Positions 1 through 32,000 of a DNA stretch of 32,000 bases are shown in pieces (the first letter of the stretch is position 1; every line of letters begins with the position of its first letter). The notes under the pieces are model-generated. The model was not told the origin of the DNA and ran no database searches. It saw only the letters and a list, made by a program, of their open reading frames with translations. The stretch is taken from contig NC_007181.1 of assembly GCF_000012285.1 (NCBI RefSeq), positions 420,001-452,000 on the forward strand. The letters are read 5' to 3'. The translations under genes and the position numbers were made by a program. Source of the stretch: Sulfolobus acidocaldarius DSM 639 (GTDB lineage: Archaea > Thermoproteota > Thermoprotei_A > Sulfolobales > Sulfolobaceae).

Positions 1-159
1 GTCGAACGTAGATGCTATCGAGCCCCCTAACATCGCTAGGCCTGCCAGTATCCCTCCCATCGCTCCGTCGTGGTTGCCCTTCCTGTACTGGAGCACTGGG
101 GTTGCTATTTTTATGGCGCCCTTCCTTACTGCCGACACTATTTTGTTTAGTAGCTTCAT
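1..159 (-). CDS. Hypothetical small Gly/Ala-rich membrane protein (partial, C-terminus outside window)
   Basis: My own translation of the minus strand: ATG at 157-159 (complement), open to the window edge. Product MKLLNKIVSAVRKGAIKIATPVLQYRKGNHDGAMGGILAGLAMLGGSIASTFD... Not in the ORF track because it is partial. Confidence 0.4.
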   Translation of the reverse strand, partial: MKLLNKIVSAVRKGAIKIATPVLQYRKGNHDGAMGGILAGLAMLGGSIASTFD

Positions 160-207
160 CTTGCTTCAGAATGTATTGTTTTTAAAAGCTGGTAAAGTGG
201 AAACAGA

Positions 208-777
208 ATGAAAGAAGAGCGGATCGGCTGGATTTATACTATCAGCTCACTCGAAGAGAAGAGCTTCCCGTTGTGGATTAAGCAGGTCAGTCTGAAACAG
301 TTGGCAGTAATCTTCCCTAGTGCACTGCTTGCGTTAATATTCTTCAGCAAGAGCATACTTATTGCAATGGCTTCGCTGATCCCAGCAATTTACATCATAA
401 CGTATGACGAAAAGAGTATGGACGAGTTCCAGTATGTCTACCACTTCGTTAAGTTCTATTTGCTAAACCTAATAGCACCTAGCGAGAAGAAAGAGAAGAA
501 GCTGAAAGAAGAGAAAGAGAAGATCGTAGAGGGGAAGACTACGAAAAAGAGCGTGAGCTTGAGCGAGATAATTGCAAAGTATAAGCAAAAAATGTTGATG
601 TACAAGAAGAGGGTAATAAGGGCAGGGGTAAGCGGAACGACCCTTGCCGTGTTGCTCATTTTAGTTGCTAGAGACTTCATAACAATAGCAAGTAATCTGA
701 TGTATTTGGTCGCGGTCTCTATCGTTATCGCCGTTGCAATTATAGAGTTCCTTAGATCCATTTACGGGAAGATCTAG
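208..777 (+). CDS. Hypothetical membrane protein of the integrated element (TM segments flanking a Lys/Glu-rich linker)
   Basis: 189-aa ORF with hydrophobic N- and C-terminal segments and a KKEKKLKEEKEK linker. Its last ~35 codons recur as a dead fragment at 1582-1689. Confidence 0.7.
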   Translation: MKEERIGWIYTISSLEEKSFPLWIKQVSLKQLAVIFPSALLALIFFSKSILIAMASLIPAIYIITYDEKSMDEFQYVYHFVKFYLLNLIAPSEKKEKKLKEEKEKIVEGKTTKKSVSLSEIIAKYKQKMLMYKKRVIRAGVSGTTLAVLLILVARDFITIASNLMYLVAVSIVIAVAIIEFLRSIYGKI

Positions 778-929
778 TCAGATTTTATGAGCTCTACTTT
801 TCTTCTTGACTTCAGACCTCCAGCACTCTGCGGGTCGTTAAGATAGATCAATAGCTCCATAGGATATCCTTTATACTTTCTCGCCAGCTCTACTATTTCT
901 TTAGGGTCTTTCACTTTGATTACATACAT
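774..929 (-). CDS. Small hypothetical protein (51 aa), paralog of 1702-1857
   Basis: My translation: MYVIKVKDPKEIVELARKYKGYPMELLIYLNDPQSAGGLKSRRKVELIKSD. Below the ORF-track size cutoff. Conserved with the second copy MFVVKAKDPKDIIKLAKQYSDYPMELILYINNPRVIGGLRLKRKVEIIRAD, same length of 51 aa. Confidence 0.6.
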   Translation of the reverse strand: MYVIKVKDPKEIVELARKYKGYPMELLIYLNDPQSAGGLKSRRKVELIKSD

Positions 930-1090
930 ATGCTATTATTAACTTCTCAGTTTTTAACGTTTAACTATCCGTGAGTTAGCCCTAAAATTAAGGGCAACTC
1001 CCCGGGAGTTTAAGGGGGGAGTTAAAGGGAAAAATAACGCCAGCTCAAGAAGAGCTAAACGTTTAAATTTTTTGAATAGAATAGATAATT

Positions 1091-1513
1091 ATGGGAATGG
1101 AAAGAGAATTTAGATACAATGAATTGGTATTTCTGAATCAGCTCCAGACTAGGTATCAATTATTTACTTCGAGAGTGATGCAAGGGCTATACGCAGTAAA
1201 CCAGGAGGGCATTTTCTTAGCGAAGAGAGGCAAGACAGCGAAGCAGAGGTTCCTAGGAAAAGGTGGTGATATAGTAGTAGCTGAGAAAGTCGCTGACTGG
1301 GGCGAAGTTAAGTCAGTCATCGTTATGAATGTAAGGCAAGAAAACGTAGCCAATAGGCCTAGTCTAACTTTGAATATCTTATCGCCAGTCTACAAAGAGA
1401 TCGGCGACTGGCGAGTAATCTTGAAAGACGGCAGAGAAATAGTAATACCTAATGTTGATGACCCGTACAATAAACTAAATTATGTAAAAACAAGGTTTAA
1501 CTTGATGTTTTGA
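1091..1513 (+). CDS. Hypothetical protein (140 aa), paralog of 2019-2438
   Basis: ORF track. The C-terminal halves align: IGDWRVILKDGREIVIPNVDDPYNKLNYVK versus IGDWVVVLKNGERVMIRYVLDPINMAEAFKK. A TATA-like TTTAAATTT lies ~25 nt upstream of the ATG. Confidence 0.7.
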   Translation: MGMEREFRYNELVFLNQLQTRYQLFTSRVMQGLYAVNQEGIFLAKRGKTAKQRFLGKGGDIVVAEKVADWGEVKSVIVMNVRQENVANRPSLTLNILSPVYKEIGDWRVILKDGREIVIPNVDDPYNKLNYVKTRFNLMF

Positions 1514-1550
1514 GCTTTTTTACATGTAGTTGCGTCTTCTTTCTTCTTCA

Positions 1551-1689
<139 letters not shown>

Positions 1690-1701
1690 TCAATCCTCTG
1701 A

Positions 1702-1857
1702 TCAATCAGCTCTTATTATTTCAACTTTCCTTTTTAGCCTTAAGCCCCCTATGACCCGAGGGTTATTTATGTATAAAATCAGCTCCATCGGGTAGTCGCT
1801 GTACTGCTTAGCCAATTTTATTATATCTTTTGGGTCTTTTGCTTTTACGACAAACAT
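1702..1857 (-). CDS. Small hypothetical protein (51 aa), paralog of 774-929
   Basis: My translation: MFVVKAKDPKDIIKLAKQYSDYPMELILYINNPRVIGGLRLKRKVEIIRAD. Same length and position within the duplicated unit. Confidence 0.6.
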   Translation of the reverse strand: MFVVKAKDPKDIIKLAKQYSDYPMELILYINNPRVIGGLRLKRKVEIIRAD

Positions 1858-2018
1858 AAGCTAATTATTGTGTTGCAAAATTTAAACGTTTAGCTGGCGT
1901 TGAGCTAGCCCTAAGATTTAGGGAAGCTCACCTTGAATTTGAGGGGGAGCTAAAGGGAAAATAAGGTATAGCTCAAGAAGAGCTTAAGGTTTAAATTTCT
2001 GAAAGAGAATGGATAATT

Positions 2019-2438
2019 ATGGGACTGTTTGATAAAATTAAGAACAGAGTGGCTGACGCGTACTCACAACAAGACAGGTGTCTGAATCCCTACCCGTACC
2101 AGAAATCATTAGATTCATTCTTAGGCACGTTTGAAAGAATGGGCAGAGCATTCACATATGAAAAGTGGTACTGGGACGAGGAGGGATTATTTACTGGAGG
2201 GTATGGGATAGTTACAGGCAAAAAGGTAGAGAAAAGAATTCGATGGGATGAAATACAAGACATCGTGCCAATGAATGTGCAAAGCATTTCAGCATACGGC
2301 CTTAACCTTGCTGGTACCTCTAAAACTATAGGGGATTGGGTTGTAGTACTCAAGAACGGCGAGAGGGTTATGATTAGATATGTTTTGGATCCAATAAATA
2401 TGGCTGAAGCTTTCAAAAAACTATATCTTAAATCTTAA
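2019..2438 (+). CDS. Hypothetical protein (139 aa), paralog of 1091-1513
   Basis: ORF track plus paralogy. The upstream region shares 'gataattATGGGA' and a TATA-like TTTAAATTT with copy 1. Confidence 0.7.
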   Translation: MGLFDKIKNRVADAYSQQDRCLNPYPYQKSLDSFLGTFERMGRAFTYEKWYWDEEGLFTGGYGIVTGKKVEKRIRWDEIQDIVPMNVQSISAYGLNLAGTSKTIGDWVVVLKNGERVMIRYVLDPINMAEAFKKLYLKS

Positions 2439-2474
2439 TAAGAAATAGTACTAACTTTCCTCTTCTTGTCCTTA

Positions 2475-3938
2475 TTAATGTTGACTTTTCTCTATTTGTG
2501 ACTGGATTTTAGAGTGTACTTTTGATACTAGTCCACTTCCTGAACTCAGCTCAAATGCTAACAGTGCGATAGTAGATATACTCTCGATACCGAGTACAAC
2601 AGGTAGTAAGAATAACATTAAAGTACCTGTTAGGCCAAAACTGACAAGTATTGCTAAAGTGAAAGCGAGTATAAGCCCTGCTAGCATCATGCTGATCAGT
2701 AAATTAATCGCCATGAATGCTATTTTTCTAGTCCACTCGAAGATCCAAAGGGACGCTAAAAGTGGGATTAGAGAGACTATCGCTAGCATCACGCTCCATC
2801 TAAACGTAGCTATGGCCAGGGCGAGAAATATGAAGATCATAAGCCATGAAATCAGATAGGCGATGTCGTTGGCGAAGAACGGAATTGTCGCTAGTCCTCC
2901 CGTCAATGCTGTGTACAATATCGTCCCGCTGGTGAGCGAAATTGAAGCTATCCCCAGATTAGGCCCTGCGACTGAGTAGATTATCGCGTTTATGAAGTTC
3001 GCCGCATACGTATAGATAGTAAGCCCTGCGCTCGTGAACAGCCCCCATACGCCTAGCTTGTAGATTATATCTTGTGCTAGGTCGACAAGGTCGTAATAGC
3101 CCCCAGTGAACGCGTTGTAGGCCACTGAGAACGCTAAGAACAGTAACGCTAGGCCCACGCTGAATTTCTGCACGAGGCTGAAGTAACTCTGTGTCGTCTG
3201 GCTCGGTGCAGGCGAGTACAACAGCCAGTCTAGGGGCGTCGAGAACAGTTGTAGCAATGGATAAATGAGCGCCTGGAAGCCTGCTGTTAATTTGTTTATA
3301 ACGCCAGTTATTGCATTTGTTATAGCGTTTGTAATCCAGTCGAGAATTCCAGGCGGATTACTTACAGTAACTGTTAATACTCCAACACCCTGCGCAAAGT
3401 TCTGTTGATTACTAACTATTGCAACAACTATGTACTTTCCTGTTCCTGTGAAAGTAATTGTTATCTGTCCTAATGTAGTAGTTTGGTTAAGAATTACCGA
3501 ACCGTTATAGTACACTAGCCAGTCTATAGACGCTGGCATTGATGGGCTCCATGTAGCATAGTACGTCGCCGTTGCCGTATGCGTGACCGGATCTAGATAT
3601 AGGTCAGTAGGTCCTGACACCTGGACATTAAGCTGAACTAATGCTATACTTACGCCGTACTGTTGCGTATTTATATTCAATATTCCTAACGCCCCTGCCA
3701 CGATTAAACTTGCAGCAAATAACGTAAGGGCATATCTCTGATCATACCTATTCGCTAATATAGCTAATAATAACAACAATACTGGAAGTGCTGTTTGAAG
3801 TGTAGTAATGAATCCTGACAGGCCTCCAGATCCTCCGCCTCCTCCTTGTGCACGAACTATTATGTTACCTCCGCTAAGTAATGCTGGAAATAAGAATAGC
3901 ACAAGAAATATAATCCCTACTATTTTCTTCCTATCCAC
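2475..3938 (-). CDS. Large polytopic membrane protein of the conjugative element (mating-channel component inferred from context only)
   Basis: 487 aa with an N-terminal signal/TM segment, a GGGGGSGG linker, a central soluble region and at least 6 C-terminal hydrophobic helices. Divergent from the VirB4/TrbE-like gene. Confidence 0.75.
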   Translation of the reverse strand: MDRKKIVGIIFLVLFLFPALLSGGNIIVRAQGGGGGSGGLSGFITTLQTALPVLLLLLAILANRYDQRYALTLFAASLIVAGALGILNINTQQYGVSIALVQLNVQVSGPTDLYLDPVTHTATATYYATWSPSMPASIDWLVYYNGSVILNQTTTLGQITITFTGTGKYIVVAIVSNQQNFAQGVGVLTVTVSNPPGILDWITNAITNAITGVINKLTAGFQALIYPLLQLFSTPLDWLLYSPAPSQTTQSYFSLVQKFSVGLALLFLAFSVAYNAFTGGYYDLVDLAQDIIYKLGVWGLFTSAGLTIYTYAANFINAIIYSVAGPNLGIASISLTSGTILYTALTGGLATIPFFANDIAYLISWLMIFIFLALAIATFRWSVMLAIVSLIPLLASLWIFEWTRKIAFMAINLLISMMLAGLILAFTLAILVSFGLTGTLMLFLLPVVLGIESISTIALLAFELSSGSGLVSKVHSKIQSQIEKSQH

Positions 3939-3984
3939 TTTTCCTCATCTTATCCATTTTTAAAAAGCAGTATCTCGAGAAGCG

Positions 3985-5845
3985 ATGTTAAGTTTAAAGA
4001 AAGTTCAAAAAACTCCCCAGTTAACTACAAAAAAATTGAAGTTCTATCGTTTGGAGCCTGTGCCGTTCTTCCTTCTCTCTGAAGAGGATAGGGATCTAAA
4101 AAAACGAGAACTTGCAATTCTGCTTGCAAATGCAGATGAAGGTTACATTTATATCTCTAGAGAACCAGGCATTTTCGAGTTTGAAGGTTCTAGGTTTAAC
4201 ATAATTACAAACACATACGTGCTAGCAACAAAAAAAAGACCTAAACCTCGAAACTATAGATGAAATTAAAAGACCTAACGTAAAGAAAGAGTATGCAAAA
4301 TATGTTGAAACAAGCGATGGCTTTGCTAGGGTATTGGTTTCATATGCCTTCAGCACCATCATCCCTGAAGGTGCATTAGGTCTTCTTGAGTTAAAGAATA
4401 TTCCTAAACGACTCGAAATAGTCCTGCAGTTTAAGAAGTTAGATGAAATGAAAGTGAGGTCGTATTTAACAACATTAGTACTAAAACAACAAAGGATGAG
4501 TAGGTATGCTTCATCAAGCGTCCAGATCGAGCAAATGGTGGCAACATCTCAGCAACTAAAGAGGGAAATAGATGAGCTTTCAGCAATACCACTTCAGTTT
4601 AGGTTCTTATTTATAGTCCATGCCCACACACAAAATGAACTTGAGGCTATAACAAAAGAGCTAGCACAAAAGGTTCAGCAATTAGGAATTAGAGTTGATA
4701 CTCCCTGCTGTGCTCAGCATGAACTTTACGAGCTTGAGAGTAAAGTAGGATATAGGATAAGCAGCAATATAAGCCTCTCAAAGTTCTATCCATTAGCAGG
4801 GCTTCAAATTTTAGAGCCTAACGGGATCTTCCTAGGAACTGATGAGAAGGGCAACCCCATAGTAATTAATCCTTACTCAGCCGTAAACGGTAGACAGAAC
4901 CCTCATTGGGCAATAACAGGAACGACAGGTGCAGGGAAGACTACTACTGGTGCTGTTCTAATAGATAGGCTGAGGAAACTTAACAACGACATGATAGTAA
5001 TAGTCGTTGACCCAATGGCAAACTACAATCAATTCTTCCAAAATGAGGCTGATTTTAATGTGGTCTTCAAAGATGGTGATAGCCTAGGTTTAGACCCTGT
5101 AAAGTTAGTTTATGATAATGTCGTAAGCTCAGGAAATATCGCTGATTTCGTAATCGAGAATTATGGGATACCTGCAAAACTGAGAGGTATATTAATATCA
5201 CAACTAGAAAGGGCTAAGGACTTGAATGAGTTAATGGACAACTTAGAAGATTTAGCAAAGAGAAAGCATGCTACAGAATACAGGAAGTTAGAAAACTTCC
5301 TCCTCAACCTAGTGAGTGGTGCTGATAAGTATGTGTTTGCTGGGAATCCTGTTGATCTGAAGAATAAGAAGTTTGTAATCCTAGGGCTAAAGACTGATGA
5401 CGCTAGGAAGAGGAGGCTAGCGTCTACCATGTTAATGTTATACGCTTACATAAATAAGCTCCCTAGAGATGTTGAGAAACTTATCTTGGTCGATGAGGCT
5501 CACTTCCTATTTGAGTATCCCTCTATCGCTCAAATTATTGCAATAATCTACAGGACAGCTAGGGCATTGAGGACCAGCATAATCACGATGACCCAGCTCA
5601 TACAACATTACAACATGAACCAATATAGCAGGGAGGCATTCCAGCTAGCTAATAACAAACTTATCCTTAAACAAGAGAAAGAGGCCTTTGATGACCTAAA
5701 GAACTTAATGCGTCTCAGTGACGAGGAAATACAATTCATCATCAAGAGCTCTAGAGGACAAGGGATATTGAGGACTGGGGCGATAACGACTAGGATCCAA
5801 ATACAACTTACTGAGAAAGAGAAAGAGAAATGGAGGACTGAGTAG
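3985..5845 (+). pseudogene. VirB4/TrbE-family conjugative ATPase, split by a +1 frame change inside an A8 homopolymer (4230-4237)
   Basis: Track ORFs 3985-4263 and 4334-5845. The frame of the 503-aa ORF is actually open from 4226 (QQKKDLNLETIDEIKRPNVKKEYAKYVETSDGFARVLVSYAF...). Deleting one A from the A8 run fuses both parts into a ~620-aa protein. Walker A GTTGAGKTT and Walker B LILVDEAHF are present. Confidence 0.75.
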
Positions 5846-5846
5846 A

Positions 5847-6110
5847 ATGCCTGAAGAAATAAAGAGCCTGAAAGAGCTTTACAATATCGTAAAGCTCAAG
5901 GGGTACAACGCGACTCTTCTTGATGACATATTATTTATAGAATTGAAAGACAAAATGATAGCGATCACTGTGGTAAGGGACGTGTTCCTGGTCAGGTACT
6001 TCAACGATAAGGAAAAAGAGAACTACATCCTCCGCTCCCTGAAGACCGAGAACGTAGAGGCCTTAGTTCACAAGAACCTCAGTGGGCTCAATGCTGTCAG
6101 GCTGGAATAA
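5847..6110 (+). CDS. Hypothetical protein (87 aa)
   Basis: The ORF starts 1 nt after the stop of the ATPase gene, which suggests co-transcription. No recognisable motif. Confidence 0.55.
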   Translation: MPEEIKSLKELYNIVKLKGYNATLLDDILFIELKDKMIAITVVRDVFLVRYFNDKEKENYILRSLKTENVEALVHKNLSGLNAVRLE

Positions 6111-6739
6111 GTGATCCATTCGTATTCTTTCAAAATCAACTTATTCCTCAGCTTGTAGTCCTGCGAGTACTTCTTAATTAGTTCTAATTTCTCGCGCGTC
6201 TTTAACTCGTGGAAGCCTGGGTAGTATTTACTCAGCAAAGTGTATAACTCCTTAGCTTCTTTTCTCTTCTCTTCATCAAGTTTGTTGAAATATAGTTCTA
6301 GTGGGTCTATCCTCATGCTCCTGAGGAGCTTCTTCCTCTGCCTTATTGCGTAGGCCCCTATCCCCTTCTGCCTCAAGAACTCCATGTACTCCCTGTTGAC
6401 GCGCCTCCCGTGTTTTTCTAAGACGAACTCAAAGATTGCTAATAATAGTGCGGGATCCTGTTTCTCAAATTTCGCTAATATATGATAGAATAGATCTTTC
6501 TCTTCATCACAAAGCCTCGATAGAATGTATTGCAGTATAATATCTTTTGTACTCTTCCTATGCAGCTTTGTATTCGTGTCTCTTTTTTCTCTTTTTGAAG
6601 AATAATATTCAATTGCAGAGAAGTCAGTGTATGAGTTATTATTAATAATAGGTATATCTTCATCTATAATTTCCCCCGTACAACTATTTACTCTAAATCC
6701 TTCTGGATTAATAATAATCTCGCATTCTTGGGGGGTCAC
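6068..6739 (-). CDS. Hypothetical protein (223 aa) adjacent to the integrase fragment
   Basis: ORF track. Helical Lys/Glu-rich protein that I cannot assign to a family. Its 3' end overlaps the convergent ORF 5847-6110 by 43 nt. Confidence 0.6.
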   Translation of the reverse strand: MTPQECEIIINPEGFRVNSCTGEIIDEDIPIINNNSYTDFSAIEYYSSKREKRDTNTKLHRKSTKDIILQYILSRLCDEEKDLFYHILAKFEKQDPALLLAIFEFVLEKHGRRVNREYMEFLRQKGIGAYAIRQRKKLLRSMRIDPLELYFNKLDEEKRKEAKELYTLLSKYYPGFHELKTREKLELIKKYSQDYKLRNKLILKEYEWITYSSLTALSPLRFL

Positions 6740-6818
6740 ATTTCTCGTGATTTTAAAAGATGAATAGAAGTATTGTGGTGGGGAATAAAGTATTACCTTA
6801 AGTTAACTGGGGAGTTAA

Positions 6819-7622
6819 CTAAGGAAAATTCTGCTTAACCCACTCGGCGTACTTCTTATAGTGTTCTCTCGCTATACCGAATAGCGAGACGTAGTGTCGA
6901 GTCAACACACGCGTAGGTTTTCTACCCTGAATGAAGTCAATAACATCAAAGGGTATGCCTAATGTCGCCATTTGCGTTGATACGAACTTGCGGAAGTACT
7001 TCGGGGGTATTAGGCCTAACTGTTTTACGTATTTATCTACATAAGGCTTCTTTAGCTCCATCCTCATGATTGGCATCACGTGGAAGAGGTAGAATGAGCC
7101 CTTACTCCCTCTAGTCCAATTAAGCTCATAGTAACAGATACCCTCACATACATCCTTAGTGGCGTCATACTCGTTCATCACTCGTAAAACTTCTGCCTCC
7201 CTCAGCCCCGATTCCAAAAGTAAGCGGAAGAAGAGTGAGAGCTTCGCGTTACTGGATACTTTAGCTAATGTATCCTTAATTTGCTCAACTGAGGGGATTC
7301 TCAAATCGGCCCCCGTCTTCTTCACCTTCAGCCCCTCTGGCGGTTCCCGGCCTAGGACTAGCCTGTAGAAGTTGCGCCACGCCTTTACGCAGTTATTCGA
7401 TTCCTTACTCCCTCGCTTAATGCAACTAATATACCTCTTAATTGTATCTTCAGTTAATCCTTTTCTCTTTAGTTCTAATTGAAATTGTATCAGTTTAGAA
7501 TCAGAAAATTCAGAGTTGTTAGAAGACGTAGAATTAAGGTCACTTATTCTAACTCCATTCAATTCTAGACTTGATTCTAGGCTTGGGGGCGTGGGGGGTA
7601 TCCCCCACTGCGGGCCTGTCAA
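6819..7622 (-). CDS. int: SSV-type tyrosine integrase, C-terminal (catalytic) fragment Int(C) created by integration
   Basis: The C-terminus ...[19 protein letters not shown]...[56 protein letters not shown] matches the SSV1 integrase C-terminus as I remember it (YYPLSWTRGYKGVFYVFH...[37 protein letters not shown]). The annotated N-terminus runs into tRNA-like sequence, and the SSV-type N-terminal region is absent. Confidence 0.85.
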   Translation of the reverse strand: [267 protein letters not shown]

Positions 7623-7656
7623 GCCCGTGACCCGGGTTCAAATCCCGGCCGCGGCA
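7610..7656 (+). other. att site: 3' half of a tRNA (anticodon stem to discriminator; loop reads CUGUCAA, GUC, Asp-like), right junction of the integrated element
   Basis: G-CGGGC-CUGUCAA-GCCCG-UGAC-CCGGG-UUCAAAU-CCCGG-CCGCGGC-A. There is no 5' half. It closely resembles the intact tRNA-Asp at 10670-10742 but is not identical. Confidence 0.75.
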
Positions 7657-7731
7657 CTACTTTTACACTAATTGAAAGAGACTCTATTTATAGAACTTAG
7701 CATACGTAACTTTAACCAGTTAGAGTTGCAA

Positions 7732-7863
7732 CTATTCGCTTTGAGGCAAAAAATCATTAACCTCGGATTTACTCCAGCATCTAGACCAACAACATGCCCA
7801 GTAAGCTATCTCAATTCTTCCTAAACTTTCCTTAGCCTTCTTATTATATTTCAACAGCTTCAA
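7732..7863 (-). CDS. Cys/Trp-rich small peptide P4 (43 aa from a TTG start), paralog of P3 (17630-17755)
   Basis: My translation: (L/M)KLLKYNKKAKESLGRIEIAYWACCWSRCWSKSEVNDFLPQSE*. It aligns with P3 (L/M)RVLKSNKKTKRSSERIEIACWAGCWFSCW... with many third-position-only differences (RIEIA = aga att gag ata gct versus agg ata gaa ata gcc). The position relative to an ABC-ATPase 3' end is identical. Confidence 0.45.
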   Translation of the reverse strand: MKLLKYNKKAKESLGRIEIAYWACCWSRCWSKSEVNDFLPQSE

Positions 7864-8105
7864 ATAAGCTTCCCTCTATCATCGTATAGACTTTCGGATT
7901 AGTAAAAGCTTCTATAAGCTTCTTATCACGGCTTACTGTATAATTTATCATATCTTCCCTAGTCTCAATCATCATTATTAGTAATTACATTAGTGTTTTT
8001 CAACAGTTTTCCTGTAATTAACTACCGCTTTGTAAGGTGTGGGCATTACCCATATGCATCATCTGGGTTTAGCATAACGAACTTCTTGCTGCCGAATCAT
8101 TTCTG
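7844..8105 (-). pseudogene. Decayed 3' portion of an ABC-transporter ATPase, paralog of 17017-17649
   Basis: The terminal frame reads MMIETREDMINYTVSRDKKLIEAFTNPKVYTMIEGSLFEAVEI*, versus the intact ATPase ...GIIVTHDKDLVKVFSGTPVYTMIEGELFEGIKV*. Upstream pieces sit in other frames (FGSKKFVMLNPDDAYG* ~ FAKPRVCTLDEPLENVD; PYKAVVNYRKTVEKH* ~ PQKREKVIRVIRERVKEG). The N-terminal two-thirds is missing. Confidence 0.6.
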
Positions 8106-8112
8106 AATAAGC

Positions 8113-9474
8113 TTAGTAACCTTGTTTTATCCTAAGTGTTTGTGTTAACTTGTTAAGATCAAATGAAACATCAGCGTCACAGTTCTTAAATGATTTAGCA
8201 AACACTCCGTAGTACTCGTTCTTTTTCCCTTCTTGATTCAATTTACTAATGATTCTTCTCATCTTATTAATCAGTGGCTTACAGTCCACATTATCTGACC
8301 ATTTTACTTCTGCCATAAACAAGACGTCTTTCCCCTCAGCTATTATGTCGACTTCCTCTCCCTTATGCAGATACTTGCTTACATATTCATATTTAAATGG
8401 TAAAGGTATTGTCTTATTTCTTATTAACTCCCTTATCAGCTTTTCAAACTTTGAAGAGAAATACTGTTCTAAGTTGACCCTATTCATCACCTCTTCAACC
8501 CTATCGATCTCAAGGTCGCTGACATTCTCATATACAAATCTAAACCAGAAGTCAAAGAAGTTATCCTTAATTTCCCACCAACCTCTCTTCATCCCATACG
8601 GTATAACCCTTTCTACAATCTCATTCTCCTCTAACCTGTCTAAATAGCTTGTTAGATTACCCTTATCTAAACCCGTTACTTCTGATATTTTGCTCACTGT
8701 ATTATAACCTTGTGAAACAGCCCTTAATATGCTGAGGTAGACCCTTTGTTCCTTAAACTCCTCCCTGAGAAGATAAAGGGGTTCATCATATAGTACATTC
8801 CCCTTCTTCATTATCTTGAACTTTATATTTTCCTCTACACTGAGTCTAGGGTCAAGTTGAAGAATGTAAAATGGTATTCCGTCCACGGTACTCCAAATCT
8901 TTATCAGTTCTTCTATATCCTTATTACGGAAAAAACTTGAGAGGGATGGAAACGGTAACGCAGATAACTTCCAACTGCCCGTCCTTCTTCCATAGAGGGG
9001 CGATTTCGTAGATAACACCTCATTCTCCATCATCCCTACACTAGATCCTGTGATTAACAGGTAGATTTTAGTTGACCTTAACTTTTCGTCCCATGCCCTC
9101 TGTACTTGGGAAATTATGCTTCTGTCAGCCTCAATTAGGTATTGGAATTCGTCTATCGCCAGGATAACCTTCTTATCTCCAATTTCGTCCCCAAAGTAGA
9201 TTAACAAGTCGTCAAACAAGACGTTAAGTGATCTGAAGTAGTTTTTACCAGTAAAGCGAGCAAAGGTTTCTTTAAGTCTATTAACGTTATTTTGTATTCC
9301 ATCCGTCGTAGACAAATGATATATTGCTTCTTTATCTTTGATAAATTGCTTAACTAACTCAGTCTTCCCTATTCTCCTTCTTCCGTAAAGTATGATGAAT
9401 TGGGCTTTATCCTCATTGTATTTCTCTTCAAGAAACTCTAGCTCCCTTTCTCTGTCAATAAATTGTTGTATCAT
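8113..9474 (-). CDS. Archaeal-type ATPase with C-terminal DUF234 / PD-(D/E)xK-like domain
   Basis: 453 aa. Walker A LYGRRRIGKTELV and Walker B-like ILAIDEFQYL. A winged-helix-like middle region, and a C-terminal EVDIIAEG...LFMAEVKW nuclease-like motif typical of the Arch_ATPase+DUF234 family. Confidence 0.8.
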   Translation of the reverse strand: MIQQFIDRERELEFLEEKYNEDKAQFIILYGRRRIGKTELVKQFIKDKEAIYHLSTTDGIQNNVNRLKETFARFTGKNYFRSLNVLFDDLLIYFGDEIGDKKVILAIDEFQYLIEADRSIISQVQRAWDEKLRSTKIYLLITGSSVGMMENEVLSTKSPLYGRRTGSWKLSALPFPSLSSFFRNKDIEELIKIWSTVDGIPFYILQLDPRLSVEENIKFKIMKKGNVLYDEPLYLLREEFKEQRVYLSILRAVSQGYNTVSKISEVTGLDKGNLTSYLDRLEENEIVERVIPYGMKRGWWEIKDNFFDFWFRFVYENVSDLEIDRVEEVMNRVNLEQYFSSKFEKLIRELIRNKTIPLPFKYEYVSKYLHKGEEVDIIAEGKDVLFMAEVKWSDNVDCKPLINKMRRIISKLNQEGKKNEYYGVFAKSFKNCDADVSFDLNKLTQTLRIKQGY

Positions 9475-9777
9475 AAAAATTATAATTTAGATACAACTTT
9501 ATTAGCTTATATTTTGTGTTATAACTTCATAGAGGGCTCGCTAGATTGAATTTATTAAAACTACAACAACTTGCTGTGGGCTTTACGAGACTGATAGAGA
9601 AGGGAACCCAAATGCTAAAGAGGATTCTTGGAAGTAAAGATTTACGTGGGGAAATCTTAATTACTGAGAGAATTAATTGATGGTGTTGACATCCCTTAAA
9701 AATTCTAAAATTTATAAAACATAGCGATAATATAAGCTCAGGCAGCCGGGATATGCTAAGAAGATCTATACCTTTCC

Positions 9778-9836
9778 GAGCCCTGGCCCGGTTCAAATCC
9801 CGAACACTGCACTACTTTTACATGAATTGAAGGGAG
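9778..9836 (+). repeat. Degenerate second copy of the att (tRNA T-arm/acceptor) plus its downstream flank
   Basis: gagccctggcccggttcaaatcccgaacactgcaCTACTTTTACAtgAATTGAAgGGAG aligns with 7621-7680 aagcccgtgacccgggttcaaatcccggccgcggcaCTACTTTTACActAATTGAAaGAG. Confidence 0.6.
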
Positions 9837-10464
9837 TTCTCTTGCTATAGATTTTTACGTGAATAAAGGCTGAGGAAACTGTTAGTAACCCATATGTACT
9901 AGAGGTTAATAATGTAAAATGTAGAACTAATAAAGGAAAAGAAGAGAGAATTAGTAAAGAGGCCAGTAGAGTTACTAGGTTACCCACAACTCAATCAGAT
10001 CACTGATAGTGTGTAAACTGGTTTAACATCTATATACATCTTAATAACGTAGTGATAGTTTGGTTGAGGGTAAGGAAATAAACTCTATTTAAGTTTACTC
10101 ATCTCCATAAAATAATCCTCACCTAAAAACACTTATTTTTGACCTCAAAAAGGGAAAAATCAATTTATATTAAAGAAGCAAAATTGTTGTCAGCATATTT
10201 TACCTGGAATAAGAATAAATATAAATCCTTTTTCAAACGACCGGTTGATTCAGTATTTGTTAATAAAAACGTAACGGAGACTAAGAAAGATCATGCTATG
10301 TGAAATTATAATATTTCTTACAACTAAAGAAGGAATCTCGAATGTATATATGACTTTATAACTGAAATAATTAGTAAAAACTACATAAAACCTCTTACCA
10401 CTTTCATCGACAAATTTCAAAAATGTATGTGAGGTGGTGGCGGGGATGTAATGTAGGGAAGCAT

Positions 10465-10538
10465 TAGCGGCGCCTGGATTTGAACCAGGGACCTCAGGGT
10501 TATGAGCCCTGCGGGATACCAGGCTTCCCTACGCCGCT
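10465..10538 (-). tRNA. Initiator tRNA-Met (CAU)
   Basis: Minus strand AGCGGCG-UA-GGGA-AGCCUGGUAU-CCCG-C-AGGGC-UCAUAAC... folds as a cloverleaf. It has an A1:U72 pair, three G:C pairs closing the anticodon stem (GGG/CCC), loop CUCAUAA, T-arm CCUGG-UUCAAAU-CCAGG and acceptor CGCCGCU plus A. No encoded CCA. Confidence 0.85.
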
Positions 10539-10669
10539 ATTTTACCCCGCCATTTTTGTAATTCAACTTAAATCTAATTAAAACTTTCTACCCATATTAC
10601 GTCACGTTAATTATAGGCGTAAGCAAGTAAAATTTAAATTATAAGATTTACAATACTAAATTGCCGCGT

Positions 10670-10742
<73 letters not shown>

Positions 10743-11011
10743 TTGTACTACATATTTTATATTCGTTCTCTTTAATATTACCTCGGTTAGACGGAAAGCT
10801 GAAAAACGAAGTAACGTAATGCATAGTTATCAAAACTTTATCATGGGATGCACTCAAGTTATTTTTGAGGAATTGATCAACATAACGAGATATATCGGCA
10901 GATTACTAACTGACTTTAAGAGCAAAATTACTTGACACATTTATTCTAACGTTCAGTATTACTGGATCGAGAAAAATAAGTCATTATAAACTACAACTTA
11001 GCTGAGATTAC

Positions 11012-11215
11012 AAAGTGAGGAAAACCTCTCCCTTCAAGGCGGGGATGGAAAAGGTTTTTGGGTCTAGAAGTCAATATTGGAGTTAGATGGGAGGGGTTGT
11101 ATGCACCTCTCGACTGCCCCTAAGGTGAGAGATGTAAGCCTGAATCAATGACGGAAACCGGTGAGCCACCAGGGGAAACATGACCTTTCAAAACGGTGAG
11201 GAAGTCAGTTTTTTC
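11012..11215 (+). ncRNA. Candidate structured non-coding RNA or decayed gene relic (unassigned GC-rich island)
   Basis: A ~200-nt GC-rich patch inside a 1.6-kb AT-rich region with no ORF. ATTATAAA box at 10984-10991, about 25 nt upstream. Run of six T at 11209-11214. Internal helices, for example CCCCU-AA-GGUG (11117-11127) with CACC-A-GGGG (11167-11175) followed by AAACA. GGUGAG occurs three times. Confidence 0.25.
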
Positions 11216-11630
11216 TACATAACCATAAGATTCAACTATACGTAACGTTTTCTCCCTCTTTTATAGTAGTGTACTTCCCAGACGGAATAGTGAGCTCTCC
11301 ACGAATCATATACAGTTAAAGTTCTAACCTCATCTTGTGTATTAAGAAGATTAGGCTTTTCTATATAGAGAAATATCTATGTGTAAAAATTTTGTAAGAA
11401 CACTGTTTATGCTCCTAAAGACTCACATGAAGCTCTGTCGAATAATGAAGTAGAGTTAAATGTGAAACTTTTATGAACGATAAGTGGACTTAGTGATTGG
11501 AAGCTAGTAAATAACAGAACCTTCCTGAGTAATTATTAAGTCACAAAGGAGTTTAGAATTTCAAAACTTGATCAAATCAAGAGGATTAAGGATGGTCGTC
11601 CCATTATAATAAGTGAATGGTCATCTGATG

Positions 11631-11930
11631 TTACTGAGATTTTCCTAGTAGTTTCAATATTTCTCTAGCTACTTTTTCTCCCTCCTCCGTAATTACTACT
11701 CTCATTCTTTTTCCACTAGGTGTAGGCATGTAGCTAATTTTCAAGTAGCCAGATTTATGCATAGCCTTCAAATGTTGATATAGCTCAGCCTTGTTAAGTC
11801 TAGTTGATTCTATTAAATCCTTAAACCACGCAGACTTAACGTAATACAATCCAAGTAGAATGCCTAGCCTGACAGAGACGTTAAGAGCCTTGTTGGACTT
11901 TATAAGATCTACCAACTTATCGAGCTCCAT
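11631..11930 (-). CDS. Winged-helix (ArsR/MarR-like) transcriptional regulator, last gene of the RiPP operon
   Basis: 99 aa. An HTH-like segment FKDLIESTRLNKAELYQHLKAMHKSGYL is followed by a wing (PTPSGKRMRVVITEEG). It starts 10 nt after the upstream gene's stop. Confidence 0.7.
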   Translation of the reverse strand: MELDKLVDLIKSNKALNVSVRLGILLGLYYVKSAWFKDLIESTRLNKAELYQHLKAMHKSGYLKISYMPTPSGKRMRVVITEEGEKVAREILKLLGKSQ

Positions 11931-11940
11931 TTAAAGCACC

Positions 11941-12504
11941 TTACTCTTTTATAAGTAAATTATAACATAGTGATACAATCGCCATTCCAAGAGCAGACAA
12001 AGGCATATAGGGTACTAATGCTAAGAGTACTCCTTCGACAAGGTACGAGACGGGCAGAAGCGTGTCTTTTCTCCTTATAGTCTTTAAGATAAACCATAGA
12101 TTAACTGACATAAACACTAAGTATGTCGCTACTAAAAAGAATGTTAAATATGACAGGATAGTAAAGTGCAACGATAGGTAAAATAGTAACAGTAAGACAG
12201 CATATCCGGCCAAGAGGAAAGTTCTAATAAAGATGCGGTCTCTAGCAGACCAAAAGATTTTATCGCTAATGTATGCCTGCCTTAACATTCTATAGGATAA
12301 TGCCAAATAGATACCAGAGAAAAGCAAAAGTAATGTATTTAACAGTAATAGAGGTTCAGTCTTAACTATACTGTATACTATAAAGCCTGATAGGCTAGAT
12401 ATTCCTATAAAATTCAATATTCGTTTACTAGACATATATAAATAATAATAGACAATATTTCTTGCAATATTCAATGATTCCTCTACGTCTATTTCCTTTC
12501 TCAT
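11941..12504 (-). CDS. Polytopic membrane protein (about 5 TM), candidate immunity/export accessory
   Basis: 187-aa hydrophobic ORF. It has an ATGA-type 4-nt overlap with the dehydrogenase gene, implying co-translation. Confidence 0.7.
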   Translation of the reverse strand: MRKEIDVEESLNIARNIVYYYLYMSSKRILNFIGISSLSGFIVYSIVKTEPLLLLNTLLLLFSGIYLALSYRMLRQAYISDKIFWSARDRIFIRTFLLAGYAVLLLLFYLSLHFTILSYLTFFLVATYLVFMSVNLWFILKTIRRKDTLLPVSYLVEGVLLALVPYMPLSALGMAIVSLCYNLLIKE

Positions 12505-13202
12505 TCCTCTCCCACTACCAACATTCCTATAACTACCTCTCCTTTTTCCATTCCTACTCCTATCAGTTTATTAAAGAAATCGTCATTAAAACCTCCAATC
12601 GCAGATATTCCCAAACCTAGTGCAGTAGCTACTAGGTAAAAGTTTTCTATCACTATTCCGGTGTCAATCAGGGAAAATCTGGCTCCTCTATTTCCATATT
12701 TAACCATCGGCTTCCAGTATAAGCTAGTAAGGAGTATTATTAGCGGAACAAAGGTTATGTCAGGCAGTGAGTTCTTTATAGCTTGTAGCATTAGCTCTTC
12801 ATCCAAGTCATTGCTGAGGACGTCTAGGGATCCTTCCACAGGGTCATAGTGATATACACCTTTCTCTAAGTCTGTGTAGAGCGAGATCAAGTACACCTCA
12901 GTTTCTGCCAGATTGCCAGCAGATGGGAACATTCTAAACTGAATTCCGTTTTCTATTTCTTTCACCCCTACAGAATACCATAGTAAGCTGGATATCTTGT
13001 TGAGGTTTATCCTCTCCCTCCTAAATGCCCTACTAGAGTGTCTTCTCTTCATTACCTCTTGGAAACTAACATTGATTTCTATGGGAGTTGGAAGAGGTAT
13101 CTTTTTGACGTTGCCGTATTTCTTCGGTAACGAGTTAGGGAGTAAAGTAAAATTGAATATTTGAGTATCTAGATAAAACCTCTCAAAAGGATTCAAATTC
13201 AC
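12501..13202 (-). CDS. SagB-type FMN-dependent dehydrogenase (azoline oxidase, nitroreductase superfamily)
   Basis: 233 aa. Motifs RRHSSRAF, FPSAGNLAETEVYL and KYGNRGARFSLIDTG (Lys-Tyr motif), plus C-terminal GISAIGGFNDDFF. Sits directly downstream of the YcaO gene. Confidence 0.8.
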   Translation of the reverse strand: MNLNPFERFYLDTQIFNFTLLPNSLPKKYGNVKKIPLPTPIEINVSFQEVMKRRHSSRAFRRERINLNKISSLLWYSVGVKEIENGIQFRMFPSAGNLAETEVYLISLYTDLEKGVYHYDPVEGSLDVLSNDLDEELMLQAIKNSLPDITFVPLIILLTSLYWKPMVKYGNRGARFSLIDTGIVIENFYLVATALGLGISAIGGFNDDFFNKLIGVGMEKGEVVIGMLVVGEE

Positions 13203-13207
13203 ACCAC

Positions 13208-14521
13208 CTACGGAAATGGTACAGGCTCTTCCACAAAGAGTTCTACATTGCTTAGGTTGAACTCTTTCCTGATTGTATAATATCTTTTGTGACCTAAGAA
13301 GGGCAGATTAGGGATATGTGCTGGAGTGAGGTCGGGTACTATGACTCTAACTAGCTTACCCTCCCCTAAGTACTTCTCGATATCAAAATCCTTATAAATT
13401 ATATAGTAGTTTTTTCCTAGAATAATATCAATTAGACTTTTATAGGAAAGATTTTCTTCTCTCTCTAGTTCCTCATAAGTAATGGACTGTAGGCTTCTTA
13501 GGTACTCTACTAAGAAGTTTGTCTTGACAAAGCTGTAATAAAGAGGAACTAGACCAAAATCAGTTAAGTAGTCTGGTTTAAGGTTTCTCGCCATCTTAAT
13601 CTCCTCATCTGTTATCTTGCTAAATGATGATATAGACTGGTATACCTCAAATACTGCCTTTCTTATAGCCTCCTCTAGCGTTATGTCAGCCCCTGCGCCG
13701 GCTACGTAAAGGTCGTTAATGAAACCTAGGCAGCCGACCACGAATAAACCTTTGAACTCGCCCGGAAAAGAAAGGCAAGTTATGTTCCTATCTTCTAGCA
13801 CCTTTAACTTTCGCCTTATCCTCTCGGGCAATCTTATCCTCTTTGGAGGGATTCTAGATATCCAAGAAATGTTTATTGTATCCCTCTCAAGATACTCAAG
13901 TAGACCGTGGATAAAAGCGCTCTCGAAATCCTTATGAAATGCTAGACCCCCAGTCGTAGAGTAAGCTATAAGATCTTCACCAGGCCTTATCAAGTTAAGT
14001 AAATAAGTTATTTGGACGGGTATATATACGTCAGACCCTTTATAGTATTTGGCTCTTGTAAGACTGAGCATAACGTTCTCGTTATAATCTCTAAATATCA
14101 AAAGCTTCTGTAGTTGTTCTGTCGAGAAGAACTTGTAAGTTATTGGAAAGATTTCATACTTAGTCATGAGATCTCCTATTCTACCAAATATTATGCTTTC
14201 GTCGTCGAACAATGTAAAAGCCCCATAAAATCTTTCCAAGAATTCGCCTATTGCTCCTTCTAAACTCTCTTCTTCTGTGAACCCCTTACCTCCGGCTGGT
14301 ACAACATTACTTAGGTATTTTAATAGAGGTAAAACTTGAGGAGGAGTCAGCACTTCTATACTGCTCCTGATCCAACCCTGTCCTATATGAGATTCTAATA
14401 TATTATAATTTACGTAATTAAGCAATCTAGTGATAATAACGTTATCATACTTCTCAGCTACGTAACCGAAAACAGGGCCTATGAACTCGTTTATAAATTC
14501 TTCGAGGCGCACTTCGTGCAC
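13208..14521 (-). CDS. YcaO-family cyclodehydratase (TOMM 'D' protein)
   Basis: 437 aa. GKGFTEEESLEGAIGEFLERFYG matches the YcaO ATP/Mg-binding motif (GKG...S/A..E..ER). The C-terminus ...EEPVPFP* is a PxPxP motif characteristic of azoline-forming YcaOs. Confidence 0.85.
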   Translation of the reverse strand: MHEVRLEEFINEFIGPVFGYVAEKYDNVIITRLLNYVNYNILESHIGQGWIRSSIEVLTPPQVLPLLKYLSNVVPAGGKGFTEEESLEGAIGEFLERFYGAFTLFDDESIIFGRIGDLMTKYEIFPITYKFFSTEQLQKLLIFRDYNENVMLSLTRAKYYKGSDVYIPVQITYLLNLIRPGEDLIAYSTTGGLAFHKDFESAFIHGLLEYLERDTINISWISRIPPKRIRLPERIRRKLKVLEDRNITCLSFPGEFKGLFVVGCLGFINDLYVAGAGADITLEEAIRKAVFEVYQSISSFSKITDEEIKMARNLKPDYLTDFGLVPLYYSFVKTNFLVEYLRSLQSITYEELEREENLSYKSLIDIILGKNYYIIYKDFDIEKYLGEGKLVRVIVPDLTPAHIPNLPFLGHKRYYTIRKEFNLSNVELFVEEPVPFP

Positions 14522-15213
14522 CCTGGTATCTTTAGGGGTGTATTTAGGATCATCTCTCCCTCTTTCACGTCTATATAGATAAGTTTTCCGTTATAATTCC
14601 TAGAATTAAGAAGGAGTTTAATAAACCCCAACAACAGATTTTCAGCACTAACATCTAGATTTGAAGTAGTTTTATAGATAATTTCACCACCTAATTTTAC
14701 GTCCATAATTAGTTTGGAGTTCTTTAACCATACATAAATCTCATATAAGCATGGGGTCTTAGAGTCCATTACGTATACAAAGAACCTATAATAATCCATC
14801 GCATACCCTATCACTACCTTCTCAAACTTTCTACTCTTAAGTAGCGTCACAATTTCATCATTTTCGGATAATAAGTAGCTTATATTACTAGATATAACTG
14901 CTATCTTAGATTTGTCTTTGACTTCTTGAAATGATTTGATGACTCTAAAAGAGAACGGATCTAGGTTCTTAAAATTTAATGAATTTACTTTAAGGTAAAT
15001 TATTTCATCATCACTAAGGATAAGCCTTAATTCCTCCAGTTCGCCTTTTTCTTTCTCATCAATTTCTCCGCTTAAGAATTTAGCCCATTCAGCCTCTTCG
15101 AATTCAACTATCCCAGAAGCTTCTGAAAACAAAACATATTTATTACCGTCTCTAATTGTAACAAAAAACGGAGATATCTTATACGTCCCGGCTCTCTGCA
15201 TAGTCGACATCAC
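14491..15213 (-). CDS. Putative cyclodehydratase partner / precursor-recognition protein (RRE-like N-terminus, short E1-like remainder)
   Basis: 240 aa. The N-terminal FVTIRDGNKYVLFSEASGIVEFEEAEWAKFL resembles PqqD-type RiPP recognition elements. C-terminal PGCTKC. It lies between the precursor gene and ycaO, and its start overlaps the precursor stop (TGATG). The assignment is an inference. Confidence 0.5.
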   Translation of the reverse strand: MMSTMQRAGTYKISPFFVTIRDGNKYVLFSEASGIVEFEEAEWAKFLSGEIDEKEKGELEELRLILSDDEIIYLKVNSLNFKNLDPFSFRVIKSFQEVKDKSKIAVISSNISYLLSENDEIVTLLKSRKFEKVVIGYAMDYYRFFVYVMDSKTPCLYEIYVWLKNSKLIMDVKLGGEIIYKTTSNLDVSAENLLLGFIKLLLNSRNYNGKLIYIDVKEGEMILNTPLKIPGCTKCASKNL

Positions 15214-15341
15214 CCACTAACTCTACCACCACCCCCAAACCAACAACCAAACCAGCAGCCAAACCAACTAAATAACACCCTTCCTTCAGAATATGCCTGG
15301 TATATCAGGTTTGCTCTCCTCACAGTATAATAAGCTCTCAT
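15210..15341 (-). CDS. RiPP precursor peptide P1 (43 aa), not in ORF track
   Basis: Codon-by-codon translation: MRAYYTVRRANLIYQAYSEGRVLFSWFGCWFGCWFGGGGRVSG*. The core is three tandem 12-nt repeats (tggtttggctgc tggtttggttgt tggtttgggggt, 15231-15266). The stop overlaps the next gene's ATG. It is the first gene of the YcaO operon. Confidence 0.75.
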   Translation of the reverse strand: MRAYYTVRRANLIYQAYSEGRVLFSWFGCWFGCWFGGGGRVSG

Positions 15342-15459
15342 ACTACCATCCCCCGATATAAATTAGCTTAACTATACTATTAAATTGTAGATAAAGTTAA
15401 GGAGTTTTAACTATGTGATATATTTAAATTTCATTTCTTTTTGACTTATTAGACATGAC
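15342..15459. promoter_or_regulatory. Divergent A/T-rich promoter region between precursor genes P1 (minus) and P2 (plus)
   Basis: 118 nt. TATA-like TATATTTAAATTT (15419-15431) lies ~35 nt upstream of the P2 ATG. ATATAAATT (15356-15364) and TATTAAATTG (15379-15388) on the other strand lie upstream of P1. Confidence 0.4.
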
Positions 15460-15576
15460 ATGAAAGTCGAAATAGTACACAGGAAAGGAATTCTAACTAA
15501 GCAAGTCAATTCCTTAGCATGTTGGTTTGGATGCTGGTGTTGCTGTGGAATAAAAAGACCAGACAGTAATATGTAG
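15460..15576 (+). CDS. RiPP precursor-like peptide P2 (38 aa), not in ORF track
   Basis: My translation: MKVEIVHRKGILTKQVNSLACWFGCWCCCGIKRPDSNM*. It shares CWFGCW with P1 (tggtttggatgctgg versus tggtttggctgctgg) and is divergent from P1. Its 3' 63 nt overlap, antisense, the end of ORF 15514-16173. Confidence 0.5.
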   Translation: MKVEIVHRKGILTKQVNSLACWFGCWCCCGIKRPDSNM

Positions 15577-16173
15577 ACCGAACAGCACTATGGCGGTTTC
15601 ACATAAAATTTCGCTAAGAGAACCATTCTCTAGGGAGACCACAAAGTGCCAAAATATGTTTAACGAATCTCGAAAGATGTACGCTAGGATGTAGGGCACA
15701 ACAACCACAAGCGGATAGATCCCCGTTAGGAGCCAGGAATTTAGCCTATACTTAGTTAGTACAGCAGTCACTAGGTTGGAATATGAGGTCATTGACAAAG
15801 AGACGAATGCTGAGACAGCTAGAGTTGAATAGAGGTTAAGTTTGTAGTTCAAGAAATAGAAAATTATCATAGCTAGTACAATATATATTAGAGATGAGAT
15901 AATTCCTGCTAAATGTAAAATGAAAAGATATTTAGTTTTATTTAATTTACCGAACTTATTAAAGAAGATAATCCCAGTAGAATTATACATTAATACATAA
16001 CTCACCCCTGTGCTGATAATGGTTATAATTGTAAAGCAGGAGAAACCAAAGAGGTAGGATGGTATGTAAGCGTAACTTATCAGTCCAAACATGAGACCTC
16101 CTTCAATGATATTGTATAGGGCAGGCCTGCTCACGGTGAGTTGTTTAAGGAGATAAATGAAGATACTTTTCAT
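15514..16173 (-). CDS. Polytopic membrane protein (about 6 TM; ABC-2-permease-like or immunity protein)
   Basis: 219-aa strongly hydrophobic ORF upstream of P1 on the same strand. No catalytic motif recognised. Confidence 0.7.
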   Translation of the reverse strand: MKSIFIYLLKQLTVSRPALYNIIEGGLMFGLISYAYIPSYLFGFSCFTIITIISTGVSYVLMYNSTGIIFFNKFGKLNKTKYLFILHLAGIISSLIYIVLAMIIFYFLNYKLNLYSTLAVSAFVSLSMTSYSNLVTAVLTKYRLNSWLLTGIYPLVVVVPYILAYIFRDSLNIFWHFVVSLENGSLSEILCETAIVLFGLHITVWSFYSTATPASKPTC

Positions 16174-16288
16174 AGCAATTTTAGCATAATTTAAGCCTAA
16201 TAAACTAGTAGTGTGGTTAACAACTTTTAACTTTCTCGACCCCTTATAATCCTTAACGTCAGCAATTAAGTTAGGGGTAATAAATTAT

Positions 16289-17026
16289 ATGGAGCTTGAG
16301 AAGTCGATGATAGTGAAGTTCACAATATCTCCTACAGCATTAATATATATGACAGGCATGATGCTGTTAGACAGTGTAGGACTCTATTTTGCATTAAGCT
16401 CTGTAAAGAACTTGGAAGTAGGAGCAATCTGGTATTCTTCTAGCGTCTTACTGCTCTCAGCGAGCATATCAGCAGGCTTTTCAAACACTCTCATATACCA
16501 GTCCTCGTCATTAGCTTATCTGATAAGATTCAGTAAGCTAAAGTTAATGAGATATGTGATAAGCCTATTACTTGGAGTCTCTGTGTCAGTAGTACTCTTC
16601 TCCCTCCTCTTTGGAGGCATCATAGCACCACTCGTCGCTAAGGTGGCTATTGGGGTAACTCATACCTTTGTATCCCTTAGCAATATAGTTCCCTTTACCA
16701 TTTCAGCTTTGGTAGCTGGATTTTTCATAGTCTCATTAACATTTCTGGTTATAGTTATTCTACTCCTAAAAGTAGGGGCCAGAGCCTCTAATTACGTCTA
16801 CATAATCTTCCTTGCACTATTGGTACTAACCCAACTATCCCCACAGACCTCCTCATTGAACCCTATTTTCTTAGCCGAAGATGCAATAACTCACTCAGTG
16901 ATAAACCAGCACTTCAGCCCATACATCCTAGAGCTTCTGGGATTCTCTTTACTCCTGAGTTTTCTCAGTACTACATTACTCAGGAGGCTAGAGTCTCTTA
17001 GGCTAGAGGAGGTAATTTGGAAGTGA
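16289..17026 (+). CDS. ABC-transporter permease-like membrane protein
   Basis: 245 aa with about 6 TM segments. Its stop overlaps the start of the ABC ATPase gene by 10 nt. Confidence 0.7.
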   Translation: MELEKSMIVKFTISPTALIYMTGMMLLDSVGLYFALSSVKNLEVGAIWYSSSVLLLSASISAGFSNTLIYQSSSLAYLIRFSKLKLMRYVISLLLGVSVSVVLFSLLFGGIIAPLVAKVAIGVTHTFVSLSNIVPFTISALVAGFFIVSLTFLVIVILLLKVGARASNYVYIIFLALLVLTQLSPQTSSLNPIFLAEDAITHSVINQHFSPYILELLGFSLLLSFLSTTLLRRLESLRLEEVIWK

Positions 17027-17649
17027 GTATCACGATAAAGGATTTAGTAGTGTCGCTTAAGGGAACTCGAATACTGAAAGGGATAAATCTTGTAGTAGAA
17101 AATACTGTAGCCCTCTTGTATGGGACTAACGGTTCTGGGAAGACTACGTTAATTAGAGCTATATCTGGTCTTATCCCTTATAGCGGATCAATAAAGATAA
17201 ACGGCAAAGAGGTCAGGAGTGCGAAGAATCTTTTAGAGTACTCCACAAATTTACCAGAAGTTTATTTCATAGGAAACACTGTCCTTGATACTGCGAAGAT
17301 AGTAGCAGAACTAAAGGGCGGTGACTTGAGAGAATTTCTCGAGTTAGTGGAAAGATTCGGCCTGGAAAGTAAGAAAGTTATCAATAAGCCTTTTTACAAG
17401 CTATCAACAGGGGAGAGGTCTTTGGTAACATTATCCCTTGCCCTCTTCGCTAAGCCAAGAGTCTGCACACTCGACGAACCGCTAGAAAATGTAGATCCAC
17501 AAAAGCGGGAAAAGGTAATCAGAGTCATCAGGGAGAGAGTAAAGGAGGGAATAATAGTGACGCATGATAAAGACTTAGTCAAAGTGTTTAGTGGGACACC
17601 AGTATATACAATGATAGAGGGAGAGTTGTTTGAGGGTATTAAAGTCTAA
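17017..17649 (+). CDS. ABC transporter ATP-binding protein
   Basis: Walker A GTNGSGKTTL, signature LSTGERS, Walker B CTLDEPLENVD, and H-loop-like IIVTHD. Confidence 0.85.
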   Translation: MEVSITIKDLVVSLKGTRILKGINLVVENTVALLYGTNGSGKTTLIRAISGLIPYSGSIKINGKEVRSAKNLLEYSTNLPEVYFIGNTVLDTAKIVAELKGGDLREFLELVERFGLESKKVINKPFYKLSTGERSLVTLSLALFAKPRVCTLDEPLENVDPQKREKVIRVIRERVKEGIIVTHDKDLVKVFSGTPVYTMIEGELFEGIKV

Positions 17650-17755
17650 TAAGAAGACAAAGAGAAGTTCAGAGAGGATAGAAATAGCCTGCTGGGCCGG
17701 TTGTTGGTTTAGTTGCTGGACTTCACATGTACGTGATGATTGTGAAACTAAATAG
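17630..17755 (+). CDS. Cys/Trp-rich small peptide P3 (41 aa from a TTG start overlapping the ABC ATPase 3' end by 20 nt)
   Basis: My translation: (L/M)RVLKSNKKTKRSSERIEIACWAGCWFSCWTSHVRDDCETK*. The frame opens only after TAG at 17615-17617, and TTG is the only start candidate. The core DNA gcctgctgggccggttgttggttt resembles the P1 core. It is conserved with P4 at protein level. Confidence 0.55.
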   Translation: MRVLKSNKKTKRSSERIEIACWAGCWFSCWTSHVRDDCETK

Positions 17756-18204
17756 TTTCTTTGGCTCCCAGATAATGTTGCTAAGCACATGTAAATTTGC
17801 TGACTTCCTTTAAGCACAAGGGGCTAATACTTATTATTTATTCACCTAGTCCGCTTGGCCTTCTTCAAACATTCATACTCTCTTTAACCTATGTAGAAGG
17901 TTAGCTTTTCATTCGTCCCCAACAAGTACTGATTACTAGTCCCTTATAATAGAGTACTTAATGTAGTCAGAGTAGCACCTGTAAACATGAATCAGTGTTC
18001 ACTGACTACACGTTGATACGTTTGAAGGCTAACGAGTTAGCTGATAAGTTTGAGGAATCTAAGAAAAACGTCAGCGAAGTTTATAAAAATTTGTAAAATG
18101 ACGTTAGTTAATGTTGTCTACTTTCACTTCAACGATTTTTGATCTCAAATCGAAAGTTGATGAAGAAGACCATAAGCCCATCTCCTTTAAATGTCAATCA
18201 AACT

Positions 18205-19323
18205 TTAGGAGCCTTTGTATAACGCAATTATGAACGCTAGCAATGACAAGATGATAAACAAAACGTACAAATAAAATAACAAGGTCGAACTAATCTGGTA
18301 TAAGTAACCTGAAAATGCCAAGGTAATAGCTGTAGATGAACTTGATATTCCAGAAAGAATCCCAAATTTTACTCCCCTTCCTCCAATTTTAGCCACTTCC
18401 CCAAAAAACAGTACCTCCCATGCTATTGCTGAAAATACTAATAGAGCCATCATTAAAAAGCCGACAATTGTCGTCTTCGTGACCGTGAGTAAGTAGAAAG
18501 AGACCCCCTCAAGGGTGTACGCTGATATCAAGATTTTTCGTGAAGCAATTCTCCCTATTAATGGAGGAACAACTGTGTATAATAAGGTTTGAACCGAATA
18601 GAAAATTCCTAAGGTCGTTTTATCGAAACCAAAGTGTTCAACGCTGTAGATTATCAGTATGTAACTATCAGGTGACGCTACAAGAGAAAACAGACCCAAG
18701 GAGATGGATAAAATTACTAACCTTGTTTGTTTAAGTTGCCTAAGTGCCGAAACTATTCTGCGTTCAGTATTAATGGTTCCTTTCACTTCAACGATTTTCA
18801 ATCTCAATACCGCACTAATTACATTAACGAAAGAGGAGATAAGAAAGGATAAGCCATTACTAACCAAAAAGGAGCCTAAAAATGGCCCTATAATACTTGG
18901 TATTGAGGCTACAGATAAGAATAATCCATATGTTTGGGCTGGCCTTTTAGACTCAGCAATTATTACTCTAGATGCTACCGAAATAAAGGTAGGAATTAAA
19001 CCCAAATTCAGGATTATACAAGCTAGCGAAAAATCTCTTAGGCTATATGTTATTCCAAAGTACAGGCTAAAGTTTAGCGAGGAAGCTACGATAGTAAAGA
19101 AGAAAAGAATTAATCGAATAGAATATTTATCAGCTAAGATTCATGAAAATGGAGACGATACAATTCCCAGTAGTGTTATAATTGAATATATAATTCCTTG
19201 TAGTGTTACGTCTATACCTATTCTCAGGAGGATTAATGGTAGATAAAAAATCCACAGAGAGTTACCAAAGGTCAATAATGAAGTGGATAATCCTAGGTAG
19301 AAAAAATTATCTTTTTTGATCAT
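18205..19323 (-). pseudogene. MFS-type transporter interrupted by one in-frame TGA (19141-19143)
   Basis: Track ORFs 19141-19323 and 18205-19005 are in the same frame. Reading through the stop gives ...GIVSSPFS*ILADKYSIRLILFFF...NLGLIPTFISVAS... (about 372 codons, 10-12 TM). The stop occupies the Gly position of the MFS loop motif G-x-L-A-D-(K/R). Confidence 0.7.
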
Positions 19324-19945
19324 TTCTATTCGACCTATGGCATCCTGGTATATCTTCCATCAAATCTCTAGTTAGTAAATACATAATGAACCTTGACCCT
19401 CCCCTACATAATGTTTTTAACTCACTATGGGAGCATTTTTCAGGATATTTAAACTCTTTAATTCTTCTTAATAAATCATTTTTCTCCCAAATTTCCTTTC
19501 GTGTTATTCTTTTTATATTGACTAGACTTAGCTCTGAAAAGCACGAAGCCTCTTCTTGCCCAAATACATCTCCACTAAGTGCTACTATTAAACTTTGCCC
19601 CCAGGTATTAGGTAGAGGTCTGAGTCCTTTCATGATTTCAACATCAAAATCAAATAAAATGCTTTCTTCATAACTGCTATTTAATTTATGTTTTATTTTT
19701 AGTACTTTGTCTATCTCTTTTTCGTCTGAAATAAGGAGAAGTTCGTAGTTAAAATATATATGACCCACTCTAAGTAGTTGGTGAGTTCCCACAAACTCGA
19801 ATCCTATGTCAAATGCCCTTTCTATGATTTCCTCTACATAGTCTATATATGGCCTTATGAGTACAACCTGACCAGTTATAACTATTCTGGCGTTTGTAAA
19901 ATTCAAGGCACTATTTAATCTTTTATTAATTTCCGCTAGAATAAA
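19307..19945 (-). pseudogene. Radical-SAM/SPASM-domain protein, N-terminally truncated and with degenerate Cys motifs
   Basis: ...ARIVITGQVVLIRPYIDYVEEIIERAFDIGFEFVG resembles the post-CxxxCxxC 'GGEPLL...TNG' region. The C-terminal ...SCFSELSLVNIKRITRKEIWEKNDLLRRIKEF..EKCSHSELKTLCRGGSRF...IPGC resembles a SPASM domain, but C..C has become CSHS and CxGGC has become CRGGS. No CxxxCxxC is found upstream, where the frame is closed by TGA at 19946-19948. Confidence 0.4.
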
Positions 19946-20181
19946 TCACTTCTTTTAATATCTATCCATATATGAGATGTTAAATTAATTCTAGCTACTT
20001 CATTGAGACTGAGTAAAACATAAATGTTGGTGTGTAGTTTTTGCGGTAAAACTCAGAAGAATTTTTGGCCCTTTAAGAACCTTTAATACTCGTTTTTCAA
20101 CTTTATTAATGGTTCAGCGATTTCTCACGTATTACGAATCGTTATAAATCATGATAGATAACTATATTACTGGACTTTAAA

Positions 20182-20438
<257 letters not shown>

Positions 20439-20554
20439 AGGCAGATATACTATATAATCATTTAAATTATAAATTTTTCCGCGTTAGCCCTTTGAGTTGA
20501 AATATATAAGCTAAGACGAAGACCAAGATTAAAAAATAATTTTATTTTAGATAA

Positions 20555-20959
20555 TTAAATCGTTGGGTTACCGTTTATCACTATTTGTATAGGCCCCTTG
20601 AAATCAGACATTGGAGCAGTTATAGTTACATTAACCAACATATAACTTCCACTCTTTATGTCAAATGGTGTAGGTGGATTTGTGGAAAATACCTGAAATG
20701 GTGAGGACACTGTTATACTACTTATTTCTGTAGTGGCTATTCCAGATGATATGTTAAGTGTTATAGTAAATTTTTGTCCACCATGAAGATTTATAGTAGT
20801 GTTAGAATAGTTTGTTTTAATATACTTTATAAGTAAATTATTCTGATAAGTAACATATACACCGGTAACAGTTACACTATAAAAATAACCGCTAAAATAT
20901 AGGTATGCCACCGCTGCTATCAATATAATTGCTATTACCGCTATTACAGCTCCTTTCAT
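20555..20959 (-). CDS. Hypothetical membrane-anchored protein (N-terminal TM plus beta-rich extracellular domain)
   Basis: 134 aa. N-terminal hydrophobic helix MKGAVIAVIAIILIAAVAYLYF, followed by a Thr/Ser/Asn/Ile-rich domain. Confidence 0.65.
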   Translation of the reverse strand: MKGAVIAVIAIILIAAVAYLYFSGYFYSVTVTGVYVTYQNNLLIKYIKTNYSNTTINLHGGQKFTITLNISSGIATTEISSITVSSPFQVFSTNPPTPFDIKSGSYMLVNVTITAPMSDFKGPIQIVINGNPTI

Positions 20960-21020
20960 TTCATATTTCTACATATCTAAAAATATTTAAAACTATTCCA
21001 TACATCTATCTATAAGTTAC

Positions 21021-22124
21021 CTATTTTCCCAGCATTCTCCGCATATTTTTATCGAAAGGAGGATAGATAATTCCATACTCTGTTATTATTGCAGAAACAT
21101 ATTTAGGTGGTGTTACGTCAAAGACTGGGTTGTAAACCTTTACTTCTTTGGGGCTAATATAGACTCCCTTTATGCTTCTGACCTCATCTGGGCTACGCTC
21201 CTCTATTTTCACCTGATCTACTGTACTTATCATATCAAAGGTTGAAGAGGGAGCTAGAGCATAAAATGGTATGCCAAGTTCATGAGCTATAACAGCCTCT
21301 TTAAATGTCCCAATTTTATTGAAAACATGCCCATCAGACAGTATCCTATCTGCACCGACCATAACACTGTTTACCATTTTCTTAAACATAACTAAACCTA
21401 CAGCTGTATCCGCAATTAACGTTACAGGTATATTCTCTTCCATGAGTTCATAAACAGTTAGCCTACTTCCCTGAAGCCATGGTCTCGTCTCAGGTGCAAT
21501 AACAGATACTTTAATCCCTAGAGCATTGGCTAATTTTGCTGGGGCTAGAGCCGTGCCTAATCCAGTCCCGGTAGCTAAACCACCTGCGTTACATTGCGTG
21601 AGTATTGTATCACCGTCATTTACCTTTTCTATACCGTATAGTCCTATCTTTAATTCAGCCTCATATTCCTCTTCAAATATTTTATTTGCTTCAATCTCTA
21701 GCAGTTCTTTAAGTTCTTTGACACTCTTTGCATTTCCCTGTTCCACTAGGTCCTTAGCTTTATTAAGCATCCTAGAGGTAGCCCACATTAAGTTTACTGC
21801 AGTAGGTCTTGATTCGTCTAATATTTTTTTAGCTTTTGTCAGATCACTTATGGCTTTTTCTAGTGAGATACTATCTTGAATAGCTAATACCATACCATAA
21901 CCAGCGGTAATTCCTATTGCCGGTGCTCCTCTGACTTTCATAGTTCTAATGGCATCTGAAACCTCCTCTACCTTAGTTACATCCACGTAAATCTTCTCAA
22001 AGGGCAGACGCGACTGATCGAGGAGTGTTAACTTAGTTTTATTCCAGATTATTGGAAGTAATTTAGGTTTGAATATTTGCTTTATCTCCTCTAACTTTAC
22101 CATTGGTATTAAAGGAAAATGCAA
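21021..22124 (-). CDS. mtnA: Methylthioribose-1-phosphate isomerase / aIF-2B-family protein
   Basis: [18 protein letters not shown]...[14 protein letters not shown] and the GADRI...NKIGT region are typical of the eIF-2B alpha/beta/delta-like MtnA family. The true start may be the internal Met (MVKLEE...). Confidence 0.8.
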
Positions 22125-22195
22125 AAATATTAAACTTGTCTATAGAATTGAAGATGAAAGAAAGCTTTTTAGTTAAATTTCAGCAAAGTATATTT

Positions 22196-22268
22196 AGCCG
22201 GGTCGTCTAGCGGTCAAGGATCCAGGGCTCTGGCCCCTGGGACCAGGGTTCGAGTCCCTGCCCGGCTA
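22196..22268 (+). tRNA. tRNA-Gln (CUG)
   Basis: AGCCGGG-UC-GUCU-AGCGGUCAAGGAU-C-CAGGG-CUCUGGC-CCCUG-GGAC-CAGGG-UUCGAGU-CCCUG-CCCGGCU-A. It has an A1:U72 pair typical of archaeal tRNA-Gln and anticodon loop CUCUGGC. Confidence 0.85.
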
Positions 22269-22446
22269 CCTTTGTGGGGATACCCACACCCCCATTCCTC
22301 ACGTAAAATTTTACTATCTTATCTAAAGGACCAACATAAGTTTACTTCATTTTATTTCCTTCAATCTTCTCTAAGGAGTAAAGATAATACCGACCGTAGA
22401 CCTCCCTTATTCTTATATCACCAAATGAGAAAGTCTTATTACCCAT
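22269..22446 (-). pseudogene. int: Second SSV-type integrase N-fragment, dead (in-frame TAA at 22342-22344), running into tRNA-Gln
   Basis: Minus-strand translation: [61 protein letters not shown].... This is homologous to Int(N) at 20182 (...[41 protein letters not shown]...). Confidence 0.7.
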
Positions 22447-22600
22447 ATGTTTTTATCAGACCTGCACTTTTTAAGACTTGATAATTATCAAATCTTGCCT
22501 AGAGTTGAAAACTCATAAGCTGTATAGCTCAACATTTTATTCCATTAAATGTTATCAACTAAAATCAGGCTGGTTTATGGCATACTAAGTCCGGAAAACT

Positions 22601-23578
22601 TTAGCTGCTCTTTCTGATGTTTTTTTCATACTCAACAAACCCCACTTCCTTTATCACATTCCTTACTACGCTAGAAGCCCAGTCTAACATGGGTTTTCTA
22701 TATCCGATCTTGTTCAACAATTTTCTCCAAAAAGGCGCATTTAATCCTGCACCAGCAGCCAGTGGATGACCTCCCCCACCTAACTTCTCAGCGAATCTTC
22801 TTATATCTATAATGTTACTCCTAAACGATATTGATTTACCATTAACTGAGGCGAAGACTATTGAGTTGTATCTATTCATGAGATATTGTGAGGCATAACT
22901 AATATCTGGTGGACCTTTCCACCTCACAGCCACTACAACTTTTCTTCCATCTATTTCTAGTACTCTTATATGTTTGTGTAACTTAGAGTATCCATTAATT
23001 TCTCTATCTACCTGGTCTTCAAGTATTTTTTCAAATTCTTCATCCCAAATAACTCCGTTGTAAAATTTGTTGATTAGATATTCCTTCCACTTAAAATCTT
23101 TGTTAGATTCGACTATTCTTCTAAGCTTTTCACCTAAGGGATCATCGTGAAGCCAGATATCAACTGCACAATCCGCTTTGGCAAGCTTGGATGATACCTC
23201 GTCATCTGGATTCAAATTCTTGTTAATAACTCCTGCACCACATGTTGTCACATCATGATATACTGTAACGCCAATTTCTCTAAGTTTGGTCTTCCATTCA
23301 TCTTTCCAGACATGATGATCGAACCACTCGATCTCTGCACCCTCTGTCTGTAGTCTATTTAATTGAGTCAGAATTTCATTTAGGGTAGATTGGTTTATAC
23401 CTATGTCTGCAATCATGATCTTTTTTATTCCTCTTAACTCTAATGATTTCAAAAGATTGTGTATTTTCGTAGGTTCGGTAAAGAATACTTTAGTTGGTAA
23501 TGATCCGACGGCTCGTGCATAAACTGCTGCAGAAGCAGTACCGTCAAAATCGTTGTGAACTATAGCATAATAATCCAT
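22601..23578 (-). CDS. DHH/DHHA1-family phosphoesterase (NrnA/RecJ-like)
   Basis: HNDFDGTASAA (motif I), ADIG, FDHHVW (DHH) and GGGGHPLAAG (DHHA1 GGGH). Confidence 0.8.
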   Translation of the reverse strand: MDYYAIVHNDFDGTASAAVYARAVGSLPTKVFFTEPTKIHNLLKSLELRGIKKIMIADIGINQSTLNEILTQLNRLQTEGAEIEWFDHHVWKDEWKTKLREIGVTVYHDVTTCGAGVINKNLNPDDEVSSKLAKADCAVDIWLHDDPLGEKLRRIVESNKDFKWKEYLINKFYNGVIWDEEFEKILEDQVDREINGYSKLHKHIRVLEIDGRKVVVAVRWKGPPDISYASQYLMNRYNSIVFASVNGKSISFRSNIIDIRRFAEKLGGGGHPLAAGAGLNAPFWRKLLNKIGYRKPMLDWASSVVRNVIKEVGFVEYEKNIRKSS

Positions 23579-23594
23579 ACTGGTGTTATTTTCG

Positions 23595-24197
23595 TCATAA
23601 ATTAGTAATAAATTTAATTGAATCAGAATTTCCTATCCTGCCTTTATATAAGAAATTGACTTGTCTAAGAGTAGAATAGTAATCAAAATCTGTAATTGCA
23701 GATATTCCATCCTTAACCAACGTCACATTATACCATCTAAGTGCAGCACTACCTGCAGTATGAAGCACGCATATATTAGCTACTGTACCAGTTATCACAA
23801 CGTTCTTTATTCCCTTAACCCTTAATATATAATCTAAAGGACTTTCAAAAAATGCATCATATCTATATTTTCTCACTATAAAGTCTTCTTTATCCGGTGT
23901 TAATTCCTCAATTATCTCAGCTCCCCATGATCCAGCTAATGCATGTTCCCCCCAGATTTTAAACTCTGGATCATCTTTCATGTGCCAATCCTGCGTGTAT
24001 ATTATCAAAGAGCCTGAATCCCTAGCCTTATGAATTAAGCTCCTTATTGGATTGATTGTAGACTCAGCATTTGGTACATATAATTTACCTTCTCTTCTTA
24101 CAAAATCATTTTGCATATCAACGATTACCAAAGCAGTGGTTTTTGGGTCTAACTCTATAACCTTTTCCTCAGGGATATCTGGCACATCTATTTTCAT
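23595..24197 (-). CDS. pncA: Isochorismatase-family hydrolase, probable nicotinamidase
   Basis: ALVIVDMQNDF, TQDWH and the catalytic-Cys context ANICVLHTA. NAD genes are nearby. Confidence 0.6.
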   Translation of the reverse strand: MKIDVPDIPEEKVIELDPKTTALVIVDMQNDFVRREGKLYVPNAESTINPIRSLIHKARDSGSLIIYTQDWHMKDDPEFKIWGEHALAGSWGAEIIEELTPDKEDFIVRKYRYDAFFESPLDYILRVKGIKNVVITGTVANICVLHTAGSAALRWYNVTLVKDGISAITDFDYYSTLRQVNFLYKGRIGNSDSIKFITNL

Positions 24198-24222
24198 ATG
24201 TTATAATACGAACACATGTTTT

Positions 24223-24813
24223 TTATTCTTTTTTCTTTAGCTCTTTTGATAATTTATCAGCTAATGCAAGAACTTTTGGGTATCCATTCCTTGACAGTTC
24301 TACGACATCATCTATATCTACTTTATTTCCTATACTATAATAGTATTTACCTACTTTAACTCCAACCTTATCACCATTAACAACTATAAAGTTTGTAGAA
24401 CCCTCCTCTACTATGTCCCCATAAAGTTTTGACTTAGCGACTCCGATAGTAGGTTTGTCTAATATCACACCTATTACACTTGCAATACCACTTTTCCTAG
24501 GATGCGCCATACCATGACCATCAACCAATATTAGATCACATTGGAAGCTCTCTACAGCTTTAATCATCAAAGGTGCTTCTCTCATAAACAGATATCCAGG
24601 TATATATGGGAAATCCACTTTTCCTTTAACATATTTATGAAAATAGTCTTTCCCATCAAACATCACCGACACAGCATACCCTATATTTCCCTTATAAGCT
24701 ATATCAACACCACATAAATTCTTTATATTTTCTATACCTAATCTTTTTATGGTTATGTTTTTCGATATAAATATCTGGAGCTTAGAAAGAAATTCTATCA
24801 TAAAATCTTCCAT
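24223..24813 (-). CDS. nfi: Endonuclease V
   Basis: GVDIAY...[37 protein letters not shown] matches the EndoV core (DG.G..HPR..G.A...G.....P.IGVAK). Confidence 0.85.
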
Positions 24814-25265
24814 TTATCTTTCATCTTTTCTACTTTAAATACAAAAAGTTCCTGCTCATAAGTTTGAACTGCTCCAGGTCTTACTCTTCTAACTTCTTCA
24901 ATAGCCTCTTCTGCACTCATATTCTCCTCTAAAACTAGATAACTGGCTAGGATTGTCCCGGTTCTTCCTATGCCCCCAACACAATGAACTAAGTTTCCTT
25001 TATCTTTTCGTAACCATTTATAGATCTCAAGAAATTGATTTTCACTAGGTGCACGCCCATCTGGAATAGGAGAGTATAAATATTCTATATTAAAGCTCTT
25101 AAGTACTGATATATAGTACTCTAGGCTACCCCATGCTTCATCAATCTCAAACTCTTCCGGCAATACTAAGACTCTTTTCACACCCTCATTTATCCATCCA
25201 ATTATTTCATCCTGTGTATAAGGAATGGCTGATCCGCCTATGACATGCTTTTTTACCCAATACAT
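24798..25265 (-). CDS. Protein tyrosine/dual-specificity phosphatase
   Basis: CX5R P-loop [10 protein letters not shown]. 155 aa, similar in size to the archaeal SsoPTP type. Confidence 0.8.
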
Positions 25266-25335
25266 GTCTTCATCACTCTGAAGATCCGCTGTTCTTCATC
25301 TGTGTTTTTAATGTAACAAGAGTTAATATAAATTT

Positions 25336-26121
25336 GTGATAAGATTATCAACAGGTATATATGAGTTCGACAAGCTTATTGAAGGAGGAATACCTCAAGG
25401 TTTTTTTGTAGCTCTGACTGGTGAGCCTGGAACTGGTAAGACAATATTTTCTCTTCATTTCGTTGCTCAAGGGTTAAAGGAAGGAAATCCCTGTGTTTAT
25501 GTGACAACAGAGGAAAGTAGAGATTCTATAGTAAAGCAGGCTAAGCAATTCGGCTGGGACTTTGAAGAACACTTGGATAAAAAGCTGATAATAATTGATG
25601 CATTAATGAAGGAAAAAGATGATGAATGGTCGCTTACAGAATTAACAGCTGAAGAACTCATAAATAAAGTGATTTTGGCTAAGCAAAAATTAGGTCATGG
25701 TTATGCGAGGCTTGTAATAGATTCAGTTAGTGCACTATTCTTGGATAAACCAGCTCTTGCTAGAAAGATTAGTTATTATTTAAAAAGGGTGCTAAACAAG
25801 TGGAAGTTTACTATCTATGCCACGTCACAATACGCCATAACAACCTCTCAAGCCTTTGGATTTGGTGTCGAACATGTTGCCGATGGTATAATTAGGTTTC
25901 GTAGAAGTGTAAAGGATGGAATGCTACGTAGATATATCCTTATCGAGAAAATGAGACAGACTAATCATGATAAGTATATATGGGAAATAGATATTAGGGA
26001 AGGGAAAGGAATAGTTCTAATCGGAAAACTAGACCTGAGGCGGGAAGACACATCTTTACCCAAAAAAGTAATGGATAAAATTAAGGAAGCTGAATCAAGG
26101 AAAGATATGGAATTAAGTTAA
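25336..26121 (+). CDS. KaiC-like / RadA-paralog RecA-superfamily ATPase
   Basis: [38 protein letters not shown] (Walker A) and Walker B-like [13 protein letters not shown] start. Confidence 0.75.
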
Positions 26122-26949
26122 TTTCTCTACATCCATGGATAAATCTAAGGATCTCACGCTATGAGTTAAATACCCACTGGAAATTATATCAACACCAGTT
26201 TCTGCATATTCCTTTACATTTTCAGGGGTTATCCTACCGGAAGCTTCCAATAGTACTTTGCCCTTTAACATTTTAACCACCTCCTTTACTTCCTGAGGAC
26301 TAAAGTTATCTAACATAATTATGTCTGCACCAGCTTTGTATGCCTCAATTGCATCATTAATATTAGAGACTTCAACCTCTATTTTCTTTGAGAAACTTGT
26401 GATCTCTTTGGCTTGCTTTATAGCATCCTTGACGTTTCCTATAATAGAAATGTGATTGTCTTTTATTAGTACCATATCATATAATGAATACCTATGAGGA
26501 TCCCCGCCACCTATCTCTATGGCATATTTCTCAAAAATTCTTAGACCAGGCGTAGTTTTTCTTGTCCCAGCAATTATCACTTTAGGATTTATCTCCCTGG
26601 CTATATTTACCATCTTTCTGGTCTCTGTAGCTATTGCTGAGAGCCTACTCAACATGTTTAAAACTAGTCTCTCTACTCCTAATACGGCTTCAGCATCTCC
26701 TTGGAAAATCAATATGTTCTCCCCTTTACTAAATAATTCTCCATCTTTTCTATAATAATCTACCTTTAAACCTAAATACTCTAGAAATGGTATTATAAAC
26801 TTGTTGCCTGCCAAGATGCTTTTATTCTCCTTCGAAAATATTATTCCTTTTACTTTCACACCTCTAATTACTCTACTTGTAATATCCTCAGGATAAAGAT
26901 CTTCCTCAAGTAACTGCAAAAGCCTATTTATGACTAATTTTTCAATCAT
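26113..26949 (-). CDS. nadC: Nicotinate-nucleotide pyrophosphorylase (quinolinate phosphoribosyltransferase)
   Basis: [42 protein letters not shown] and C-terminal ...[25 protein letters not shown]. Confidence 0.85.
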
Positions 26950-27515
26950 TATTTCCTACATATCTTAATGAAGTTTTTAAATACTTCAATTCCTTTTTCT
27001 GTGTGTTTTACTTCAGGGTGAAACTGTACTCCAAAAATTGAGTTGTCATTATTTACCATTGCTTGAACTTTGGCGTTCTCACTACTAGCCAGAATTCTGA
27101 AACCTGATGGAGGTCTCACAACTTCATCATTATGACTTTCCCATGCTTTTATACTAGGTTTTAATCCTCTAAGTATCGTATCTTCATCCACTATATTAAC
27201 TGTAGTTAGACCATACTCTGGTTTATTGGCTTTCCTAACTTCGCCACCTAGGACCTTTGCTATTAGTTGATGACCTAGACATATTCCCAACTTCGGCACA
27301 TTCAGACTTTTGACATAATCTGGTGCAAATCCCATCTTATCTAACTCATTAATAACTGAATAGGGACCTCCTCCAAATACAACAGAATCAAATTCCTTCA
27401 ATTCTTCAACTGATTTATCAGGAGTTATTGCTACTGCTTCTAATCCAAGATATTTCAGGTCTTTTACTATTAAATGGTTGTATTGACCACCAAAATATAT
27501 TACAGCAACTTTCAC
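26949..27515 (-). CDS. guaA: GMP synthase, glutamine amidotransferase subunit A
   Basis: Class-I GATase triad context GICLGHQL ... [13 protein letters not shown]. The N-terminal [20 protein letters not shown] is typical of GuaA. 188 aa, matching the archaeal split subunit. Confidence 0.7.
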
Positions 27516-27581
27516 GGTCTATTAATTTCTTGCTAAAATTAAAACTTTTATATCCCTTGTCCGAACTTATGTTCGGTCTAA

Positions 27582-29487
<1,906 letters not shown>

Positions 29488-29508
29488 GTCCGTTCCGTCG
29501 ACCATTCA

Positions 29509-30867
29509 TCATTTCAATAATAGATTCTCATATTCCTTTACATATTTTACGCTTCTCTTACTATCACTAAATAATTTTGAGACCTCTTCTATATCTTCAG
29601 ATTTAATACTCTCCCTCCCTTTCCTTTGGGCTACAATGTAAGCCGGTTCTATAAGTTGAACCGCATATCTTAAACTGTTTTCTACTCCTAACTTTGTTAG
29701 TAAGACTATTGCATCTTCATCAAGTTTTACGTCTATCTCGTTAGCCCTAATCTTTACTATTTCTCTTATCTCACTCTCATTGTATGGTCTGGTCTGAATA
29801 ATCAATAATCTATCTAGCAGATCTAACGGAATTCCATGAGGAGATTCTATATCTGTGCCCCTTATCTTTGTTATACCTCTGTTAGTAGCTAGTATTAGGA
29901 TTGGAGCTAGTTCTGACTCCAAGGTCTTCGTCAAGAACGAGAACGCTTCTATATCGAGCATATGAGCATCATCAATGAATAGTACTCCGGGTACCAGTTC
30001 TGCATCTCCTCTGTTTACCATATCTTTAACAAGCCTATCAACTTGCTTTCTTATATCTTGGTTTATCTCTCTCTCAGTGAAAAAGCTAAATAATGCGGTA
30101 ATTGAAATTGATTGCGCAGCTAGATTAAGATCTAAATCATGAAGAGTTACTGTAATAGTTATATCCTTTTCCTTCTTAATAGAGCCTGTAGGAATATCAA
30201 CTTGTCTAACAACTTCAATATCATAGCTCTTTGCACCTTCAAACCCCTTGGCTCTTCCTACCTTTGTAACTTCACCGGTTTCAGCATCTATCCATATTAC
30301 ATCACCTTTCTTTACATTCAATTTCATGAACTGTTCAGCAATTGCATCACCAACATTTAAGGTTCGTTCATCGTCCTTAGTACTTAAAACGATCTGTGCT
30401 TCTCTCGGAGAAACGTAATATGGATTGTACCTACTTCTGGCTACCTTAAGTTTGACGTCCTTAACTACACCTTCATAGACTGTTCTTTTCTGCTTTATCC
30501 TAACTCCCATTGACTTTCTAATAACTTGCGTTAGTATCTCAGTTTTCTTGAGCTCTGTAGAATAAACCTCAGAGGCATTTATAGTGGTAAATGGGGTATC
30601 CTCTCCTAGCTCTTTTGCAATGGCTACAGCCAATGCTGTCTTTCCTGTTCCTGGTGGACCTACGAAAAGTATTCCCTTACCTGCCATTTTACCTTGTCTA
30701 ATTAACTGAACCACTATACCAGATGCCTCTCTGGCTTCAACTTGTCCTACTAGACCATCTGCAATGAACTTTGCTTTACCCTTCTCGTCTAAACCTAAAC
30801 CAGTTATATGACTGTGTATACTTGCTTTTTCCCTTTCTATTTTCTTAATCTCTCTTATCTGGGCCAT
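29509..30867 (-). CDS. TIP49/RuvB-like AAA+ ATPase
   Basis: [11 protein letters not shown]...[29 protein letters not shown] (Walker A), an inserted OB-like domain, and [11 protein letters not shown] (Walker B). The overall TIP49 architecture is found in Crenarchaeota. Confidence 0.8.
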
Positions 30868-30972
30868 TCCATAAATTATATAAAAGAGTGGATTTTTGAA
30901 ATTTACTTAAGTGATGACGATCTTTGGGTCTGAATTGTGAGGATGTGGCGGCTAACTGAGAGGTAGGTAGGA

Positions 30973-31836
30973 ATGAAACCACTTCACTTGTCAGTAGGCA
31001 GGATAAACATTGATATTATAGCTAAGATTAACAAAATACCTGATATCGATGAGTTTGAAACAACAGATACACTAGAAATTTTACCAGGTGGAGCAGCAGT
31101 TAATTATGCTGTAGCTATAAACAAATTTGGTCACAGTATTAAGATTTTATCTAAGATAGGCAAAGATTCACTTGTGTCTTATGTACTAGAAAGGATAGCA
31201 GAAATGGGAGTAGGACTTGATTACGTAGAGGAAACAAACTTACCACAGAGCATGGCATTAATATTTTTGAGAGATAACGGAAGCATTTCAATGGTCAGGA
31301 AGCTAGGCTCTTCAATTCTCCTTGATAAAGAGGATATAAAGAAAGTCTTCGGGCTATTTGATGTTATACATTTTGCTTCAATTTCTCCGGATATTGTTGT
31401 TAGGGATCCTTACGCTAAACTTATAACTTATGATCCAGGTCCAAATAGTTCAAAAATTCCTGAAAATTTTGGGAATGCAGATATAATATATTTGAATGAG
31501 AGGGAAAGCACTAAGGTTAAGATAGAAAGTCTTAAAGCACGATTGATCGTAATAAAAATGGGATCGAAGGGAGCTAAAGTAATATCAGAAAATGAAGAGT
31601 GCTATTGCGAGCCATATAAAGTTCAAACTGTTTTAGATACAACAGGTGCTGGAGATGTTTTTGACGCCGCATTTAATTATGCGTATGTGCAGGGATACTC
31701 AATAGAGGATACTCTTAGATTCGCTGTAACTGCCTCTGCACTAAAAGTAATGAGAATAGGAGGGATAAATTCTCCCACTAGAGAGGAAGTTATGAATGCC
31801 TTAAATGCTTATACACCAAATACTAAATGTAAATGA
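30973..31836 (+). CDS. PfkB-family carbohydrate/nucleoside kinase
   Basis: N-terminal GGAAVNYA and C-terminal [13 protein letters not shown] PfkB signature. Confidence 0.8.
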
Positions 31837-32000
31837 TAGTGATATTCGTTGATTTTGATTATTTCTTCGCACAAGTAGAGGAAGTATTAAACCCACAATA
31901 TAAGGGAAAACCACTGGTAGTTTGCGTATATTCCGGTAGAACCAAAACGAGTGGGGCTGTAGCCACCGCGAATTATGAGGCAAGAAAATTAGGAGTAAAG
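31833..32000 (+). CDS. dbh: Y-family DNA polymerase IV (Dbh/Dpo4), N-terminal 56 codons (partial)
   Basis: My translation: [60 protein letters not shown] overlap with the preceding gene. Matches the Dbh/Dpo4 N-terminus (catalytic DFDYF motif) from memory. Confidence 0.85.

What the first reader, a model, noticed from the sequence alone, without database searches (positions are those of the whole stretch)
11631..17755. Azole-type RiPP (TOMM/LAP-like) biosynthetic cluster in a Sulfolobales genome
Six tightly packed minus-strand genes form one apparent operon. The junctions are a 1-nt TGATG overlap, a 31-nt overlap, a 5-nt gap, a 4-nt ATGA overlap and a 10-nt gap. (1) A 43-aa Cys/Trp/Gly-rich peptide. 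(2) A 240-aa protein with a PqqD/RRE-like N-terminus. (3) A YcaO with the GKG...EGAIGEFLER nucleotide motif and a terminal PVPFP (PxPxP) motif. (4) A SagB-type FMN dehydrogenase (RRHSSRAF, PSAGNLAETEVY, KYGNRGARF). (5) A 5-TM protein. (6) A wHTH regulator. Immediately adjacent are a 219-aa polytopic protein and a permease plus ABC ATPase pair. This is the mcbA-G / sagA-I gene logic: precursor, cyclodehydratase, dehydrogenase, export/immunity. I am not aware of any characterised azol(in)e peptide from Sulfolobales. I cannot verify novelty without a database.
Basis: partly seen in the sequence, partly recalled or inferred. Interest (0 to 1): 0.9.

Follow-up and report, generated by a model that had tools for sequence, protein, structure and literature searches.

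The report
Known Sulfolobus thiazole-peptide gene cluster
This is a real, intact gene cluster in Sulfolobus acidocaldarius for making small thiazole-containing peptides, but a 2015 survey already catalogued it as "thermoacidophisin"; what I add is two more conserved, unannotated precursor genes and a shared control sequence in its promoters.

Summary
All six minus-strand genes, their junctions and the quoted motifs are present. The enzymes pass curated family cut-offs: YcaO scores 273.8 bits against TIGR03604 (SagD family; cut-off 219) and ends in PVPFP. The dehydrogenase scores 175.2 bits against TIGR03605 (SagB; cut-off 78.4). The TOMM/LAP interpretation is therefore supported.

It is not new. 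The window is Sulfolobus acidocaldarius. Cox, Doroghazi and Mitchell (BMC Genomics 2015, PMC4603692) named this cluster family "thermoacidophisin", and their table lists this exact 43-aa precursor. I found no report of a characterised product.

New details:
- **Two more precursors.** P2 (15460-15576, +) and P3 (17630-17755, +) have CW-rich cores. They are unannotated but conserved in metagenomic orthologues, with only synonymous changes in the cores.
- **Repeat cores.** The P1 and P2 cores are built of WxGC-type units, and one unit is missing, in frame, in some orthologues.
- **Shared operator.** The palindrome GTTAA-N6-TTAAC lies in both divergent promoter regions and in the orthologues' promoter regions. 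It is probably the site for the cluster's wHTH regulator.
- **A relic.** A degraded second ABC-plus-precursor module sits at 7732-7975.
- **The 240-aa protein.** It is a very divergent, shortened E1-like "C" partner. An RRE in it is not demonstrated.

The parts
11631..11930 (-). Winged-helix transcription regulator (99 aa). It is the last gene of the biosynthetic operon here. In the orthologous loci it stays paired with the 187-aa membrane protein.
   Evidence: Pfam HTH_34 E 3e-10 and HTH_5/ArsR E 9e-6. Orthologues are 63-65% identical in L002 and L006.
11941..12504 (-). 187-aa membrane protein with about 5 TM segments and unknown role. It could be an immunity protein or the regulator's membrane partner. 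It always lies next to the wHTH gene.
   Evidence: No Pfam or NCBIfam hit. Hydropathy scan. Conserved at 30-35% identity next to wHTH in L002 and L006.
12501..13202 (-). SagB-type FMN-dependent azoline dehydrogenase ('B' protein, 233 aa).
   Evidence: TIGR03605 175.2 bits against a cut-off of 78.4. PF00881 E 1e-19. A Lys-Tyr pair is present in KYGNRGARF.
13208..14521 (-). YcaO cyclodehydratase ('D' protein). It is 437 aa from the GTG at 14521; NCBI annotates 434 aa from 14512.
   Evidence: TIGR03604 273.8 bits against a cut-off of 219.25, covering model positions 1-377 of 377. PF02624 E 3e-41. The C-terminal PVPFP is invariant in alignment A2. The protein is 100% identical to S. acidocaldarius AAY79926.
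14491..15213 (-). Divergent, shortened 'C' partner protein (236-240 aa). It probably derives from an E1-like protein, has a conserved PC...W..N core and ends in PGCxxC. It is the presumed leader-binding and YcaO-activating partner.
   Evidence: No family hit of its own. Only 2 relatives among 1.84 billion representative proteins. hhalign against the bacterial 330-aa homologues gives 96.9% probability, E 1.6e-10, over the C-terminal 89 columns. Those homologues weakly hit TIGR03603 and TIGR03882. Their AF2 model matches LynD, MccB, PaaA and McbB.
15210..15341 (-). Precursor P1 (43 aa): MRAYYTVRRANLIYQAYSEGRVLFS-WFGCWFGCWFGGGGRVSG. This is the annotated, published precursor.
   Evidence: It is listed in Cox et al. 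2015 Table S2 and corresponds to AAY79928/WP_011277430.1. Orthologues lie directly upstream of the C gene in L002, L003, L006-L010 and L012.
15396..15411 (.). Palindromic operator candidate GTTAAGGAGTTTTAAC, in the 118-bp divergent P1/P2 promoter region.
   Evidence: Only 2 matches to GTTAA-N6-TTAAC in 32 kb, against 0.07 expected; no shuffle of 100 reached 2. The same motif lies in the equivalent intergenic regions of the orthologous loci.
15460..15576 (+). Precursor P2 (38 aa, unannotated): MKVEIVHRKGILTKQVNSLA-CWFGCWCCCGIKRPDSNM. It is its own transcription unit, convergent with the 219-aa permease gene. Its last 63 nt overlap that gene's 3' end.
   Evidence: Orthologues in L002, L006 and L009 share the core CWFGCWCCC. 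Core codons show 3-4 synonymous and 0 non-synonymous differences. The exact sequence is absent from the 15-billion-protein collection. A TATA-like ATATATTTAAAT lies 30-41 nt upstream of the ATG.
15514..16173 (-). 219-aa polytopic membrane protein, probably a second permease subunit of the ABC transporter.
   Evidence: Conserved in L002 and L006-L010. Weak paralogy to the 245-aa permease: pairwise E 0.007 and tblastn cross-hits of E 4e-5 and 6e-4.
16216..16231 (.). Second copy of the palindromic operator candidate, GTTAACAACTTTTAAC, in the divergent promoter region between the 219-aa gene and the 245-aa permease gene.
16289..17026 (+). 245-aa ABC-transporter permease.
   Evidence: Its end overlaps the ATPase gene by 10 nt. 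Orthologues are 49-53% identical in L002 and L006. No Pfam hit.
17017..17649 (+). ABC transporter ATPase (210 aa).
   Evidence: PF00005 E 3e-19. Sub-threshold matches to bacteriocin and lantibiotic ABC ATPase models.
17630..17755 (+). Precursor P3 (41 aa, TTG start, unannotated): MRVLKSNKKTKRSSERIEIA-CWAGCWFSCWTSHVRDDCETK. It overlaps the ATPase gene's stop by 20 nt and is presumably co-transcribed with it.
   Evidence: Orthologues in L002 and L006 sit in the same position after the ATPase gene. In the core IACWAGCWFSCWT, window versus L002 differ at 8 synonymous and 0 non-synonymous codons of 13. The sequence is not in the protein collection.
7732..7975 (-). Relic of a second, paralogous module. 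It comprises the last ~25 codons of an ABC ATPase gene (ORF 7844-7975) followed by precursor-like P4 (7732-7863): LKLLKYNKKAKESLGRIEIAYWACCWSRCWSKSEVNDFLPQSE.
   Evidence: DNA alignments A1 and A8 show about 220 nt of homology to 17560-17760 with an in-frame 6-nt indel. Translations. It lies next to a pseudo-tRNA-Asp and an integrase gene.

Best explanation
This is the 'thermoacidophisin' thiazole/oxazole-modified microcin (TOMM, also called linear azole-containing peptide, LAP) cluster of Sulfolobus acidocaldarius.

**Substrates (shown to be coding; modification inferred).** Three small genes, P1, P2 and P3, encode peptides with a basic leader and an extremely hydrophobic core. The P1 and P2 cores are built of WxGC-type units (WFGC-WFGC-WF in P1, CWFG-CW-CCC in P2); P3 has the related CW-rich core CWAG-CWFS-CW.

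**Chemistry (inferred from family membership, not shown here).**
- The YcaO protein, helped by the small divergent E1-like C protein encoded just upstream, uses ATP to cyclodehydrate the core cysteines to thiazolines.
- The SagB-type flavoprotein then oxidises these to thiazoles. The net change is -20 Da per Cys.

**Export and immunity (inferred).** An ABC transporter made of one ATPase and two weakly paralogous permeases exports the products, protects the producer, or both.

**Regulation (inferred).** The wHTH protein probably binds as a dimer to the palindrome GTTAA-N6-TTAAC, which lies just upstream of the TATA-like elements in both divergent promoter regions. This would co-regulate the P1-C-D-B-TM187-wHTH operon, P2, the 219-aa permease gene and the permease-ATPase-P3 operon.

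**Open points.** No leader peptidase is encoded in the conserved gene set. Leader removal, if it happens, must therefore use a host protease.
For: **Family membership of the enzymes.**
- YcaO exceeds the TIGR03604 cut-off and SagB exceeds the TIGR03605 cut-off.
- Pfam gives YcaO at 3e-41 and nitroreductase at 1e-19.
- The terminal PxPxP and the GE..ER and E..ER motifs are invariant across 15 homologues.

**Organism and prior report.**
- The YcaO is 100% identical to S. acidocaldarius YcaO.
- The cluster family and P1 are published as thermoacidophisin.

**C protein.**
- Homologous to the bacterial 330-aa C proteins: hhalign 96.9% probability.
- Those proteins weakly hit the SagC and leader-binding models.
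- Their AF2 model hits LynD at 8.8e-12, MccB, PaaA and McbB at 3.7e-7.

**Three precursors.**
- All three are conserved in position and core sequence in L002 and L006, whose YcaO is 60-64% identical.
- Core codon differences are synonymous only: P3 8/0 and P2 4/0.
- Some orthologues lack one WIGC or CWFG unit, in frame.

**Operator.**
- 2 matches in 32 kb against 0.07 expected, both in cluster promoter regions.
- It recurs in every corresponding promoter region of the orthologous loci.

**Gene set.** The conserved set ends there. The flanks of L002, L006 and L010 differ from one another.
Against: - No chemistry or expression data exist for this locus in anything I could search.
- The Saci C protein has no profile hit of its own, and its own AF2 model is poor (pLDDT 48.9). 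An RRE is therefore not demonstrated, and the middle Rossmann-like part appears shortened.
- The P1 leader is unlike those of P2 and P3. One leader-binding domain recognising all three is an assumption.
- P3 starts with TTG in the window (TTG or GTG in the orthologues), and P2 overlaps the 3' end of the 219-aa ORF.
- There is no protease gene in the cluster.
- The assignment of the palindrome to the wHTH protein rests on position only.
Confidence: 0.85

Rival explanations
1. Only the annotated P1 is a real substrate. On this view, P2, P3 and P4 are chance ORFs or decaying duplicates of the core-encoding DNA.
For: - P2 and P3 are absent from NCBI annotation and from the 15-billion-protein collection.
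- P3 has a TTG start, and P2 overlaps the 219-aa ORF's 3' end.
- P4 clearly is a relic fragment without an upstream gene.
Against: - P2 and P3 are kept at the same relative positions in L002 and L006, even though the gene blocks have been rearranged.
- Their cores are identical or differ at one residue at the protein level, with 3-8 synonymous codon changes against at most 1 non-synonymous.
- The indels seen are in frame.
- P2 has its own TATA-like box and the operator upstream.
Confidence: 0.07
2. The cluster is a silent or non-functional remnant carried in a region of decayed integrated elements, and it makes no product in S. acidocaldarius.
For: - The surroundings are a mosaic of element scars: a pseudo-tRNA-Asp with an SSV-type integrase C-terminal fragment at 6819-7656, and an integrase N-terminal fragment reading into tRNA-Gly at 20182-20427.
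- Nearby genes are broken: a truncated rSAM/SPASM gene, a truncated MFS gene and the P4/ABC relic.
- There is no protease gene.
- The C protein is shortened compared with its bacterial relatives.
Against: - All 11 cluster ORFs are intact.
- The YcaO is identical across many S. acidocaldarius assemblies (it is indexed in 185 blocks of the collection).
- Catalytic motifs are intact.
- The shortened C protein is the conserved state of the whole archaeal clade at 45-50% identity, not a local truncation.
- The cores and the operators are under purifying selection.
Confidence: 0.1
3. The YcaO installs a different backbone modification, such as a thioamide or amidine, or it acts on a protein other than the small CW-rich peptides.
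For: - YcaO enzymes are known to catalyse thioamidation and amidine formation as well (established knowledge of the family; see PMC5589413 and PMC8442711, listed).
- There is a weak secondary hit to the McrA-thioamidation YcaO model TIGR03266 (39.5 bits against a cut-off of 365).
Against: - No TfuA-like gene is in the conserved set.
- A SagB-family dehydrogenase is strictly co-conserved, and such an enzyme only makes sense after azoline formation.
- The best and only above-threshold YcaO model is the azoline-forming SagD family.
- Cys-rich small ORFs sit directly upstream of the C gene in every locus long enough to show it.
Confidence: 0.04

Closest known systems
Thermoacidophisin TOMM family (Cox, Doroghazi & Mitchell, BMC Genomics 2015;16:778, PMC4603692)
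   Same: It is the same locus. [quoted passage not shown] It notes that the C proteins are unrelated to other C proteins. Its Table S2 lists the identical 43-aa precursor.
   Different: - The paper lists one precursor per cluster. P2 and P3 are not in its tables.
- The operator palindrome, the WxGC repeat nature of the cores, the P4/ABC relic and the metagenomic archaeal orthologues are not described there.
- Its text says the precursors are rich in Tyr and Gly, whereas the listed sequences are rich in Trp, Cys and Gly.
Microcin B17 system (McbABCDEFG, E. coli)
   Same: - Discrete E1-like partner (McbB), YcaO (McbD) and FMN dehydrogenase (McbC).
- They act on a Gly/Cys-rich precursor, and a dedicated ABC exporter is present.
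- The AF2 model of the bacterial C homologue matches a chain of the McbBCD complex (6grg_2, E 3.7e-7).
   Different: - There is no McbG-like pentapeptide immunity gene.
- There are three precursors instead of one.
- The cores are Trp-rich and have no Ser/Gly oxazole sites of the MccB17 type.
- The C protein is about 60 residues shorter and undetectable by sequence profiles.
- The host is an archaeon.
Streptolysin S-type cytolysin clusters (SagABCDEFGHI)
   Same: - Both have discrete SagB, SagC and SagD homologues.
- The NCBIfam models that the B and D proteins pass are the SagB and SagD family models.
- An ABC transporter is present in both.
   Different: - There is no SagE (CPBP) protease or immunity gene.
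- The precursor cores are unrelated: CW repeats here against the Cys/Ser/Thr-rich SagA.
- Regulation here is by a cluster-encoded wHTH.
Haloazolisin clusters of haloarchaea (Cox et al. 2015; PMC9953058)
   Same: Both are archaeal TOMM-type YcaO clusters with no characterised product.
   Different: Haloazolisins have fused, highly divergent CD cyclodehydratases and Ser-rich cores. Here C and D are discrete and the cores are Cys/Trp-rich.

Membership tests
TOMM / linear azole-containing peptide (LAP) biosynthetic cluster | An azoline-forming YcaO cyclodehydratase (D protein). | tested here: met
   TIGR03604 scores 273.8 bits against a cut-off of 219.25, full length. PF02624 E 3.1e-41.
TOMM / linear azole-containing peptide (LAP) biosynthetic cluster | A C-terminal PxPxP motif on the YcaO. 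| tested here: met
   The protein ends in ...EEPVPFP. P433, P435 and P437 are invariant in the 15-sequence alignment A2.
TOMM / linear azole-containing peptide (LAP) biosynthetic cluster | An E1-like or Ocin-ThiF-like partner (C protein) with an N-terminal RRE that binds the leader. | tested here: inconclusive
   - The 240-aa protein has no direct Pfam, NCBIfam or PDB-sequence hit.
- The link is indirect. Its C-terminal 89 columns are homologous to the bacterial 330-aa proteins (hhalign 96.9%).
- Those proteins hit TIGR03603 and TIGR03882 below their cut-offs, and their model matches LynD, MccB, PaaA and McbB.
- The N-terminal beta-beta-beta-alpha-alpha pattern comes only from a low-confidence model (pLDDT 48.9).
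TOMM / linear azole-containing peptide (LAP) biosynthetic cluster | A SagB-type FMN-dependent azoline dehydrogenase (B protein). This is optional for the class but defines azole formation. | tested here: met
   TIGR03605 scores 175.2 bits against a cut-off of 78.4. PF00881 E 1e-19. The Lys-Tyr pair is present in KYGNRGARF.
TOMM / linear azole-containing peptide (LAP) biosynthetic cluster | A small precursor gene, with a Cys/Ser/Thr-containing core, adjacent to the enzymes. | tested here: met
   P1 lies directly upstream of the C gene. P2 and P3 lie within the cluster. All are conserved in the orthologous loci, and their cores are under purifying selection.
TOMM / linear azole-containing peptide (LAP) biosynthetic cluster | Demonstrated azol(in)e heterocycles in the mature peptide. 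| not testable with these tools
   This needs MS or NMR of the product. No report was found.
Thermoacidophisin family (Cox et al. 2015) | The same organism and cluster: S. acidocaldarius, discrete C, D and B proteins, ABC transporter, regulator, and the listed precursor sequence. | tested here: met
   The YcaO is 100% identical to S. acidocaldarius AAY79926/Q4JBA3. P1 is identical to the Table S2 entry for strains N8 and Ron12/I.
YcaO-TfuA thioamidation systems | A TfuA partner gene adjacent to the YcaO, and no azoline dehydrogenase. | tested here: not met
   No TfuA hit among the cluster proteins. SagB is present. TIGR03266 scores only 39.5 bits against a cut-off of 365.

The most novel reading that the evidence does not exclude
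The cluster may be a co-regulated three-precursor system rather than a single-product one. On this reading, three different, strongly conserved, Trp- and thiazole-rich hydrophobic peptides are all matured by one minimal YcaO, short-C and SagB set. Each is carried on its own transcription unit: P1 with the enzymes, P2 alone, and P3 with the transporter. All units would be controlled through a shared GTTAA-N6-TTAAC operator by the cluster's wHTH. The cores being better conserved than the leaders, with unit copy number varying in frame, would point to a conserved cellular or membrane target or a multi-component activity. That differs from the usual hypervariable-core antibiotic logic. It would be the first characterised azole RiPP from Thermoproteota, in a genetically tractable host.
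Probability: 0.5. Interest if true: 0.55.

Novelty: already known. Interest (0 to 1): 0.35.

Why it matters
As a discovery claim it matters little. The cluster family, its host and its first precursor have been in the literature since 2015.

It is still a worthwhile experimental target. I found no report of a characterised azole RiPP from Sulfolobales or other Thermoproteota. S. acidocaldarius is genetically tractable, by my own knowledge and not tested here. The locus is small and complete.

The details added here make an experiment better defined:
- There are three candidate substrates to look for rather than one. Expected mass shifts are -40 Da for P1, up to -100 Da for P2, and -60 Da for P3 (-80 Da if the tail Cys is also modified).
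- A minimal and unusually short C protein could show what the smallest working YcaO partner looks like.
- A probable operator and regulator pair could be used to switch the cluster on.

Tried and rejected
**Searches that gave nothing useful**
- Genome-contig scans with the YcaO alone and with the YcaO alignment found nothing useful. One was empty; the other returned a distant Syntrophaceae fragment. I could therefore not compare other Sulfolobales genomes or check the S. islandicus REY15A entry in Cox's table. No S. islandicus-labelled homologue appeared in the protein search either.
- A viral-contig scan with the YcaO alignment found no relative. There is no support for carriage on a known virus.
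- An exact look-up of the 437-aa YcaO failed because public records use a start 3 codons downstream. This was resolved through P0001.

**The C protein**
- The word-index search found only the protein itself.
- The exhaustive phmmer search found only 2 true relatives.
- PDB sequence-profile searches with the combined alignment A3 (archaeal plus bacterial C proteins) and the bacterial alignment A6 gave only noise or nothing.
- The AF2 model built on a 6-sequence alignment was too poor to search with (pLDDT 48.9). I modelled a bacterial homologue instead.

**Is the cluster inside a definable integrated element?**
- I looked for a second att copy of tRNA-Gly in the window. Only generic T-arm similarity to other tRNAs turned up.
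- The tRNA-Asp partial copies lie on the side of the tRNA away from the cluster.
- No element borders can be drawn around the cluster, so I left this open.

**Considered and rejected**
- Thioamidation or amidine chemistry: no TfuA, and SagB is co-conserved.
- A CPBP/SagE-like protease role for the 187-aa or 219-aa membrane proteins: no Pfam hit, and the 219-aa protein looks like a permease paralogue.

Full report
**1.

They are 11631-11930 (99 aa), 11941-12504 (187 aa), 12501-13202 (233 aa), 13208-14521 (437 aa), 14491-15213 (240 aa) and 15210-15341 (43 aa).

- P1 to the 240-aa protein: TGATG, a 1-nt overlap.
- 240-aa protein to YcaO: a 31-nt overlap. NCBI's start for YcaO gives 22 nt.
- YcaO to SagB: a 5-nt gap.
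- SagB to the 187-aa protein: a 4-nt overlap.
- 187-aa protein to wHTH: a 10-nt gap.

All the quoted sequence motifs are present. The adjacent 219-aa membrane protein, the 245-aa permease and the ABC ATPase are also there. A crude hydropathy scan agrees with about five TM segments in the 187-aa protein.

**2.

- **YcaO.** The 437-aa protein matches Pfam YcaO (E 3.1e-41). It also matches NCBIfam TIGR03604, the SagD-family thiazole/oxazole-forming maturase, at 273.8 bits against a curated cut-off of 219.25, covering the whole model.
- **SagB.** The 233-aa protein matches TIGR03605, the SagB-family peptide dehydrogenase, at 175.2 bits against a cut-off of 78.4.
- **Conserved motifs.** In an alignment of 15 homologues the GE..ER and E..ERD acidic motifs and the terminal P-x-P-x-P are invariant.
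- **Other parts.** The 99-aa protein is a winged-helix regulator (HTH_34, E 3e-10). The 210-aa protein is an ABC ATPase.

**3. Organism and prior knowledge**

The YcaO is 100% identical to the Sulfolobus acidocaldarius protein AAY79926/Q4JBA3. The window maps to the S. acidocaldarius chromosome, for example CP046615.1 around 648-670 kb.

A full-text search found that Cox, Doroghazi and Mitchell (BMC Genomics 2015, PMC4603692) had already described this cluster family as "thermoacidophisin". They placed it in S. acidocaldarius and S. islandicus plus four bacteria. [quoted passage not shown] They also noted that the C proteins are unrelated to other C proteins.

Their supplementary table lists exactly MRAYYTVRRANLIYQAYSEGRVLFSWFGCWFGCWFGGGGRVSG for strains N8 and Ron12/I. 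No other paper in the library uses the name or links Sulfolobus with YcaO or TOMM chemistry. The product therefore appears uncharacterised.

**4. The 240-aa protein**

It has no Pfam hit, including PqqD, and no NCBIfam or PDB-sequence hit. An exhaustive phmmer search of 1.84 billion representative proteins found only itself and one cluster at 50% identity.

Metagenome loci provide a bridge to known families:
- Bacterial-type relatives of the cluster carry 330-336-aa proteins in the same position. These are L012 and L013 (about 32% GC) and L014 and L015 (about 66% GC).
- Those proteins hit TIGR03603 (SagC family) and TIGR03882 (TOMM leader-binding protein), but below the cut-offs, at E 2e-5 to 1.5e-4.
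- A profile-profile comparison of the archaeal against the bacterial proteins gives 96.9% probability (E 1.6e-10). It covers only the C-terminal 89 columns, which hold the PC..E..W..N and PGCxxC motifs.
- An AF2 model of one bacterial member (pLDDT 67, pTM 0.59) has an N-terminal beta3-alpha3 unit and a Rossmann-like centre.
- Its best PDB matches are all RRE+E1-like peptide-modifying proteins, followed by UBA5 and ThiF. They are the LynD heterocyclase (4v1v, E 8.8e-12), MccB, PaaA and a chain of the McbBCD complex (6grg_2, E 3.7e-7).

The S. acidocaldarius protein's own model is poor (pLDDT 48.9). I conclude it is a very divergent, shortened C protein.

**5. Three conserved precursors, not one**

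A six-frame motif scan found further CW-rich small ORFs:
- P2: 15460-15576 (+), ...SLA-CWFGCWCCCGIKRPDSNM.
- P3: 17630-17755 (+), ...IEIA-CWAGCWFSCWTSHVRDDCETK.
- P4: a fourth copy at 7732-7863 (-).

Neither P2 nor P3 is called in the NCBI records. Neither is in the 15-billion-protein collection or in Cox's tables.

Metagenomic orthologous clusters keep all three precursor types. In these clusters YcaO is 60-64% identical and GC is 30-37%:
- A P1 type lies immediately upstream of the C gene.
- A P2 type lies convergent with the 219-aa gene.
- A P3 type overlaps the end of the ABC ATPase gene.

This holds even though the gene blocks are arranged differently in L002 and L006.

The cores are under purifying selection:
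- P3 core IACWAGCWFSCWT, window against L002: 8 synonymous and 0 non-synonymous codon differences out of 13.
- P2 core CWFGCWCCC: 3-4 synonymous and 0 non-synonymous out of 9.

Two orthologues each lack exactly one four-residue unit, and the loss is in frame. L008's P1 is missing a 12-nt WIGC unit in the DNA alignment. L009's P2 peptide lacks one CWFG unit.

A 39%-identity bacterial-type cluster (L012) still has ...SWLGCWVGCWALGET. The cores are thus better conserved than the leaders, which is the opposite of many RiPP families. The P2 and P3 leaders share an N-[KR]-K motif. The P1 leader is different.

**6. Regulation**

The palindrome GTTAA-N6-TTAAC occurs exactly twice in the 32-kb window. 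The expectation is 0.07, and none of 100 shuffles reached 2. The two sites are:
- 15396-15411, in the 118-bp divergent P1/P2 intergenic region.
- 16216-16231, in the divergent region between the 219-aa gene and the 245-aa permease gene.

In L002 and L006 it occurs at the three corresponding promoter regions: TM219/P1, perm245/P2 and upstream of TM187-wHTH. One of the L002 sites has a single mismatch. It also lies upstream of P1 in L003 and L007-L010, and upstream of P2 in L009.

In the window it lies just upstream of a TATA-like ATATATTTAAAT that precedes P2. The obvious candidate binder is the cluster's wHTH protein. This is inferred from position only.

**7. Transport and other genes**

- The 219-aa and 245-aa membrane proteins are weakly paralogous. 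This suggests a transporter with one ATPase and two permeases.
- The 187-aa membrane protein always accompanies the wHTH gene. Its role is unknown.
- The flanks of L002, L006 and L010 share nothing further.
- The conserved set is therefore 11 genes: three precursors, C, D and B, three transporter genes, TM187 and wHTH. It includes no protease and no TfuA.

**8. Most likely mechanism**

- **Shown here:** family membership of D and B, conservation and coding status of the three precursors, and conservation of the operator.
- **Inferred from established TOMM biochemistry:**
  - ATP-dependent cyclodehydration of the core Cys residues by YcaO with its C partner.
  - FMN-dependent oxidation to thiazoles by SagB.
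  - Export or immunity through the ABC transporter.
  - Transcriptional control by the wHTH protein.

The rivals are each disfavoured by the evidence above: that only P1 is real, that the cluster is a silent relic, or that the chemistry is different. I put them at about 0.07, 0.10 and 0.04.

**9. Genomic context**

The cluster sits between tRNA-Asp (10669-10743) and tRNA-Gly (20362-20439), in a region full of mobile-element scars:
- A pseudo-tRNA-Asp at 7588-7656, overlapped by an SSV-type integrase C-terminal fragment (6819-7622, PF16795).
- A further partial tRNA-Asp copy at 9787-9831.
- An integrase N-terminal fragment (PF07935) reading into tRNA-Gly at 20182-20427.
- A TraG/VirB4-like ATPase at 4334-5845.
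- A 5'-truncated radical-SAM/SPASM gene (19307-19906) and a truncated MFS gene (18205-19005).

The P4 relic, with the last ~25 codons of a paralogous ABC ATPase gene (7732-7975), lies in this scar zone. This hints that the module has been mobile. Cox et al. inferred horizontal transfer for the family. I could not define element borders around the cluster. A scan of viral contigs found nothing.

**10. Verdict**

- The RRE claim is unproven.
- The novelty class is "already known", from bioinformatics only.
- The residual interest lies in the additional conserved precursors, the minimal C protein, the operator, and the fact that no crenarchaeal azole peptide has yet been characterised in this tractable organism.

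Noticed in passing
window 7732-7975 (-): A relic of a second, paralogous module. It holds the last ~25 codons of an ABC ATPase gene (7844-7975, called as a 43-aa gene by NCBI) followed by a P3-like precursor ORF, P4 (7732-7863). In P4 the first core Cys is replaced by Tyr. There are about 220 nt of DNA homology to 17560-17760, with an in-frame 6-nt indel.
   Followed up: yes
window 15396-15411 and 16216-16231; L002 5810, 7303, 8203; L006 3523, 5025, 5901: The conserved palindrome GTTAA-N6-TTAAC lies in every promoter region of the cluster and of its orthologues. The window has 2 matches against 0.07 expected. It is a probable operator for the cluster's wHTH regulator.
   Followed up: yes
window 6819-7676, 9787-9831, 10669-10762: A pseudo-tRNA-Asp (Rfam tRNA, 36.8 bits, 7588-7656) is overlapped by an SSV-type integrase C-terminal fragment (6819-7622, PF16795). 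There is another partial tRNA-Asp 3'-half copy at 9787-9831 with the same downstream flank, plus the intact tRNA-Asp at 10669-10743. These are scars of serial element integration. Their order does not fit a single simple integration.
   Followed up: partly
window 20182-20439: An 81-aa ORF (PF07935, the SSV1 integrase N-terminal fragment) reads into the intact tRNA-Gly (20362-20439, -). This marks one border of a decayed integrated element extending towards the cluster. No matching integrase C-terminal fragment or second att copy was found in the window.
   Followed up: partly
window 19307-19906 (-) and 18205-19323 (-): There is a 5'-truncated radical-SAM/SPASM gene. Only the part equivalent to PqqE residues ~145-337 remains, and the CxxxCxxC part is missing. 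Next to it is a truncated MFS transporter gene, between the cluster and the integrase fragment. They may be the remains of another peptide-modification or export module, or element cargo.
   Followed up: partly
window 1-6800: This region looks like conjugative-plasmid content. It includes a 503-aa TraG/VirB4/HerA-like ATPase (4334-5845). An 85-nt direct repeat (1015-1099 and 1943-2027, 81% identical) precedes two similar ~140-aa ORFs (1091-1513 and 2019-2438). This is probably the body of the element whose integrase fragment lies at 6819-7622.
   Followed up: no
window 15514-15576: In S. acidocaldarius the last ~20 codons of the 219-aa permease ORF run antisense through the P2 core. The orthologue in L002 stops 7 nt short of P2. 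The C-terminal tail (...STATPASKPTC) therefore looks like a lineage-specific read-through rather than a conserved sequence.
   Followed up: partly
L012 2894-3583; L015 10690-11385: Bacterial-type relatives of the cluster carry an extra ~230-aa protein between YcaO and SagB. It resembles SagB only faintly (TIGR03605, E 0.016). It is absent from the archaeal clusters.
   Followed up: no
Cox et al. 2015 Table S2: The table gives the identical S. acidocaldarius P1 sequence for S. islandicus REY15A (F0NHA0). No S. islandicus-labelled homologue of this YcaO appeared in the protein search. The entry may reflect very recent transfer or a table error. I could not check it.
   Followed up: no
window 29462-29515 (-): A C/D-box sRNA, sR5 (Rfam RF01304, 43 bits against a gathering score of 40). 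It is unrelated to the finding.
   Followed up: no

What the first reader, a model, noticed from the sequence alone, without database searches (positions are those of the whole stretch)
15342..15576. Second precursor-like gene (P2) divergent from P1, overlapping a membrane-protein gene in antisense
On the plus strand, 118 nt from the P1 start, ATG 15460 opens MKVEIVHRKGILTKQVNSLACWFGCWCCCGIKRPDSNM*. It shares the CWFGCW core with P1, matching 14/15 nt (tggtttggatgctgg versus tggtttggctgctgg). There is a weakly alignable leader (IVHRKGILTKQVNS versus TVRRANLIYQAYS). The two cores therefore form an inverted repeat about 270 bp apart around a shared A/T-rich promoter region. P2 carries five Cys including CCC. 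Its last 63 nt are antisense to the 3' end of ORF 15514-16173, whose C-terminus ...STATPASKPTC is the antisense reading of the core. So either this stretch is dual-coding or one of the two readings is a relic.
Basis: seen in the sequence. Interest (0 to 1): 0.75.

Follow-up and report, generated by a model that had tools for sequence, protein, structure and literature searches.

The report
Unannotated second azole-peptide precursor gene
This is a real but never-annotated small gene in Sulfolobus acidocaldarius, one of three precursor peptides of a thiazole-peptide ("thermoacidophisin") gene cluster; it is conserved in related archaea, has its own mapped transcription start, and overlaps the neighbouring membrane-protein gene only because of a rearrangement specific to this species.

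Summary
The window is S. acidocaldarius DSM 639, NC_007181 420001-452000. ORF 15460-15576(+) lies 118 nt from P1 (Saci_0528). Its last 63 nt are antisense to the 3' end of Saci_0529.

P2 is not a chance ORF:
- An HMM built only from relatives' P2 peptides hits it at E 8e-11, top of 586 six-frame segments.
- Orthologues occur in S. islandicus REY15A, Sulfurisphaera ohwakuensis, one MAG and several hot-spring metagenome contigs.
- The core CWFGCWCCC is kept, and every core nucleotide difference compared (window, L004, L032, L121) is a synonymous third position in the P2 frame.
- Published dRNA-seq lists + strand TSSs at 15451, 15455 and 15457, 3-9 nt before the ATG, with a TATA box about 26 nt upstream of the first.

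In every relative with the junction intact, P2 and the membrane gene are convergent but only abut, with a 1-7 nt gap. The Saci_0529 tail TATPASKPTC is therefore a species-specific read-through of the antisense core.

The [P2-membrane] module is inverted in S. acidocaldarius, between two GTTAA-N6-TTAAC palindromes. A third conserved precursor, P3, sits at 17630-17755.

The cluster was already named bioinformatically, with P1 as its only listed precursor. Translation and modification of P2 are untested. Verdict: new member of a known kind, moderate interest.

The parts
15460..15576 (+). P2: unannotated 38-aa precursor peptide gene, MKVEIVHRKGILTKQVNSLACWFGCWCCCGIKRPDSNM
   Evidence: ORF listed. 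The exact sequence is absent from a 15-billion-protein collection. A profile of relatives' P2 peptides gives E 7.9e-11. Orthologues are shown.
15520..15546 (+). P2 core CWFGCWCCC, with five Cys as presumed thiazol(in)e sites
   Evidence: Identical in the window, L004, L032, L121 and L133. All nucleotide differences compared (window, L004, L032, L121) are synonymous third positions in the P2 frame (alignment).
15421..15428 (+). TATA-like box TATTTAAA for P2, centred about 26 nt upstream of the first mapped TSS
   Evidence: Sequence. Spacing measured to the TSS at 15451. The same paper reports a TATA motif at about -26 for S. acidocaldarius (PMC10663502).
15451..15457 (+). Three dRNA-seq primary TSS calls at 15451, 15455 and 15457 (NC_007181 435451, 435455, 435457), 3-9 nt upstream of the P2 ATG
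   Evidence: Supplementary Dataset 4 of PMC10663502. Coordinate mapping.
15396..15411 (.). Palindrome GTTAAGGAGTTTTAAC in the middle of the P1-P2 intergenic region; presumed operator
   Evidence: One of only two GTTAA-N6-TTAAC matches in 32 kb, where 0.07 are expected. The same motif sits in both divergent intergenic regions of most relatives, with one near-match (...TATAAC) in L004.
16216..16231 (.). Second palindrome GTTAACAACTTTTAAC, in the Saci_0529-Saci_0530 intergenic region
   Evidence: The + strand TSS of Saci_0530 at 16273 lies about 49 nt from its centre, much as the P2 TSS lies about 47 nt from the centre of the first palindrome.
15514..16173 (-). Saci_0529: 219-aa membrane protein, a paralogue of the ABC-associated membrane protein Saci_0530, convergent with P2
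   Evidence: Homologous at 29-36% identity to membrane proteins in the relatives. hhalign against the Saci_0530 family gives probability 91.6%, E 8e-7.
15514..15576 (.). 63-nt sense/antisense overlap of P2 (codons 19-38 plus stop) with Saci_0529 (last 20 codons plus stop)
   Evidence: In L004, L032, L129 and L133 the two genes are separated by 1-7 nt, and in the decayed L130 the two stop codons overlap by 4 nt. The Saci_0529 tail TATPASKPTC has no counterpart in most relatives and is hydrophilic.
15210..15341 (-). P1 (Saci_0528, Q4JBA1): the annotated 43-aa precursor, ...SWFGCWFGCWFGGGGRVSG
   Evidence: Listed as the precursor of this cluster in Cox et al. 2015. Orthologues.
14491..15213 (-). 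Saci_0527: C-like partner protein, with no family assignment
   Evidence: Position and overlaps with P1 and the YcaO gene. No Pfam, NCBIfam or PDB match. Conserved at 47-49% identity in relatives.
13208..14521 (-). Saci_0526: YcaO/SagD-type cyclodehydratase ending in PVPFP
   Evidence: TIGR03604 scores 273.8 bits against a cut-off of 219; PF02624 E 3e-41.
12501..13202 (-). Saci_0525: SagB-type FMN dehydrogenase
   Evidence: TIGR03605 scores 175 bits against a cut-off of 78.
11631..11930 (-). Saci_0523: winged-helix regulator, candidate binder of the palindromes
   Evidence: PF13601 E 3e-10. A homologue is present in every related cluster.
16289..17649 (+). Saci_0530 (membrane subunit) and Saci_0531 (ABC ATPase)
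17630..17755 (+). P3: third precursor-like ORF, MRVLKSNKKTKRSSERIEIACWAGCWFSCWTSHVRDDCETK, overlapping the end of the ATPase gene
   Evidence: A profile of relatives' P3 gives E 3.2e-15. Conserved in L004, L032, L129, L130, L132 and L133.

Best explanation
P2 is a genuine, independently transcribed gene for a second precursor peptide of the S. acidocaldarius thiazole/oxazole-peptide (TOMM, 'thermoacidophisin') cluster Saci_0523-0531. The cluster has three precursors: P1, P2 and P3.

Shown here:
- The ORF is orthologous to a small peptide family found next to the same YcaO/SagB clusters in other Sulfolobaceae.
- Its core CWFGCWCCC is under purifying selection in the P2 frame.
- A primary transcript starts 3-9 nt upstream of its ATG, downstream of a TATA box. 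That box lies next to a palindrome repeated in the cluster's other divergent promoter region.

Inferred:
- The near-leaderless mRNA is translated.
- The ~20-residue leader is bound by the C-like protein Saci_0527 together with the YcaO Saci_0526.
- The five Cys are cyclodehydrated to thiazolines and then oxidised to thiazoles by the SagB-type dehydrogenase Saci_0525.
- The leader is removed by an unidentified protease.
- The product is exported, or self-protection provided, by the ABC system Saci_0529/0530/0531.
- The wHTH protein Saci_0523 controls both bidirectional promoter regions through the GTTAA-N6-TTAAC palindromes.

The antisense overlap is a by-product and not an ancestral dual-coding design. 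In relatives P2 and the membrane gene are convergent and abut. In S. acidocaldarius the junction was remodelled, most simply by a small deletion that removed both stop codons. Each ORF now runs on into the antisense of the other. Codons for Cys, Trp, Gly and Phe cannot give antisense stops, so the membrane ORF reads through the whole core until the complement of Leu19 (TTA). The constrained part of each gene lies opposite the unconstrained tail of the other. In the same lineage the whole P2-membrane module was inverted between the two palindromes, which placed P2 back to back with P1.
For: Cluster identity:
- SagD-type YcaO and SagB both score above their curated NCBIfam cut-offs.
- The cluster was classed as 'thermoacidophisin' with P1 as precursor (PMC4603692).

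Orthologues:
- L004 7375-7488, L032 3841-3951, L121, S. islandicus REY15A L133 5129-5236, Sulfurisphaera ohwakuensis L129 6001-6096, MAG L130 3104-3208, and peptides P0034 and P0038.
- A profile excluding the window sequence hits P2 at E 7.9e-11.

Selection:
- Among the window, L004 and L032, the 3-4 core differences per pair are all third positions of the P2 frame.

Expression:
- + strand TSSs at 435451, 435455 and 435457, with TATTTAAA at 15421-15428.
- Cluster genes are expressed, with baseMean 126-2559.
- Relatives keep either a TATA box about 26 nt before an ATG or a GGTGA Shine-Dalgarno before a TTG start.

By-product nature of the overlap:
- Relatives' membrane proteins mostly end ...KKFLS, at or near the window's FYS.
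- The gap between the two genes is 1-7 nt in intact relatives.
- The window tail is hydrophilic.

Inversion and palindromes.

Precedent for this type of core: the predicted Thermoanaerobacter mathranii precursor of the same TOMM class has core GGWCCSCCCWCW.
Against: - There is no direct evidence of translation or of heterocycle formation for any peptide of this cluster. No paper in the library mentions Saci_0525-0530 in its main text.
- TSS calls are dense in that dataset, about 4 positions per kb per strand. A TSS within 10 nt of a given ATG has a chance probability of about 0.04.
- The S. acidocaldarius leader is strongly diverged: 20 of 34 aligned codons are non-synonymous against L004 or L032. 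Over the whole gene, substitutions are not third-position biased (19/28/32 by codon position).
- P2 is dispensable in some lineages. It is absent from Stygiolobus caldivivus, its core is shortened in S. ohwakuensis, and its stop is lost in L121.
- The 2025 atlas lists no asRNA for Saci_0529. I could not retrieve its sRNA or small-ORF coordinates.
- One TSS (15455) is the A of an out-of-frame ATG (ATGACATGA), which could compete with the P2 start.
- The C-like protein could not be assigned to the E1-like/RRE family.
Confidence: 0.75

Rival explanations
1. P2 is a decaying relic in S. acidocaldarius. The + strand transcript starting at 15451-15457 would act mainly as a cis-antisense RNA against the 3' end of the Saci_0529 mRNA, or as transcriptional noise from a bidirectional promoter, and no functional peptide would be made.
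For: - The leader is strongly diverged from relatives.
- The junction rearrangement replaced the P2 C-terminal tail.
- Several related loci are visibly decaying.
- Antisense transcription is pervasive in this organism, with 1,048 asRNAs reported.
- Saci_0529 has the lowest expression in the cluster, baseMean 126.
Against: - The ORF is intact, with an ATG 3-9 nt from the TSS.
- The nine-residue core and the leader motif (RK...LTK..N) are retained.
- The P1 and P3 leaders and the C protein (47-49% identity) are equally diverged in this species, so leader divergence is lineage-wide and not specific to P2.
- The rest of the cluster is intact and transcribed.
Confidence: 0.15
2. P2-family peptides are not substrates of the cyclodehydratase. 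They would be small Cys/Trp-rich membrane, immunity or regulatory peptides that merely travel with the transporter module.
For: - P2 is always paired with the Saci_0529-like membrane gene, and in relatives it sits next to the ABC genes, not next to the C/D/B enzymes.
- L121 and L130 keep P2 and the ABC genes but lack the enzymes on the part of the contig that was recovered.
Against: - P1, P2 and P3 align end to end, sharing leader length, a nearly invariant Lys and the CW-x-GCW core. They are therefore paralogues of the accepted precursor.
- The L121 and L130 loci are degraded: the membrane gene is truncated in one and frameshifted in the other.
- A Cys-rich core after a ~20-aa leader is the defining look of TOMM substrates.
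Confidence: 0.07
3. The overlap is true, selected dual coding: both the P2 core and the Saci_0529 C-terminal tail are functional and co-constrained.
For: Both ORFs are open, and Saci_0529 must be translated through the tail to reach its stop codon.
Against: - The overlap exists only in S. acidocaldarius.
- Relatives' membrane proteins mostly end before it.
- The synonymous P2 changes seen in relatives would all be non-synonymous in the membrane frame.
- The tail is a short hydrophilic appendix after the last hydrophobic segment.
Confidence: 0.03

Closest known systems
'Thermoacidophisin' TOMM class (Cox, Doroghazi & Mitchell 2015, BMC Genomics 16:778)
   Same: It is the same gene cluster. That paper lists the S. 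acidocaldarius YcaO (Q4JBA3) and P1 as its precursor, describes discrete C and D proteins, a B protein, ABC transporters and a regulator, and notes that the C proteins form their own group.
   Different: Only P1 is listed there. P2 and P3, the palindromic motif, the module inversion and the antisense overlap are not described. No product or activity is known.
Linear azol(in)e-containing peptide precursors such as microcin B17 McbA and streptolysin S SagA (own knowledge of these families)
   Same: A short ORF with an N-terminal leader and a Gly/Cys-rich core, encoded beside a YcaO cyclodehydratase and a SagB/McbC-type dehydrogenase. Several precursor genes per cluster are common among RiPPs.
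   Different: - The core is Trp-rich (CWFGCWCCC) and has no Ser or Thr.
- The host is a crenarchaeon.
- The partner 'C' protein is unclassifiable by sequence.
- No protease gene is recognisable in the cluster.
- P2 has its own promoter and is convergent with a transporter-like gene.
Predicted Thermoanaerobacter mathranii precursor of the same class, MKGGENMKIIKKIEDQKDFNASALSPGGWCCSCCCWCWVNIFN (Cox et al. 2015, Table S2)
   Same: It has a Trp plus poly-Cys core (WCCSCCCWCW) resembling the CWCCC of P2.
   Different: It is bacterial, its leader is unrelated, and no alignment beyond composition was tested.
Convergent, 3'-overlapping gene pairs and cis-antisense transcripts in Sulfolobales (atlas of 1,048 asRNAs, PMC12817955)
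   Same: The + strand transcript must run antisense into the 3' end of the Saci_0529 mRNA.
   Different: Here the antisense transcript carries a conserved coding sequence, and the ORFs themselves overlap by 63 nt.

Membership tests
TOMM / linear azol(in)e peptide precursor ('thermoacidophisin' class) | Encoded within or next to a cluster with a YcaO (D) cyclodehydratase | tested here: met
   Saci_0526 scores 273.8 bits on TIGR03604 against a cut-off of 219, lies about 1 kb from P2, and ends in PVPFP.
TOMM / linear azol(in)e peptide precursor ('thermoacidophisin' class) | FMN-dependent SagB/McbC-type dehydrogenase (B) in the cluster | tested here: met
   Saci_0525 scores 175 bits on TIGR03605 against a cut-off of 78.
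TOMM / linear azol(in)e peptide precursor ('thermoacidophisin' class) | E1-like C protein or RRE domain that binds the leader | tested here: inconclusive
   Saci_0527 is in the right position and is conserved, but it has no Pfam, NCBIfam or PDB match. The single-sequence model has pLDDT 40 and is unusable.
TOMM / linear azol(in)e peptide precursor ('thermoacidophisin' class) | Short peptide with a leader followed by a Cys/Ser/Thr-rich core | tested here: met
   The peptide is 38 aa, with five Cys within the nine-residue core after a ~20-aa leader.
TOMM / linear azol(in)e peptide precursor ('thermoacidophisin' class) | Homology to an accepted precursor of the class (P1) | tested here: met
   - The P1, P2 and P3 families align over their full length with an invariant W-x-G-C motif and a nearly invariant Lys.
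- The family profile recovers only these peptides among 1.84 billion representatives.
- Direct P1-profile to P2 similarity is weak, at E 0.7.
TOMM / linear azol(in)e peptide precursor ('thermoacidophisin' class) | Conserved in orthologous clusters under coding selection | tested here: met
   Six other loci carry P2, and the core shows only synonymous changes.
TOMM / linear azol(in)e peptide precursor ('thermoacidophisin' class) | Transcribed | tested here: met
   dRNA-seq TSSs at 435451, 435455 and 435457 on the + strand (PMC10663502 Supplementary Dataset 4).
TOMM / linear azol(in)e peptide precursor ('thermoacidophisin' class) | Peptide is translated and its Cys are converted to thiazol(in)es | not testable with these tools
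   This needs MS or in vitro reconstitution.
Selected dual-coding (antisense overlapping) gene pair | Overlap and both reading frames conserved across relatives | tested here: not met
   The overlap is unique to S. acidocaldarius. In relatives the gap is 1-7 nt, and their membrane proteins mostly end before the window's tail.

The most novel reading that the evidence does not exclude
The two GTTAA-N6-TTAAC palindromes would be both regulator operators and the recombination points of a module inversion. That inversion put P2 under a bidirectional promoter shared with P1 and created a long sense/antisense overlap. P2 transcription would then directly attenuate the permease paralogue Saci_0529, by RNA duplex formation or by transcriptional interference. 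The result would be a built-in antisense coupling between precursor production and transporter/immunity dosage in an archaeal RiPP cluster.
Probability: 0.1. Interest if true: 0.6.

Novelty: new member of a known kind. Interest (0 to 1): 0.4.

Why it matters
S. acidocaldarius is a genetically tractable model archaeon, yet no thiazole/oxazole peptide from a crenarchaeon has been characterised in the literature I could search. The cluster appears there only in a 2015 genome survey, with a single precursor.

If the cluster in fact encodes three conserved precursor types (P1, P2, P3), of which P2 is unannotated and has its own mapped TSS, then the products to look for change: the relevant masses, knock-outs and heterologous constructs are different. 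The work also supplies a candidate operator for the cluster regulator.

The overlap itself is a clean worked example of how a junction rearrangement can create an apparently dual-coding stretch in which only one strand is constrained at each position. That is useful as a caution for annotation.

Tried and rejected
- **Genome contigs, YcaO peptide patterns:** found nothing, not even the source genome.
- **Genome contigs, strict P2-core pattern:** gave six unrelated bacterial chance matches.
- **Metagenome contigs, pattern TGYTGGNTNGGNTGYTGGTGYTGY:** too permissive. After in-frame translation only L032 and L121 were relevant.
- **Membrane protein in the 5.8-billion protein set:** the search found only itself. 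Its homologues had to be found through neighbouring genes.
- **Logan contigs L001-L003:** 100% identical to the window, so there is no within-species polymorphism to exploit.
- **Single-sequence AlphaFold models:** Saci_0529 gave pLDDT 49 and Saci_0527 gave pLDDT 40. Both are too poor for fold searches.
- **Saci_0527 family assignment:** Pfam, NCBIfam and PDB profile searches gave nothing meaningful.
- **Data I could not retrieve:** minus-strand TSSs for P1 and Saci_0529, and the coordinates of the atlas's sRNAs, asRNAs and 95 small ORFs. The stored supplementary files are truncated.
- **Inversion breakpoints:** local alignment of the intergenic regions mostly recovered the shared palindrome and promoter-like segments, so the breakpoints are not resolved.
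- **Chance ORF:** considered and rejected.
- **Ancestral dual coding:** considered and rejected.

Full report
**1. Where we are**

The membrane ORF 15514-16173(-) is 100% identical to a Sulfolobus acidocaldarius protein. The RefSeq GFF reproduced in a 2025 atlas paper places it at NC_007181.1 435514-436173 as Saci_0529. Window coordinate plus 420000 therefore gives the genome coordinate.

The surrounding genes form a thiazole/oxazole-modified microcin (TOMM) cluster.

| Gene | Window coordinates | Assignment | Evidence |
|---|---|---|---|
| Saci_0523 | 11631-11930(-) | winged-helix regulator | PF13601 |
| Saci_0524 | 11941-12504(-) | membrane protein | |
| Saci_0525 | 12501-13202(-) | SagB-type dehydrogenase | TIGR03605, 175 bits vs cut-off 78 |
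| Saci_0526 | 13208-14521(-) | SagD-type YcaO ending PVPFP | TIGR03604, 274 bits vs cut-off 219 |
| Saci_0527 | 14491-15213(-) | C-like protein, no family match | |
| Saci_0528 = P1 | 15210-15341(-) | annotated precursor | |
| Saci_0529 | 15514-16173(-) | membrane protein | |
| Saci_0530 / Saci_0531 | 16289-17649(+) | membrane subunit and ABC ATPase | |

Cox et al. 2015 named this class 'thermoacidophisin' and list only P1 as its precursor. No other paper in the library uses that name, and none mentions Saci_0525-0530 in its main text.

**2. The observation**

The inverted repeat between the P1 and P2 cores extends to 26 nt at 85%.

As DNA alone the repeat is only marginally significant, p about 0.04 in 300 shuffles of 15100-15700. 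The exact P2 peptide is absent from a collection of about 15 billion predicted proteins, so it has never been called as a gene, whereas P1 is present.

**3. Relatives**

YcaO homologues at 60-64% identity exist only in hot-spring metagenomes. Their contigs were fetched. A DNA-pattern scan added two more, and a profile search with all precursor peptides added others. Context look-ups gave S. islandicus REY15A, Sulfurisphaera ohwakuensis, Stygiolobus caldivivus and a MAG.

P2 orthologues:

| Locus | Source | P2 peptide |
|---|---|---|
| L004 7375-7488 | metagenome | MRVITSTNKKSIDLVRTNPIMLGCWFGCWCCCGCRIK |
| L032 3841-3951 | metagenome | (L)VIVRTNRKSKELTKINPIMLGCWFGCWCCCFYKKI |
| L133 5129-5236 | S. 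islandicus REY15A | (L)VIVSTNRKSKDLTEINPIMLGCWFGCWCCCKKI |
| L129 6001-6096 | S. ohwakuensis, annotated as a hypothetical protein | core shortened to GCWFGCCKKI |
| L130 3104-3208 | MAG | ...ASCWFGCWCSCGIKNS |
| L121 | metagenome | stop codon lost |
| P0034, P0038 | metagenome peptides | |

Stygiolobus has P1 and P3 but no P2.

A profile built from relatives only hits the window ORF at E 7.9e-11, the top of 586 six-frame segments. An exhaustive profile search of 1.84 billion representative proteins finds only seven clusters, all of them these peptides. The family is therefore small and confined to this kind of cluster.

**4. Which strand is constrained**

In the 27-nt core the window differs from L004 at 4 sites and from L032 at 3, and L004 differs from L032 at 4. 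Every one of these is a third codon position in the P2 frame and synonymous.

The antisense Saci_0529 frame is in codon register with P2. The same changes are therefore first positions in that frame and would change its amino acids.

Outside the core, P2 evolves fast. Against L004 or L032, 20 of 34 aligned codons are non-synonymous, and there is no third-position bias over the whole gene. The same is true of P1 and P3 in this species, whose C protein is only 47-49% identical to relatives.

**5. Transcription**

Supplementary Dataset 4 of Gomes-Filho et al. 2023 (dRNA-seq, TSSAR) lists + strand TSSs at 435451, 435455 and 435457. In window coordinates these are 15451, 15455 and 15457, which is 9, 5 and 3 nt upstream of the P2 ATG. 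Each is a purine preceded by a pyrimidine.

TATTTAAA at 15421-15428 is centred about 26 nt upstream of 15451. That is the spacing the same paper reports for S. acidocaldarius promoters.

The dataset is dense, at roughly 4 positions per kb per strand judging from the ID numbering. The coincidence probability is therefore about 0.04, which is supportive without being overwhelming.

Relatives keep matching expression signals. L004 and L130 have a TATA box about 26 nt before an ATG. L032, L133 and L129 have a TATA box plus a GGTGA Shine-Dalgarno 6-7 nt before a TTG start.

The cluster is expressed in culture, with baseMean 2559 for Saci_0527, 1986 for Saci_0526 and 126 for Saci_0529.

**6. The overlap**

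In L004, L032, L129 and L133, P2 and the Saci_0529-like gene are convergent and separated by 1-7 nt. In the decayed L130 the two stop codons share TTAA.

Six membrane proteins align at 29-36% identity. Most relatives end ...LIKKFLS, opposite the window's ...VWSFYS. The window then continues with TATPASKPTC. That tail is exactly the antisense of A-CWFGCWCCC and stops at the complement of the Leu19 codon TTA.

The tail is hydrophilic and follows the last hydrophobic segment, residues ~188-207. A low-confidence model also leaves it as coil.

Conversely, the P2 tail RPDSNM is antisense to the end of the last membrane helix and has no counterpart in relatives, whose tails are 3-5 residues long. The simplest account, which is inference, is a small junction deletion that removed both stops. 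Each ORF then runs on into the other. Antisense codons of Cys, Trp, Gly and Phe cannot be stops, so the core is automatically open on the other strand.

**7. Inversion and palindromes**

In every relative the order is ABC membrane gene (-), P2 (+), membrane gene (-), P1 (+), C, D, B. In S. acidocaldarius the P2-membrane pair is flipped, so P2 is back to back with P1.

GTTAA-N6-TTAAC occurs exactly twice in the 32-kb window, at 15396-15411 and 16216-16231, where 0.07 matches are expected. One copy sits in the centre of each divergent intergenic region, and the two flank the inverted module.

The same palindrome sits in the corresponding regions of the relatives. The mapped + strand TSSs of P2 (15451) and Saci_0530 (16273) lie 47-50 nt from the palindrome centres. 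I infer that the palindromes are operators of the cluster's wHTH protein. Being palindromic, they are also plausible inversion end-points. The breakpoints could not be resolved further.

**8. Other components**

The Saci_0529 family is a distant paralogue of the Saci_0530 family (hhalign probability 91.6%, E 8e-7). This suggests a two-subunit permease working with the ATPase Saci_0531.

A third precursor, P3, lies at 17630-17755 with a TTG start and overlaps the ATPase stop. It is conserved in all relatives.

**9. Verdict**

P2 is a real, conserved, transcribed and previously unannotated precursor gene of a known but uncharacterised TOMM class. The dual-coding appearance is a lineage-specific by-product.

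Translation, leader recognition, heterocyclisation and export are inferred from the family and were not shown. This makes P2 a new member of a known kind, of moderate interest mainly because the host is a tractable model archaeon.

Noticed in passing
window 17630-17755 (+): A third precursor-like ORF, P3 (TTG start, MRVLKSNKKTKRSSERIEIACWAGCWFSCWTSHVRDDCETK), overlaps the last 20 nt of the ABC ATPase gene. It is conserved in L004, L032, L129, L130, L132 and L133, and a profile of relatives gives E 3.2e-15.
   Followed up: partly
window 7732-7975 (-): A relic duplicate of an ATPase 3' end plus P3. ORF 7844-7975 resembles the C-terminus of Saci_0531 (...PKVYTMIEGSLFEAVEI). ORF 7732-7863, MKLLKYNKKAKESLGRIEIAYWACCWSRCWSKSEVNDFLPQSE, is P3-like (E 3.3e-9) with a damaged core. 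It lies beside a 267-aa ORF at 6819-7622 that I did not analyse.
   Followed up: partly
window 15396-15411 and 16216-16231: GTTAA-N6-TTAAC occurs exactly twice in the 32 kb, where 0.07 matches are expected. Each copy sits in the centre of one of the cluster's divergent intergenic regions, and the motif is conserved there in all related clusters. It is a likely operator of the wHTH protein Saci_0523.
   Followed up: partly
window 15412-16215 compared with L004, L032, L129, L133: The module made of P2 and the Saci_0529-like gene is inverted in S. acidocaldarius relative to every relative examined. The inverted segment is bounded by the two palindromes.
   Followed up: partly
window 15455-15463 (+): An out-of-frame mini-ORF, ATG ACA TGA, begins exactly at one mapped TSS (15455). 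Its stop codon overlaps the P2 start (ATGA), so it may compete with or couple to P2 initiation.
   Followed up: no
window 15161-15170 (+): A cluster of + strand TSS calls (435161-435170) lies antisense to the 5' end of Saci_0527, and processing sites are listed at about 435180 and 435333 (+). The atlas lists asRNA_195, asRNA_196 and asRNA_197 against Saci_0526, Saci_0527 and Saci_0530 respectively.
   Followed up: no
window 15210-15341 (-): P1 (Saci_0528, WP_011277430) is missing from the RefSeq-based annotation used by the 2025 atlas, so neither P1 nor P2 is quantified there.
   Followed up: no
window 15514-16173 and 16289-17026: Saci_0529 and Saci_0530 are distant paralogues (hhalign probability 91.6%, E 8e-7 over 134 columns), which suggests a heteromeric permease for the ABC ATPase Saci_0531.
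   Followed up: partly
L121 1146-1596; L129 9457-11039; L130 3205-3484: Several related loci are decaying. In L121 the P2 stop is lost, the membrane gene is truncated and the enzymes are absent. In S. ohwakuensis an IS element interrupts the YcaO gene and the P2 core is shortened. In the MAG L130 the membrane gene is frameshifted.
   Followed up: no
L133 6001-6108 (S. islandicus REY15A): Table S2 of Cox et al. 2015 gives the S. acidocaldarius P1 sequence for S. islandicus REY15A (F0NHA0). The REY15A genome actually encodes MQIDYTYRKAIEISRDNKVVFSWIGCWIGCWLGKK next to its cluster.
   Followed up: no

What the first reader, a model, noticed from the sequence alone, without database searches (positions are those of the whole stretch)
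17615..17755. Third family member (P3): a TTG-initiated peptide gene nested in the 3' end of the ABC ATPase gene
In the +1 frame relative to the ATPase, the frame opens after TAG 17615-17617. From TTG 17630 it encodes (M)RVLKSNKKTKRSSERIEIACWAGCWFSCWTSHVRDDCETK*. It overlaps the last 20 nt of the ATPase ORF. The core again has the (A)CW-x-G-CW pattern. The same arrangement recurs at 7732-7863 (P4): same TTG register inside the codons ...L-F-E.. of an ATPase tail. Many differences between the copies are synonymous (RIEIA: agg ata gaa ata gcc versus aga att gag ata gct; NKK identical). That pattern argues for selection on the peptide reading frame and not for chance. The 80-aa track ORF 17575-17817 on the minus strand is just its antisense shadow.
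Basis: partly seen in the sequence, partly recalled or inferred. Interest (0 to 1): 0.75.

Follow-up and report, generated by a model that had tools for sequence, protein, structure and literature searches.

The report
Unannotated third thiazole-peptide precursor gene
A 41-codon TTG-started gene overlapping the end of an ABC-transporter ATPase gene in Sulfolobus acidocaldarius is real and conserved, missed by almost all annotation, and most likely encodes an extra Cys/Trp-rich precursor for the neighbouring YcaO (thiazole-forming) peptide pathway.

Summary
TTG 17630 to TAG 17755 (+) is open, lies +1 to the ABC ATPase gene (17017-17649) and overlaps its last 20 nt. The window is Sulfolobus acidocaldarius. 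The locus is the 'thermoacidophisin' TOMM cluster of Cox et al. 2015 (SagD-type YcaO, SagB dehydrogenase), for which only one precursor (P2) was published.

The same ORF sits at the same overlap in Saccharolobus islandicus, Stygiolobus caldivivus, Stygiolobus spp. and hot-spring metagenomes. It has the same TTG register and a near-invariant core IACW[AV]GCWFSCW[TA][ST].
- Of 13 variable sites in the 14 core codons, 11 are third positions.
- pN/pS is 0.12, as low as in the ATPase gene.
- The antisense frame of the 80-aa ORF scores equally low. In orthologs, however, it is closed by a stop and has no start, so only the sense ORF is conserved.
- All five YcaO-bearing loci keep P3 intact.
- Profile comparison links P3 to P1 (leader and core) and to P2 (core only).

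Caveats: "nested" overstates a 20-nt overlap. P4's "ATPase" is a 43-codon remnant. Two metagenome copies are frameshifted. Some loci without YcaO still carry P3. Translation and modification are untested.

Verdict: a real gene and a new member of a known kind, of moderate interest.

The parts
17630..17755 (+). P3 ORF: TTG start, 41 codons plus TAG; (M)RVLKSNKKTKRSSERIEIACWAGCWFSCWTSHVRDDCETK
   Evidence: Orthologous ORFs in the same position in L001, L002, L020-24, L025-32, L035 and L041.
17630..17649 (+). 20-nt overlap of the P3 start region with the last codons and stop of the ABC ATPase gene (+1 frame)
   Evidence: The overlap is 20 nt in W, L001 and L020, and 23 nt in L023 and L025.
17617..17625 (+). 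Purine-rich Shine-Dalgarno-like tract GAGGGAGAG, 5-13 nt upstream of the TTG. Orthologs have GGTGA(G/A) at the same place (inferred signal).
   Evidence: Sequence. The role is inferred, not tested.
17630..17683 (+). Basic leader region (18 codons) with the N-terminal motif M-[KR]-[VLI]-[IL]-K-x-N-[RK]-K, shared with the P1 family
17684..17725 (+). Core IACWAGCWFSCWTS: three Cys, each followed by Trp. Near-invariant across genera.
   Evidence: (variable sites at codon positions 1/2/3 = 1/1/11)
17726..17755 (+). Variable C-terminal tail HVRDDCETK plus stop. Orthologs have (S/R/H)(E/Q)VKK(P/S).
17017..17649 (+). ABC transporter ATPase gene (NCBI start GTG 17023). Short form that lacks the ~50-aa C-terminal extension of more distant relatives.
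16289..17026 (+). ABC permease-like membrane protein, overlapping the ATPase start
7732..7863 (-). P4: diverged paralogue of P3, TTG start; (M)KLLKYNKKAKESLGRIEIAYWACCWSRCWSKSEVNDFLPQSE
7844..7975 (-). 43-codon remnant of an ABC ATPase 3' end, overlapping the P4 start in the same register. Only the ~30 nt before the TTG are well conserved with the P3 locus.
15460..15576 (+). P1: unannotated paralogous precursor-like gene; MKVEIVHRKGILTKQVNSLACWFGCWCCCGIKRPDSNM
15210..15341 (-). P2: the published thermoacidophisin precursor (Q4JBA1), directly upstream of the C-D-B operon
14491..15213 (-). 240-aa protein in the position of the TOMM C protein (no family hit)
13208..14521 (-). YcaO cyclodehydratase, SagD family (TIGR03604, 273.8 bits against a cutoff of 219)
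12501..13202 (-). SagB-family FMN dehydrogenase (TIGR03605, 175 bits against a cutoff of 78)
11941..12504 (-). u187: polytopic membrane protein. In other genera it directly follows P3.
11631..11930 (-). HTH_34 winged-helix regulator. In other genera it is the last gene of the perm-ATPase-P3-u187-HTH operon.
17575..17817 (-). 80-aa antisense ORF: not conserved as an ORF, a shadow of P3

Best explanation
P3 is a genuine small protein-coding gene of Sulfolobus acidocaldarius that annotation has missed. It is the third gene of the exporter operon (permease - ATPase - P3). Its TTG start lies 20 nt inside the ATPase gene, behind a purine-rich SD-like tract. It is therefore probably translated from the polycistronic mRNA by coupling or re-initiation as ribosomes finish the ATPase.

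The product has an 18-20-residue basic leader followed by a 14-residue core with three Cys-Trp pairs. It is a paralogue of P1 and shares its core register with P2, the published precursor.

The most likely role is an additional precursor (A) peptide of the thermoacidophisin TOMM pathway. In that scheme the C protein and the SagD-type YcaO cyclodehydrate the core cysteines, the SagB dehydrogenase oxidises them to thiazoles, and the product leaves through the ABC transporter it is co-expressed with.

Shown here: the ORF, its conservation, purifying selection in the sense ORF, paralogy to P1 and P2, and linkage to the cluster.

Inferred: translation from the TTG, the coupling mechanism, modification by YcaO, and export.
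For: 1. Organism and cluster. The ATPase is 100% identical to an S. acidocaldarius protein. YcaO matches TIGR03604 and the dehydrogenase matches TIGR03605, both above cutoff. Cox et al. 2015 (PMC4603692) named the class and listed only P2 as precursor.

2. Conservation. A positionally identical ORF with the same TTG register is present in:
- S. islandicus (L020-22);
- Stygiolobus caldivivus (L023/24);
- Stygiolobus and other Sulfolobaceae genomes (L001, L002);
- metagenome contigs L025-L032, L035 and L041.
ATPase identity to these is only 55-60%.

3. Coding signature. Core variable sites at codon positions 1/2/3 are 1/1/11. Summed pN/pS is 0.12 in the P3 frame, against 0.9-2.5 in the other sense frames. 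This is equal to or lower than the ATPase gene at the same pS.

4. Strand. The antisense frame is closed by a stop and lacks a start in all orthologs.

5. Motif. There are 4 CW..CW peptides in the window against 0.023 expected by chance. hhalign gives P3 vs P1 93.9% (E 1.5e-7, leader and core) and P3 vs P2 95.2% (E 2.7e-8, core only).

6. Phyletic pattern. All five loci that carry YcaO (W, L020, L023, L027, L041) have an intact P3. The most decayed locus, Acidianus copahuensis L003, has no YcaO, a truncated B gene and no P3.

7. Not a membrane protein. The maximum Kyte-Doolittle score over 15 residues is about 1.0-1.3, too low and too short for a transmembrane helix.

8. Gene caller. One gene caller picked the same TTG start independently on one ENA contig (P0122/L035).
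Against: - There is no evidence of transcription, translation or modification.
- dN/dS alone cannot tell the sense frame from one antisense frame. The strand call rests on ORF integrity and on motif homology.
- Three loci without YcaO in the available flank (L002, L029, L031) still carry an intact P3. P3 is therefore tied more tightly to the perm-ATPase-u187-HTH module than to the biosynthetic genes. These losses do look recent, since their P3 regions are identical to YcaO-bearing loci such as L027.
- Two metagenome copies (L033, L034) have 2-nt and 1-nt deletions in the leader.
- The S. acidocaldarius leader and tail differ substantially from the other genera: pN/pS of W against the others is 0.36-0.69.
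- The hhalign scores rest on short Cys/Trp-rich segments and may be inflated by composition.
Confidence: 0.7

Rival explanations
1. P3 is a real, translated small protein, but it is not a YcaO substrate. It works with the perm-ATPase-u187-HTH module, for example as an immunity or transport accessory peptide, or as an exported signal sensed through the u187 membrane protein and the HTH regulator.
For: - In all genera except S. acidocaldarius, P3 lies between the ATPase and u187-HTH in one co-directional gene string.
- It stays intact in loci that have lost B, C, D and P2 (L002, L029, L031).
- Its leader is unusually short and basic (net charge +4 to +7).
Against: - More distant versions of the same module (P0023, P0025, P0026 loci) run perm-ATPase-~200 aa-HTH_34 with no P3 and no YcaO. 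The module therefore does not need P3.
- P3 appears only in the subfamily linked to the TOMM genes.
- Its core is in register with the cores of P1 and P2.
- The hydrophobic stretch is too short and too weak for a membrane helix.
- P3 is absent or frameshifted only in loci without biosynthetic genes or of unknown context (L003, L033, L034).
Confidence: 0.17
2. P3 is a functional gene in other Sulfolobaceae but a decaying relic in S. acidocaldarius. There the u187-HTH genes have moved away and the leader and tail have diverged.
For: - W against orthologs gives pN/pS of 0.36-0.69 over the non-overlapping part.
- The tail is replaced (HVRDDCETK against xEVKKx) and the downstream genes are rearranged.
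Against: - The TTG, the open frame and 13 of 14 core residues are intact in W, despite saturated synonymous divergence (pS 0.46-0.79).
- The ATPase itself shows a similar W-against-others ratio of 0.34-0.39.
- A second copy (P4) also keeps the frame, the TTG and three Cys.
Confidence: 0.07
3. The conservation reflects a non-coding element (RNA structure, terminator, or promoter of the downstream gene) or the antisense 80-aa ORF, and the sense ORF is incidental.
For: - The antisense frame that shares third positions has pN/pS of 0.13.
- A T-rich stretch follows the stop.
Against: - The antisense frame has a stop 17 nt before the core and no upstream start in every orthologue, and internal stops in the P4 locus.
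- The RNAalifold consensus is weak: -12.9 kcal/mol over 161 columns, covariation term -1.18, mostly G-U pairs.
- There is no Rfam hit.
- Variation concentrates at third codon positions, and leader indels are multiples of 3 in 12 of 14 sequences.
- The peptide motif recurs in P1 and P2 at unrelated DNA positions.
Confidence: 0.03
4. P3 is not initiated at the TTG. It is appended to the ATPase by programmed +1 frameshifting in the 20-nt overlap, replacing the C-terminal extension seen in longer relatives.
For: - P3 is in the +1 frame.
- Distant ATPase relatives are about 50 aa longer.
Against: - No conserved slippery or stop-stimulated motif is seen in the overlap. W has GTC TAA TAA, the others have AAA ATG TAA.
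- In L023 a TAG directly precedes the TTG, which restricts any shift to 7 codons.
- P4 keeps the arrangement behind a 43-codon remnant that cannot be an ATPase.
- No similarity to the long-form extension is found in any frame.
Confidence: 0.03

Closest known systems
Thermoacidophisin TOMM precursor P2 of S. acidocaldarius (Q4JBA1; Cox et al. 2015, PMC4603692, Table S2)
   Same: Same cluster and similar length (43 aa). The Cys/Trp-rich core is in the same register: SWFGCWFGCWF against ACWAGCWFSCW (hhalign prob 95.2%).
   Different: - P2 has an ATG start, is annotated, and sits directly upstream of the C-D-B biosynthetic operon.
- P3 is TTG-started, unannotated, and sits in the exporter operon overlapping the ATPase stop.
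- The leaders are unrelated, and P3 has three CW pairs and no Gly-rich tail.
P1 family (window 15460-15576 and orthologues), itself unannotated
   Same: Paralogue. It shares the leader motif (M-K/R-V-I-x-x-N-R/K-K) and the CW-x-G-CW core (hhalign prob 93.9%, E 1.5e-7 over 30 columns).
   Different: P1 ends in CCC, stands alone convergent to a membrane-protein gene, and starts with ATG.
Thermoanaerobacter mathranii thermoacidophisin-type precursor MKGGENMKIIKKIEDQKDFNASALSPGGWCCSCCCWCWVNIFN (Cox et al. 2015, Table S2)
   Same: A Cys/Trp-rich C-terminal core, and an MKIIKK leader start resembling the MK(V/I)IKCN of P3 (by eye, not tested statistically).
   Different: It is bacterial and has a longer leader. 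No positional information was checked here.
Multi-precursor TOMM/LAP and other RiPP clusters (for example streptolysin S SagA, plantazolicin, heterocycloanthracins, prochlorosins). From general knowledge, not tested here.
   Same: One set of modifying enzymes with several short precursor genes. Precursors are frequently missed by gene callers.
   Different: Their precursor genes usually stand free next to the enzymes. P3 is welded to the 3' end of the exporter ATPase gene and travels with the exporter/regulator module even where the enzymes are lost.
comS inside srfAB of Bacillus subtilis (an out-of-frame small peptide gene within a large gene). From general knowledge.
   Same: A small peptide gene read in another frame of a larger gene of the same operon.
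   Different: comS is fully internal. P3 overlaps by only 20 nt, so it is an ordinary if long terminal operon overlap and not a nested gene.

Membership tests
TOMM / linear azol(in)e peptide precursor (thermoacidophisin class) | Short ORF encoded within the gene cluster of a SagD-type YcaO cyclodehydratase and a SagB dehydrogenase | tested here: met
   P3 lies 3.1 kb from YcaO (13208-14521). TIGR03604 scores 273.8 bits and TIGR03605 scores 175.2 bits, both above cutoff.
TOMM / linear azol(in)e peptide precursor (thermoacidophisin class) | C-terminal core rich in heterocyclisable residues (Cys/Ser/Thr) | tested here: met
   The core IACWAGCWFSCWTS has 3 Cys and 3 Ser/Thr in 14 residues. All three Cys are invariant in the orthologues.
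TOMM / linear azol(in)e peptide precursor (thermoacidophisin class) | Sequence relationship to an accepted precursor of the class | tested here: met
   hhalign of the P3 family against the P2 family gives prob 95.2%, E 2.7e-8 over 17 core columns. The segment is short and compositionally biased, so this is supportive and not decisive. No NCBIfam precursor model matches.
TOMM / linear azol(in)e peptide precursor (thermoacidophisin class) | Co-occurrence with the biosynthetic genes across genomes | tested here: inconclusive
   - 5 of 5 YcaO-bearing loci have an intact P3.
- L003, without YcaO, lacks P3.
- L002, L029 and L031 lack YcaO in the flank yet keep P3.
- L033 and L034 are frameshifted.
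- Genome-wide absence of YcaO was not checked.
TOMM / linear azol(in)e peptide precursor (thermoacidophisin class) | Leader bound by the C protein / recognition element, and a leader cleavage site | not testable with these tools
   Only a weak shared [NYH]-[RK]-[RK]-[ASGT] motif 12-21 residues before the first core Cys was noted by eye in P1, P2 and P3.
TOMM / linear azol(in)e peptide precursor (thermoacidophisin class) | Observed azoline/azole formation on the peptide | not testable with these tools
   This needs mass spectrometry or in vitro reconstitution.
Protein-coding gene under selection | ORF with conserved start and stop in orthologous positions of diverged genomes | tested here: met
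   12 of 14 distinct sequences, counting P4, have the TTG and an open frame. The TTG is the only canonical start in W, and in L023 it is the first codon after a stop.
Protein-coding gene under selection | Excess of synonymous over non-synonymous change, specific to the frame | tested here: met
   pN/pS is 0.12 in the P3 frame, against 0.9-2.5 in the other sense frames and 2.3-2.5 in two antisense frames. One antisense frame ties at 0.13 but is not an ORF in the orthologues. This is comparable to the ATPase gene.
Protein-coding gene under selection | Direct evidence of translation | not testable with these tools
   No expression data were available. The exact sequence is absent from a 15-billion protein collection.
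Nested (fully internal) overlapping gene | The small ORF lies wholly or mostly inside the host gene | tested here: not met
   Only 17630-17649 (20 of 126 nt) overlap the ATPase ORF.

The most novel reading that the evidence does not exclude
P3 is not, or not only, an antibiotic precursor. It is a peptide signal or regulator that belongs to the exporter/sensor module (perm-ATPase-P3-u187 membrane protein-HTH regulator). It would be exported by the transporter it is translationally coupled to, and sensed through u187/HTH to autoregulate export or immunity and, where present, the YcaO pathway. That would be a peptide-based autoinduction circuit in Crenarchaeota, and would explain why P3 persists in loci that have lost the biosynthetic genes.
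Probability: 0.1. Interest if true: 0.8.

Novelty: new member of a known kind. Interest (0 to 1): 0.45.

Why it matters
The thermoacidophisin cluster is one of the very few candidate RiPP pathways in Crenarchaeota, and it has never been characterised. Only one precursor has been published for it. This analysis gives three precursor families (P2, plus the unannotated paralogues P1 and P3).

- It changes what products to look for by mass spectrometry or heterologous expression.
- S. acidocaldarius is genetically tractable, so the predictions are directly testable.
- It is a clean example of a conserved, selected small gene that almost every annotation pipeline misses. The gene has a TTG start, 41 codons and a 20-nt overlap. 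One call was found among 5.8 billion protein clusters.
- In S. islandicus the region is covered by a probably over-extended neighbouring gene call.
- P3 is linked to the exporter/regulator module, and that module is kept when the enzymes are lost. This bears on how immunity and production genes are partitioned in archaeal populations.

Tried and rejected
1. dN/dS as the sole test. The antisense frame with coincident third positions scores the same (0.13 against 0.12), so ORF integrity had to decide the strand.

2. P3 as an overprinted relic of the ~50-aa C-terminal extension of longer ATPase relatives. An HMM of that extension was searched against all three frames of the P3 regions of 8 loci. 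The best score was 1.4 bits, so there is no signal.

3. Conserved RNA structure. The RNAalifold consensus is weak and there is no Rfam hit.

4. Mobile-element origin. No relative was found in viral contigs. In plasmids there was only a chance-level hit (E 0.06).

5. Known precursor models. NCBIfam gave only a sub-threshold hit of P3 to TIGR04118 (15 bits against a cutoff of 35) and nothing for P1, P2 or P4.

6. Internal archaeal promoter. A TATA-like hexamer (TATATA, TTTATA or TCTATA) sits at -27..-22 from the TTG in W, P4 and most orthologues. It is TTTACA in L023 and L025, and it is encoded by the conserved V-Y-T of the ATPase, so it is not convincing.

7. Programmed +1 frameshift. No conserved slippery motif was found.

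8. The genome-contig scan with the ATPase alignment returned only 3 relevant loci among 19. The other 16 were unrelated bacterial ABC ATPases.

9. Literature. 'Thermoacidophisin' occurs only in Cox et al. 2015, and no later work on this cluster was found in the searchable library.
Full report
**What is in the window.** The 32-kb window has 37.6% G+C. Its ABC ATPase is 100% identical to a Sulfolobus acidocaldarius protein.

Bases 11.6-17.8 kb hold a thiazole/oxazole-modified peptide (TOMM) cluster. On the minus strand are:
- an HTH_34 regulator (11631-11930);
- a polytopic membrane protein, u187 (11941-12504);
- a SagB-family dehydrogenase (12501-13202; TIGR03605, 175 bits);
- a SagD-family YcaO (13208-14521; TIGR03604, 274 bits);
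- a 240-aa protein in the C-protein position (14491-15213);
- the short ORF P2 (15210-15341).

On the plus strand are P1 (15460-15576), a permease-like protein (16289-17026) and an ABC ATPase (17017-17649). A further membrane protein (15514-16173) lies on the minus strand between P1 and the permease.

Cox et al. 2015 (PMC4603692) called this cluster type 'thermoacidophisin'. Their Table S2 lists only P2 (MRAYYTV...GCWFGCWFGGGGRVSG) as the precursor for S. acidocaldarius. No later paper using that name, or treating this cluster, turned up in the searchable library.

**Check of the observation.** The frame opens after TAG 17615-17617. TTG 17630 is the first and only ATG/GTG/TTG before the core. 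The ORF runs to TAG 17753-17755 and reads (M)RVLKSNKKTKRSSERIEIACWAGCWFSCWTSHVRDDCETK. The ATPase stop is at 17647-17649, so the overlap is 20 nt and P3 is in the +1 frame.

A 41-codon open frame is unremarkable in this A+T-rich DNA. The motif is not. CW-x(1-4)-CW occurs four times in the six-frame translation (P1, P2, P3, P4), against 0.023 expected from 300 dinucleotide-preserving shuffles. The triple form occurs twice against none expected.

P4 (7732-7863, minus strand) has the TTG in the same register, and the quoted codon differences are correct. Two details need correcting:
- Only 20 of 126 nt lie inside the ATPase gene, so P3 overlaps it and is not nested in it.
- The 'ATPase tail' beside P4 is a 43-codon remnant ORF (7844-7975), preceded by unrelated sequence and a DUF234 ATPase gene.

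**Related loci.** ATPase homologues of 55-60% identity exist in Saccharolobus islandicus, Stygiolobus caldivivus, Stygiolobus spp., a Sulfolobus MAG, Acidianus copahuensis and hot-spring metagenomes. I fetched their loci through the ATPase, through the peptide itself and through YcaO.

A P3-like ORF lies at the same place in every one except A. copahuensis. It has a 20-23-nt overlap with the ATPase stop and the same TTG, and reads for example (M)KVIKCNRKARGRKDVYIACWVGCWFSCWTSSEVKKS in S. islandicus. In S. caldivivus a TAG directly precedes the TTG, so the TTG is the first codon of the open frame there.

In these genera the gene order is permease - ATPase - P3 - u187 homologue - HTH, with C-D-B and P2 divergent upstream. 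In S. acidocaldarius, u187 and HTH have moved behind the dehydrogenase.

**Is it coding, and on which strand?** Across S. acidocaldarius and nine distinct orthologues, the 14 core codons have variable sites at codon positions 1/2/3 of 1/1/11. Nei-Gojobori counts on the part that does not overlap the ATPase, summed over four independent non-acidocaldarius lineages, give:
- pS 0.61, pN 0.074 and pN/pS 0.12 in the P3 frame;
- pN/pS of 0.88 and 2.5 in the other two sense frames.

The neighbouring ATPase gene gives 0.14-0.20 at the same synonymous divergence, so P3 is at least as constrained as a bona fide protein.

One control mattered. The antisense frame that shares third codon positions with P3 is exactly the frame of the 80-aa ORF 17575-17817, and it gives 0.13. 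dN/dS therefore cannot choose the strand. ORF integrity does:
- In all orthologues that antisense frame has a stop 17 nt before the core and no start codon upstream of it.
- In the P4 locus it has internal stops.
- Only S. acidocaldarius has a long antisense ORF.

A conserved RNA structure is not supported (RNAalifold -12.9 kcal/mol over 161 columns, covariation term -1.18; no Rfam hit).

The sense ORF is not universal. Two metagenome contigs (L033, L034) carry 2-nt and 1-nt deletions in the purine run of the leader, which put the core out of frame with the TTG. They could be real null alleles or assembly errors. L032, from the same sample as L034, is intact.

**Relationship to P1, P2 and P4.** Profile-profile comparison of the P3 family with the P1 family aligns 30 columns spanning leader and core (prob 93.9%, E 1.5e-7). 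Comparison with the P2 family aligns 17 core columns in register (prob 95.2%, E 2.7e-8). These are short and compositionally biased, so I treat them as supportive only. P3 is best described as a paralogue of P1 that shares the core type of the published precursor P2.

For P4 against P3:
- The peptide part is 70-75% identical at the DNA level with pN/pS 0.35-0.44.
- The ATPase-tail remnant is 53% identical with pN/pS 0.72, except for the ~30 nt just upstream of the TTG, which stay similar.

That pattern suggests P4 has been kept, or is decaying more slowly, together with the short upstream stretch needed to express it. The P3/P4 pair alone would not have proved coding, because another frame scores similarly. 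P4 has Tyr for the first Cys and Cys for the Gly, so it keeps three Cys. No P4-like sequence was found elsewhere.

**Annotation status.** The exact P3, P4, P1 and orthologous P3 sequences, with several start choices, are absent from a collection of about 15 billion proteins, whereas P2 is present. A profile search of 5.8 billion clusters found a single P3-like protein. It was called on one ENA contig with the same TTG start and a 23-nt overlap. In S. islandicus the next gene is annotated 241 aa long and runs across P3, although homology to u187 begins about 125 nt further on.

**What it most likely does.** The cluster enzymes are a canonical azole-forming set. P3 has a short basic leader and a core with three Cys, each followed by Trp. 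It belongs to the same peptide family as the neighbouring precursor-type ORFs.

The phyletic pattern points the same way:
- All five loci that carry YcaO keep an intact P3: S. acidocaldarius, S. islandicus, S. caldivivus, and metagenome contigs L027 and L041.
- The most eroded locus, A. copahuensis, has no YcaO, a truncated dehydrogenase and no P3.

The hydrophobic stretch is too short and too weak for a membrane helix. I therefore favour an additional TOMM precursor, translated by coupling from the exporter operon behind an SD-like tract. That tract is GAGGGAGAG in S. acidocaldarius and GGTGAG in the other genera. Translation, modification and export are inferred, not shown.

**What does not fit neatly.** P3 is tied to the exporter/regulator module more tightly than to the enzymes. 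L002, L029 and L031 have no YcaO, C, B or P2 in 4.7-10 kb of upstream flank, yet keep an intact P3.

These losses look recent. L029 is identical to the YcaO-bearing L027 over the 280-nt P3 region that was compared. L033, frameshifted, shares a flanking second ABC ATPase hit with the YcaO-less L002. Even so, the pattern keeps alive the reading that P3 serves the transporter/u187/HTH module, for instance as an exported signal.

Against that reading, more distant relatives of the module (ATPases of 253-261 aa) run permease - ATPase - ~200-aa protein - HTH_34 with neither P3 nor YcaO. The module therefore works without P3, and P3 appears only in the TOMM-linked subfamily. I found no trace that P3 arose by overprinting the lost C-terminal extension of those longer ATPases.

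**Verdict.** P3 is a real, conserved, almost universally unannotated small gene. It is most probably a third precursor family of a predicted but uncharacterised archaeal TOMM pathway. That makes it a new member of a known kind: useful and testable in a tractable organism, but not surprising in principle.

Noticed in passing
window 15460-15576 (+): P1 (MKVEIVHRKGILTKQVNSLACWFGCWCCCGIKRPDSNM) is also missing from the 15-billion protein collection and from the published precursor table. It is conserved in S. islandicus and in metagenome loci (L020 9051-9158, L025 459-572, L027 3841-3954, L041 7375-7488). Its 3' end overlaps, antisense, the 3' end of the membrane-protein ORF 15514-16173.
   Followed up: partly
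window 7588-7656 (+) and 6819-7622 (-): A tRNA-like element (Rfam 36.8 bits; not called by ARAGORN; resembles the 3' part of tRNA-Asp, by eye) is overlapped by the start of an archaeal phage integrase ORF (PF16795, E 1e-47). A HerA/TraG-like ATPase gene lies at 4334-5845. This looks like the border of an integrated SSV/pNOB8-type element with a split integrase. P4 lies 76 nt from it.
   Followed up: partly
L033 568-663; L034 952-1038: Two metagenome copies of P3 carry 2-nt and 1-nt deletions in the GGGGAAAAGATG purine run of the leader. This separates the TTG from the otherwise intact core. They may be real null alleles or assembly errors.
   Followed up: partly
L002, L029, L031 compared with L027, L020, L023, L041: The biosynthetic half of the cluster (B, C, D, P2 and the 219-aa membrane protein) is present or absent between near-identical loci, while permease-ATPase-P3-u187-HTH is kept. 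This looks like producer versus immunity-only polymorphism. In L002 the permease reading frame is also split into two ORFs.
   Followed up: partly
L020 10657-11382 (S. islandicus CP002425.1): The gene annotated after the ATPase (241 aa) overlaps the P3 ORF (10614-10727) in another frame. Similarity to u187 homologues starts only at about 10783, so its N-terminus is probably over-extended.
   Followed up: partly
L036-L040 (distant relatives): A wider, YcaO-free operon family (permease - 253-261-aa ABC ATPase - ~200-aa protein - HTH_34 regulator) exists in other thermoacidophile contigs. The P3-bearing subfamily has lost the ~50-aa C-terminal extension of the ATPase.
   Followed up: partly
L043 164-292 (+): A more distant YcaO cluster (39% identity) has a P2-type precursor, MKIVEKAKNSKNALEITSEISDLGRVASWLGCWVGCWALGET. 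The SW-x-GCW-x-GCW core therefore extends beyond the close Sulfolobaceae set.
   Followed up: no
window 29462-29515 (-): C/D box sRNA sR5 (Rfam RF01304, 43 bits, just above the gathering score).
   Followed up: no
window 18205-19005 (-): The 266-aa ORF matches only part of the MFS_1 profile (positions 112-308 of 347). Related clusters carry 553-573-aa MFS genes (L023 6540-8201, L041 2093-3814). It may be a truncated MFS gene next to the rearranged P3 3' flank.
   Followed up: no
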